Assembly: GCF_006345805.1 (NCBI RefSeq) | Contig: NC_042999.1 | Location: 42,842,001 to 42,906,000 of the forward strand | Length of the DNA stretch: 64,000 nucleotides | Source of the DNA: Octopus sinensis | Lineage: Eukaryota | Direction of reading: 5' to 3' | In this document: one piece after another, positions 1 to 64,000 of the stretch | Layout: each line of letters begins with the position of its first letter | Numbering within the stretch: the stretch's first letter is position 1 | The notes under the pieces: model-generated | Databases searched by the model: none | Seen by the model: only the letters and a program-made list of their open reading frames with translations | Told to the model about the DNA's origin: nothing | Translations under genes and position numbers: made by a program

Positions 1-15
1 TCTTTCTCTCTCTTT

Positions 16-52
<37 letters not shown>

Positions 53-142
53 TCTCTCACTCTCTCTCTCACTCTCTCTCTCACTCTCTCACTCTCTGTC
101 TTTTCTCTCTCTCTATATATATATATATATGTATATAAATAT

Positions 143-183
<41 letters not shown>

Positions 184-221
184 ATCCTCACACACACGCA
201 TATGTATGTATGTGTGTATGG

Positions 222-253
<32 letters not shown>

Positions 254-294
254 ATATATATACACGCATATGTATGTATGTGTGTATGGTATAT

Positions 295-326
<32 letters not shown>

Positions 327-330
327 AGAT
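1..330. repeat. (CT)n then (AT)n microsatellite tract
   Basis: Direct reading: (CT)n 1-112, then (AT)n with (GTAT) interruptions to about 330. Confidence 0.95.
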
Positions 331-851
331 ACGTGGAGTTTTTCGTCAGAGTGACTTAAACTAATAGGTATGCGATCTGAGTTCTGAAATAGGTATGCCA
401 CTAAAATTCCGCTTTGAACTGCCTTATCCAAAGCGCCTAGAAGTGACTTCCCTTAGGAAGAAAGACAAACAATTTAGTAAGACTTGGCAAGGCGTCTCGG
501 ATGACGAAATACTGAGCATATGGAATCTTCGCGCGGCGACACGATGTTCCAACAGCTGGGATATCCTAGAAATAGCTGTCAGACGCCGAGCAGCTGGATA
601 GTTGCCCGGGCCTTAAGGCAGCACTGCACACGTTATAAACTAAACAGCAACTATATCACCATCAGCATCATCAACAACAACACACAAACGCACATACACA
701 TACACACAAGCACGCACACACACACACACACGCAAACTATATTACATATGCTAAGTCGGTGTGTTATGTGCAAAGATGAGTTCTGCAGACATTGCAGAAA
801 GTCGTTAGAATTACCCCCTTCTATCCCTCTCTCACTCGTTCTCTCTCTTTC

Positions 852-886
<35 letters not shown>

Positions 887-939
887 TTTCTCTCTCTCTC
901 CCGCTTTCACTCTCTTTATTTCTTTCTCTTACATTGGTT

Positions 940-1100
940 TCAAATTTTGGCACAAAGCCAGCAATTTTAGGTGGGTAATCAGCCAATTACATCGACCCCA
1001 GTGTTCAACTAGTATAAGTTCCACAGACCTCGAAGTGATGAAAGGCAAAGTCAACCACGACACAATTTGAACTCAGGATGCAAAGATCCGGAAGAAATGC
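940..1100 (-). mobile_element. SINE family B fragment (central domain and tail)
   Basis: Reverse complement of the B central domain (gatgaaaggcaaagtcaacc) and of the tail ggcacaaagccagcaatttt; decayed. Confidence 0.6.
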
Positions 1101-1139
1101 AGCTAAAGATTCTCCCAGCTCCTCCCCTTTCTCTTATGT

Positions 1140-1537
1140 TGGTTTCAACATGTGGCACAAGGCCAGTAAGTTCGGAGGAGGGCGGAGGTTGATTACATCG
1201 ACCCCAAGGCTCAACTAGAACTTATTTTATCGACCCCGAAAGGATGAAAAGCAAAGTCGACCTCGGTGGAATTTGAACTTAGAACGTAAAAGCAAAGGAA
1301 ATACCTATTTCTTTACTACCCACAGGAGGCTAAACACAGAGAGGACAAACAGGGACAGATAAAACGGATTAAGTCGATTATATCGACCCCAGTGCGTAAC
1401 TGGTACTTGTTTAATCGACCCCGAAAGGATGAAAGGCAAAGTCGACCTCGGCGGAATTTGAGCTCAGAACATAACGGTGGACGAAATACCGCTCAGCATT
1501 TCGCCCGGCGTGCTAACGATTCTGGCAGCTCGCTGCC
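1140..1537 (-). mobile_element. tRNA-derived SINE family B, head-to-tail dimer
   Basis: Head ggcagcgagctgccagaatcgttagcacgccgggcgaaatgc (rc, ends 1537), B-box-like gagctcaaattcc, central aggtcgactttgcctttcatcctttcggggtcga. A second headless unit is joined at 1299-1320. Confidence 0.85.
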
Positions 1538-3407
1538 TTTCCTTTCTCTTATATTACCAGGTTTATGTATTTAGTTTTTACCGATGCAGACGACCGTCAC
1601 CATTTTTCCTTGAACTTCAGGTTTCGTTTGGAATGAACGTCGTATCTGATCAAGCTCACGTACAACATCCACTGTTATTGATTATTCCATATCTCAGTTG
1701 TATTCTATAATCAAATAAACATACGCGCGAGTTACCTTAATCATTCGCAGCCCTTTGCAAATGCTAACAGAATAGATCCTGTATGTTTACTCGGTGGATT
1801 AATTCAATAATTGTTCATTTAGACTAGAGATTAGCCTCTTCCAATTTGCTGAGATAATTAGAAAGAAATATTTACAACATATTGAATAATTTACTAATGA
1901 ATCATAAATTCACATTAATGTATCTTATCGTAGATTGGCCGAAATAATTTGCATCTACGACCAAAGAGTTCTCTTTTTCTTTCTTGCTTGCTCTCTCTCG
2001 CTATCTCCCTCTGTCTCTTTCTATATATCTCTCTCTCTTTCTTTCTTTCTCTCCATATAATTTGTGTAGTCGACATAATGCGGCGCCCGGTTTAACACCA
2101 TCATAAGGTCCTTGAGTAGCTTTAGCGATGTCTACTTTGTTGCAAGTCATTGAACCGTGTCACATCTCAAAACATTTCAAAAGTGATGGAACCTATATAA
2201 ATAGCATAACTTCTACAGAGCCAGATTTATTAAGAGCTTGCTCTCCTATATCTTTTCCAAGTGGGCCCTCACTCTTGAGAACCTGTTATTAGAAACCATC
2301 TTCTACTCTTGAAGCCCTACTCTTTTCAGCGGAAAACAGTATAACTTCTACCGAGCCAGATTTACTGAGGGCTCGCGGTCCTATATTTTCCCATAGGGAT
2401 CCCTCACTCTTGAGAAGTTCGACGAAAACAATGTCATTGCATATAACATTAATAAGACATTTTATTTTGTATTGCATAAAAAAATCTCCTGGCTTAACAG
2501 TCTGTTTATGGACCCCATTTGTTTCTAGTCGTTTGCGTTAGAAGCTTCCTGCCTGGTCAGGCCATACAAGGACAGGGACGTCTCTAATCCATATTTCATC
2601 AACCCCGGTATGTCCAAGAGTTAGTTATGTCGCCCACGCTTTCCATCGTTTGAATTAACGACGTACTGGCTATAACATCTAACAGCGCCCTCTTTTATGC
2701 ATTTGATATACTCTCTGCTCCTTCTTAACATTTCATACATAAATGTCTCAGCACATCAAATCCTACATCACTGCCTCCGCGAATAGGGAAATTTAAAATA
2801 TTTTCCCAATCTCATATAGTGAAATCTATGCCACAAATACTAGCCTTTTTCTTTCGATACAGAAAATACTTCAGCTCCGAATAGCTATTGACGCTCTATA
2901 AAGAATATTGCTCTTGAATTTCAAACATTGCCGCTACTCAACATAAAAACGTTCAAGACAGCATGAAAACGAAAGTTATCTGATTGATTGCTAAAGATTA
3001 ATACAACATTTTCCAGCCTTTAAGCCACTGACGCGTTCACTTGTACCGTTACAACAACGGTCTCTATTCGCCCATTCTTTGTCTTCTTCACAGGTACCTT
3101 ATTAACAGCTATTCTAAGTTCTTACGCCCTACAACTATGGAATTTCTTTACTGCCACGCCCAAACTCACCTCGGTGTCAAATTACGGCCGTTCAAACCGT
3201 TTGTCAAGCTTATCAAAATCACTAAGGCCGAGTAGCTTGTGAAGATCGTAGACATAGTCCTTGTACTCTCGGCAGAAATCATTAAAAAAAAAGACGAAGC
3301 AATAATTCCACGCTCAATAAAAATACTTTTCATTATCAGAAATGCAGATAAGGAATTGTGCACTGGAACTAAATTATTTTCCCTTCTAGATTATCTAAAG
3401 GGTATCT

Positions 3408-3648
3408 TATTTCTTTACTGCCCACAAGGGGCTAAATACACAGAGGACAAACAAGGACAGACACACGGATTAAGTCGATTACACCTACCTCAGTGCGTAA
3501 ATGGTACTTATTTAATCGACCCCGAAAGGATGTAAGGCAAAATCGACCTCGGCGGAATTTGAACTTAGAATGTAACGGCAGACGAAAGACGAAAAACCGG
3601 TAAGCATTTCGCCCGGAGTGCTAACGTTTCTGCCAGCTCGCCGCCTTG
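3408..3648 (-). mobile_element. SINE family B, full length, with 16-bp target-site duplication
   Basis: Head, central domain and tail are present. TSD tatctaaagggtatct at 3392-3407 and 3649-3664. Confidence 0.9.
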
Positions 3649-5094
3649 TATCTAAAGGGTATCTATCGTATTTTAATGCGTATAAGGAACCCATTTTTTT
3701 ATCAAAAAATTTGGTTAAAAAATATGGGAGTTTCTTATACATGGATAGTATTATAGATATTAATAAATTACTTAATTCCTCAAACCTCAAATCTCTAAAT
3801 TAGTGGGTTCCATATACATGAGGGTTCTATATACACGTTAAAATACGATAATTTGCTGTTTATTTTTATTAGAGTTTTATTTCGTAAAGTAATTAATTTT
3901 GAAACACTAATCCTTTCAATAGTCACACAATGACTCAAATGGCCAATAAGTATTATTTGCAGTGTCATCAGTCTTTCAACAGACCAGAAATAAATTTCTT
4001 CCCAATCAAGCTAGTCTGCTCAAAGTCGACTAGCGCCCAGTAGAGATTAGATACAGTTTAAAATATTAGCTAAGGAAACAACACAACTTCCCTAGTTGAA
4101 TACAAATTAGAGATATGGTCTATTTGTGATTAGGAACTCTGTCATCGAAACTGAATTCCCTCGATTGGTGATGCTATAAAGAATTCAGCTTCTGCTCATC
4201 TTTTCCTACAAAAATTTAAACAAATGTAAACTTAAGTAGCGTAGACGCATGCAGTGACTTTGTTATATTTATGGGTTTCCATATTTAATATCTGACTATA
4301 CTCACATAGCACATAGCCTCCATATATTACCGCAAATTTCTGTAACAGAGGTTGGACAGTAAAAATTTAGACAGCAACAAGATCAAATGATTAATAGTGG
4401 TGTTCATGTCATTCTCTAAGCACTTTAGCAGATGCCAGCGAAATGGTGAGCCGTCGGGAATTAACGGTTAGTCGCGGTGACGGCTTTTAGAGAACATATT
4501 TTCTTTCTTTGTTCATGTTATTTAGCCAAGGTCATCCCTCATAGAACAGATTTATTTTCAGAAGGTGTTTTAAATCGTGACTATCCTGTCTTTTCTCTCA
4601 GACATAGTGTATCTATGTATCCTTCGTTTTTTAGACGGTAATGTGAGATTTTGGAGTAAGTCGAACGTTCGTGCAGCGACTCATTCGTATGACCCTCTGG
4701 CATTCATTGATAAGGTGTATAAATGATCAGCAATGAGTCACGCAGGACCCTTCAACAATATTGAAAATAAAACCATTTTAAGATATTCAAAGATACTGCC
4801 TTGGCCGTCAAGTTAAAAAGTTCCTTTCCATTCACAACTTGATTAGAGATCCCGTAAAGGAGACCTCGTAGGTTCGTTAAAATTATTGTGCTATTTTTTT
4901 TATAGGCACATCAGGTACAAATCCTGCTGAGATCAACAATGCCCTTTACCCTTCCGAGGTCGATAAAATAACTAGTCAAGTAATAGGGTGGATATAATTT
5001 CGTAGTTCTCAAGCTGAAAAATATCCTGCCTCCCACAAAAAAAAACTAGTAAAATTTTTTGCTACTCTTTCTCCCAATCATTATTAATCGTTTC

Positions 5095-5280
5095 TAATTT
5101 AGGCACAAGGCCAGCAATTTTGAGAAGAAAGAATTAGTCAACACCACAGACTCTAGTACTTCGTGGGCTAATACGTTATTTCATCGACCTCTAAAGGATG
5201 ACAAGCAAAGTTGACGTTGACGGAAATTGAACTCAGCCGGAAGATATATCGCAAGGTATTTTTCCGCTGCTCTAACGTTT
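5095..5280 (-). mobile_element. Decayed SINE family B copy
   Basis: rc of the central domain (aaaggatgacaagcaaagttgac) and the ggcacaaggccagcaatttt tail. Confidence 0.6.
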
Positions 5281-5299
5281 CCGTTTGCATCTAGAAAGT

Positions 5300-5572
5300 T
5301 CCCCTGTAAGGGACAAGTGTGAGCAAGAAAGTTCATGGAAGACCAGCTGTCACCCATGCATACCAGTCTCTTCTCTCTACCCAACCGATGTTGTCCAAAG
5401 GAAAGGCAAAAGCCCATACAGCTTGGCATCAGTGAAGTCGCAACTCACTTCTACAGATGAATACACAGGAGTAATGTGAAATAAAGTGTCTTGCTCAAGA
5501 AAACAGCACACAGACCGGTTCGGGAATCGAACTCACTACTTCATGATTGCGAGCCCGACATCCTAACCAATA
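5300..5572 (-). mobile_element. CORE-like tRNA SINE family C
   Basis: rc reads tRNA-like head (gagttcgattccc), CORE-like cttgagcaagacacttta, then tail ggacaacatcgg...ctggtatgcatgggtgacagctggtcttccat shared with 7857-8108. Confidence 0.7.
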
Positions 5573-5775
5573 AAGGCGCATTGAGAGATACTTGACTGCT
5601 ATTTTTAATATACCAATTGTCCACATGACAGAATCCTCTTTGGACCATTATGTTCGGGTTGGAGCGTGTTGCTTTTATGCCACATCAATATATCTTACCC
5701 GTTTCTGTGCTTTCTTCAACCCCAGCGCTATTGCCAGCTGACAGTTTGGTAGTCTCTTGTAGTCCAAGAAAGATT

Positions 5776-6180
5776 GCGGCGAGCTGGCAGAATCGTTAGC
5801 ACGTCGAGCGAAATGCTTAGCGGTATTTCGTCTGCCGTTACGTTGTGAGTTCAAATTCCGCCGAGGTCGACTTTGCCTTTCATCCTTTCGGGGTCAATTA
5901 AATAAGTACCAGTTACGCACTGGGGTCGATGTAATCGACCTAATCTGTCCTTGTTTGTCCTTTCTATGTTTAGCCCCTTGTGGGTAGTAAAGAAATAGGT
6001 ATTTTGTCTGCCGTTACGTTCTGAGTTCAAATTCTGCTGAGGTCGACTTTGCCTTTCATCCTTTCGGGGTCGATAAATTAAGTACCAGTTACGCACAGGG
6101 GTCGATGTAATTGACTTAATCCCTTTGTCCTTGTTTGTCTCCTCTATGTTTAACCCCTTGTGGGCAATAAAGAAATAAGA
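5776..6180 (+). mobile_element. SINE family B head-to-tail dimer
   Basis: gcggcgagctggcagaatcgttagcacg head; the central domain and tail each occur twice; junction ggtagtaaagaaataggtattt at 5983-6004. Confidence 0.9.
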
Positions 6181-6202
6181 AAGATTGTGCCCTGCAATTT
6201 TT

Positions 6203-6852
<650 letters not shown>

Positions 6853-6879
6853 ACAACTTCACAGATTATTTGTTTATAG

Positions 6880-7090
6880 GGATTAAATGTTTGTGCTGCA
6901 CATAAGCTCACTCCCCCAACCAAATCTACATTGCCTGCCAGCACAGGTGCACAGTGTGTCACACGTCAGATGCCAAAGTGATTGCAGAACAATGAAGTGT
7001 TTTGCTCAAGACCACAACGTGCCACTCGGTCTGGGAATCGAAACTACAATCTAACGATCATGAGTACAACACTGATCACTAGGCCACAAG
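6880..7090 (-). mobile_element. CORE-like tRNA SINE with a different tail
   Basis: rc head with gtttcgattccc, then cttgagcaaaacacttcatt; tail differs from family C. Confidence 0.55.
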
Positions 7091-7139
7091 CACACAAACC
7101 ACCAGACAGTACGGTGCGTGATTTGGGAGACATTTACTC

Positions 7140-7542
7140 TCTCTCTTTTACTTTTACTTGTTTCAGTCATGTGACTGTGGCCATACTGGAGCACCGCCTT
7201 TAGTCGAGGATATCGACCCCAGGACTTATTCTTTGTAAGCCTAGTACTTATTCTATCGGTCTGTTTTGCCGAACCGCTAAGTTACGGGACGTAAACACAC
7301 CAGCATCGGTTGTCAAGCGATGTTGGGGGGGACAAACACAGACACACAAACATATACACACACATACATATATGTATACATATATACGACGGGCTTCTTT
7401 CAGTTTCCGTCTACCAAATCCACTTACAAGGCTTTGGTCAGCCCGAGGCTATAGTAGAAGACACTTGCCCAAGGTGCCACGCAGTGGGACTGAACCCGGA
7501 ACCATGTGGTTGGTAAGCAAGCTACTTACCACACAGCCACTC
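7140..7542 (-). mobile_element. SINE family A
   Basis: Same head, CORE-like segment and tail as 6203-6852; interrupts a local repeat also seen at 8820-8941. Confidence 0.9.
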
Positions 7543-7856
7543 GACTGCTATTTCTAGCATGACGGTCGACCGCATAAACGCATCATCTTTGGGCCATTAC
7601 GTTCGGTTTGAACCAAGTAGTTTTAGTGCCTCATCAATTTATCTTTCCCATCTTTCCCTTTTCCTTTTCTTTCTTCTACCCCAGCCCCACTATCACCAGA
7701 TTATCACGGTGCATAAAAGAATAGCGCTGTAGTTTACTTGGGGTACTCTGATACGGAAGTAAAGTAACAGAAAACAAGGAGAGCATCCAACAACGCGAAA
7801 CACATTTCTAAACCGTGTATGTATGATGACGAGTCTTTATGCCTGAAACATATAAA

Positions 7857-8108
7857 GCAAGACACTTCATTTCCCGTTACTCCAGTTTACTCAGCTGTAG
7901 GAATCAGTTACGACATCACTGGTGTCAAGCTGTATCAGCCTTTGCCTTCCCCTTCGACAACATCGGAGGAATGGAGAGGGGACACTGGTATGCATAGGCG
8001 ACAGCTGGTCTTCCATTAACAACTTTGCCCGGACTTGTGCCTCGGGTGGTGGTAGGGGACTTTCTAGGTGCAATCCCGTGGTCATTCATGACCGAAGGGG
8101 GCCTTTAC
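7857..8108 (+). mobile_element. SINE family C, 5'-truncated
   Basis: gcaagacacttcattt...gacaacatcggg...ctggtatgcataggcgacagctggtcttccat...ggtcattcatgaccgaaggg; homologous to 5300-5572. Confidence 0.7.
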
Positions 8109-8171
8109 CGCCTTATTTTTATATAAGGGTTACTCACTTCTCATTTTATCGCATTATTTGTAGCTCTCCTA

Positions 8172-8408
8172 AGGTGGCGAGCTGGCAGAATCGTTAGAAC
8201 ATCAGACAAAATGCTTAGTAACATTTCGTCTGTCTTTAAGTTCTGAGTTCAAATTCCACTGAGGTCGACTTTACCTTTCATCTTTTCTAGCTCGATAAAA
8301 TAAATACCAATCAAGAACTGGAGTCGATGTAATCGACTAGCTCCTACCCCTTAAAATTTCAGGCCCTTTGTCTTTACAGGTCCTGTGCCTATAGTAGAAA
8401 GGATTATT
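8172..8408 (+). mobile_element. SINE family B with the alternative (cctt)gtgccta tail
   Basis: ggtggcgagctggcagaatcgttag head, central domain, tail aaaatttcaggcc...tgtgcctatagtagaaaggatt. Confidence 0.8.
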
Positions 8409-8469
8409 AGACGCTCTTCTTCTTTTACAATACTTTAATTGGGAAATAATTCTGAAGATGGAGATGTGC

Positions 8470-8705
8470 AAAGTAGTGGTTCGAGTGCAGTACTCGTGAT
8501 CGTGTGATTGTAGTTTCGATGCCTAGACTGGGCGATGAATTGGTTGCTCTTGAGCAAAACGCTTCATTTCCCGCTGCTTCAGTTGGCAAAAATGAGTAAT
8601 CCTGCGATGGAGTGACGCCCCATCTAGGGGTGTGGGGAATATGTACGCCACGAAATCCGGGAAACCCAGCCTTATCAGCCTGCGGCTTGCAAGGGACAGT
8701 TTTAC
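8470..8705 (+). mobile_element. CORE-like tRNA SINE with a third tail type
   Basis: gtagtggttcgagtgc...gtttcgatgcct head, ctcttgagcaaaacgcttcattt CORE-like segment, tail cctgcgatggagtgacgcccatctagggg. Confidence 0.55.
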
Positions 8706-9139
8706 TTTCTTGTTTCATATTTTGATAATTCTCAAGAACGGCCAGTTTGGGAGTCTAGCTTACAATCTCGCAATCGTGAGTGCAACACACTAGCCACTAA
8801 GCCACAAGCCCTCAAACCATAAGACAGTACAGTGCGCCATTTGGGAGACCTTTGTCTGTTATTTCTAGCATGACGGTCGACCGCATAAACGCATCGTCCT
8901 TACGCTATTATGTTCGGGTTGAAACAAATAGTTTTAGTGCCACATTGTCTAGACAACTTACGTATCTATGTTGTAATATTTCACCTGCTATTGAAGAAAT
9001 GATTAATATTCATGGAAATGTGTTTTATATAGACTCACTGAATTAGACAGAGAAAGAAAGGTGAGTGACGCAAATTAATTAATGAATGATGCATTCCATC
9101 ATGATTCATTGGTGATCAAATAGGAGAGACATGTTGTAT

Positions 9140-9259
9140 GTACGTATGTGTGTGTGCGCGTACGTTTGCGTGTGTAGACATCGTTTGTGCGTGTGTGAAT
9201 GTGTGTGTGTTTGTGTGTGTGTGTGCATATATATATGTGTGTGTATGTGTATGTGTGTG

Positions 9260-9338
<79 letters not shown>

Positions 9339-9472
9339 TATATATATGTAATATATATGTGTATATAATATATTATATATATAATGTATATATATATATA
9401 TATATAATGTATATATATAATATTTATATATATATATATATATGTTATATATAATATATATTATATTATATA

Positions 9473-9503
<31 letters not shown>

Positions 9504-9512
9504 ATATATATA
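9140..9512. repeat. (GT)n/(AT)n compound microsatellite
   Basis: Direct reading. Confidence 0.95.
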
Positions 9513-9514
9513 TT

Positions 9515-10038
9515 AATAACATTGTCTATTTTTCGTCCTTGTTTTCGTATACATTCGATGCTTTCTTCCAAGGAATCTAATGCTCTTAGCTTAGTTTTTC
9601 CTTGCGGCTGGCCAGATTGGAGCAATCTCAAGATTAATCAGCCGAAATTGCGAGGATGATCCGGTTCTTGACTGAGGATAGAAAGCTTGGAATGACCCGT
9701 TCCTGTGTTTTTTTTTTTTTATATCGTCTATCTGGATGTTTTGTTGTCCCTTTTTGCATCACCTAGTTGTCCGGATGTTTTACATTCTTGTCCCATTTGT
9801 ATTTTATATATATATATATAAAAGGACGCCATGATAGATCGTTAGCTCTTACACGCATTTTTTTCTCTCCTTTTTTTATCTCCTTGTTTCTCTCCTTGTT
9901 TTTTTCCGTGTATCTTTCTGTCGAAGAGCGTAGGCTCGAAACGTAAAAGTCTTTTTCTATTCCTGAGCGCTTTACTAATACATTTGTTTGTTTGTACTCC
10001 ACCTGCCTTCGTCTTTTGTTTATTTTCGTAAACTTTCC

Positions 10039-10043
<5 letters not shown>
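9515..10043 (+). mobile_element. Penelope-type terminal-repeat (pLTR)-like non-autonomous element
   Basis: Pyrimidine-rich body flanked by (TA)n, carrying a minimal hammerhead-like motif at 9914-9949. The segment gaagagc..gctcgaaacgt...ttcctgagcg is shared with 25395-25660(-). Confidence 0.6.
9914..9949 (+). ncRNA. Minimal type I hammerhead ribozyme, degenerate (A6>U)
   Basis: CTTT-CTGTCGA-A-GAGC gtag GCTC-GAAA-CG-TA-AAAG: stems I and II and palindromic ACGT stem III are present; the core reads CUGUCGA instead of CUGANGA. Confidence 0.6.
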
Positions 10044-10069
<26 letters not shown>

Positions 10070-10084
10070 GATATATATATATCC

Positions 10085-10118
<34 letters not shown>

Positions 10119-10134
10119 ATATATATATATATCC

Positions 10135-10181
<47 letters not shown>

Positions 10182-10187
<6 letters not shown>

Positions 10188-10496
10188 CATAATTTGCTGG
10201 ACTAGATGCAAAAAACGATACCGAAGTGCCGCATGCATAAAGTACAACCGATTAAGTTCGAATGTATCTTTCAAATGCCTTTGCTTTTGGCGCGCTGAGA
10301 CTCGAAAAACCAGCCAGCAGCTAATAATTAGCAGCAGTAAATTTATCGGTTTAAGAACATATTTTATATTAAAATTAATTAAGGGTAGAAATTGATATTA
10401 GTCAATTAAAACCAGTGGACTAGCATATTAAAAAGAATCCGAAGATTAAAATATTTATATATACCTTCGTCTTTTGTTTATTTTCGTAAACTTTCC

Positions 10497-10550
<54 letters not shown>

Positions 10551-10862
10551 GGAAAGTTTACGAAAATAACAAAAGACGAAGGTATTATAAAATATTTTAA
10601 TCTTCGGATTCTTTTTAATATGCTAGTCCACTGGTTTTAATTGACTAATATCAATTTCTACCTTAATTAATTTTATATAAAATATGTTCTTAAACCGATA
10701 AATTTACTGCTGCTAATTATTAGCTGCTGGCTGGTTTTTCGAGTCTCAGCGCGCCAAAAGCAAAGGCATTTGAAAGATACATTCGAACTTAATCGGTTGT
10801 ACTTTATGCATGCGGCACTTCGGTATCGTTTTTTGCATCTAGTCCAGCAAATTATGTTCATA
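10182..10862. repeat. 681-bp near-perfect palindrome centred on (TA)n
   Basis: 10182-10500 is the reverse complement of 10547-10862 except for a few small, mainly indel, differences; the (TA)n spacer is itself self-complementary. Confidence 0.95.
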
Positions 10863-11125
10863 ACAGGCTATGCTGACGAAGTTACAGATATCCTCGCGGA
10901 TATTAATAACTGAAACTGATCGGTACATTATTTCATTTCGTATATTTTCATTTGTCTTATTTATTGCTTCATATATATAGGTAAGACGGTTTTTTTTCTC
11001 TATTTTGTTGCACACACGCATTTTTACTAATACATACGCGGTGAAGCTACACTTTAGCGTCGTATTTTTACGTTCGCTATTTCCAGTAAATATCGGTACT
11101 TTGTTGTGCCATTTATTTACTAATT
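10547..11125 (+). mobile_element. pLTR-like element carrying a hammerhead ribozyme
   Basis: Flanked by (TA)n on both sides; contains a canonical-core hammerhead at 10870-10928; its 5' part is duplicated in inverted orientation. Confidence 0.55.
10870..10928 (+). ncRNA. Type I hammerhead ribozyme with intact catalytic core
   Basis: ATG-CTGACGA-AGTTA(..ATATCC tcgc GGATAT..)TAACT-GAAA-CT gatc GG-TA-CAT: stem I 3 bp, stem II 5+6 bp, stem III 3 bp near-palindromic, GUA cleavage triplet at 10923-10925. Confidence 0.75.
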
Positions 11126-11272
11126 TGTGTATATATATATATATTATATATATATATATATATTATATATAATATATAATTATGTATGTACGTATGTATG
11201 TATGTATGTATGTATGTATGTATGTATGTATGTATGTATGTATGTATTTGCGATATGTACACACGATACATA

Positions 11273-12760
11273 CATATTATGTATATGTGTGACAAATTTA
11301 TAGGCTGACTATGAAGGAGTGATGCTAGAGGTGTGAAATCTTGCATACATTAATTTCAACTCTCCTTCCTATTAATAACTGCATTGTTTCTTTCCAGCTT
11401 AACCGACATCTAACTGTTCAGAGGACATTTCAGAAGTAACTAGTAGCGACTTCTCTTGAAACTGGACAAAATTCAGCATCGTAGTGTTATCAAATAGCTG
11501 CAGAAAATGGGTTTTTAACCCCCAACGACATTCATGTTGATATGGTTGCTGTGTTAGGGGATGCCGCTTCAACTTTATCAACAGAGCAAAAGTGGGCAGC
11601 TGAATTTAGGAGGGGAACGGAGAGTGTTGGAGATGATCTGCGGCTGCCACCACCGAAGAAAATATTGATCGCGCTTACGACATGGTGATGGATGAGGCGA
11701 TTGACTATAAATCAAATTGGCAATGATATTAACATATCCCGTGAGAGAGTTGAGAATATTGTACTCAATGAACTTGGCATGATGAAGGTTTCTGTTCGGT
11801 GGGCGCCATGTCTTCTGACACCTGATCAAAAGCGCACCAGGCTAATCACATCAAGGGGGAAATCGAACATTGTCTGAGGCAGATCCAGCTGGCTTCTTTG
11901 AACGTTTCCTAACCCAGGATGAGTGTTGGATTCATCACTTTGAGCCAGAGGCAAAGAGACAATCCATGCAGTGAAAAGAACCTTCCTCACCTGCTTCAAA
12001 GAAGGTCATACTCGTTTCATCTGCAGCAAAGGTGATGGCTTCTGCTTTTTGAGTTGCAAATGGCATTGTGTTTAATTTCTACCTTCAAAAGGGCCACATC
12101 ATCAATAGAGACTACGATTCCAACTTGCTGAGGTAGTTACGAAGAGCTATCAAGACCAAATACTCAGGAAAACTGATGAAAGGTGTCCTGTTTCATGAGT
12201 ACAATGCGCCTTCGTTTCAATGGCTGCTCTGCGCAGCTGCGACTTTGAACTAGTTGATCACCTTCCCTGTTCTCCTGATTTAGTCCCATCTGACTCTCAT
12301 CTATTCCCCAGCTTGAAAGACACTTGGCTGAGAAGCAATATCGCAGTGCTGTTGATGACTTTTTTGTCCAACAGGTTGAAAGCTTCTTCACCAATTAGAT
12401 CCAAACACTGCCATACTGATGGAGGACGTTTGTGGACCACAAGGGGACTATATTCTTTTCTACTTAAGGCACAAGGTCTGAAATCTTTGGGGAGGGGGCC
12501 AGTCGATTAGATCGACCCCAGGACGCAACTGGTACTTAATTTATCGACCCCGAAAGGATGAAAGGCAGAGTCGACCTCGGCGGAATTTGAACTCAGAACC
12601 TGAAGACAGACGAAATACCGCTCATCATTTCGCTCGGCTTGCTTACGTTTCTGCCAGTTCGCTGCAAGGGGACTGTATTGAAAAATAAACCTCATTTGCT
12701 CACATTCCATGAGAGTGTCTTCGTCAGCCTATGAATTTGCACACATGCATACATAATATG
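11273..12760 (+). mobile_element. Full-length decayed mariner (Tc1/mariner D,D34D) transposon
   Basis: TIRs of about 37 bp at 11273-11309 and 12723-12760 (caaatt(t/c)ataggctgac). Transposase relic reads RRLTINQI...WAPCLLTPDQK (WVPxxL motif), FLTQDECWIH, LFHEYNA, CSPDLVPSD (YSPDLAPxD motif), KGDCIEK*. Many stops and frameshifts. Confidence 0.9.
12455..12664 (-). mobile_element. SINE family B inserted in the mariner 3' end
   Basis: Full head, central domain and tail; 15-bp TSD caaggggact(a/g)tatt at 12440-12454 and 12665-12679. Confidence 0.9.
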
Positions 12761-12789
12761 CATGTATGTATGTATATGTATTTGTATGT

Positions 12790-13215
12790 GTGTATGCGTT
12801 CTAACGAATTTTTCCACTGTCTAGGCTTAAAAAAAAGCCCTTATTGTTGGTTTCCTTGTCCTGTTTTTATTCTTTATTTGTACTGTTTTTTTTCTTCATT
12901 TGTATTGCTTTTACGTCCTGTTCTTGTCACTTTTTTTTTTACCCCTCTGCAAAGGAATTTTATTTAATTCATTTTGCAGGAAAGACCGCTTCGGCCGGAT
13001 CGTGTTCTGCCCTTACCTTCGAAACACACATTGAGTCGAAACAGGGGCAGCTGATGAAGGGGAATATTCCTTGTATTGTTTGTCTTGTACTTTGTTTTTT
13101 TCGTTGTTAAAAAAAAGTCCGTTTCCTTGTTTGATTTTATGTTTTCGTTTCTCGTTGTGTTCTACGTCTATTTGTGGTGTCCTGTACTCATATATGCATG
13201 TATATATACATATTG
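12790..13215 (+). mobile_element. pLTR-like element X1 with a permuted hammerhead-like motif
   Basis: T-rich body with CTGATGA at 13051; its 3' end tgtcctgtactcatatatgcatgtatatata is homologous to the end of 24050-24680. Confidence 0.5.
13002..13062 (+). ncRNA. Candidate non-circularly permuted hammerhead ribozyme
   Basis: GTGT-T-CTGCCC..CTTC-GAA-ACAC..GGGCAG-CTGATGA-A-GGGG: all three stems can pair around an intact core, but in a rearranged strand order. Confidence 0.65.
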
Positions 13216-13299
13216 ATGTAGGTATGTACATATATGTATGTATGCATGTTTTATTTATTAAATTGTTATTATATATATATATATATATATGCACACAGA

Positions 13300-13399
13300 N
13301 NNNNNNNNNNNNNNNNNNNNNNNNNNNNNNNNNNNNNNNNNNNNNNNNNNNNNNNNNNNNNNNNNNNNNNNNNNNNNNNNNNNNNNNNNNNNNNNNNNN
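13300..13399. other. Assembly gap (100 N)
   Basis: Run of exactly 100 N between microsatellites. Confidence 1.
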
Positions 13400-13426
13400 A
13401 CATACACACACATATATATATATATT

Positions 13427-13490
<64 letters not shown>

Positions 13491-13915
13491 TATATATATG
13501 TATATTATATAGCTATATATGTATCTACATACACGCACACCACACATTGTACTTATACATATATACATACATACATACATCATGCATAGACATGTGCATA
13601 CAGGTATACACATACACACCGCACACGCACATGTAAGTATGTATGTATGTATGTCTAAATATATATATAGATATATATCTATATAGTATATAATCTCATT
13701 TCTGGTAGATACATATATATGTATATTATATAAAGATATAGATATATAATGAGGAGAGAGAGAGAGAGGAGAGAGATGGAGAGCGGAGAGGAGATAGAGA
13801 GAGAGGAGAGAGAGGAGAGAGAGAGAGATAGCTTGGAGAGAGGAGAGAGAGGAGGGAGAGAGAGGAGAGAGAGAGAGAGAAGAGAGAGAGAGAATAGAGA
13901 GAGAGAGAGAAAGGA
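13400..13915. repeat. (TA)n, (TACA)n and (GA)n-rich simple-repeat block
   Basis: Direct reading; purine tract 13750-13915. Confidence 0.9.
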
Positions 13916-14272
13916 AGTCAGTAAGAAAACCTAAATAAATACACACAGCAACAAAAATCAAATTAAAACTACGTAGAACATTAAAAAATAAACATGACTA
14001 CAAGGCGAATTTTTATTAGAATTCTTATCAAAAATGATTAAAGTAATTACAAAAATCGTATACATGGAAGGAAATATATAAAAACTTTATTTGATATTCT
14101 TCTCCAAAATGTTTCAAAATCCATGAAAAAAAATGAGGGAAAAGAAATATCTTGCCATTTGAAGAGCAATGCAAGATGGGTTTGTTGTATATACGCGCAT
14201 GATCGATTTTAACATGTCTCATGGGAGTTGCTGGGCAACGTAGAGGTCAGAATAAAATGAAAGAAAGAGGAT

Positions 14273-14433
14273 TGGAGGTGGCGGTGTGGTAAGAAGCTTG
14301 CTTCCCAACCACATGATTTCGAGTTCAGTCCCACTGCGTGTTACCTTGGGCAAGTGTCTTCTACCAAAGCTCGGGGGCCGACCAAAGCCTTGTGAGTGGA
14401 TTATTTGGTAGACGGAAACTGGAAGAAGGTTGT

Positions 14434-14495
<62 letters not shown>

Positions 14496-14535
14496 TATGT
14501 GTGTGTGTGTATGTGTGTGTGTGCGTGCGTGTGTT

Positions 14536-14571
<36 letters not shown>

Positions 14572-14585
14572 GTGTGTGTGTGTGT
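14273..14585 (+). mobile_element. SINE family A 5' half ending in (GT)n
   Basis: ggtggcggtgtggtaagaagcttgcttcccaaccacatg...ccttgggcaagtgtc, then (GT)n 14436-14585. Confidence 0.8.
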
Positions 14586-14713
14586 CTGTAAACTTATGCT
14601 TAGATATACAAATATGACAAATTTAACCATTTTCCTTAGATTGAAAAGAGAGAAAAATAAACGATGAGCAGAATTCATCAATTTCAGAAACTTATTGGAT
14701 TCTCATCAGATAA

Positions 14714-14828
14714 GCGTGACACCTTGGGCAAGTGTCTTCTACTATAGCCTCGGGCCGACCAAAGCCTTGTGAGTGGATTTGGTTGACGGAAACTGAAAGA
14801 AGCCCTCGTATAAATAAGTATATATATG

Positions 14829-14900
<72 letters not shown>

Positions 14901-15160
14901 TGTGTCTGTGTTTCCCCCCCAACATCGCTTGACAACCGATGCTGGTGTGTTTACATCCCCGTAACTTAGCGATTCGGCAAAAAGAGACCGATAGAATAAG
15001 TACTAGGCTTACAAAGAACAAAGTCCTGGGGTCGATTTGCTCGACTAAAGGCGGTGCTCCAGCATGGCCACAGTCAAATGACTGAAACAAGTAAAAGAGT
15101 AAAATAGTATAGAGTATAGAACGTGATGACAGACAAATAAAAGTAAAAAGTAAAAGAGTA
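14714..15160 (+). mobile_element. SINE family A, 5'-truncated
   Basis: Starts at gcgtgacaccttgggcaagtgtc; complete tail ending gtaaaagagta plus a 3' extension. Confidence 0.85.
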
Positions 15161-15199
15161 TATGTCTACATCAATTTGACCAATCCAGAGAAGTAAGTA

Positions 15200-15605
15200 G
15201 CCTAGCACGCCGGTCGAAATGCTTAGCTCTATTTCGTCTGTCTTTACGTTCTGAGTTCAAATTCCGCCGAGGTCGACTTTGCCTTTCATCCTTTCGGGGT
15301 CGATAATGGGTGTCGATCTAATCGACTGACCCCGTCCCACAAAATTTCGAGCCTTATGTCTAGAGTAGAAAAGAATATCAATAAATGAATAGAAGCTGGC
15401 AGGTTCGTTACTACGCCGGAATAAAAAAGTGCTGAACGGCATTTCCTTCGATATTACGTTCTGAATTCAAATGCTGCAGGGGTCGAATTTGCCTTCCATC
15501 CTTTCGGTATCGATAAAATAAGTACCAGTTGAACACTCAGATCGATGTAATCGACTTGCTCCCTCTATCTAAATTGCTGGTCTGGAGCCAAAATTTGAAA
15601 CTAAT
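15200..15605 (+). mobile_element. Two adjacent SINE family B copies
   Basis: The central domain occurs at about 15255-15305 and again at about 15465-15525, each followed by a tail. Confidence 0.7.
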
Positions 15606-15637
15606 ATCAATCCACACATAGGTACATGCACATATAT

Positions 15638-16036
15638 ACTCTTTTACTTGTTTCAGTCATTTTGACTGTGGCCATGCTGGAGCACCACCGTTAGTCGAGC
15701 AAATCGACCACAAGATTTATTCTTTGTAAGCCTAGTACTTATTCTATCTGTCTCTTGTGCCGAACCGCTAAGTTACGGGGGCGTAAACACACTAGCATCG
15801 GTTGTCAAGCGATGTTGGGGGGATAGACACGGACACACAAACACACACACATATATATACATATACATATATACGAGGGCTTCTTTCAGTTTCCGTCTAG
15901 CAAATCCACTCACAAGGCTTTGGTCGGCCCGAGGCTATAGTAGAAGACACTTGCCCAAGGTGACACGCAGTGGGACTGAAACCGGAACAATGTGGTTGGT
16001 AAGCAAGCTACTTACAATATAGCCACTCCAACGCCT
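15638..16036 (-). mobile_element. SINE family A
   Basis: Full rc head, CORE-like segment and tail. Confidence 0.88.
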
Positions 16037-16961
16037 ATACATACATACAAAAATACCGTGCTGTTGATGTTGAAATTCCAAAGAAAATGCCTTGGATCTG
16101 GATTAGAAACCAGCTCTTTTTCTATTGGCAAGAAATCTTGAAATAAATGAATAATGACATTAACATACATATACATACATACATACATACATACATAAGT
16201 ACATACATACATACATATATACATACATACATACATACATACATACATACATACATACATACATACATACATACATACATACATACATACATACATACGT
16301 ACATACATACATACACACTCATTTCATTTGTTCTCTGATCATTTGGAACTCAAAAGAAACACGATTAGTCATCTACTCTTGTCGGTGCCAGCATCTGATC
16401 AAACACACATCTCACACACACACACATACACACACACTCACACACACACATACACAAATATCTATTATATACATACATACATACATGCATAAACACACAT
16501 ATGTGATTATGTACGAGCATCTATCTCAGTAATTTATAAGTATCGACCAAGTTATTAATTCAAAGCGCAATTTACCAGATACAAACCAAGACTAACAATT
16601 GAAGCTATGAATTAAAACCAAATACAGTTAAGAATCCCTTATCCGAAATTCTTAGTACTGAAAATGTTGCAGGTTTCTAGGTTTTCGGATTTCGAGGTAT
16701 TATTTCTTTTTCTCTCATCTATAAAATGGGACAAAAACACAATATCCATTTTCGTTTTATAATGTTGCTTATACATTTAACCTAAATGTAGTTTTATATA
16801 AAATTATAATAGATGTTTTTTTTTATACATTATACCATCAGAAAGGTAAGATATCAGTCTCCACTTATGATATCATGTTCTGATTAAAAGTTTGAAGTAT
16901 ATGCACGTCATTTACCGTTTATTCTGGAATTTGGCTTTATGTAAGGTAAAAAAAAAGCATA

Positions 16962-17163
16962 GGCGTAGTGGCTGTGTGGTAAATAGCTTGCTTACCAACC
17001 ACATAGTTCCAGGTTCAGTCCCACTGCATGGTACCTTGGACAAGTGACTTCTAGTATAGCCTCGGGCCGACCAAAGCCTTGTGAGTGGATTTGGTAGACG
17101 GAAATTGAAAAAGCCCGTTGTATATATGTATATATATATGTGTGTGTATATATTTATATATAT

Positions 17164-17195
<32 letters not shown>

Positions 17196-17464
17196 GTGTG
17201 TGTGTGTGTGTTTATGCGTCTGTGTTTGTCCCCCCAACATCGCTTGACAACCGATGCTGGTGTGTTTACGTCCTCGTAACATTAGCGGTTCGGCAAAAAG
17301 AGACCGATAGAATAAGTACTAGGTTTACAAGGAATAAGTCCTGGGGTCGATTTGTTCGACTAAAGGCGGTGCTCCAGCATGGCCACAGTCAAATGACTGA
17401 AACAAGTAAAAGAGTAAAAGAGTATAGAGTATAGAGTATAGAACGTGATGACAGACAAATAAAA
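16962..17464 (+). mobile_element. SINE family A, full length
   Basis: ggcgtagtggctgtgtggtaaatagcttgcttaccaaccac head through gtaaaagagtaaaagagta tail plus a 3' extension. Confidence 0.9.
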
Positions 17465-17894
17465 TGAAAACTGAAAATATCAGCACTTTATATTTAAAGT
17501 TATGTACAAGTAATGACGCTAGTCGTGTTACATTCGTAGATGGAGGTAAAATTTGGATCGCATGTAAAAATATCTTTTACTTCTCGTACAAAACAAAAAA
17601 ATGCTTGATGATCACTGCTTACAAACTTGAGGATAATGCATCCACAGACATTACAGCTGCGTCAGATTCGAGAAATTTTGCTGACAGAACTATTTCAGCC
17701 TGTGTTGAATGAACAGCTGGAATACCATATAGTTGGTGGAACTTTCCAAGCACTTTATGGAATTTTCCATTTGGAGCTTATTATGTCAGCATTCAAAAAA
17801 CTTCCAGAAGTTTTCGGATTTGGGAATTTCGGATTTTTAATTGCACTATTATATGATGTTTATGGGTATGTATGTATGTATGTATGTATGTATG

Positions 17895-18480
<586 letters not shown>

Positions 18481-18548
18481 ATTGCATGATAACAACATTG
18501 ATTAAGCTTTGTGCAATGGCCATACTCGATAACGAGGGGGCAGCCACC

Positions 18549-18579
<31 letters not shown>

Positions 18580-18858
18580 AATTCTTTATTCAAGCACTCA
18601 CGCTCTTACACAGAGGGGACAGTACAAGGACAGACACAACACCACAGTGGGGACAAAAAAAACATAAAACGAATAAAATGGAAAACTGAAAACAGATATT
18701 GTTATATTTCGGGATGGTTTTTTTCTTGTCAAATATACACTATAGTGCGTGTGCTCATTTAGCAAGAAAACAAATAACCATCATACACACACACGCACAC
18801 ACACATACACACACACACACACACACACATACCACACACACACACACACACACACACA

Positions 18859-19167
18859 CTGTTTTTTGTATTGAATACGTATCGCCACCGTGGGCCACTG
18901 CATCGAACACTTCGAACATATACTTCAAACTATATATCAACTATACATGAACTATATATCAACTATACATGAACCCTAAGATGTCTGACTCCGTTGTGTA
19001 TTATAAATGAATTTCTTGTGTTTGACGGCATGAGCTGTCTTTTTTTATATATAACTTTTTTTGATAAGGTTCATTTCAGGAACTGAAACATGTTATAATG
19101 TATATATAAAAATTAAAAATTGTATAATACAGCAGCATTTTCGAACTTCATTTTTTACAAATATATA
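18859..19167 (+). repeat. 5' pseudo-LTR of the Neptune element
   Basis: Direct repeat of 23551-23859 (offset 4692). Confidence 0.95.
19042..19112 (+). ncRNA. Minimal type I hammerhead-like motif, U3-A8 core variant
   Basis: TTGATAA-GGTTC atttcag GAACT-GAAA-CATG-TT with palindromic ACATGT stem III; imperfect proximal stem I and distal tttttatatata/tatatataaaaa pairing. Confidence 0.6.
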
Positions 19168-19226
19168 CCTACTCGTATACGAGCTAATCCTATTATAAAT
19201 ATCATATCACGTACGAGCTCCCGAAA

Positions 19227-22200
19227 ATGCCTGCTAAAAAAGACACCAACGACATCTCCTCAATAAATGAAGAGATACTGAAAGAATTGAAAAGCATAAA
19301 TTCAAACCTAACAGCAGTGTTAAACAAACTCAACTTAACACCTCGACCTTCTACACAAACTAACGAGGAAACCGAATCGAATAAAACACCCTCCGAAATA
19401 TTCGAGAAAGTTGAAAATCTGTGCGATACAATAACGACATTCTTCACAAACTTTACGAAACAAGAGCAACAAAAAGAAGGAACACATGAGAAGAACCGAG
19501 CAACTTCAACATTACAAATAAAGAACCAAGTCCTCCCCCAATGGAGAACACTACAGCGAAACAGAAAATTCGCTTTTTGGAAAATGATACAAAATCAGAA
19601 TAAAGCAGAGATTTACCAAAAATGGCTAGACTCAACACCCCTAGTCATACCCCGTAAATTACAAATCAAGCCCATCTCGGAAGAACCAGAAGAACAAAGA
19701 AAACTTAGAGAAAAAATGTCATTAGAAAAAATGAAGATGGAAATAGAACTACTTAAGCTGAGAGCTAAAACGAATGAAGAAAAAGTAAAAACCATAGACG
19801 AGGAAATCAACGAGGAAGTCATCAAACTAATAGACGACATCAATACTGAAACATTACCAGCACTATGGAATGAAGAATGTGAAAAAGAGGAACTTAAGTC
19901 CCTCCAACGATGGGAAAAGAGCGCCATCTGGTTTCTAGATCATGAAACCAACTTCAAAAATGAACATATCCAACAACCCCTTCATAAAATTAAGCAAATC
20001 AAAACCAAATACCAACAGAACGGAACAACCACCAAGAAATCCTACCACACTCTACACCAGAAAAGTACACCTAAAACACACCCCACACTACCTACACCAA
20101 CCCCAAAACACCTACAGAGGCCCACCACACCAGTTCGAAAATAGACATACCAACAGAGCAGAACAACCACCAAGAAATCCAAACACACTCTACACCAGAA
20201 AAATGCATTTAAAACGTACCCCACACTACCTACACCAACCCCAAAACACTTATAGGGTCCCACCACACCATTCCACGAACCTAAGAGCCACAACATACAA
20301 TACTATAAAATACAACCCACATAACCAAACCAAAACGCTACTACCAAACATCCACCCCAGGAACCAACCATACAACCATAACAAACAACAAATGCACTAC
20401 GGAGGAAACAACTACCAACACAATATACCTGAGGAACTAAGACGGAACACTAGGTTCAACAACAGACTCCAGAACAGAGCACCACAAACTCACTCTGACA
20501 ATTATAACAACATGAGACAGATAAATAATAGCTTTGAACATAACTACACCAACCATTTTTAGACCTTACACACAGGAACAGGGACACACGATGGCAAAGG
20601 ACAAACAAAAGAAACCTCAGGTAATTAAGATAATCAATCTCTCAAACAAAGAACTTACACCTAACGAAATAAGCATACTCTCCAAAGGACTTAAATTTAC
20701 ACCCACCCCACAACGTTCTAATTACTATGAAATGAAAGATGATATTTCGGAATTTTGCAGAAAACTAAGACTCACCGAGGCATTTCAAGACAAACAAATA
20801 GAGGAGGACTCAATAGCTAGAAACAAGAGCAATTACACCCCCACCAAGGGTAAGAATAAAGCCTTAGACCGCTATTGTGACTACATAACTAATTTCCCGT
20901 TTCAATTCATCAAGAAACAAAAAACACAGCCCTAACTTCAACAAAAGAGAATGGAACGACCTCATCAAACTAAGAGAAGACAAAACAATAACAATTAAGG
21001 AGGCAGATAAGGGCAACGCGATAGTAATAATGAATACAAACGATTATAAAAATTTAGTGCTATCCCTATTAAGAGATGAAACGTATTATGAAAGGGCCCA
21101 ACAGTATAACCAGCAAAAAATAATGCATAACCTTAGGACATTAATCAACACATACCAAGAAGGACTCACGAACAAGGAGTATGAATACATCACTAACTTC
21201 AAATGCAAATCGAGTTTGTTCTATGGTATCCCTAAGGTACACAAAAGCCAAACCATTAGAGAAACGTGCAAAACTTCCACCGACACACTCATCACAATCC
21301 CTTCACCAAATGATCTTAAACTAAGACCGATAATAGCAGGGCCAGCATGTGAAACTCACCGCCTCAGCAATTTCTTAGACACACTTCTTAAACCTTTCCT
21401 AAAACATATCAAAAGCTACGTAAGAGACGATATAGATATGCTCAACCACCTCCCTAAAACAGTCAATGAGAAAACCCTTCTAGTATCATTCGACGTAGTT
21501 AATCTTTATTCTAACATCCCTCACAACCTAGGAATAGAAGCGATCACCTTCTGGCTGAATAACTACCCCTTTGAACTCCCAACTCGCATAAACAAAGACC
21601 TTATAATAGAAGGACTTAGATTCATTTTAGAGAACAATTATTTTATTTTTGACAATGATTTCTACAGGCAAAGATCGGGAACAGCGATGGGCACGCGTAC
21701 TGCACCATCTTTTGCCAACCTAGTGATGGGATACCTCGAGAAAATACTATACCGGATGACACTCGAGAAATATGGAAACACCTTCGCCACCTATATCCAT
21801 AACAACTGGAAAAGATACCTCGATGACTGTTTCATCATCTGGGACAAAGGTATAGAGAAACTTGAGGAATTTAAAATACTATTAAATGGAATAAATGACA
21901 ATATACAATTCACGATGGACCACAACGAAAAAGAATTACCATTTTTAGACATCCTCATTAACAAAAACCGGCAACAAAATAGAGACAGATATCTACTATA
22001 AACCGACAGACTCTAAACAGTACCTACCCTTTGATTCATGCCACCCACGACACACTAGAATGAATGTCCCTTTTTGTTTAGCTAGAAGGATTTGCACCAT
22101 AATATCAGACACAAACACCCGACACACACGTCTCCAGGAACTTAGAACCACACTCACAAATAGAAACTATCCACAGCCCCTAATAGACAATGCAATTCAA

Positions 22201-22860
22201 CGGGTACTTAAATTAAGTATAGAAGACCTGAGACAAACAAAACCAAAAAAGAAAGAACAATTAAAAACCTTCCCTACATCTCTACACACAACCCACTCAA
22301 CTATGAGGCCTTCAACACCATACTACAAAGCACAGCCCTACTAAAGGGAGACCCAAAGATGAACCGGATCCTCGAAACACACACCATCATTAAAAGTAAA
22401 CGGCAACCAAAATCCTTGAAAAGGATTTTAACCCAAGCTACACTGCACTCAACATCAACCACAAAACCAGCAGTTAGAAAATGTGGAAGGCCCAACTGCG
22501 GAATCTGTGTCATCTTGAAAGAAGGATCAGAATTTATACTGGAACAAGGCCACCAGTTCACCATTAGAACAAACTTCACCTGCGCATCAGAAAACTTAAT
22601 TTACGTCATAACATAGGCAGTATATAGGCCATACAAAAAATAGCTTACGTAACAGGATGGCGGTGCATAAATCACAAATTAGAAACCTGATTACCGCAAA
22701 ATACGGTCAGCGGACACATAGATAGATGTGCTGGAAATGTAAATCCGAAATTTACAACTAACCCGCTCTAAATTCAGTGACAACGCAACCTTCACATAAC
22801 GCCAAAATAAAGAACTATATTTCATAAAAAAATTTAGACCAAGTTTAAACACCCTGAGCC
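19227..22860 (+). pseudogene. PLE polyprotein (N-terminal coiled-coil/low-complexity region, reverse transcriptase, CxxxxCxxC linker, GIY-YIG endonuclease), frameshifted
   Basis: Successive frames give IINLSNKELTPNEISILSKGLKFTP, IKEADKGNAIV, GIPKVHK, RPII, SFDVVNLYSNIP, GTAMGTRTAPSFANL, RYLDDCF, LPFLDILI, YKPTDSKQYL, KCGRPNCGIC, LIYVIT..QYIGHT, KELYFIKKFRPSLN. About 6 frame breaks. Confidence 0.92.
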
Positions 22861-23039
22861 AAGAATACTAAAACAAAAGATAAGTCCTCCGAAAAGGAGA
22901 AGCAAAATTCCACCACGGCCGCTACTTTAAACAGACACTCGCTCTGACGGAAATATGCCTTAGTAGAAAAGGAAAAAAATTCTTTCGTGCAAATCTGACC
23001 CTGATACATACGATACAGCTAAGGGTCAGACCCGATTCT

Positions 23040-23411
23040 GATTGGTCAACAAGTTGATGACGTCTAGCTCTGCTAGAATGGACAGGATACAAACAGGGGA
23101 CAGTCATTAGTCAGAATATTGATGACGTCCTTTTCTGCTTGACTAGTCACCTAACAAGTACAGACAGGGGGCAGATCTAATGTAGCTATAAGTCGTGATT
23201 GGGCAGAATCTGGATGACGTCCCGTTCTGCTTGACTAACGAAGCGACTGGTCAAAACAGGAAACAAACAAGAGGCAGTTATAATGCAGCGATTGGTCAAA
23301 ATAATGATGACGTCCCGTTCTGCTTGACTAAAGCCACCTAACGAAACGATTGGTCAAAACGTTGATGACGTCACGCTACGCTGGATTTACCACCTAACAG
23401 GCATTATAAAA
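23040..23411 (+). promoter_or_regulatory. Internal Pol II promoter-like array: 5x (ATTGG-N10-GATGACGTC) plus TATA box
   Basis: ATTGG at 23041, 23198, 23291, 23349 (ATTAG at 23106); GATGACGTC exactly 15 nt later each time; full CRE TGACGTCA at 23366-23373; TATAAAA at 23405-23411. Confidence 0.65.
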
Positions 23412-23550
23412 CCGAGCACTTCACAAAACCCACTAGAACCACCCAGCGAACATCCACCATGGGTCATCACAATTGCTTAAGGTAAAAATGAATTCCTCGC
23501 TCTTTCGGAAACATCAATCTTCTGTATTGACCGCTTTCCACCACTTTGAT

Positions 23551-23859
23551 CTGTTTTTTGTATTGAATACGTATCGCCACCGTGGGCCACTGCATCGAAC
23601 ACTTTGAACATATACTTCAAACTATATATCAACTGTACATGAACTATATATCAACTATACATGAACCCTAAGATGTCTGACTCCGTTGTGTATTATAAAT
23701 GAATTTCTTGTGTTTGACGGCATGAGCTGTCTTTTTTTATATATAACTTTTTTTGATAAGGTTCATTTCAGGAACTGAAACATGTTATAATGTATATATA
23801 AAAATAAAAAATTGTATAATACAGCAGCATTTTCGAACTTCATTTTTTACAAATATATA
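23551..23859 (+). repeat. 3' pseudo-LTR of the Neptune element
   Basis: Direct repeat of 18859-19167. Confidence 0.95.
23734..23804 (+). ncRNA. Second copy of the U3-A8 hammerhead-like motif
   Basis: Same core and stems as 19042-19112. Confidence 0.6.
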
Positions 23860-23941
23860 TATATATATATATAGATACGTACATACATACATACATACAT
23901 ATAATATATACATACATACATACATACATACATACATACAT

Positions 23942-23985
<44 letters not shown>

Positions 23986-24049
23986 ATATATAATAATAGA
24001 TTATATAGTATATATATTGTATATATAATATATATTATATACATATCCA

Positions 24050-24680
24050 TTTCCAAGTAAGTTTATCTTCACCTTTTTGATGCGACTCTCTACGGTACAC
24101 TGTTTTCTTCCTCCATCTTTTTTTAATTCCCTTTTTCTCCCCTCCCTCCTTTGCCGTTTTCTATCTCTCACTCTCTCTCTCTCTCTCTCTCCCTCTTTCT
24201 CTTTTTCTCTCTCTGTCTCTCGTTGCTCATATGTGACCATCTTTCTTTTCTTACACGGACGTTCAAAAGAACGGACGTGTTTTTTCTCTCTCGCCCTCTC
24301 TTTTCTCTTTTCAAAATAAATGTTTCTCCCGGCGTTCACTATTTTCCTCTCGTTCTGGTCTAACGACCCTCCATGTTTGTTTTCCTTCGGTTTCCTTGTA
24401 TGTGTTCACTGTCATGCTTTTGGTCCCAACTTTGACCCTCCATAAATCCTAAATTTAAAATTTAGAATTTACGGGAGCGACTATCTTTGAAGACTCGTAT
24501 TGTCGTTGAATGCTCGAAATGAGGAGTAGATAGACAGCCGACAACTGATGAAGGATCCTTTCTCTGTTTACTTGTCCTGCTTCCCATTTTTTCTCGTTGT
24601 TTACGTATTTAACTCGTTTGTTACGTATTTCATGTTATTTACACCGTTGGTGATATCCTGCACCCATATATGCATGTATA
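24050..24680 (+). mobile_element. pLTR-like element X2 with a permuted hammerhead-like motif
   Basis: Pyrimidine-rich body, CTGATGA at 24545, 3' end tatcctgcacccatatatgcatgtatatata homologous to X1; flanked by (TA)n. Confidence 0.5.
24494..24556 (+). ncRNA. Candidate non-circularly permuted hammerhead ribozyme (weak stem II)
   Basis: CTCGT-A-TTGTCG..TC-GAA-ATGAG..CGACAA-CTGATGA-A-GG: stem I 6 bp, stem III 5 bp, stem II only about 2 bp. Confidence 0.55.
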
Positions 24681-24699
24681 TATATATATATATATATAG

Positions 24700-24752
<53 letters not shown>

Positions 24753-24797
24753 TATATATATAGATATAGTTATATATATATGTATATATATATATAA

Positions 24798-24869
<72 letters not shown>

Positions 24870-24877
24870 TATATACC

Positions 24878-25265
24878 ACAGGCGCAGGAGTGGCTGTGTG
24901 GTAAGTAGCTTGCTAACCAACCACATGGTTCCGGGTTCACTCCCACTGCGTGGCATCTTGGGCAAGTGTCTTCTGCTATAGCCCCAGGCCGACCAATGCC
25001 TTGTGAGTGGATTTGGTAGACGGAAACTGAAAGAAGCCTGTCGTATATATATATATATGTATATATGTATATATGTGTGTGTTTGTGTGTCTGTGTTTGT
25101 CCCCCTAGCATTGCTTGACAACCGATGCTGGTGTGTTTACATTCCCGTCACCTAGCGGGCTTACAAAGAATAAGTCCCGGGGTCGATTTGATCGACTAAA
25201 GGCGGTGCTCCAGCATGGCCGCAGTCAAATGACTGAAACAAGTAAAAGAGTAAAAAAAAAAGAGA
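24878..25265 (+). mobile_element. SINE family A with an internal deletion
   Basis: ggcgcaggagtggctgtgtggtaagtagc head; tail complete; segment between cctagcgg and gcttacaaag missing. Confidence 0.88.
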
Positions 25266-25394
25266 GTTATATATATATATATATATGTAAATATATTATA
25301 TATATATATAGTTATATACATATATATATATAAATATATATACATATATATATATATAAATATATAATTTTAATCCAAACGGGAAACAAAAAAA

Positions 25395-25660
25395 CAACAA
25401 CAATGGAACAATTACAGTATTATTATTAATAGGCGCTCAGGAAATGGAAGCAGGGAGGTATGACGTTTCGAGCGGAGCTCTTCGTCGGAAACATAAAGAA
25501 GGAAGAGAGAGGAAAGAAAGATCCCAGAGCGGGCAACAGGGAAAGAGAAAAAAGACGACTGGTGTTTACGAGTTGCACATGGTGAAAGGCGGATGTTTAC
25601 GATAACAAGAGCAAAGTGGGTTTTTAAAGGCAAAAGAGTGGAGACAAGGTTGGTAACGCA
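25395..25660 (-). mobile_element. pLTR-like fragment with a minimal hammerhead (U4>C)
   Basis: rc reads gttt-CCGACGA-A-GAGC tcc GCTC-GAAA-CG-TC-atac at 25492-25458; related to 9515-10043. Confidence 0.6.
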
Positions 25661-25669
25661 ACAGATGTG

Positions 25670-28440
25670 TGTGTATGTGTGAGTGTGTGCGTGTGCGTGT
25701 GTGTATGTGTGTGTGTGAGGCGAGATGAAAAAACAAAAAAATATATATGTGTGTGTTAGTGTGTGCGTCTGTGTGTAGGCGTGTGAGGTAGGGCGAGACT
25801 AGTGGTCAGCTTAGCAGACAAGGTCAGTAGTAAGAAAAAGAAGGAAGGAGGAAGGGAGGGAGGGGAAGGGGTGGGGGCGTATGTAGCGTGCCAGCGTGTG
25901 TTGAGTAGTAGTGTGTGTGTGTGTGTCCAGTGTCGTGGTGGTATTAATGGCGAGTAGATTGAATGTGTGTAAGAGTAATGTATATATTTAAGCAATGTGT
26001 GTATATGTGTGCGCGTGTGTGTAACGAAAAAGAGGGGGGGTTAAGGAAAAAGGACTCCAGCTGAGGGGAAGATGGAAGAGTGGTCCCGCGGAGACGGGCG
26101 TGGGAAAACCCAACGACACGCGACGGTCCCAGGAACGGGCGGGCGGTCTCGTCGGGTCAAGAGCGAGGTGCATGCGGCGCGTATGCGTGCGCGAACTGGC
26201 GCAAGCGCGTGTGTGCGCGCGCCTGCGAGTATGCGCGTAAGTATGTATGTGTGTGGATGTGTAAGTGTGTCTGTGTGTATGTCTGGGTGGCAGTGTGTCC
26301 GATGAATGTATGTGAGTATGTGTGTATGTATGTGTGTGCATAGATGTATGTCCGTGTGTGTGTGTGTGTGTATGTGTGTGAGTGTGTATGTATGTACGTG
26401 TGGGTGTGGGGAAGTGTGTGTATGTGCATGTGTGTGCGCGTACATACAGGTGTGTGAGTGAGTGTGTGTGTGTGTATTATGTGGAGTGTGTATGTATGTG
26501 GTATGTGTGTGTAGGATGCATGTATGTGTATGGGTGTATGTATGCGTGTGTGTATGTATGTATGTGTACGTGCGTGTGTGTTGTGTGTTGCGTGTAGCGT
26601 GCGCGTGTGCATGCATGCATGCATGTGCGTATGTGTGTGTGTGCATGTGTGGGGGTATATATGTATGTGCGTATATGTGTGTGTATGTGCGTACATGTGT
26701 GTGTGTGTATTGCATGTGTGTGTATGTAGGTGTGTAGGCGTGTGTGTGTATAGGTGTATGTATGTAAGTATGTATGGGTGTGTCCGTGTATATGGTGTAT
26801 GTATGTGTGTGTATGTAGGTGTGGGGCGTGTGTATATGTGTGTGTATGTAGGTGTGTGGGCGTGTGTATATAGGTGTATGTGTGTATGTCTGGGTGTGTC
26901 CGTGCATGTTTGTGTGTGTGTGTGTATGCATGTGTATGTAGGTGTGTGTGTACGTGTGTAATGTATGTGTGTATGCGTGTGTATGCGTGCGTGTGTGTAT
27001 GTAGGTGCGTGTGTATGTGTGTGGGAGTGTAGGTGTGTGTGTGCGTGTGCGTGTTTATGTTGTTGTTGTGTGCGTATGTGAGTGTGAGTTGTATGTGTTT
27101 GTCATGCATGTGTGTGCGCGTGCAGGTGAGTGTGAGTGAGTGTGTGTGTAAGTATGTGTGTGTGTATGTTTGTGTGAGTATGTATGTGTGTATGTCTGTG
27201 TGTATGTATGTGCGTATAGGAGTATGTGGGTATGTGTGTGTATGTATATGGGTGTGTGTATGTATGTATGTGTGTGTGTGTGCATGTGTATAAGTATATG
27301 TGTGTGTGCGTATGTGTGTATATGTGTATGTGTGTGTGTTATGTATGTGTGTGTATGTATGTGTGTAGGCGTGGTGTGTAGATGTATATGTATGGGTGTG
27401 GTCCGTGTGTGTTTGTGTGTGTGTGTAGGTAGATGTGTGTGTCTGAGTGAGGGTATGGCTGTGTAGGTGTGTGTGTGTATGAATGTAAGTGTGTGTGTAT
27501 ACAAGTGTAATGTGTGTATGTAGGTGTGTGTGTGTGTATGTGTACGTGTGCGTGTGTATGTGTGTGTGTGTATGCGTGTGAGTGTGAGTGTATGGGTGTA
27601 TGTCTGTGTGTGTGCATGTCTGAAGTAGGTATGTATGTGTATGTATGTATGTGTGTGTGTGTGCAGGTATGTGTGTGTATGTGTGTGTGAGTAGGTGTGC
27701 GTGTATGTATGTGGGTAGGGATGCATGCGAGTGTGTGGGTATGTATGCATACATACGCACGCGCACATCCGAAGCAAGCCCACACACACGGAGCGCGCTC
27801 ACGCACACAACGCACAAGCAGTACAACGCAAGCCCAAGGGGCCGACCAAGCCCCAGCGCGCGCCAAGGCGCGCGAGCGCAAAGGCCCTCGAACGCCCCGC
27901 TACGCGGGAACCGAGGATCCGTCAGCCAAAACCGGAAAGCAAAAAGAGGGGGGGCTGCTGGATGCAAAAAGGTGTATGTGTGTGTGCATTCAGTGTAAGG
28001 GTGTGCATGTGTGGGTATGTATGTATGTAGTGCCTACATGTATGTTTGCATGTGTGTGTGTGAAGTATGTACGTGCGCGGTGTGTGTGTGTGAGTGTGTG
28101 TGTATGTATGTGCGTATGCTGTGTGTGTGTGTGTATGTGTGTATGTATGTCTGTGTGTGTGTGTGTGTGTAAGTATGTATGTGTGTGCGTATGTATGTAT
28201 GTGTGTGTGTATGTGCATGTTGGTTTGTATGTTAGTGTGTGCTAGTATGTCTGTAAGTGTGTGTGATTAAATGTGTGAATGTATGTACGTAGATGGGTCT
28301 ACGTATGTGTGTGTGTGAACAGGCGTGTGGGAGGTAGGTGGGTGGGTGTGTGCGTGTGGGAGGTAGGTGGGTGGGTGTGTGCGTGTGGGAGGTAGGTGGG
28401 TGGGTGTGTGTGGGTGGTGTGTCCAAAAAGAAAAAAAAAA
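25670..28440. repeat. 2.8-kb degenerate (GT)/(GTAT) tract with two GC-rich islands
   Basis: Direct reading; islands at about 26040-26230 and 27760-27970; three 29-bp G-rich repeats start at 28323, 28352 and 28381. Confidence 0.9.
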
Positions 28441-28448
28441 AACGGATC

Positions 28449-30650
28449 TCAAGAGGAGGGGGCTGTGTTAAGTACGTGTGGGGTGGTAGTTTGTAGGGTG
28501 AAGATGTAGCGTTGCTCCAAGTGGAGCCTGGAAAGTGGGCGACCATGGTGGGGGGCGAGACCAAACACTGAGATGTCATCTAGGGAATGGCCGGCCGAGC
28601 GGAAGTGGCGTGCGACGGGAGAAAGAGAGTGTAGGCGAACGTCCCTCAAGTGTTCAGTGAAACGGTCGGACAACCGGCGTCCCGTCTGTCCTACATACAG
28701 CATCCCGCATAGGTTGCATTTAATGCAGTAAATAAGGCCAGACGAGGTGCACGTAAAAGAGTGCCTAATGCGTACAGTGTGCAGGTGGAGCCGGTGACAG
28801 CGGTGGTGTTGGTGATGAAGGGGCAAGTGTTGCAGCGGGATCTAGAGCAAGGGAATGATCCGTGTGGGGTGAGGGGGAAGGAGAGAGGGTGCTGTGGACC
28901 AGGAGGTCACGCAGATTGCGGGCTCGTTTGAAAGAGGACAGGGGTAGGTTAGGGAAAATGGGGCGGGTGGTGGGATCAAGCTGGAGGCGACGGAAGGCAC
29001 GTAGTATCTTGCGACGAAGGGGCAGGGTAGAGGGGTGGAAAAGGAGGGGGAAGGGGGTGCGGTTGGGGGTGGGCGGGGGGAAGGAGACAGGGCGTGTAGT
29101 GCGGTCGATGCGACGGGCGGGGTGTGAGGGCATCAGAGAGGAGTATGGGTGGGTAACCGCGGAGTCTGAACATGCGGGCCAGGTATTGAGATTGGGTCTC
29201 GAAATCCTGGTCGCGGCTGCACAAACGTCGGAGGCGGAGGAACTGGGAGTAGGGGATGGCTCGTTTGGTGTGGAAGGGGTGGGAGGAAGAGAAGTTGAGA
29301 TAGAGGTGGGAATCCGTAGGTTTAAAAAAGGCGGTGGTGGTGAGAGAGCTGGAGGGGTGATCGATGCGGAGAGAGATGTCAAGGAAGTTGACAGAGGTGT
29401 TGGAGATGGGGAGGTGAATTGAAGAGAGGGGTGAAAGTGAAAGTTGGAAAGGAAAGAGATGAATTGGCAGAGAAGTTCACGGGAAAGGGAGGTGGCACCT
29501 ACGCAGTCGTCGATATAGCGACCGTATAGTTCGGGGGTGCGGCCCAGAGAACTGGGAGAACACTTGGGCCTCAATGTAGCCAAGAAAGAGATTGGCGAAA
29601 TTGGGGCCCATCCTAGTTCCCATCGCGACCCCGGACACCTGTTGGTACGCTTCCCCGGCGAACGTGAAGCAATTGAGGGTGAGGACGAGCTCAGCCAACG
29701 TAGAAGGGTGGGGGTGCTGGGGGTGGGGTCGGGACGACGGTCGAGGAAGTGTTGGAGGGCTAGGAGACCGTCATTGTGGGGAATCACTGTGTACAGGGAT
29801 TTACATCTAAAGTGAAGAGGAGGTGTGAGGGGCTGGAAGGGAAGGAAAAGGAATTGAAGAGACGGAGGGCGTGGTTGGTGTCGTGTATGTGGGATGGGAG
29901 GGCTGCGACTAAGGGGGACAGGATGCGGTCGAGGTATAGGGAGATGAGTTCAGTGGGGCAATTACAGGCAGAGACTATGGGACGGCCAGGATTAGAGGGG
30001 TTATGGATCTGGGAAGGAAGTAGATGGTGGAGGTGCGGGGTGTGCGGACGATGAGGTTGGTGGCGGTGAGGGGGAGAGCGGAGGAGGAGATGAGGTCGTG
30101 GATGGTGGAGGACACTCGCTGTTGGTAGGAGGAGGTGGGATCGGAGGGGAGGAGGCGATAGAAGAGTGGATTTTGAAGCTGGTTGAGCGCTTCCTCCCTG
30201 TATAGGTCCGCGCTCCACACTACCACTGCCCCGCTTTTGTCCGCCGGTTTGATGACAATGTCATCACGACGGCGGAGGTGGCGAAGGGCAATGGATTCGG
30301 CCCGAGTGAGGTTGGCTCGGCGGGGTCTTGGTTCAAAGTTGAAACGGTTGACCAAAGCGTTGCAGTCATGTACAAACGAATCTAGGCTACTGAAAAGGCC
30401 TGGGGGCGGCGTCCAGATGGATGGACGACGCCCCAGCTCCAAAAGGCAATCCTGATTGTTGTGACGCTGCGGAGACGCGTGGTAGTATGCGCGAAGTTTG
30501 AGGCGGCGCAGGAACAGGTTGACATCCGCCCGAGTCTCGAACTCATCACAGTGGCGCGTGAGTGGCGTGAAGCGGAGACCCTTACTGAGGAGGGAGCGCT
30601 CAGCGGCGGATAGGGGGAGGTGGGGGTATAGTGACAACAGCGCGAGGAAG
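28449..30650 (-). pseudogene. Second Penelope-like element ORF (RT, Cys linker, GIY-YIG), GC-rich, frameshifted
   Basis: Fragments LPLSAAERSLLSKGLRFTP, IVIKPADKSGAVV, NPGRPIVSACNCPTE, GVAMGTRMGPNFANLFLG, RYIDDC, FTCTSSGLIYCIKCNLCGMLYVGQTGRRLSDRFTEH, LEQRYIFTL; stop at 28449. Confidence 0.9.
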
Positions 30651-31090
30651 CGGGGTGGTGGGAGGACTAGGGGCAGGCGGAGGGGGTGCAGGGGTGTGAA
30701 GGGGAGGGGAGGGGTGGTTGGGTGAAGATGGGTTAGGCGTAGGAAGGTCACGGTGGGGGGGGGTCCGTGGAAGGGTGGGGTAGGTGCGAAGGAGGGGGGG
30801 AACAGTGGGGGAGGATGGGGAAGGGGGTGAGGGGTTGAAGAGGAGGTGGAGTTTTTTGTTTTTTGTGTGTGTGTGAGTGGTGTTGTAGAGTTGGTGGTGA
30901 GATTAAGAATGAAGCGGAGGATAGGTTGGGTGAAGAGTGGAGGGCAGAGGGCGGAGAGAAGGAGGTAGGCCTGGGGAAGTTGATGGTCGAGGGAGTCAAG
31001 GAGGGGGCGGGTGGAGCGGATGGTGGCGCGGAGGAGGGAGCGGGAGGTACGAGCGAGGGTGGGTTCGATGAAGGGGGAGGAATAGGGGAT
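30650..31090. repeat. G-rich (plus strand) low-complexity leader of the second PLE
   Basis: Dense G-runs immediately 5' of the minus-strand PLE ORF. Confidence 0.6.
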
Positions 31091-32869
31091 GTATGTATGT
31101 ATGTACCAAGTTTCACGACAATTATACTGCCATATGGTTTGGCGAAGATTAAATAATCCAATGAAAAGAAGACAAAGGAAATTCTTTAACACATCTGTAA
31201 TTATAAGTTACAAATGTTTCCTTACTATCTCCATTAGCAACACCAGTTTACGCGAAAATTCTAAAAGAAAAATTACGTAATATTTGCGGTTTTAGACATT
31301 GGAGAGGCACTTCCTCAGACTTGCATCAAAGATGTGCTATTACATATATACATATGTATAAAAATGTATATAGAAATATGTATAAAAATGAATGTTAAAA
31401 TCAAAATTAGCAACAAGGATAGCCAGAGGTAATGCAGTACGATCGTTTCATGCAACTCCATTTAATTGAACAATGCAATCAATGCAATTCAAAATGTAAA
31501 GCAATCTTCAGCTGCACAAAGACATAGAATTTAATTAAAATAGAACAGAGTAACTTCTATGCTGAAGTAAGACAACATGTTCTTTTTCTTCTCTGGACAA
31601 TTTTACAGACAGGTCATAGGAATTATTTCCAACCTAACCATTCCTTAAAAAATTGGCACATAAACGGCGGTGCAACAGCATGGCCGCAGCTCTGAGCTGC
31701 GACAAGAAAAAAAAAGTACCTGGAATACACTATTAGCTTTATTTTTACCCTTTATTTGTTGTCAGTGAACTGCGGTCATGCTGGGGCACCTGGGGTACGA
31801 CCTTGGCGAAATTTTAGTCGAACAAATCGACCACTGTGCCTATTTTTTGTTTTCACGCCTAGCACTTATTATATCGGATTCCTTTTGCCCAGCTGCTAAG
31901 TCGATAGATGGGATTGTCATGATCGTATGTCCGTTCGATCAGAGCTGGTTTATGGCTAAACAACAACAGGTACAAATTCATAGAATGAAGGGTGGAGAGT
32001 AATGTCCAAGATACAGTTTCATTTCACACAATTAACTCTGCATGCTGGAGTTTCAAGTATGGTTCACTGCTAATCGAAGTTTTGGGAGATCTGGAATCAT
32101 GCTTAAGTCTGCTTGAATGAAACTGACGTAGTTCCACGATGCAGCAGCAACAACAACAAAAACTAACAAACAGAGGTAACTCTACACTATGACTTCACCT
32201 GGGAGAAACTGCGGTGAAACTTCATTCAAATCACAAGTTATCTTCAAAAAGCTGGGTTGTCTTTGTTTGAAAATAAATCTGTTCCATATTAAACAGTAAC
32301 AAGAAGATCACTTAGTTTTGTATGTAAAAACATGGCAGCTCTTCAATCTTTCAGCTGCATCACAAGTTCAGCGATATTATATTCCTTTAGTGTTGTCTAG
32401 ACCCTCAGGCCGCTTTGTAACCATAGATTCCAGTGGGTGTCATTCATTTCTTTGTGTAGCAAGTATCACACATACATATAAAAATACATAAATGCTCTCT
32501 CTCTCTCTCTCTCGCACTCTCTTTCTCTCTCTCCTTTCCATATATGTGTGTGTATGCGTGTGCATGTGTGTATGTATATATAATTATGCGGGGGTGCATG
32601 CATGTAGGTAGGTTGGTAGGTAGGTTGGTAGGTAGGTGGTAGGTTAGTAGGTATTGGATTCTTCCGTCGATTTCAGCGTATGAGAGTCTAACATTTTTGT
32701 TTGCTTATGTACGTACAAGAGAAAGTACGTACGTAGTGCGTGTGTACTTTACTCCTTTATATGTTCCAGCCCAAAAGCTTGTGGCCATACTGGAGCAACG
32801 CCATTTTCATCACCTTTTCAATGGACATTTTTATATAGTTGGATTTTGGTGAATGAGGAAGTTTCATAC

Positions 32870-33730
32870 TGCTACCCATATTTGAGTTTTATTCTGTGAT
32901 ATAAACTCATCTGGAATTTTGGACAGCAGACGGTTAAGATCCTTTTTTGAAAACATTTATTCCCGCTCCATCCAAACCTGTTAAGCTTTTCTGCAAGATA
33001 TTAAACAATTATAGTCCCTCAAAATCCAAGTTACTGCACTACATATTTGAGTTTCATTCCGAGATATAAACTCATCTGGAATTTTGGACAGCAGACAGTT
33101 AAGATCCTTCTTGAAAACACTTATTCCCGCTCCATCCAAACCTGTTAGGTTTTTCTGCAAGATATTAAACAGTTATGGGCCCTTAAAACCCAAGTCTCTG
33201 CACTACATGATTCTTATTCTAGACAGGGTAGGTTCCCTGATCCTTTGCTCTGAAAGTTTCCAGTATCCATCCGATTCTTTGCCTGCACATTGCCACAATC
33301 TTAATGATACGTACATGAAACGAAGCATCGTCTCTCTTATCAATCCTCAAGTCATACTCCCAAATTTGTCTCTATGATTGTCATTCCATCTGGTGCCCCT
33401 GCTCGATTCCCAAGTTTGGGTACCAGCCATTCCACAATCTTCCATATGTATATCCTTTGCATAGCCTTGTTTCAGTCTTTCCTAGTAGCTCAACATTGTC
33501 CTTGAATTACTTCGAGTTTCCCGACTAATTTGTCACTATAGGGCAAGCATGCTCCCTTGAATTAGCTTCCTGATCCTTTGCTCTGAAAGTTCCCAAGATC
33601 CATCCGGCTATTTTCCTGCACATTGCCACCATTTTAGTAAGATGTACATGAATTGAAGCATCGTTTCTCTTATCAATCCTCAGATCACACTCCCAAGTTT
33701 GTCTCTATGATTGCCATTCCTTCTGGTTTT
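32870..33730 (-). mobile_element. CR1/L2-group LINE 3' remnant with two internal tandem duplications
   Basis: rc translation gives DDASFHVRIIKIVAMCRQRIGWILETFR, IYIWKIVEWLVPKLG and SLGFKGP*LFNILQKNL...VFKKDLNCLLSKIPDE, typical of CR1-group RT C-termini; duplications of about 167 bp and about 334 bp. Confidence 0.7.
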
Positions 33731-33859
33731 AAATATTTTTGTTGCAGTGTGTCGGCATTGCTGAAAGCGAAGGGCTTGGAATGTTCCTGCTTTAAAGCGC
33801 TTGTTGTTATCTTCAGCCCATTTATATATGGCGTCTAGGTCATTCCGTAGATGTTTAGT

Positions 33860-34106
33860 ATTTACGTACGCATGTATGTATGTATGTATGTATGTATGTA
33901 TGTATGTATGTATGTATGTATGTATGTATGTATGTATGTTTGCATGTATGTATGTATGTATGTATTATGCACGTATGTATGTACGCATGTATATAAATAG
34001 GTATATCGCTTTGAATTTTGAATTCTTTGTTTCAGTGAGCCTTATGTCTTACCAGAACAAATTTTGAATAGATATTCATCTCTCTCTCCCTTTCTCTCTC
34101 TCTCTC

Positions 34107-34175
<69 letters not shown>

Positions 34176-34430
34176 CACACACATACACATACACACGCTC
34201 ATTCACATTCTATGCGCGTGTATAGAAGCGTATAAGAAGCATATATATATGGTATAGAATATTTATTAGTTATATGTTTGTATGTTTGTATTATGTATGT
34301 ATGTATGCTTGTATGTTTGTATGTATGTATGTATGTATGTATGTATGCATGTATGTATGTATGTATATATGTATGTATTATGTATATATGTATAGTATTC
34401 GAGCATATATATTAGAATATTTATTAGTGA
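33860..34430. repeat. (GTAT)n and (CT)n microsatellites
   Basis: Direct reading. Confidence 0.9.
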
Positions 34431-35224
34431 TACACACACACTTGTAAGTAAACATTATATTTCTGTATATGTTTATAAGTATGTGTGTATATCGTGTGTA
34501 TTACACATACAGGAGAAAGAATACTCAACACATGTTATAGAATATAATTATTTATTTATACAGAGGTGGTGTTTCACGCTGTCGCTATTCGAAGATTACT
34601 GTTCACTAGTTTCTTTCAGATGAAATTTACTGATAATGCTGTTGACATTTTTTTTCGTGTCGATTCTTTCTCTGGTCATGTAGCCTTAATGGTTCCAATT
34701 TAATAAAAAGTTATTATCTTCATATGGCATTGGTTCTCTTAAATTTTCATCGAGAAAAACACAGGCATATTGTTTGCAACTCTCCACGTATTTTCTTCAA
34801 ATGGATCTGTCAAAGCCATATACTTAAAAATATAAAATAATGAACCATTCTATGTGACCGAGTAGAGAATTTATCAGCTCTTGTTCGAAATACAGCGATT
34901 TCTTTTACCCTTGTTGTGCTTGATACAATATATCTACTGTTATGCTTGTCCAGGTGACTATATCAAAGTTTCCAAGGATTGTATGATGAACAGGCACAAA
35001 AATGGTTGTTAAGAGGTGTCTCGTCTAGCCTTGGGAATCCAAGGTTACAGGTTCTTACAACAAAGTACTGTTCCATTAAGCATCATCTTCCAAGCGACAT
35101 CTTCTACAACAAGCTTCTCGATATGTTGCGCAAATATATTTGTTTAGAAGTCCTGGAATGGATATAGACCCTAAAATACTTTGTAGCAATTGTCTGCGAC
35201 TTCTATGTTTTACCTTTATATTAT

Positions 35225-35416
35225 ATTTATTCCAGTCATTGGACTGCGGCCAAGCTGGGGCACCGTCTTTTGAAGGGTTTAGATTGGAGTGCGGCCAAGC
35301 TGGAGCACCGTCTTTTGAAGGATTTAGTGGAAGAGAACGATTCCAGTACTAATTTTTATGTCTAGTATATATTCTATCGATATATTTTGCCGAACCGCTA
35401 AGTAACGGGGATATAT

Positions 35417-35513
<97 letters not shown>

Positions 35514-35660
35514 TATAAATAAATATACACACACATATATATATTCTTTTGTTTCAGTCATTTGACTGCGGCCATACTGGAGCATTGCGTTTAGTCGAAC
35601 ATCGACCCCCAGAACTTATTCTTTGTAAGCCTAGTACTTATTCTATCGGTCTCAAAAGAG
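35225..35660 (-). mobile_element. Rearranged SINE family A tail fragments around a (TA)n tract
   Basis: ttcagtcatttgactgcggccatactggagca, ccgaaccgctaagtaacgggg and cttattctttgtaagcctagtac segments, some duplicated. Confidence 0.6.
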
Positions 35661-36464
35661 ACCGATAAAAAAGTCGATGGTTAAAATGTATACATAGAAA
35701 AACAATAGCTGATACTAATCTGACCCTCCTGATGAAGGACATCCGACAAATGACAATCAGGGAATTCCAGAGTTCTAGTATCACACTGATCATATCACCC
35801 TGATCAACAATTGTCTCTCTTAATTATCATTTTTCGAGCAACAAATCCAAGCCTACATTACCAAGTTATTCCTACAATACCAAGTTATTCCTGCATTTTC
35901 GAAATTGTCACAGATCATTTAACAAGTTTACTCCACTCTGAAGTCTAACTTTAAAAAGATGACAGCTTGGCCAAAAATGAACGTATTGGTCTTCGGTCCT
36001 TTGAGAGTCGTCCATCACAATTTTTTTTTTTTTTACACAGCCACAAAGAGAGGGAAACTGTATGCTCTTCCCAGTTAAAGTAGAACGACTAAGGTAACCT
36101 GTGCGATGAAATTGGTTAATAGGCAGAACCGTTCTACACCGTCCTTCAGTCGGCACATGGGGAACTATTGTTAGAATACATTCAACTTAAACTTAAAATG
36201 CGCGTTTCTCTCTGTTTTTTAAGGGGGAAATGAGGTATTCGATCCTTGTACTGACTAAATTTCAGAACTTATCAGATCATAAAAATTCAGAGAAGTTTCT
36301 ACCTTGTGTAGCTTCGACTTTCAGATAAATTTCACAATCTTAATGCAATATAATTTTCGGAATTCAGTTCTTCGATGGAACCTAGAAAATAAAGCATGAA
36401 AACACTAAAATATATTTGTGTAGATCACTAGAAAAATATATATCTTATCTCAAATTCCTATTTT

Positions 36465-37530
36465 ACCCAAATGGACCTCACCTCCTAATTCCTATTTTAT
36501 ACAAATGGACCCCCCACCCTCTGATTCCTATTTTACACAAATGGACACCCCCACTTTCTGATTCCTATTTTACACAAATAGACCCCCCACCCTCTGATTC
36601 CTATTTTACACAAATGGACCCCCCACCATCTGATTCCTATTTTACACAAATGGATCCCCCAACATCTGATCCCTATTTTACACAAATGGACCCCCCACCA
36701 TCTGATTCCTATTTTACACAAATGGACACCCCACCATCTGATTCCTATTTTACACAAATGGACCCCCACCATCTGATTCCTATTTTACATAAATGGACCC
36801 CCATCCCCACCATCTGATTCCAATTTTACACAAATGGATCCCCACCATCTGATTCCTATTTTACACAAATGGACCCCCACCCCCACCATCTGATTCCTAT
36901 TTTACACAGATGGACCCCACCGTCTGATTCCTATTTTACACAGATGGACCCCACCCTCTGATTCCTATTTTACACAGATGGACCCCACCCTCTGATTCCT
37001 ATTTTACACAAATGGACCCCACCCTCTGATTCCTATTTTACACCGATGGCCCCCCACCCCCACCGTCTGATTCCTATTTTACACAGATGGACCCCACCGT
37101 CTGATTCCTATTTTACACAAATAGACCCCACCCCCACCGTCTGATTCCTATTTTACACAGATGGACCCCCACCCCCACCGTACCGTCTGATTCCTATTTT
37201 ACACAGATGGACCCCCACCCCCACCGTCTGATTCCTATTTTACACAGATGGACCCCACCCTCTGATTCCTGTTTTACGCAAATGGACCCCCCACCCTCTG
37301 ATTCCTATTTTACACAAATCGACCCCCACCCCCACCCTCTGATTCCTATTTTACACAAATGGACACCCACCCCCACCATCTGATTCCTATTTTACACAAA
37401 TGGACCCCACCGTCTGATTCCTATTTTACACAGATGGACCCCACCGTCTGATTCCTATTTTACACAGATGGACCCCACCCTCTGATTCCTGTTTTACACA
37501 AACTGACCTCCCTCTTTAATTACTCTTTTA
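36465..37530. repeat. Minisatellite, about 36-bp unit, about 30 copies
   Basis: Consensus ctgattcctattttacacaaatggaccccccaccat; the C-run varies, giving units of about 33-45 bp. Confidence 0.95.
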
Positions 37531-37796
37531 TACAAATGGACCCTCATAACCAGTCGATGTTTAAAAAAACTCACTTTATCGTTAAATATTATTAGAAATT
37601 ACATAAAAAATTAAAATATTATCACTTCACACTTCGATATCGATAAAATAATCAGTAATATAAACAATATTGACAAAACATATATAGTTACACTATAATT
37701 AGACTTTCCTACTAGTGATAAATTTACTCCACGATATTTGATATAACTGATTTTAAATTCAGTGTTATAAACTGGTAAAAACAGAGAAACGCCTAC

Positions 37797-37853
37797 CTTG
37801 TACTGACTGAACAAGTTTCACAATGTCTTTATAATATAATCTCCGATGGATAT
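37797..37853 (-). other. Candidate 57-nt symmetric (phase 1-1) exon, cassette A
   Basis: rc: ttttccttcttttatcttgtAG | at atc cat cgg aga tta tat tat aaa gac att gtg aaa ctt gtt cag tca gta caa g | GTaggc; open frame (D)IHRRLYYKDIVKLVQSVQ. No transcript evidence. Confidence 0.35.
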
Positions 37854-38123
37854 CTACAAGATAAAAGAAGGAAAATAATTATTTGCAAGTACATTTCAAA
37901 AACCAACCCCCTTTCATCAACTGCTAGACCCATCTAACACGTTTAATCGCTTCTCAACCATTTTGGCAAAGATCAAAGTGTAATATTTGTTCTTATTAAC
38001 TTTATATCAGATATGATGTTCTTGGCTAAGACTTTGGAGCTTGCTCGACCCATGGCTAGGACAGATCTAGTATTGCAGTACGTTTGAGTACGGAAGTATA
38101 AATTGAAAGCAAATTTAGATATC

Positions 38124-38476
38124 TTGTGGCTGTGTGGTAAGTAGCTTGCTTACCAACCATATGGTTCCAGGTTCATTCCCACTGCGTGGCATCTTGGGCA
38201 AGTGTCTGCTACTATAGTCTCGGGCCGACCAAAGCCTTGTGAGTGGATTTGGTAGACGGAAACTGAAAGACGCCCGTCATATATATGTATGTGTGTGTAT
38301 ATGTTTGTGTGTCTGTGTTTGTCCCCCCAACATCGCTTGACAACCGATGCTGGTGTGTTTACGTCGCCGTCACTTAGCGGTTCGGCAAAAGAGACCGATA
38401 GAATAAGTACTAGGCTTCCAAAGAATAAGTCCTGTGGTCGATTTGCTCGACTAAAAGGTGGTGCTCCAGCATGGCA
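38124..38476 (+). mobile_element. SINE family A, 3'-truncated
   Basis: gtggctgtgtggtaagtagcttgcttaccaacc head through gctccagcatggc. Confidence 0.85.
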
Positions 38477-38577
38477 AAAAATAATAATATCATTATATGC
38501 ACTATTGCTCAAATGTCATCGAGTTTCCATGCATTTTCACGACTACCAAATAATTGTTTTTTAGTCTAATGCTACAT

Positions 38578-38900
38578 CTGTGTGTGTGTATGTGTGTGTG
38601 TGTGTGTATGTGTGTGTGTGTGTTTTTGTGTGTGTTTGTGTATGTGTGTATGTGTTGGTGTGTGTGTGTGTATGTGTGTGTGTGTTTTTGTGTGTGTTTG
38701 TGTATGTGTGTATGTGTTTGTGTGTGCATGTGTGTATGTGTTTGTGTGTGTGTGTTTGTGTGTGTGTGTTTGGTGTGTGTGTGGGGGGGGGTTGTGTGTG
38801 TGTGTGAGTGTGTGTTTGTGTATGTGTGTGAGTGTGTGTTTGTGTATGTGTGTGTGTTTGTGTATGTGTGTGCGTGTTTGTGTTTGTGTGTATGTGTGTT
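38578..38900. repeat. Degenerate (GT)n microsatellite
   Basis: Direct reading. Confidence 0.95.
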
Positions 38901-38996
38901 AGCAGAATAGTATCCCCCAAGAAAAGAATAGGAAGGAGCAGATGTAGAAGGGAGATTTGAAAATAAAGTGAAGACATTAAGACAAGATCTGAGTAG

Positions 38997-39123
38997 AATC
39001 CTTTCTACTCTAAGCACAAGGCCCGAGATTTTTGGTGAGGGGGGGGGGCAGTTGATGTAATCGACTATCTACTATCTCTTACCTCCAAAATTTCAGGCCT
39101 TGTGCCTTATAGTACAAAGGATT
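38997..39123. repeat. Short inverted repeat made of two opposed SINE-B tails
   Basis: Left arm aatcctttctactctaagcacaaggcccgagattttt vs rc of right arm aatcctttgtactataaggcacaaggcctgaaatttt. Confidence 0.75.
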
Positions 39124-39334
39124 TCACACATCTCTTCATTCAAAACTTCGAAGCTAAAAAAAGATATTTCATTCAGATTTATCCATTTTCCAGTTCCCGT
39201 TGCAATCCTCACTCAACTCAATACTCTAGCACAGTATCTATCACTCCGTTAAAAATGCTTTGCACTAAGTTAAACAACTAACTTTACATTCATTCACATT
39301 TCATAATTGCCACTTCATATTTCATATACTCATT

Positions 39335-39740
39335 ACTCTTTTACTTGTTTCAGTCATTTGACTGTGGCCACGCTGGAGCACCGCCTTTTAGTCGAGCAAA
39401 TCGACCCCAGGACTTATTCTTTGTAAGCCCGCCCAGTACTTATTCTATCGGTCTCTTTTGCCGAACCGCTAAGTGACGGCGAGGTAAACACACCGGCATC
39501 GGTTGTCAAGCGATGGTGGTGGGGAGGCAAACACAGACACACAAACATACACACACATATCTATATATACATATATACGACGGGCTTCTCTCAGTTTCCG
39601 TCTACCAAATCCACTCAAAAGGCTTTGGTCGGCCCGAGGCTATAGTAGAAAACACTTACCCAACATGCCACGCAGTGGGACTGAACCCGGAACCATGTGG
39701 TTGGTAAGCAAGCTACTTACCACACAGCCACTCCTGCGCC
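39335..39740 (-). mobile_element. SINE family A, full length
   Basis: rc head ggcgcaggagtggctgtgtggtaag, CORE-like segment and tail. Confidence 0.9.
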
Positions 39741-40829
39741 TGTAATATCTGTAATGTCGATAAAAAAATCAGTAATATGGACAATGTTTATAAAATATAA
39801 ACCCCATTACTTTTTCTCAACCAGCCATCTAGAATTATTTTACACATATCTACCCTCAAAACTTCCAAGCTACGAAAACAAAAATTTTAATGAAATATAT
39901 CCATTCTTCTCATTTTTCATTTCCCATTATAATCAATACAGAATACACAATTTGGAAGCGGAAAAACTGTATTGTCGAATTAGTTACATTCACGCTTCAG
40001 AATAATCAAGTAAAGCAATTAACATTTGAAGATTATCGTATCGATAAAATAATCAGTAACAATTAAATTAAAAACAATTCTACTAATGATAAAGCTACTA
40101 CACCATATTTCACACAATTCATTTTATAATCAACGTTATAAGCTGGTGAATACAGCAAATCTTTTACTTTAAACGAACTGCATGTCACACAAATTTCAAT
40201 ATTACTGCACAGTAAGCTGCGGAACGTCCACAAAATAAAAGCCTTTGATTCCAATTTAAAATCGTTACACAATTTCAGATATATTCCACAATTTATTTAT
40301 TCTTCAATGTTTATTTATTCTTCAATAACGAAACACATTTTACATCGCTTGTGTAATAGACTAATCACTTCACAACCTTTTGGCCAAAATCAAAGTATAG
40401 TATCTGCTCATATTACTTTAATATTTGATATGTTCTTTATTTGATATGTCCCTAATATGGAGCCTTCAATATTAAAGTGATTTTCTTTTGGTTCCTCGGC
40501 GAAAATTTTAAGAGTTTGCGCTACCTTTACCTCGAGATGACCTGGGATTGTAGAATATGCCCATTTTCAAACAATTTACACTTCCTCATTTCAAGATTGA
40601 TAAAATAACTAATACATACAGCAAAGATTCGTTAATATAACTAATACATACAACAAAAATTAATATAATGCCTGCAGCTACATTTAAAATTTAACGTTTA
40701 TCAACGAATGATTAATTTACAACACTACATTTGACAAAATTCATTCTAAAATCAAAGCTAATACTCATAAATAAAGCGAAGCGTCTAACTTGTACATATT
40801 GAGTGTCATACGAATTTCACAATGTCTTT

Positions 40830-43800
40830 GCAATATAATCTTCGATGGACATCTACGAGATAAGAACAACAAAAAATTAATTCCAGGTATATTCCAAATA
40901 CTAAACCCATCTACCTAGTTTCATCGCTTCTCAATATAATCTTCAATGGACATATGCAAGATAAAAGAAAGAAAAAATTAATTCCAGGTATATTCCAACT
41001 ACTAAATCCATCTAACTAGTTTAATCGCTTCTTAATATAATCTTCCATGGACATATGCAAGCTAAAAGCAAGAAAAAATTAATTCCAGGTATATTCAAAC
41101 TACTAAAACCATCAAACTAGTTTAATCGCTTCTCAATATAATCTTCGATGGACATACGCAAGATAAAAGCAAGAAAAAATTAATTCCAGGTATGTTCCAA
41201 CTACTAAACCCATCAAACTAGTATAATCGCTTCTCAATATAATCTTCGATGGACATCTGCAAAATAAAAGCAACAAAAAATTAATTCCAGGTATATTCCC
41301 ACTACTAAACTCATCTAACAAGTTTAATCGCTTGTCAATATGATCTTTGATGGACATCTGCAAGAAAAAAGCAAGAGAAAATTAATTCCAGGTATATTCC
41401 CACTACTAAACTCATCTAACTAGTTTAATCACTTCTCGATATAATCTTCGATGGACATCTGCAAGATAAAAGAAAGAAAAAATTAATTCCAGGTATATTC
41501 CAACTACTAAACCTATCAAACTAGTTTAATCGCTTCTCAATATAATCTTCGATGGACATATGCAAGATAAAAGCAACAAAAAATTAATTCCAGGAATATT
41601 CCAACTACTAAAAGCATCAAACTAGTTTAATCGCTTCTCAATATAATCTTCGATGGACATATGCAAGATAAAAGCAAGAAAAAATTAATTCAAGGTATAT
41701 TCCAACTACTAAACCCATCTAACTAGTTTAATCACTTCTCGATATAATCTTCGATGGACATCTGCAAGATAAAAGAAAGAAAAAGGAAATTCCAGGTATA
41801 TTCCAACTACTAAACCCATATGACTAGTTTAATCGCTTCTCAATATAATCTTCGATGGACATCTGCAAGATAAAAGCAACAAAAAATTAATTCCAGGTAT
41901 ATTCCAGCCACTAAACCCATATAACTCGTTTAATCGCTTCTCAATATAATCTTCGATGGACACATGCGAGATAAAAGCAAGAGAAAATTAATTCAAGGTA
42001 TATTCCAACTACTAAACCCATCTAAATAGTTTAATCTCAATATAATCTTCGATGGATATCTGCACGATAAAAGCAAGAACAACTTAATTCCAGGTATATT
42101 CCAACTACTAAACCAAAAAATTAATTCCAGATATGTTCCAACTACTAAACCCATCTAACTAGTTTAATCGCTTCTCAATATAATCTTTGATGGACATCTG
42201 CAATATAAAAGAAACAGAAAATGAATTCCAGGTATATTCCAACTACTAAACCCATTTAAGTAGTTTAATCGCTTCTCAAAATAATCTTCGATGGACACCT
42301 GCAAGATAAAAGCAACAAAAAATTAATTCCAGGCATATTCCAACTGCTAAACCCATCTGACTAGTTTAAACGCATCTCAATATAATCTTTGATGGACATC
42401 TACAAGATAAAAGAAAGAAAGACTAAATTCTAGGTATTTTCCAACTCCTAAACCCATCTAACTAGTGTAATCGCTTCTAAATATAATCTGTGAGGGACAT
42501 CTGCAAGATAAAAGCAACAGAAAATGAATTCCAGGTATATTCCAACAACTAAAACCATCTAACTAGTTTAATCGCTTCTCAATATAATCTTCGATGGACA
42601 TATGCAAGATAAAAGCAAGAAAAAATTAATTCCAGGTATATTCCAACTGCTAAACCCATCTAACTAGTTTCACCGCTTCTCAATATAATATTTGAGGGAC
42701 ATCTGCAAGATAAAAGCAAGAAAAATTAATTCCAGGTATATTCCAACTGCTAAACCCATCTAACTAGTTTAATCACTTCTCAATATAATCTTTGAGGGAC
42801 ATCTGCAAGATAAAAGTAAGAGAAAATGAATTCCAGGTATATTCCAACTACTAAAACCATCTAACTAGTTTAATCGCTTCTCAATATAGTCTTCGATGGA
42901 CATCTACAAGAAAAGCAACAAAAAATTAATTCCAGGTATATTCCAACTACTAAACCCATCTAACTAGTTTAATCACTTCTCAATATAATCTTTGAGAGAC
43001 GTCTGCAAGATAAAAGCAAGAGAAAATGAATTCCAGGTATATTCCAACTACTAAAACCATCTAACTAGTTCAATCGCTTCTCAATATAATCTTTGATGGA
43101 CATCTACAAGATAAAAGAAAGAAAGACTAAATTCTAGGTATTTTCCAAATCCTAAACCCATCTAACTAGTTTATTCGCTTTCAATGTAATCTTGGATGGA
43201 CACATGCAGGAAAAAACAAAGAGTAAATTAATTCCAGGTATATTCCAACTACTAAACCCATCTAACTAGTTTAATCACTTCTCAATATAATTCTTCGATG
43301 GACATATGCAAGATAAATGTAAGAAGAAATTAATTCCAGGTATATTCCAACTACTAAACCCATCTGACTAGTTTAATCGCTTCTCAATATAATCTTCGAT
43401 GGACATCTGCAAGATAAAAGCAAGAAAAATTAATTCCAGGTATATTCCAACTACTAAACCCATCTAACAAGTTTAATCGCTTCTCAATATAATCTTTGAG
43501 GGACATCTACAAGATAAAAGAAAGAAAGACTAACTTCCAGGTATATTCCAACTGCTAAACCCATCTAACTAGTTTAATGGCTTCTCAATAAAATCTTCGA
43601 TGGACATCTGCAAGATAAAAGCAACAAAAATTAATTCCAGGTATATTCCAACTACTGAACCCATCTAACTAGTTTAATCGCTTCTCAATATAATCTTCGA
43701 TGGACATCTGCGAAATAAAAGCAAGAAAAAATTAATTCCTGGTATATTCCAACTGCTAAACCCGTCTAACTAGTTTAATCGCTTCTCAATATAATCTTTC

Positions 43801-46800
43801 AGGGAAATCTGCAAGATAAAAGCAAGAAAAAATTAATTCCAGGTATATTCCTACTACTAAACCAAAAACATAATTCCAGGTATATTCCAACTACTAAGCC
43901 CATCTGACTAGTTTAATCGCTTATCAATATAATCTTCGATGGACATCTGCAAAATAAAAGCAAGAAAAAATTAATTCCAGGTATATTCCAACTACTAAAC
44001 CCATCTAACTAGTTTAATCGCTTCTCAATATAATCTTCGATGGACATCTAAAAAAATAAAAGCAAGAAAAAATTAATTCCAGGTATATTCCAACTACTAA
44101 ACCCATCTAACTAGTTTAATCGCTTCTCAATATAATCTTCGATGGACATCTAAAAAAATAAAAGCAACAAAAAATTAATTCCAGGTATATTCCAACTACT
44201 GAACCCATCTAACTAGTTTAATCGCTTCTCAATATAATCTTCGATGGACATCTGCAAGATAAAAGCAAGAAAAAATTAATTCCAGGTATATTCCACCTAC
44301 TAAACCCATCAAACTAGTTTAATCGCTTCTCAATATAATCTTCGATGGACATCTGCAAGATAAAGCAAGAAAAAATTAATTCCAGGTATATTCCAACTAC
44401 TAAATCCATCTAACTAGTTTAATCGCTTCTCAATATAATCTTCGATGGACATCTGCAAGATAAAAGCAAGAAAAAATTAATTCCAGGTATACTCCAACTA
44501 CTGAACCCATCTAAATAGTTTAATCGCTTCTCAATATAATATTCAATGGACATATGCAAGATAAAAGCAACAGAAAATTAATTCCAGGTATATTCCAACT
44601 ACTAAACCCATCTAAATAGTTTCATCGCTTCTCAATATAATCTTTGATGGACATCTACAAGATAAAAGAAACAAAGAATTAATTCCAGGTATTTTCCAAC
44701 TACTAAACCCATCTAACTAGTTTAATCGCTTTCAATATAATCTTGGATGGACACATGAAGGAAAAAACAAAGAGAAAATTAATTCCATGTATATTCCAAC
44801 TACTAAACCCATCTAGCTAGTTTAATCACTTCTAAATATAATCTTCCATGGACATCTGCAAGATAAAAGCAAGAAAAAATTAACTCCAGGTATATTCCAA
44901 CTACTAAACCCATCTAACTAATTTAATCACTTCTCAATATAATCTTTGAGGGACATCTGCAAGATAAAAGCAAGAGAAAATGAATTCCAGGTATATTCCA
45001 ACTACTAAAACCATCTAACTAGTTTCATCACTTCTCAATATAATCTTTGATAGACATCTGCAAGATAAAAGCAAGAAAAAAGTAATTCCAGGTATACTCC
45101 AAATACTAAACCCATCTAACTAGTTTAATCGCTTTTCAATATAATCTTTGATAGACATCTGCAAGATAAAAGCAAGATAAAATTAGTTCCAGGCATATTC
45201 CAACTACTAAACCCATCTAACTAGTTTAATTACTTCTCAATATAATCTTCGATGGACATCTGCAAAATAAAAGCAAGAAAAAATTAATTCCAGGTATATT
45301 CCAACTACTAAACCCATCTAACTAGTTTAATCGCTTCTCAATATAATCTTCGATCGACATCTGCAAAATAAAAGCAAGAAAAAATTAATACAAGGTATAT
45401 TCCAACTACTAAACCCATCTAACTAGTTTAATCGCTTCTCAATGTAATCTTCGATGGACATCTGCAAGATAAAAGCAAGAAAAAATTAATTCCAGGTATA
45501 TTCCAACTACTATACCCATCTAACTAGTTTAATCGCTTGTCAATATAATCTTCGATGGACATCTGCAAAATGAAAGCAAGAAAAAATTAATTCCAGGTAT
45601 ATTCCAACTACTAAACCCATCTAACTAGTTTAATCGCTTCTCAATATAATCTTCGATGGACATCTACAAGATAAAAGCAAGAAAAAATTAATTCCAGGTA
45701 TATTCCAACTACTAAACACATCTAACTAGTTTAATCGCTTCTCAATATACTCTTCGATGGACATCTGCAAAATAAAAGCAAGAAAAAATTAATTCCAGGT
45801 ATATTCCAACTACTAAACCCATCTAACTAGTTTAATCGCTTCTCAAAATAATCTTCGATGGACATCTACAAGATAAAAGCAAGAAAAAATTAATTCCAGG
45901 TATATTCCAACTACTAAACACATCTAACTAGTTTAATCGCTTCTCAATATACTCTTCGATGGACATCTGCAAAATAAAAGCAAGAAAAAATTAATTCCAG
46001 GTATATTCCAACTACTGAACCCATCTAACTGGTTTAATCGCTTCTCAATATAATCTTTGATGGACATCTACAAGATAAAAGCAAGAGAAAACTAATTCCA
46101 GGTATATTCCATCTACTAAACCCATCTACCTGGTTTAATCGCTTCTCAATATAAGCTTTGATGGACATCTACAAGATAAAAGCAAGAAAAAAATTAATTC
46201 CAGGTATATTCCAACTACTAAACCCATCTAACTGGTTTAATCGCTTCTCAATATAATCTTCGGTGGACATCTGCAAGATAAAAGCAAGAAAAAATTAATT
46301 CCAGGTATATTCCAACTACTAAATCGATCTATTTTTTTAATCCCTTCTCAATATAATCTTCGATGGACATCTGCAAGTTAAAAGCAAGAGAAAATTAATT
46401 CCAGGTATATTCCAACTACTATACCCATCTAACTAGTTTAATCGCTTCTCAATATAATCTTCGATGGACATCTGCAAAATAAAAGGAAGAAAAAATTAAT
46501 TCCAGGTATATTCCAACTACTAAACCATCTAACTAGTTTAATCGCTTCTCAATATAATCTTCGATGGAGTCTGCAAGATAAAAGCAAGAAAAAATTAATT
46601 CCAGGTATATTCCAACTACTAAATCGATCTATTTTTTAATCCCTCTCAATATAATCTTCGATGGACATCTGCTAAATAAAAGAAGAAAAAATTAATTCCA
46701 GGTATATTCCAACTACTAAACCCATCTAACTACTTTAATCGCTTCTCAATATAATCTTCGATGGACATCTGCAAGATAAAGGCAAGAAAAAATTAATTCC

Positions 46801-49800
46801 AGATATATTCCAACTACTAAACCCATCTAACTAGTTTAATCGCTTCTCAATATAATCTTCGATGGACATCTGCAAAATAAAAGCAAGAAAAAATTAATTC
46901 CAGGTATATTCCAACTACTAAACCCATCTAACTGGTTTAATCGCTTCTCAATATAATCTTTGATGGACAGCTACAAGATAAAAGCACGAGAAATTTAATT
47001 CCAGGTATATTCAAACTACTAAACCCATCTAACTAGTTAAATCGCTTCTCAATATAATCTTTGATGGACATCTGCAAAATAAAAGCAAGAAAAAATTAAT
47101 TCCAGGTATATTCCAACTACTTAACCCATCTAACTAGTTTAATCGCTCCTCAATATAATTTTCGATGGACATATACAAGATAATAGCAAGAAAATATTAA
47201 TTCCCAGCTTTTTCCAACTACTAAAACCATCTATTTATTTTCATCGCTTCTCAATATAATCTTCAATGGACATCTGCAAGATAAAAGCAAGAGAAAATTA
47301 ATTCCAGTCATATTCCAACTATTAAACACATCTAACTAGTTTAATCGCTTCTCAATATAATCTTCGATGGACATCTGCAAGATAAAAGCAACAAAAATTA
47401 ATTCCAGGTATATTCCAACTACTAAACCCATCTAACTAGTTTAATCGCTTCTCAATATAATCTTCGATGGACATCTGCAAATAAAAGCAAGAAAAAATTA
47501 ATTCCAGGTATATTCCAACTACTAAACCCATCTAACTGGTTTAATCGCTTCTCAATATAATCTTTGATGGACAGCTACAAGATAAAAGCACGAGAAATTT
47601 AATTCCAGGTATATTCAAACTACTAAACCCATCTAACTAGTTAAATCGCTTCTCAATATAATCTTTGATGGACATCTGCAAAATAGAAGCAAGAAAAAAT
47701 TAATTCCAGGTATATTCCAACTACTTAACCCATCTAACTAGTTTAATCGCTCCTCAATATAATTTTCGATGGACATATACAAGATAATAGCAAGAAAATA
47801 TTAATTCCCAGCTTTTTCCAACTACTAAAACCATCTATTTATTTTCATCGCTTCTCAATATAATCTTCAATGGACATCTGCAACATAAAAGCAAGAGAAA
47901 ATTAATTCCAGTCATATTCCAACTATTAAACCCATCTAACTAGTTTAATCGCTTCTCAATATAATCTTCGATGGACATCTGCAAGATAAAAGCAAAAAAA
48001 TTAATTCCAGGTATATTCCAACTACTAAACCCATCTAACTAGTTTAATCGCTTCTCAATATAATCTTCGATGGACATCTGCAAAATAAAAGCAAGAAAAA
48101 ATTAATTCCAGGTATATTCCAACTACTAAACCCATCTAACTGGTTTAATCGCTCTCAATATAATCTTCGATGGACATCTGCAAGATAACAGCAACAAAAA
48201 ATTAATTCCAGGTATATTCCAACTACTAATCGATCTATTTTTTTAATCCCTTCTCAATATAATCTTCGATGGACATCTGCAAATAAAGAAAGAAAAATTA
48301 ATTCCAGTATATTCCAACTACTAAACCCATCTAACTAGTTTAATCGCTTCTCAATATAATCTTCGATCGACATCTGCAAAATAAAAGCAAGAAAAAATAA
48401 TTCCAGGTATATTCCAACTACTAAACCCATCTAACTAGTTTAATCACTTCTCAATATAATCTTCGATCGACATCTGCAAAATAAATGCAAGAATAAATTA
48501 ATTCCAGGTATATTCCAACTACTAAACCATCTAACTAGTTTAATCGCTTCTCAATATAATCTTCGATGGACATCTGCAAGATAAAAGCAAGAAAAAATTA
48601 ATTCCAGGTATATTCCAACTACTAAACCCATCTAACTAGTTTAAACGCTTCTCAATATAATCTTTGATGGTCATCTGCACAAATAAAGCAAGAAAAAATT
48701 ATTCCAGGTATATTCAACTACTAAACCATCTAACTAGTTTAATTGCTTCTCAATATAATCTTCGATGGACATCTACAAGATAAAAGCAAGAAAAATTAAT
48801 TCCAGGTATATTCCAACTACTAAACCCATCTAACTAGTTAAATCGCTTCTCAATATAATCTTCGATGGACATCTGCAAAACAAAAGCAAGAAATATTAAT
48901 TCCAGGTATATTCCAACTACTAAACCCATCTAACTAATTTAATCGCTTCTCAATATAATCTTCAATGGACATCTGCAAGATAAAAGCAAGAAAAAATTAA
49001 TTCCAGGTATATTCCAACTACTTAACCCATCTAACTAGTTTAATCGCTTCTCAATATAATTTTCGATGGACATCTACAAGATAATAGCAAGAAAATATTA
49101 ATTCCAGGTATTTCCAACTACTAAACCCATCTATATTTTAATCGCTTCTCAATATAATCTTCAAGGACATCTGCAAGATAAAAGCAAGAGAAAATTAATT
49201 CCAGTCATATTCCAACTATTAAACCCATCTAACTAGTTTAATCGCTTCTCAATATAATCTTCGATGGACATCTGCAAGATAAAAGCAAAAAAATTAATTC
49301 CAGGTATATTCCAACTACTAAACCCATCTAACTAGTTTAATCGCTTCTCAATATAATCTTCGATGGACATCTGCAAAATAAAAGCAACAAAAAATTATAT
49401 TCCATGTATATTCCAACTACTAAACCCATCTAACTGGTTTAATCGCTTCTCAATATAATCTTCGATGGACATCTGCAAGATAACAGCAAGAAAAAATTAA
49501 TTCCAGGTATATTCCAACTACTAAATCGATCTATTTTTTTTAATCCCTTCTCAATATAATCTTCGATGGACATCTGCTGAATAAAAGAAAGAAAAAATTA
49601 ATTCCAGGTATATTCCAACTACTAAACCCATCTAACTACTTTAATCGCTTCTCAATATAATCTTCGATCGACATCTGCAAAATAAAAGCAAGAAAAAACT
49701 AATTCCAGGTATATTCCAACTACTAAACCCATCTAACTAGTTTAATCACTTCTCAATATAATCTTCGATCGACATCTGCAAAATAAAAGCAAGAATAAAT

Positions 49801-52800
49801 TAATTCCAGGTATATTCCAACTACTAAACCCATCTAACTAGTTTAATCGCTTCTCAATGTAATCTTCGATGGACATCTGCAAGATAAAAGCAAGAAAAAA
49901 TTAATTCCAGGTATATTCCAACTAGTAAACCCATCTAACTAGTTTAAACGCTTCTCAATATAATCTTTGATGGACATCTGCACAATAGAAGCAAGAAAAA
50001 ATTAATTCCAGGTATATTCCAACTACTAAACCCATCTAACTAGTTTAATTGCTTCTCAATATAATCTTCGATGGACATCTACAAGATAAAAGCAAGAAAA
50101 AATTAATTCCAGGTATATTCCAACTACTAAACCCATCTAACTAGTTTAATCGCTTCTCAATATAATCTTCCATGGACATCTGCAAAATAAAAGCAAGAAA
50201 AAATTAATTCCAGGTATATTCCAACTACTAAACCCATCTGACTAGTTTAATCGCTTCTCAATATAATCTTCGATGGACATCTGCAAGATAAAAGCAAGAA
50301 AAAATTAATTCCAGATATATTCCAACTACTAAACCCATCTAACTGGTTTAATCGCTTCTCAATATAATCTTTGATGGACAGCTACAAGATAAAAGCACGA
50401 GAAATGTAATTCCAGGTATATTCAAACTACTAAACCCATCTAACTAGTTAAATCGCTTCTCAATATAATCTTCGATGGACATCTGCAAAACAAAAGCAAG
50501 AAAAATTAATTCCAGGTATATTCCAACTACTAAACCCATCTAACTAGTTTAATCGCTTCTCAATATAATCTTCAATGGACATCTGCAAGATAAAAGCAAG
50601 AAAAAATTAATTCCAGGTATATTCCAACTGCTAAACCCATCTAACTAGTTTAATCGCTTCTCAATATAATCTTCGATGGACATCTGCAAGATAAAAGCAA
50701 GAAAAAATTAATTCCAGGTATATTCCAAATACTAAACCCATCTAACTAGTTTAATCGCTTCTCAATATAATCTTCGATGGACATCTGCAAAATAAATGCA
50801 AGAAAAAATTAATTCCAGGTATATTCCAACTACTAAACCCATCTAACTGATTTAATCGCTTCTCAATATAATCTTTGATGGACATCTACAAGATAAAAGC
50901 AAGATAAAATTAGTTCCAGGTATATTCCAGCTTCTAAACACATCTAACTAGTTTAATCGCTTCTCAATATAATCTTCGATGGACTTCTACAAAATAAAAG
51001 CAAGAAAAAAATTAATTCCAGATATATTCCAACTAGTAAACCCATCTAACTAGTTTAATCTCTTATTAATATAAGCTTTCATGGACATCTACAAGATAAA
51101 AGCAAGAGAAAATTTATTCCAGGCTATTTCTAACGACTAAATCGATCTATTTTTTTTAATCCCTTCTCAATATAAGCTTCGATGGACATCTGCAAGATAA
51201 AAGCATGATAAAATTAGTTCCAGGTATATTCCAGCTTCTAAACCCATCTAACTAGTTTAATCGCTTCTTAATATAATCTACGATGGACATCTGTAAAATA
51301 AAAGCTAGAAAAAATTATTTCCAGGTATTTTCCAACTACTAAACCCATCTAACTAGTTTAATCGCTTCTCAATATAATCTTCGATGGACTTCTACAAAAT
51401 AAAAGCAAGAAAAAATTAATTCCAGATATATTCCAACTAGTAAACCCATCTAACTAGTTTAATCTCTTCTCAATATAAGCTTTGATGGACATCTACAAGA
51501 TAAAAGCAAGAAAGTTAATTCCAGGTATATTCCAACTACTAAATCGATCTATTTTTTTTAATCCCTTCTCAATATAATCTTCGATGGACATCTGCAAGAT
51601 AAAAGCAAGAGAAAATTAATTCCAGGCTTATTCTAACGGCTAAATCGATCTATTTTTTTTAATCCCTTCCCAATATAAGCTTCGATGGACATCTGCAAGA
51701 TAAAAGCAAGATAAAATTAGTTCCAGGCATATTCCAACTACTAAACCCATCTAACTAGTTTAATTGCTTCTCAATATAATCTTCGATGGACATCTGCAAA
51801 ATAGAAGCGAGAAAAAATTATTTCCAGGTATATTCCAACTACTAAACACATCTAACTAGTTTAATCGCTTCTCAATATAATCTTCGATGGACATCTGCAA
51901 GATAAAAGCAAGAAAAAATTAATTCCAGGTATATTCCAACTACTAAACCCATCTAACTAGTTTAATCGCTTCTCAATATAATCTTCGATGGACATCTGCA
52001 AAATAAAAGCAAGAAAAAATTATTTCCAGGTATATTCCAACTACAAAACCCATCTAACTAGTTTAATCGCTTCTCAATATAATCTTCGATGGACATCTGT
52101 AAAATAAAAGCAAGGAAAAATTATTTCCAGGTATATTCCAACTACTAAACCCATCTAACTAGTTTACTCGCTTCTCAATATAATCTTCGATGGACATCTG
52201 CAAAATAAAAGCATGAAACAATTAATTCCAGATATATTCCAACTAGTAAACCCATCTAACTAGTTTAATCGCTTCTCAATATAATCTTTGATGGACATCT
52301 ACAAGATAAAAGCAAGAGAATATTAATTCCAGGTATATTCCAACTACTAAACCCATCTTACTCGTTTAATCGCTTCTCAATATAATCTTCGATGGACGTC
52401 TGCAAGATAAAAGCAAGAAAAAATTAATTCCAGGTATATTCCAACTACTAAATCGATCTATTATTTTTAATCCCGTCTTAATATAATCTTCGATGGACAT
52501 CTGCAAGATAAAAGCAAGAGAAAATTAATTGCAGGCTTATTGTAACTACTAAATCGATCTATTTTTTTTAATCCCTTCTCAATATAATCTTCGATGGACA
52601 TCTGCAAAATAAAAGCAAGAAAAAATTAATTCCACGTATATTCCAACTGCTAAACCCTTCTAACTAGATTAATCGCTTCTCAAAATAATCTTCGATGGAC
52701 ATCTGCAAGATAAAAGCAAGAATAAATTAATTCCAGGTATATTCCAAATACTACACCGATCTAACTAGTTTAATCGCTTCACAATATAATCTTCGATGGA

Positions 52801-55800
52801 CATCTACAAAATAAAAGCGAGAGAAAATTAATTCCAGGTATATTCCAACTACTAAACCCATCTAACTAGTTTAATCGCTTCTCAATATAAACTTCGATGG
52901 ACATCTGCAAGATAAAAGCAAGAAAAATTAATTCCAGGTATATTCCAACTACTAAACCCATCTAACTAGTTTAATCGCTTCTCAATATAATCTTCGATGG
53001 ACATCTGCAAGATAAAAGCAAGAGAAAATTAATTCCAGGTATATTCCAATTACTAAACCCATCTAACTAGTTTAATCGCTTCTCAATATAATCTTCGATG
53101 GACATCTGCAAGATAAAAGCAAGAAAAAATTAATTCCAGGTATATTCCAACTACTAAACCCATCTAACTAGTTTAATCGACTCTCAATATAATCTTCGAT
53201 GGACATCTGCAAGATAAAAGCAAGAAAAAATTAATTCCAGGTATATTCCAACTACTAAACCCATCTAACTAGTTTAATCGCTTCTCAATGTAATCTTCGA
53301 TGGACATCTGCAAGATAAAAGCAAGAAAAAATTAATTCCAGGTATATTCCAACTAGTAAACCCATCTAACTAGTTTAAACGCTTCTCAATATGATCTTCG
53401 ATGGACATCTGCAAGTTAAAAGCAAGAAAAAATTAATTCCAGGTATATTCCAACTACTAAACCCATGTAACTAGTTTAATCGCTTCTCAATATAATCTTC
53501 GATGGACATCTGCAAAATAAAACTAAGAAAAAATTAATTCCAGGTATATCCCAACTACTAAACCCATCTAACTAGTTTAATCGCTTCCCAATATAATCTT
53601 CGATGGACATCTACAAGATAAAAGCAACAACAAAAAATTAATTCCAGGTATATTCCAACTACTAAACCCATCTAACTGGTTTAATCGCTTCTCAATATAA
53701 TCTTCGATGGACATCTGCAAGATAAAAGCAAGAAACAATTAATTCCAGGTATATTCCAACTACTAAATCGATCTATTTTTTTTAATCCCTTCTCAATATA
53801 ATCTTCGATGGACATCTGCAAGATAAAAGCAAGATAAAATTAGTTCCAGGCATATTCCAACTACTAAACCCATCTAAATAGTTTAATTGCTTCTCAATAT
53901 AATCTTCGATGGACATCTGCAAAATAAAAACCAGAAAAAATTATTTCCAGGTATATTCCAACTACTAAACCCATCTAACTAGTTTAATCGTTTCTCAATA
54001 TAATCTTCGATGGACATCTGCAAGATAAAAGCAAGAAAAAATTAATTCCAGGAATATTCCAACTACTAAACCCATCTAACTAGTTTAATCGCTTCTCAAT
54101 TTAATCTTCGATGGAGATCTGCAAAATAAAAGCAAGAAGAAATTAATTCCAGGTATATTCCAACTACTAAACCCATCTAACTAGTTTAATCGCTTCTCAA
54201 TATAATCTTCGATGGACATATGCAAAATAAAAGCAAGAAAAAATTAATTCCAGGTATATTCCAACTACTAAACCCATCTAACTAGTTTAATCGCTTCTCA
54301 ATAAAATCTTCAATGGACATCTGCAAGATAAAAGCAAGAAAAAATTAATTCCAAGTATATTCCAACTGCTAAACCCATCTAACTAGTTTAATCGCTTCTC
54401 AATATAATCTTCGATGGACATCTGCAGAATAAATGCAAGAAAAAATTGATTCCAGGTATATTCCAACTACTAAACCCATCTAACTGATTTAATCGCTTCT
54501 CAATATAATCTTTGATGGACATCAACAAGATAAAAGCAAGAGAAAATTAATTCCAGGTATATTCCAACTACTAAACCCATCTAACTGGTTTAATCGCTTC
54601 TCAATATAATCTTCGATGGACATCTGTAAAATAAAAGCAAGAAAAAATTATTTCCAGGTATATTCCAACTTCTAAACCCATCTAACTAGTTTAATCGCTT
54701 CTCAATATAATCTTCGATGGACATCTGCAACATAAAAGCAAGAAAAAATTAATTCCAGATATATTCCAACTAGTAAACCCATCTAACTAGTTTAATCGCT
54801 TCTCAATATAATCTTTGATGGACATCTACAAGATAAAAGCAAGAGAAAATTAATTCCAGGTATATTCCAACTACTAAACCCATCTAATTGGTTTAATCTC
54901 TTCTCAATATAAGCTTTGAGGGACATCTACAAGATAAAAGCAAGAAAAAAATTAATTCCAGGTATATTCCAACTACTAAACCCATCTTACTGGTTTAATC
55001 GCTTCTCAATATAATCTTCGATGGACGTCTGCAAGATAAAAGCAACAAAATATTAATTCCAGGTATATTCCAACTACTAAATCGATCTATTATTTTTAAT
55101 CCCGTCTCAATATAATCTTTGATGGACGTCTGCAAGATAAAAGCAAGAAAAAATTAATTCCAGGTATGTTCCAACTACTAAATCGATCTAATTTTTTAAT
55201 CCCTTCTCAATATAATCTTCGATGGACATCTGCAAGATAAAAGCAAGAGAAAATTAATTCCAGGCTTATTCTAACTACTAAATCGATCTATTTTTTTTAA
55301 TCCCTTCTCAACATAATCTTCGATGGACATCTGCAAAATAATAGCAAGAAAAAATTATTTCCAGGTATATTCCAACTACTAAACCCATCTAACTAGTTTA
55401 ATGGCTTCTCAATATAATCTTCGATGGACATCTGCAAGATAAAAGCAAGAAAACATTAATTCCAGGTATATTCCAACTACTAAACCCATCTAACTAGTTT
55501 AATCGCTTCTCAATATAATCTTCGATGGACATCTGCAAAATAAAAGCAAGAAAAAATTAATTCCAGGTATATTCCAACTACTAAACCCATCTAACTAGTT
55601 TAATCGCTTCTCAATATAATCTTCGATGGACATCTGCAAGATAAAAGCAAGAAAAAATTAATTCCAGGTATATTCCAACTACTACACCCATCTAACTAGT
55701 TTAATCGATTCACAATATAATCTTCGATGGACATCTACAAAATAAAAGCGAGAAAAAATTAATTCCAGGTATATTCCAACTACTCAACCCATCTAACTAG

Positions 55801-58800
55801 TTTAATCGCTTCTCAATATAATCTTCGATGGACATCTGCAAGATAAAAGAAACAAAATTTAATTCCGGGTATATTCCAACTACTAAACCAATCTAACTTG
55901 TTTAATCGCTTCTCCGTATACTCTTCGATGTATATCTGCAAAATAAAAGCAAGAGAAAATTAATTCCAGGTATATTCCAACTACTAAGCCCATCTAACTA
56001 GTTTAATCGCTTCTCAATATAATCTTCGATGGACATCTGCAAAATAAAAGCGATAAAAATTTAATTCCAGGTATATTCCAACTACTAAACCCATGTAACT
56101 AGTTCAATCCCTTCTCAATATAATCTTCGATGGACATCTGCAAAATAAAAGCAAGAAATTATTAATTCCAGATATATTCCAACTAGTAAACCCATCTAAC
56201 TACTTTAATCGCTTCTCAATATAATCTTCGATGGACATCTGCACAATAAAAGCAAGAAAAAATTTATTCCAGGTATATTCCAGCTACTAAACCCATCTAA
56301 CTAGTTTAATCGTCTCTCAATATAATCTTCGATGGACATCTGCAAAATAAAATCAAGAAAAAATTAATTCCAGGTATATTCCAACTACTAATCCCATCTA
56401 ACTAGTTTAATCGCTTCTCAATATAATCTTCGATGGACATCTGCAAAATAAAAGCAAGAAAAAATTAATTCCAGGGATATTCCAACTACTAAACCCATCT
56501 AACTAGTTTAATCGCTTCTCAATATAATCTTCGATGGACATCTGCAAAATAAAAGCGAGAAAAGATTAATTCCCGGTATATTCCATCTACTAAACCCATC
56601 TAACTAGTTTAATCGCTTCTCAATATAATCTTCCATGGGCATCTGCAAGATAAAAGCAAGAAAAAATTAATTCCAGGTATATTCCAACTACTAAACCCAT
56701 CTAACTAGTTTAATCGCTTCTCAATATAATCTTCGATGGACATCTGCAAAATAAAAGCAAGAAAAAATTAGTTCCAGGTATATTCCAACTACTAAACCCA
56801 TCTAACTAGTTTAATCGCTTCTCAATATAATCTTCGATGGACATCTGCAAAATAAAAGCAAGAAAAAATTAATTCCAGGTATATTCCAACTACTAAACCC
56901 ATCTAACTAGTTTAATCGCTTCTCAATATAATCTTCGATGGACATCTGTAAATTAAAAGCGAGAAATGATTATTTCCAGGTATATTCCAACTACTAAACC
57001 CATCTAACTAGTTTAATTGCTTCTCAATATAATCTTCGATGGACATCTGCAAGATAAAAGCAAGAAAAAATTAATTCCAGGTATATTCCAACTACTAAAC
57101 CCATCTAACTAGTTTAATCGCTTCTCAATATAATCTTCGATGGACATCTGCATAATAAAAGCAAGAAAAAATTAATTCCATGTATATTCCAACTACTAAA
57201 CCCATCTAACTAGTTTAATCGCTTCTCAATATAATCTTTGATGGACATCTGCAAAATAAAAGCAAGAAAAAATTAATTCCAGGTATATTCCAACTACTAA
57301 ACCCGTATGACTAGTTTAATTGCTTCTCAATATAATCTTCGATGGACATCTGCAAAATAAAAGCGAGAAAAACTTAATTCCAGGTATATTCCAACTACTA
57401 AACCCATGTAACTAGTTTAATCCATTCTCAATATAATCTTCGATGGACATCTGCAAGATAAAAGCATTAAAAAATTAATTGCCCGTATATTCCAAATACT
57501 AAACCAAAAAATTAATTCCAGGTATATTCCATCTACTCAACCCAAAAATTAATTGCAGGTATATTCCAACTACTAAACCCATCTAACTAGTTTAATCGCT
57601 TCTCAATATTATCTTCGATGGACATCTACGAGATAAAAGCAAGAAAAAATTAATTCCAGGTATATTTCAACCACTAAACCCATCTAACTAGTTTACTCGC
57701 TTTTCAATATAATCTTCGATGGACCTCTAGAAGAGACAAGCAAGAAAAAATTAATTTCAGGTATATTCCAACTACTAAACCCATCTAACTAGTTTAATCG
57801 CTTTTCAGTATAATCTTCGATGGACATCTGCAAGATAAAAGCAACAAAAAATTAATTCCAGGTATATTCCAACTACTAAACCCATCTACTAGTTTAATCG
57901 CTCCTCAATATGATTTTCGATGGACATCTACAAGGTAATAGCAAGAAGATATTAATTCCCAGCTTTTTTCAACTACTAAATCCATCTATTTATTTTAATC
58001 GCTTCTCAATATAATTTTCAATGGACATCTGCAAGATAAAAGCAAGAGAAAATTAATTCCAATCATATTCCAACTATAAAACCAATCTAACTAGTTCAAT
58101 CGCTTCTCAATATAATCTTCGATGGACATCTGCAAGATAAAAGCAAGAAAGAAATTAATTCCAGGTATATTCCAAATACTAAACCAAAAAAGTAATTCTA
58201 GGTATATTCCAACTACTCAACCAAAAAATTATTTCCAGGTATATTCCAACTACTTAACCCATCTAACTAGTTTAATTTCTTCTCAATATAAACTTTGATG
58301 GACATCTGCAAGATAAAAGCAAGAAAAAAATTAATTCCAGGTGTATTCCAACAACTAAACCAAAAAATTAATTCCAGGTATATTCCAACTACCTAACCAA
58401 AAAATTAATTCCAGGTATATTCAAACTACCTAACCAAAAAATTAATTCCAGTCATATTCCAACTACTAAACCCATCTAACTAGTTTAATCGCTTCTCAAT
58501 ATAATCTTCGATGGACATCTGCAAAATAAAAGCAAAAAAAAATTAATTCCAGGTATATTCCAACTACTAAACCCATCTAACTAGTTTAATCGCTTTCAGT
58601 ATAATCTTCGATGGACATCTGCAAGATAAAAGCAAAAAAAAATTAATTCCAGGTATATCCAACTACTAAAACCATCTTACTAGTTTAATCGCTCCTCAAT
58701 ATGATTTTCGATGGACATCTACAAGGTAATAGCAAGAAGAATTAATTCCAGCTTTTTCCAACTACTAAATCCATCTATTTATTTTAATCGCTTCTCAATA

Positions 58801-61800
58801 TAATTTTCAATGGACATCTGCAAGATAAAAGCAAGAGAAAAATTAATTCCAGTCATATTCCAAATATTAAACCAATCTAACTAGTTTAATCGCTTCTCAA
58901 AATAATCTTCGATGGACATCTGCAAGATAAAAGCAGAAAGAAGAAAGAAAAATTATTCAGGTATATTCCCAAATACTTAACCAAAATAGTAATTCCAGGT
59001 ATATTCCAACTACTCAACCAAAAAAAATTACTTCCAGGTATATTCCAACTACTAAACCATCTAACTAGTTTAATTTCTTCTCAATATAACTTTGATGGAT
59101 ATCTGCAAGATAAAAGCAAGAAAAAAATTATTCCAGGTGTATTCCAACTACTAAACAAAAAATTAATTCCAGGTATATTCCAACTACCTAACCAAAAAAT
59201 TAATTCCAGGTATATTCAAACTACCTAACCAAAAAATTATTTCCAGTCATATTCCAACTACTAAACCCATCTAACTAGTTTAATCGCTTCTCAATATAAT
59301 CTTCGATGGACATCTGCAAAATAAAAGCAAGAAAAAATTAATTCCAGGTATATCCCAACTACTAAACCCATCTAACTAGTTTAATCGCTTCTCAATATAA
59401 TCTTCGATGGACATCTGCAATATAAAAGCGAGAAAATATTAATTTCAGGTATCTTCCAAATACTAAACCCATGTAACTAGTTTAATCCCTTCTCAATATA
59501 ATCTTCGATGGACATCTGCAAGACAAAAGCAAGAACAAATTAATTCCAGGTATATTCCAACTACTAAACCCATCTAACTAGTTTAATCGCTTCTCAATAT
59601 AATCTTCGATGGACATCTGCACAAAAAAAGCAAGAAAAAATTAATTCCAGGTATATTCCAACTACTAAACCCATCTAACTAGTTTAATTGTTTCGCAATA
59701 TAATCTTCGATGGACATCTGCGAAAATAAAAGCAACAAAAATTAATTCCAGGTATATTCCAACTACTAAACCCATGTAACTAGTTTAATCGCTTCTCAAT
59801 ATAATCTTCGATGGACATCTGCAAAAATAAAAGCAAGAAAGAATTAATTCCAGGTATATTCCAACTACTAAACCCATCTAACTAGTTTAATCGCTTCTCA
59901 ATATAATCTTCGATGGACATCTGCAAATAAAAGCAAGAAAAAATAATTCCAGGTATATTCCAACTACTAAACCCATCTAACTAGTTTAATCGATTCTCAA
60001 TATAATCTTCGATGAGATCTGCAAAGAAAGAAAAAGAAGAAAAACATTAATTCCAGGTATATTCCAACTACTAAACCCATCTAACTAGATTAATCGCGTC
60101 TCAATATAATCTTCGATGGTCATCTGCAAAATAGAAGCGAGAAAAAGTTAATTCCAGGTATATTCCAACTACTAAACCCATCTAACTAGTTTAATCGCTT
60201 CTCAATATAATTTTCGATGGACATCTGCAAGATAAAAGCAAGACAAAATTAGTTCCAGGTATATTCCAACTACTTAACCCATCTAACTTGTTTAATCGCT
60301 TCTCAATATAATCTTCGATGGACATCTGCAAGATAAAAGCAAGAAAAAATTAATTCCAGGTATATTCCAACTAGTAAACCCATCTAACTAGTTAAATCGC
60401 TTCTCAATATAATCTACGATGGACATCTGCTAGATAAAAGCAAGAGAAAATTAATTCCAGGTATATTCAGACTACTAAACCCATCTAGCTAGTTCAATCG
60501 CTTCTCAATATAATTTTCGATGGACATCTGCAAGATAAAAGCAAGAAAAAATTAATTCCAGGTATATTCCAACTACTAAACCCATCTAACTATTTTAATC
60601 GCTTCTCAATATAATCTTCGATGGACATCTGCAAGAAAAAAGCGAGAAAAATAAATTCCAGGTATATTCCAACTACAAAACCCATCTACCTAGTTTAATC
60701 GCTTCTCAATATAATCTTCGATGGACATCTGCAAGATAAAAGCAACAAAAAATTAATTCCAGGTATATTCCAACTACTAAACCCATCTAACTAGTTTAAT
60801 CGCTTCTCAATATAATCTTCGAGGGACATCTGCAAGACAAAAGCAAGAAAAAATTAATTCCAGGTATATTCCAACTACAAACCCATCTAACTAGTTTAAT
60901 CGCTTCTCAATATAATCTTCAATGGACATCTGCATAATAAAGCAAGAAGAAATTATTCCAGGTATATTCCAACTACTAAACCCATCTAACTAGTTTAATC
61001 GCTCTCAATATAATCTTCGATGGACATCTGCAAAAAAAGCAAGAAAAATTAATTCCAGGTATATTCAAACTACTAAACCATCTAACTATTTTAATCGCTT
61101 CACAATATAATCTTCGATGGACATCTGCAAGATTAAAGCAAGAGAAAAAATTAATTCCAGGTATATTCCAACTATTAAACCCATCTAACTAACACAATCG
61201 CTTCTCAATATAATCTTCGATGGACATCTGCAAAATAAAAGCAAGAGAAAATTAATTCCAGGTATATTCCAACTACTAAGCCCATCTAACTAGTTTAATC
61301 GCTTCTCAATATAATCTTCGATGGACATATGCAAAATAAAAGCGATAAAAAATTAATTCCAGGTATATTCCAACTACTAAACCCATCTAACTAGTTTAAT
61401 CGATTTTCAGTATATCTTCTTTGATGGACATCTGCAAGATAAAAGCAACAAAAAATTAATTCCAGGTATATTCCAACTACTAAACCCATCTACTAGTTTA
61501 ATCGCTCCTCAATATGATTTCGATGGACATCTACAAGGTAATAGCAAGAGATATTAATTCCAGCTTTTCCAACTACTAAATCATCTATTTTTTAATCGCT
61601 TCTCAATATAATTTTCAATGGACATCTGCAAGATAAAAGCAAGAGAAAATTAATTCCAGTCATATTCCAACTATTAAACCCATCTAACTAGTTTAATCGC
61701 TTCTCAATATAATCTTCGATGGACATCTGCAAGATAAAAGCAAGAAAGAAATTAATTCCAGGTATATTCCAAATACTAAACCAAAAAAGTAATTCCAGGT

Positions 61801-64000
61801 ATATTCCAACTACTCAACCAAAAAAATTTTTCCAGGTATATTCCAACTACTAAACCCATCTAACTAGTTTAATTTCTTCTCAATATAAACTTTGATGGAC
61901 ATCTGCAAGATAAAAGCAAGAAAAAAATTAATTCCAGGTGTATTCCAACTACTAAACCAAAAAATTAATTCCAGGTATATTCCAACTACCTAACCGAAAA
62001 ATTAATTCCAGGTATATTCAAAGACCTAACCAAAAAAATTAATTCCAGTATATTCCAACTACTAAACCCATCTAACTAGTTTAATCGCTTCTCAATATAA
62101 TCTTCGATGGACATCTGCAAAATAAAGCAAGAAAAATTAATTCCAGGTATATTCCAACTACTAAACCCATCTAACTAGTTTAATCGCTTCTCAATATAAT
62201 CTTCGATGGACATCTGCAAAATAAAAGCGAGAAAAAATTAATTTCAGGTATCTTCCAAATACTAAACCCATCTAACTAGTTTAATCCCTTCTCAATATAA
62301 TCTTCGATGGACATCTGCAAGACAAAAGCAAGAAAAAATTAATTCCAGGTATATTCCAACTACTAAACCCATCTAACTAGTTTAATCGCTTCTCAATATA
62401 ATCATCGATGGACATCTGCACAATAAAAGCAAGAAAAAATTAATTCCAGGTATATTCCAACTACTAAACCCATCTAACTAGTTTAATCGTTTCGCAATAT
62501 GATCTTCGATGGACATCTGCAAAATAAAAGCAACAAAAAATTAATTCCAGGTATATTCCAACTACTAAACCCATGTAACTAGTTTAATCGCTTCTCAATA
62601 TAATCTTCGATGGACATCTGCAGAATAAAAGCAAGAAAGAATTAATTCCAGGTATATTCCAACTACTAAACCCATCTAACTAGTTTAATCGCTTCTCAAT
62701 ATAATCTTCGATGGACATCTGCAAAATAAAAGCAAGAAAAAATTAATTCCAGGTATATTCCAACTACTAAACCCATCTAACTAGTTTAATCGCTTCTCAA
62801 TATAATCTTCGATGGACATCTGCAAGATAAAAGCAAGACAAAATTAGTTCCAGGTATATTCCAACTACTTAACCCATCTAACTTGTTTAATCGCTTCTCA
62901 ATATAATCTTCGATGGACATCTGCAAGATAAAAGCAAGAAAAAATTAATTCCAGGTATATTCCAACTAAAACCCATCTAACTAGTTTAATCGCTTCTCAA
63001 TATTATCTACGATGGACATCTGCAAGATAAAAGCAAGAAAAAAATTAATTCCAGGTATATTCCAACTACTAAACCCATCTAGCTGTTTAATCGCTTCTCA
63101 ATATAATTTCGATGGACATCTGCAAGATAAAGCAAGAAAAAATTAATTCCAGGTATATTCCAACTACTAAAACCATCTAACTAGTTTAATCGCTTCTCAA
63201 TATAATCTTCGATGGACATCTGCAAAAAGAAAAGCGAGAAAAAATAAATTCCAGGTATGTTCCAACTACAAAACCCATCTAACTAGTTTAATCGCTTCTC
63301 AATATAATCTTCGATGGACATCTGCAGGATAAAGAAAGAGAAAAATTAATTCCAGGTATATTCCAACTACTAAACCCATCTAACTAGTTAATCGCTTCTC
63401 AATATAATCTTCGATGGACATCTGCAAGTAAAGTAAAAGCAAGAAAAAAATTAATTCCAGTATATTCCAACTACTAAACCCATCTAACTAGTTTAATCGC
63501 TTCTCAATATAATCTTCGATGGACATCTGCAAAAAAAAAAGCGAGAAAAAATAAATTCCAGGTATATTCCAACTACTAAACCCATCTAACTAGTTTAATC
63601 GCTTCTCAATATAATCTTCGATGGACATGTGCAAGATAAAAGCAAGAAAAAATTAATTCCAGGTATATTCCAACTACAAAACCCATCTAACTAGTTTGAT
63701 CGCTTCTCAATATAATCTTCAATGGACATCTGCATAATAAAAGCAAGAAAAAATTTATTCCAGGTATATTCCAACTACTAAACCCATCTAACTAGTTTAA
63801 TCGCTTCTCAATATAATCTTCGATGGACATCTGCAAAATAAAAGCAAGAAAAAATTAATTCCAGGTATATTCCAACTACTAAACCAATCTAACTATTTTA
63901 ATCGCTTCACAATATAATCTTCGATGGACATCTGCAAGATTAAAGCAAGAAAAAATTAATTCCAGGTATATTCCAACTACTAAACCCATCTAACTAGCAC
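40830..64000. repeat. 101-bp satellite DNA array, about 230 monomers, truncated by the window end
   Basis: Consensus ccaggtatattccaactactaaacccatctaactagtttaatcgcttctcaatataatcttcgatggacatctgcaagataaaagcaagaaaaaattaatt (101 nt; period checked 45601 to 45702). No TE insertions seen; copy number estimated from length/101. Confidence 0.98.

What the first reader, a model, noticed from the sequence alone, without database searches (positions are those of the whole stretch)
37797..41100. The 23-kb satellite appears to have arisen locally from an acceptor cassette, giving about 230 tandem 3' splice sites
Seen: a single non-tandem relative of the monomer lies at 37830-37960 (aatataatctccgatggatatctacaagataaaag...cccatctaacacgtttaatcgcttctcaa), and cassette B runs seamlessly into monomer 1. 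On the minus strand each monomer reads TTAAT (branch-like)-TTTTTCTTGCTTTTATCTTGCAG|ATGTCCATCGAAGATTATATTG, then rejoins upstream intron-like sequence via a short TTG microhomology; about 25 bp of the ancestral unit are lost. No good donor is present in the monomer. Each copy also holds a 12-codon micro-ORF (MSIEDYIEKRLN*). Inference: the seed and the array are both visible. If transcribed, the RNA would be a polymer of U2AF/SF1 sites acting as a splicing-factor sponge or decoy acceptor field.
Basis: partly seen in the sequence, partly recalled or inferred. Interest (0 to 1): 0.72.

Follow-up and report, generated by a model that had tools for sequence, protein, structure and literature searches.

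The report
Satellite born from U2 snRNA pseudogene
A tandem array of 101-base units, at least 23 kb long, in an octopus genome grew on the spot out of the upstream flank and first 12 bases of a decayed U2 snRNA gene copy; its splice-acceptor look on the opposite strand is probably a coincidence, so this is ordinary satellite DNA with an unusually clear birth record.

Summary
About 223 head-to-tail 101-bp units run from 40831 to the window end. One clear solitary relative lies at 37832-37957. The array's first unit continues a flank (40573-40830) that is homologous to the flank of that relative.

The interpretation needs replacing. Rfam finds degenerate U2 spliceosomal RNA copies at 37946-38100 and 40364-40576 on the + strand. 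The 'cassettes' are units of a decayed tandem cluster of U2 snRNA pseudogenes, each about 330 bp of 5' flank plus U2, with a period of about 540-590 bp. The monomer is U2 flank -89..-1 plus U2 bases +1..+12 (ATCGCTTCTCAA), closed on itself through a CAA microhomology.

Local origin is therefore supported. The 'acceptor cassette' and splicing-factor sponge are not:
- The minus-strand polypyrimidine-YAG motif is real (191 of 213 regular units keep it), but it is the most variable part of the unit.
- There is no donor in the monomer.
- The 12-codon ORF shows no coding constraint.

I could test neither transcription nor distribution across the genome. The best reading is neutral satellite DNA derived from an snRNA gene cluster, a new member of a known kind (compare the 5S-rDNA-derived satellites).

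The parts
36240..36450 (+). Partial, most diverged copy of the U2 5'-flank unit ('unit 0'). It runs into the 34-36-bp minisatellite.
   Evidence: nhmmer with units A and B gives weak hits at 36240-36402 and 36282-36367. The multiple alignment places it with the other units.
37615..37945 (+). Unit A: 5' flank of a U2 pseudogene, homologous to the flanks of units A' and B.
   Evidence: Local alignment of 37615-37957 with 40573-40934. nhmmer E = 6e-20 to 6e-22.
37832..37957 (+). Solitary relative of the monomer (the 'seed' homologue): U2 flank -114..-1 plus U2 +1..+12. It is 84% identical to the monomer consensus over the 101 shared columns and carries 22 extra bp.
   Evidence: nhmmer hit 37833-37953, E = 3e-11. 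MAFFT row of A against 213 monomers.
37946..38100 (+). U2 snRNA pseudogene A. The 5' 48 nt are recognisable, the stem-loop II / Sm region is deleted, and the branch-point-recognition GUAGUA has become GTAATA.
   Evidence: Rfam RF00004, 49.3 bits against a gathering score of 46, E = 8.6e-07. nhmmer with human U2 gives E = 1e-8, with 80% identity over aligned pairs.
38126..38475 (-). tRNA-derived octopus-type SINE inserted just downstream of pseudogene A. It forms an inverted pair with the SINE at 39333-39743.
   Evidence: Self-BLAST and nhmmer with the SINE. Inverted repeats I1-I3.
39333..39743 (+). Second SINE insertion inside the old U2 cluster.
39745..39985 (+). Truncated further copy of the start of the unit (TCGATAAAAAAATCAGTAATAT...).
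   Evidence: nhmmer hit 39753-39800 against 37636-37683, which is weak (E = 0.16). The multiple alignment agrees.
40036..40363 (+). Unit A': 5' flank, with insertions that include an 18-bp tandem duplication at 40292-40326.
   Evidence: Alignment of 37634-38023 with 40036-40437. nhmmer E = 3e-13 to 1.5e-17. Tandem Repeats Finder reports the duplication.
40364..40576 (+). U2 snRNA pseudogene A'. It is full length against the model (positions 1-192), with broken stems and a degenerate Sm site.
   Evidence: Rfam RF00004, 48.3 bits, E = 1.5e-06. nhmmer with human U2 gives E = 5e-9.
40573..40830 (+). Unit B: the part of the 5' flank that lies upstream of the amplified segment. It starts directly after pseudogene A', which shows that the old cluster was head to tail.
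40831..64000 (+). The 101-bp satellite, about 223 units, all head to tail on the + strand and cut by the window end. Each unit is U2 flank -89..-1 plus U2 +1..+12. Mean identity is 94.5% to the consensus and 90% between pairs.
40923..40934 (+). First copy of the U2 5'-end dodecamer ATCGCTTCTCAA in the array. After the CAA the sequence jumps back to flank position -89. The array holds 140 exact copies.
   Evidence: Sequence reading. Motif count: 140 in the array, 1 in the flank (at unit A).
46747..48156 (+). Local higher-order block: a 6-monomer period repeated, with 98.4% identity between blocks.
   Evidence: Diagonal-run analysis of the monomer identity matrix. The variant-site map shows the same pattern.
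58109..62797 (+). Zone of later rearrangement. It holds 37-bp internal duplications of monomer positions 41-77 and a block duplication of about 1.2 kb (58796-59999 and 61604-62797, 97.6% identical).
   Evidence: Tandem Repeats Finder rows with period 37. nhmmer partial hits. Diagonal runs.

Best explanation
The region 36.2-40.9 kb is the wreck of a small head-to-tail cluster of U2 snRNA gene units. Each unit is about 330 bp of 5' flank plus about 190 bp of U2, giving a period of about 540-590 bp. The units had already become pseudogenes and were later broken up by two SINEs, a (TG)n tract and a minisatellite.

In the last unit (B), a segment running from about 89 bp upstream of the U2 start to U2 base +12 was duplicated in tandem. 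The join used a 3-bp microhomology: CAA at U2 +10..+12 matches CAA just upstream of the segment. That 101-bp unit was then amplified to more than 220 copies. Nearly flat identity at all distances points to an early, fast burst. Irregular multi-monomer block duplications and 37-bp internal duplications followed.

Shown: the U2 identity of the units, the register of the array edge, the microhomology, and the lack of sequence constraint on the acceptor motif and the micro-ORF.

Inferred: the array has no sequence-specific function and is neutral satellite DNA, probably silent chromatin. Its minus-strand 3'-splice-site look is then a by-product of the A-rich U2 upstream flank read backwards.
For: Rfam U2 hits above the gathering score in two units, confirmed with human U2 by nhmmer.

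The monomer aligns with 37832-37957, whose last 12 bases are the first 12 of the U2 hit.

Flank homology extends 220-330 bp upstream of the monomer between units A, A' and B. It extends downstream into the U2 body between A and A'. The monomer is therefore a sub-segment of the unit and not the reverse.

Unit B begins where pseudogene A' ends (40573 against 40576), so the old cluster was tandem.

A, A' and the monomer share the changes CTCGG to CTCAA in the U2 5' end. A and A' also share a 1-nt insertion. The decay therefore predates the duplications.

No constraint is visible. The acceptor tract has diverged 8.5% against 4.1% elsewhere. The ORF nonsynonymous fraction is 0.79 against 0.82 expected.

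Identity is independent of distance: 0.9055 at lag 1 and 0.8994 at lag 100. There are a few block duplications.

The array holds no SINE, while the 40.8-kb flank holds about 11 insertions. P(0) is about 0.002 for 11 events and 0.0002 counting all 15 pieces. This fits an array that is younger than the SINE burst or that turns over.
Against: No data on transcription, chromatin or other loci could be reached. The satellite's translations found nothing in the protein collection. Two metagenome scans found nothing. 'Neutral' and 'unique to this locus' are therefore inferences.

The distal end of the array lies outside the window.

The U2 copies score only just above Rfam's threshold (49 and 48 bits against 46). 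The evidence that the flank is U2's own promoter flank is indirect: full-length U2, tandem units and a shared flank. That is not a promoter assay.

The minus-strand acceptor motif is strong for chance. Sites scoring at least 8 bits occur about 0.11 times per kb, or about 0.02 expected per 101-bp unit counting both strands. Units A and 0 also carry a donor-like AAG|GTAG downstream of it.
Confidence: 0.8

Rival explanations
1. The units are minus-strand exon or acceptor cassettes. The array, once transcribed on the minus strand, is a polymer of branch-point, polypyrimidine and AG sites that soaks up U2AF/SF1 or acts as a field of decoy acceptors.
For: The consensus motif scores 8.55 bits, within the top 0.2% of AG sites in the flank. 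191 of 213 units keep YAG, and 175 score at least 6 bits. On the minus strand, unit A has an acceptor at 37854 (8.48 bits) and a donor AAG|GTAGGC at 37796 (5.07 bits), 57 nt apart. Unit 0 has a similar pair.
Against: The same DNA is explained on the + strand as U2 flank plus the U2 5' end.

The motif is the most variable part of the monomer. The monomer has no donor. The exon-like stretches differ in length by amounts that are not multiples of three (57, 64 and about 79 nt) and carry stops. Unit A' lacks the AG (sequence).

About 0.7 acceptor-donor pairs of this quality are expected by chance in the flank (my estimate). No evidence of transcription could be obtained.
Confidence: 0.03
2. The array is a working or half-working battery of snRNA-type promoters. 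Each unit keeps the proximal promoter and start site of a Pol II snRNA gene, so it binds SNAPc and Pol II, or gives short capped RNAs that begin AUCGCUUCUCAA.
For: Each unit holds the U2 start site and 89 bp upstream of it. An ATTCCAA motif at -33..-27 (ATTTCAA at -52..-46 in unit A) recalls the invariant ATTC-CAA core of the Drosophila PSEA (PMC1761439). There are 140 exact copies of the U2 5' dodecamer.
Against: The parent genes were already pseudogenes. In the monomer the candidate promoter element sits about 20 bp closer to the start than in unit A. SNAPc-dependent promoters depend on spacing, which is general knowledge rather than something tested here. No 3' box follows. The resemblance to the PSEA is a 7-of-8 match recalled across phyla, in a promoter class that evolves fast (PMC1761439). 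No position in the unit stands out as conserved.
Confidence: 0.06
3. The units are copies of a mobile element, either an snRNA-headed SINE (SINEU type) or a MITE/Helitron-type element with internal repeats. The array is an expansion of that element's internal repeat, and many such arrays lie elsewhere.
For: SINEs with U1- or U2-derived heads exist (PMC4494074). One 'U' SINE family is listed for Octopus vulgaris (PMC13282606). Satellites derived from transposable elements are common in molluscs (PMC5615363).
Against: Homology between copies extends at least 220-330 bp upstream of the U2 start, whereas a SINEU would begin at U2 +1. U2 is full length in A'. No terminal inverted repeats bound the units. 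No further copy of the unit or monomer lies in the other 36 kb of the window. The units are contiguous head to tail.
Confidence: 0.06

Closest known systems
5S rDNA-derived satellite DNAs (5SHindIII of Hoplias malabaricus, PcP190 of frogs, the Plantago B-chromosome satellite), as cited in PMC12692304, PMC4201667 and PMC11675491
   Same: A satellite family seeded by a unit of a tandemly repeated small-RNA gene family that escaped from its parent cluster and was amplified.
   Different: Those satellites keep most of the transcribed 5S region (about 120 bp in PcP190). This one keeps only 12 nt of the gene, and the rest is 5' flank. The parent here is a Pol II snRNA gene. Seed and array lie side by side at one locus.
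Tandem snRNA gene clusters (snDNA), for example the 761-bp U1 snDNA unit detected as ClatSat13-761 (PMC12274263). From my own knowledge: the human RNU2 6.1-kb array and the Xenopus U2 repeats.
   Same: The old 540-590-bp macro-unit (flank plus U2, head to tail) is of this kind.
   Different: Here the genes are decayed: they score just above the Rfam threshold, with broken stems, Sm site and branch-point-recognition sequence. What was amplified is a sub-segment, not the gene unit.
Satellites derived from the rDNA intergenic spacer (PMC5615363; tomato, PMC2679016)
   Same: Non-coding spacer or promoter-side sequence of a tandem RNA gene family becomes an independent satellite through sub-repeat amplification.
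   Different: The gene family differs. No evidence here that the sub-repeats carry promoter or enhancer activity.
Tandem repeats with snRNA similarity in Rana temporaria (family 138A, similar to U5/U4; PMC12054243)
   Same: Tandem repeat families that carry snRNA-like sequence.
   Different: That report rests on a Dfam similarity for whole families. No seed locus or junction was described. Here the derivation can be read base by base.
SINEU, SINEs with U1/U2-derived heads (PMC4494074)
   Same: U2-derived sequence multiplied in a genome.
   Different: SINEU spreads by retroposition and starts at the snRNA 5' end. Here the copies share upstream flank, are tandem, and keep only +1..+12.

Membership tests
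Satellite DNA | Long uninterrupted head-to-tail array of one monomer. | tested here: met
   The 101-bp period runs from 40831 to the window end (over 23 kb). There are about 223 units, all on the + strand, with no foreign insertion.
Satellite DNA | Abundant in the genome or present at several loci, and located in heterochromatin. | not testable with these tools
   No eukaryotic genome collection is on hand. The protein-collection search and the metagenome scans found nothing. Two single 21-base matches in Legionella MAGs are chance.
U2 spliceosomal RNA gene (Rfam RF00004) | Covariance-model score at or above the family's gathering score. | tested here: met
   37946-38100 scores 49.3 bits and 40364-40576 scores 48.3 bits, against a gathering score of 46.
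U2 spliceosomal RNA gene (Rfam RF00004) | Intact functional elements: stem I, the branch-point-recognition GUAGUA, the Sm site and the 3' stem-loops. | tested here: not met
   Stem I is broken in both copies (CGG to CAA). Copy A reads GTAATA and has lost about 40-57 nt around stem-loop II and the Sm site. Copy A' reads ATTTTCT at the Sm site and has many non-standard pairs. They are therefore pseudogenes.
snRNA-type Pol II promoter (PSE plus start site) | A proximal sequence element at the correct distance (about -55) from the start site, matching the species' own PSE. | tested here: inconclusive
   No cephalopod PSE consensus is available. ATTCCAA sits at -33..-27 in the monomer, and ATTTCAA at -52..-46 in unit A. 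Both only resemble the Drosophila core ATTC-CAA (PMC1761439).
   The consensus scores 8.55 bits on a rough matrix, and 191 of 213 units keep YAG.
   Divergence from the consensus is 8.6% at YAG and 8.5% across the tract, against 4.1% elsewhere.
   No RNA or CLIP data can be reached.
SINEU / retroposed snRNA copy | The copy begins at the snRNA 5' end with unrelated upstream sequence, and has a 3' tail and target-site duplication. | tested here: not met
   The upstream flank is homologous over 220-330 bp in three units. The units abut head to tail.
Transposon-borne satellite (MITE/Helitron type) | Terminal inverted repeats or other element ends around the repeat-bearing unit, and dispersed copies. 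| tested here: not met
   No inverted repeats bound the units. No other copy lies in the window. Genome-wide dispersal cannot be tested.

The most novel reading that the evidence does not exclude
The array is not inert. More than 220 tandem copies of an snRNA core promoter plus U2 start site might still recruit SNAPc and Pol II, or nucleate a Cajal-body-type compartment. They might also yield short capped RNAs carrying the U2 5' end. Read on the other strand, the array might offer hundreds of 3'-splice-site mimics. Either way it would be a satellite that titrates part of the snRNA or splicing machinery.
Probability: 0.05. Interest if true: 0.75.

Novelty: new member of a known kind. Interest (0 to 1): 0.36.

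Why it matters
The precursor of a satellite can rarely be read base by base next to its array. This locus shows the parent (a decayed U2 snRNA gene cluster), the exact segment taken (-89..+12), the 3-bp microhomology at the founding junction, and later growth by block and sub-monomer duplications. That makes it a clean case study for how satellites are born from multigene families.

It also adds a Pol II snRNA gene flank to the known 5S-rDNA and rDNA-spacer sources. The library I searched holds no description of a U2-derived satellite in cephalopods.

It is a caution as well. A convincing splice-acceptor look came from reading an A-rich promoter flank on the wrong strand.

Tried and rejected
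1. I translated the monomer trimer on both strands and searched the 5.8-billion-protein collection. The aim was to find the satellite in other assemblies or transcriptomes. 288 word candidates turned up and none scored.

2. Exact-pattern scans: metagenome contigs twice, with nothing found. The scan of prokaryotic genome contigs gave two single matches in Legionella MAGs. They are not tandem and reach only E = 0.01-0.03 against the monomer, so they are chance.

3. An exact look-up of a window ORF to locate the source contig found nothing on record.

4. A regular higher-order repeat is rejected. Identity is flat with lag. Variant autocorrelation shows only weak, irregular peaks at lags 12-13, 28 and 36, plus one local 6-mer block.

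5. A gradient of ancestral states from the proximal edge is rejected. Monomers share 0-6% of the states specific to unit A everywhere along the array.

6. Coding constraint on the micro-ORF is rejected.

7. Derivation of the neighbouring 34-36-bp minisatellite (36454-37543) from U2 or from a sister unit is rejected. There is no significant similarity: nhmmer gives E = 6.6, and local alignment scores fall within the range of shuffled sequences.

8. Terminal inverted repeats around the units: none found.

9. BLAST self-comparison of the array at 93-96% identity was uninformative, because the background identity is as high.

10. The polarity of the 21-22-bp length difference between monomer and unit A stays unresolved.

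Full report
**What is there**

The window is octopus DNA. It carries tRNA-derived SINEs of the octopus type, as judged from my own knowledge of these elements. A Penelope-like reverse-transcriptase ORF at 21030-22001 finds its best relatives in Octopus sinensis (91% identity) and O. bimaculoides (82%).

From 40831 to the window end, Tandem Repeats Finder reports a 101-bp period. An nhmmer search with the consensus finds 242 hits in the array, all on the + strand. About 223 units begin in the window. 213 of them are regular. The others carry extra copies of a 37-bp internal piece, monomer positions 41-77.

The array is 68% A+T and is not interrupted by any foreign sequence. The flanking 40.8 kb holds 15 SINE pieces, about 11 insertions, so zero SINEs in 23.2 kb is unlikely by chance. 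P is about 0.002 for 11 events and 0.0002 counting the pieces.

**Check of the observation**

- The only significant monomer hit outside the array is 37833-37953 (E = 3e-11).
- 40573-40934 aligns with 37615-37957 and runs straight into monomer 1.
- The founding junction can be read directly. Unit A has CTTCTCAA|CCATTTT, unit B has TTTGCAA|TATAATC, and the array has CTTCTCAA|TATAATC.
- The monomer is 22 bp shorter than unit A over the homologous stretch. That stretch is 74 bp in a fourth partial copy and 150 bp in unit A', so I cannot say which lineage changed.
- The minus-strand consensus reads TTAATTTTTTCTTGCTTTTATCTTGCAG|ATGTCC, and no donor follows it.
- The 12-codon ORF is in the consensus. 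It is exact in 69 of 206 units, and 136 of 206 keep the same start, length and stop.

**What the 'cassettes' are**

A scan of the window against Rfam at gathering thresholds gives exactly two matches. Both are U2 spliceosomal RNA on the + strand, at 37946-38100 (49.3 bits) and 40364-40576 (48.3 bits), against a gathering score of 46. The alignments are shown.

Both copies are degenerate:
- Stem I is broken in both (CTCGGCC has become CTCAACC).
- Copy A has lost the stem-loop II and Sm region and reads GTAATA in place of GUAGUA.
- Copy A' is full length but has many broken pairs and a spoiled Sm site.

The CTCAA change is shared by A, A' and the monomer, and a 1-nt insertion is shared by A and A'. 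The gene was therefore already decaying before these copies were made.

The homology between units is much longer than the monomer. Units A, A' and B share about 220-330 bp upstream of the U2 start. A and A' also share the U2 body. Unit B starts at 40573, just where pseudogene A' ends at 40576.

The region is thus the remains of a head-to-tail cluster of U2 gene units with a period of about 540-590 bp. Further fragments lie at 36240-36450 and 39745-39985. Later insertions broke the cluster up: two SINEs (38126-38475 and 39333-39743), a (TG)n tract, a small palindromic element and a minisatellite.

In monomer coordinates (Tandem Repeats Finder phase), positions 93-101 plus positions 1-3 of the next unit spell ATCGCTTCTCAA. 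These are U2 bases +1..+12. Positions 4-92 are U2 flank -89..-1. The array holds 140 exact copies of that dodecamer, and the flank holds one, at unit A.

**Direction of derivation**

Unit A carries the monomer-homologous segment in its natural setting. The upstream flank it shares with B lies on one side. The U2 body it shares with A' lies on the other. In B the upstream flank is kept, and the U2 body is replaced by the next monomer.

An array that arrived from elsewhere would not have its edge in register with the unit.

No other copy of the unit or the monomer lies in the remaining 36 kb. No inverted terminal repeats bound the units. The shared upstream flank argues against an snRNA-headed SINE of the kind described in PMC4494074.

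**How the array grew**

Mean identity to the consensus is about 94.5% and pairwise identity is 90%. It barely depends on distance: 0.9055 at lag 1 against 0.8994 at lag 100. States specific to unit A show no gradient from the proximal edge. This pattern fits an early fast amplification followed by independent decay.

Later local events are superimposed on it:
- a 6-monomer block repeated at 46747-48156 (98.4% identical);
- a duplication of about 1.2 kb between 58796-59999 and 61604-62797 (97.6% identical);
- recurrent variant haplotypes;
- 37-bp sub-duplications.

The CpG positions are the fastest-decaying sites (11% against 4-6%), as expected for methylated, unconstrained DNA.

The Octopus vulgaris repeat clock in PMC13282606 equates a Jukes-Cantor distance of 0.065 with about 18 million years. 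If it applies here, a distance of about 0.057 puts the burst at very roughly 15 million years ago. This is an inference, and it depends on the species.

**The splice-site reading**

I scored sites with a rough 3' splice-site matrix built from general knowledge and not trained on cephalopods. The monomer's site scores 8.55 bits. Only 9 of 4354 AG sites in 81.7 kb of flank (both strands) reach 8 bits. The resemblance is therefore real and uncommon, at about 0.02 expected per 101-bp unit.

The homologous sites in unit A (37854, 8.48 bits) and in the partial copy (36382, 7.16 bits) are each followed by a donor-like AAG|GTAG. About 0.7 such acceptor-donor pairs are expected in the flank by chance. 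The copies are also homologous, so they are not independent observations.

Several things count against a function:
- The tract is the most variable part of the monomer (8.5% against 4.1%).
- Unit A' lacks the AG.
- The exon-like stretches differ by non-triplet lengths and contain stops.
- The monomer has no donor.
- The micro-ORF has a nonsynonymous fraction of 0.79, against 0.82 expected under uniform mutation.

The simplest account is that the A-rich stretch of the U2 upstream flank reads as a pyrimidine tract on the other strand.

**A promoter reading**

Each unit keeps the U2 start site and 89 bp upstream of it. One can therefore ask whether it keeps an snRNA promoter. The monomer has ATTCCAA at -33..-27. 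Unit A has ATTTCAA at -52..-46, near the usual place of a proximal sequence element. The invariant core of the Drosophila PSEA is ATTC-CAA (PMC1761439).

This is a lead and not a test. That promoter class evolves fast, and no cephalopod consensus is at hand. The parent genes were pseudogenes, and in the monomer the motif sits about 20 bp too close to the start. I give this reading about 6%.

**Comparison with what is known**

Satellites seeded by tandem RNA gene families are a known kind:
- 5S-rDNA-derived satellites in fish, frogs and plants (references in PMC12692304; PMC4201667; PMC11675491);
- satellites derived from the rDNA spacer (PMC5615363; PMC2679016);
- tandem repeats with snRNA similarity in a frog (PMC12054243);
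- tandem snRNA gene units that appear as 'satellites' in repeat surveys (PMC12274263).

My searches of the paper library found no U2-derived satellite and no description of octopus satellites. A 2025 review of satellite origins does not mention snRNA genes. I therefore file this as a new member of a known kind.

Its merit is the legibility of its origin. Its oddity is that what was amplified is almost all flank, with only 12 nt of the gene.

**Limits**

I could not search any eukaryotic genome or transcriptome. Uniqueness of the locus, presence in related species, transcription on either strand and chromatin state are all open. The far end of the array is outside the window. The two U2 matches lie just above Rfam's threshold, but an independent sequence search and the 5' 48 nt support them.

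**Verdict**

The best explanation is a neutral satellite that grew in situ from the 5' flank and first 12 nt of a U2 snRNA pseudogene (confidence about 0.8). Interest is moderate.

Noticed in passing
window 36454-37543: A minisatellite of about 30 copies of a 34-36-bp C-rich unit (ATTCCTATTTTACACAAATGGACCCCCCACCCTCTG). It starts right after the partial U2-flank copy at 36240-36450. I found no significant similarity to U2 or to the sister units, so its origin is unexplained.
   Followed up: yes
window 37796-37854, minus strand: Unit A carries an exon-like pair on the minus strand: the acceptor TTTATCTTGTAG| at 37854 (8.48 bits) and the donor AAG|GTAGGC at 37796 (5.07 bits), 57 nt apart. The partial copy has a similar pair (acceptor at 36382, donor CACAAG|GTAGAA). 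This may be chance or an antisense non-coding exon. It needs RNA data.
   Followed up: partly
window 38126-38475 (-) and 39333-39743 (+): Two SINE copies, 90% identical, in inverted orientation. They enclose a 320-bp (TG)n tract (38579-38899) and a palindromic MITE-like element (38982-39138) with relatives at 8320-8426, 12445-12611 and 15302-15376.
   Followed up: partly
window 40831-64000 against 1-40830: The satellite holds no SINE, while the flank holds 15 SINE pieces (about 11 insertions). Either the array is younger than the SINE burst or insertions are lost through array turnover.
   Followed up: yes
window 19227-22344 (+) and 28449-31192 (-): Two Penelope-like retroelement remnants. The first has a reverse-transcriptase ORF, and many of its relatives carry the GIY-YIG nuclease domain PF01541. 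The second has a GIY-YIG-type motif in its own ORF (my reading) and lies in a block of 49-55% G+C with strong G skew (26-32 kb), quite unlike the 30-40% G+C of the rest of the window.
   Followed up: partly
window 26244-27713: A 1.5-kb degenerate (TG/TGTA)n tract. Many other long microsatellites lie in the window, for example (TACA)n at 6401-6660 and (TA)n at 9260-9513.
   Followed up: no
window 13300-13399: A run of exactly 100 N, which is an assembly gap.
   Followed up: yes
window 32877-33208 and 20009-20270: Two short tandem duplications with long periods: 164 bp x2 at 90% identity, and 138 bp x1.9 at 88%. The second lies within the first Penelope-like remnant (19227-22344).
   Followed up: no
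window 57470-62068: Within the satellite, a 37-bp piece (monomer positions 41-77) has been re-duplicated in several places, up to three extra copies in a row. This makes a third level of nested tandem repetition: the U2 unit, then the 101-bp monomer, then the 37-bp piece.
   Followed up: partly
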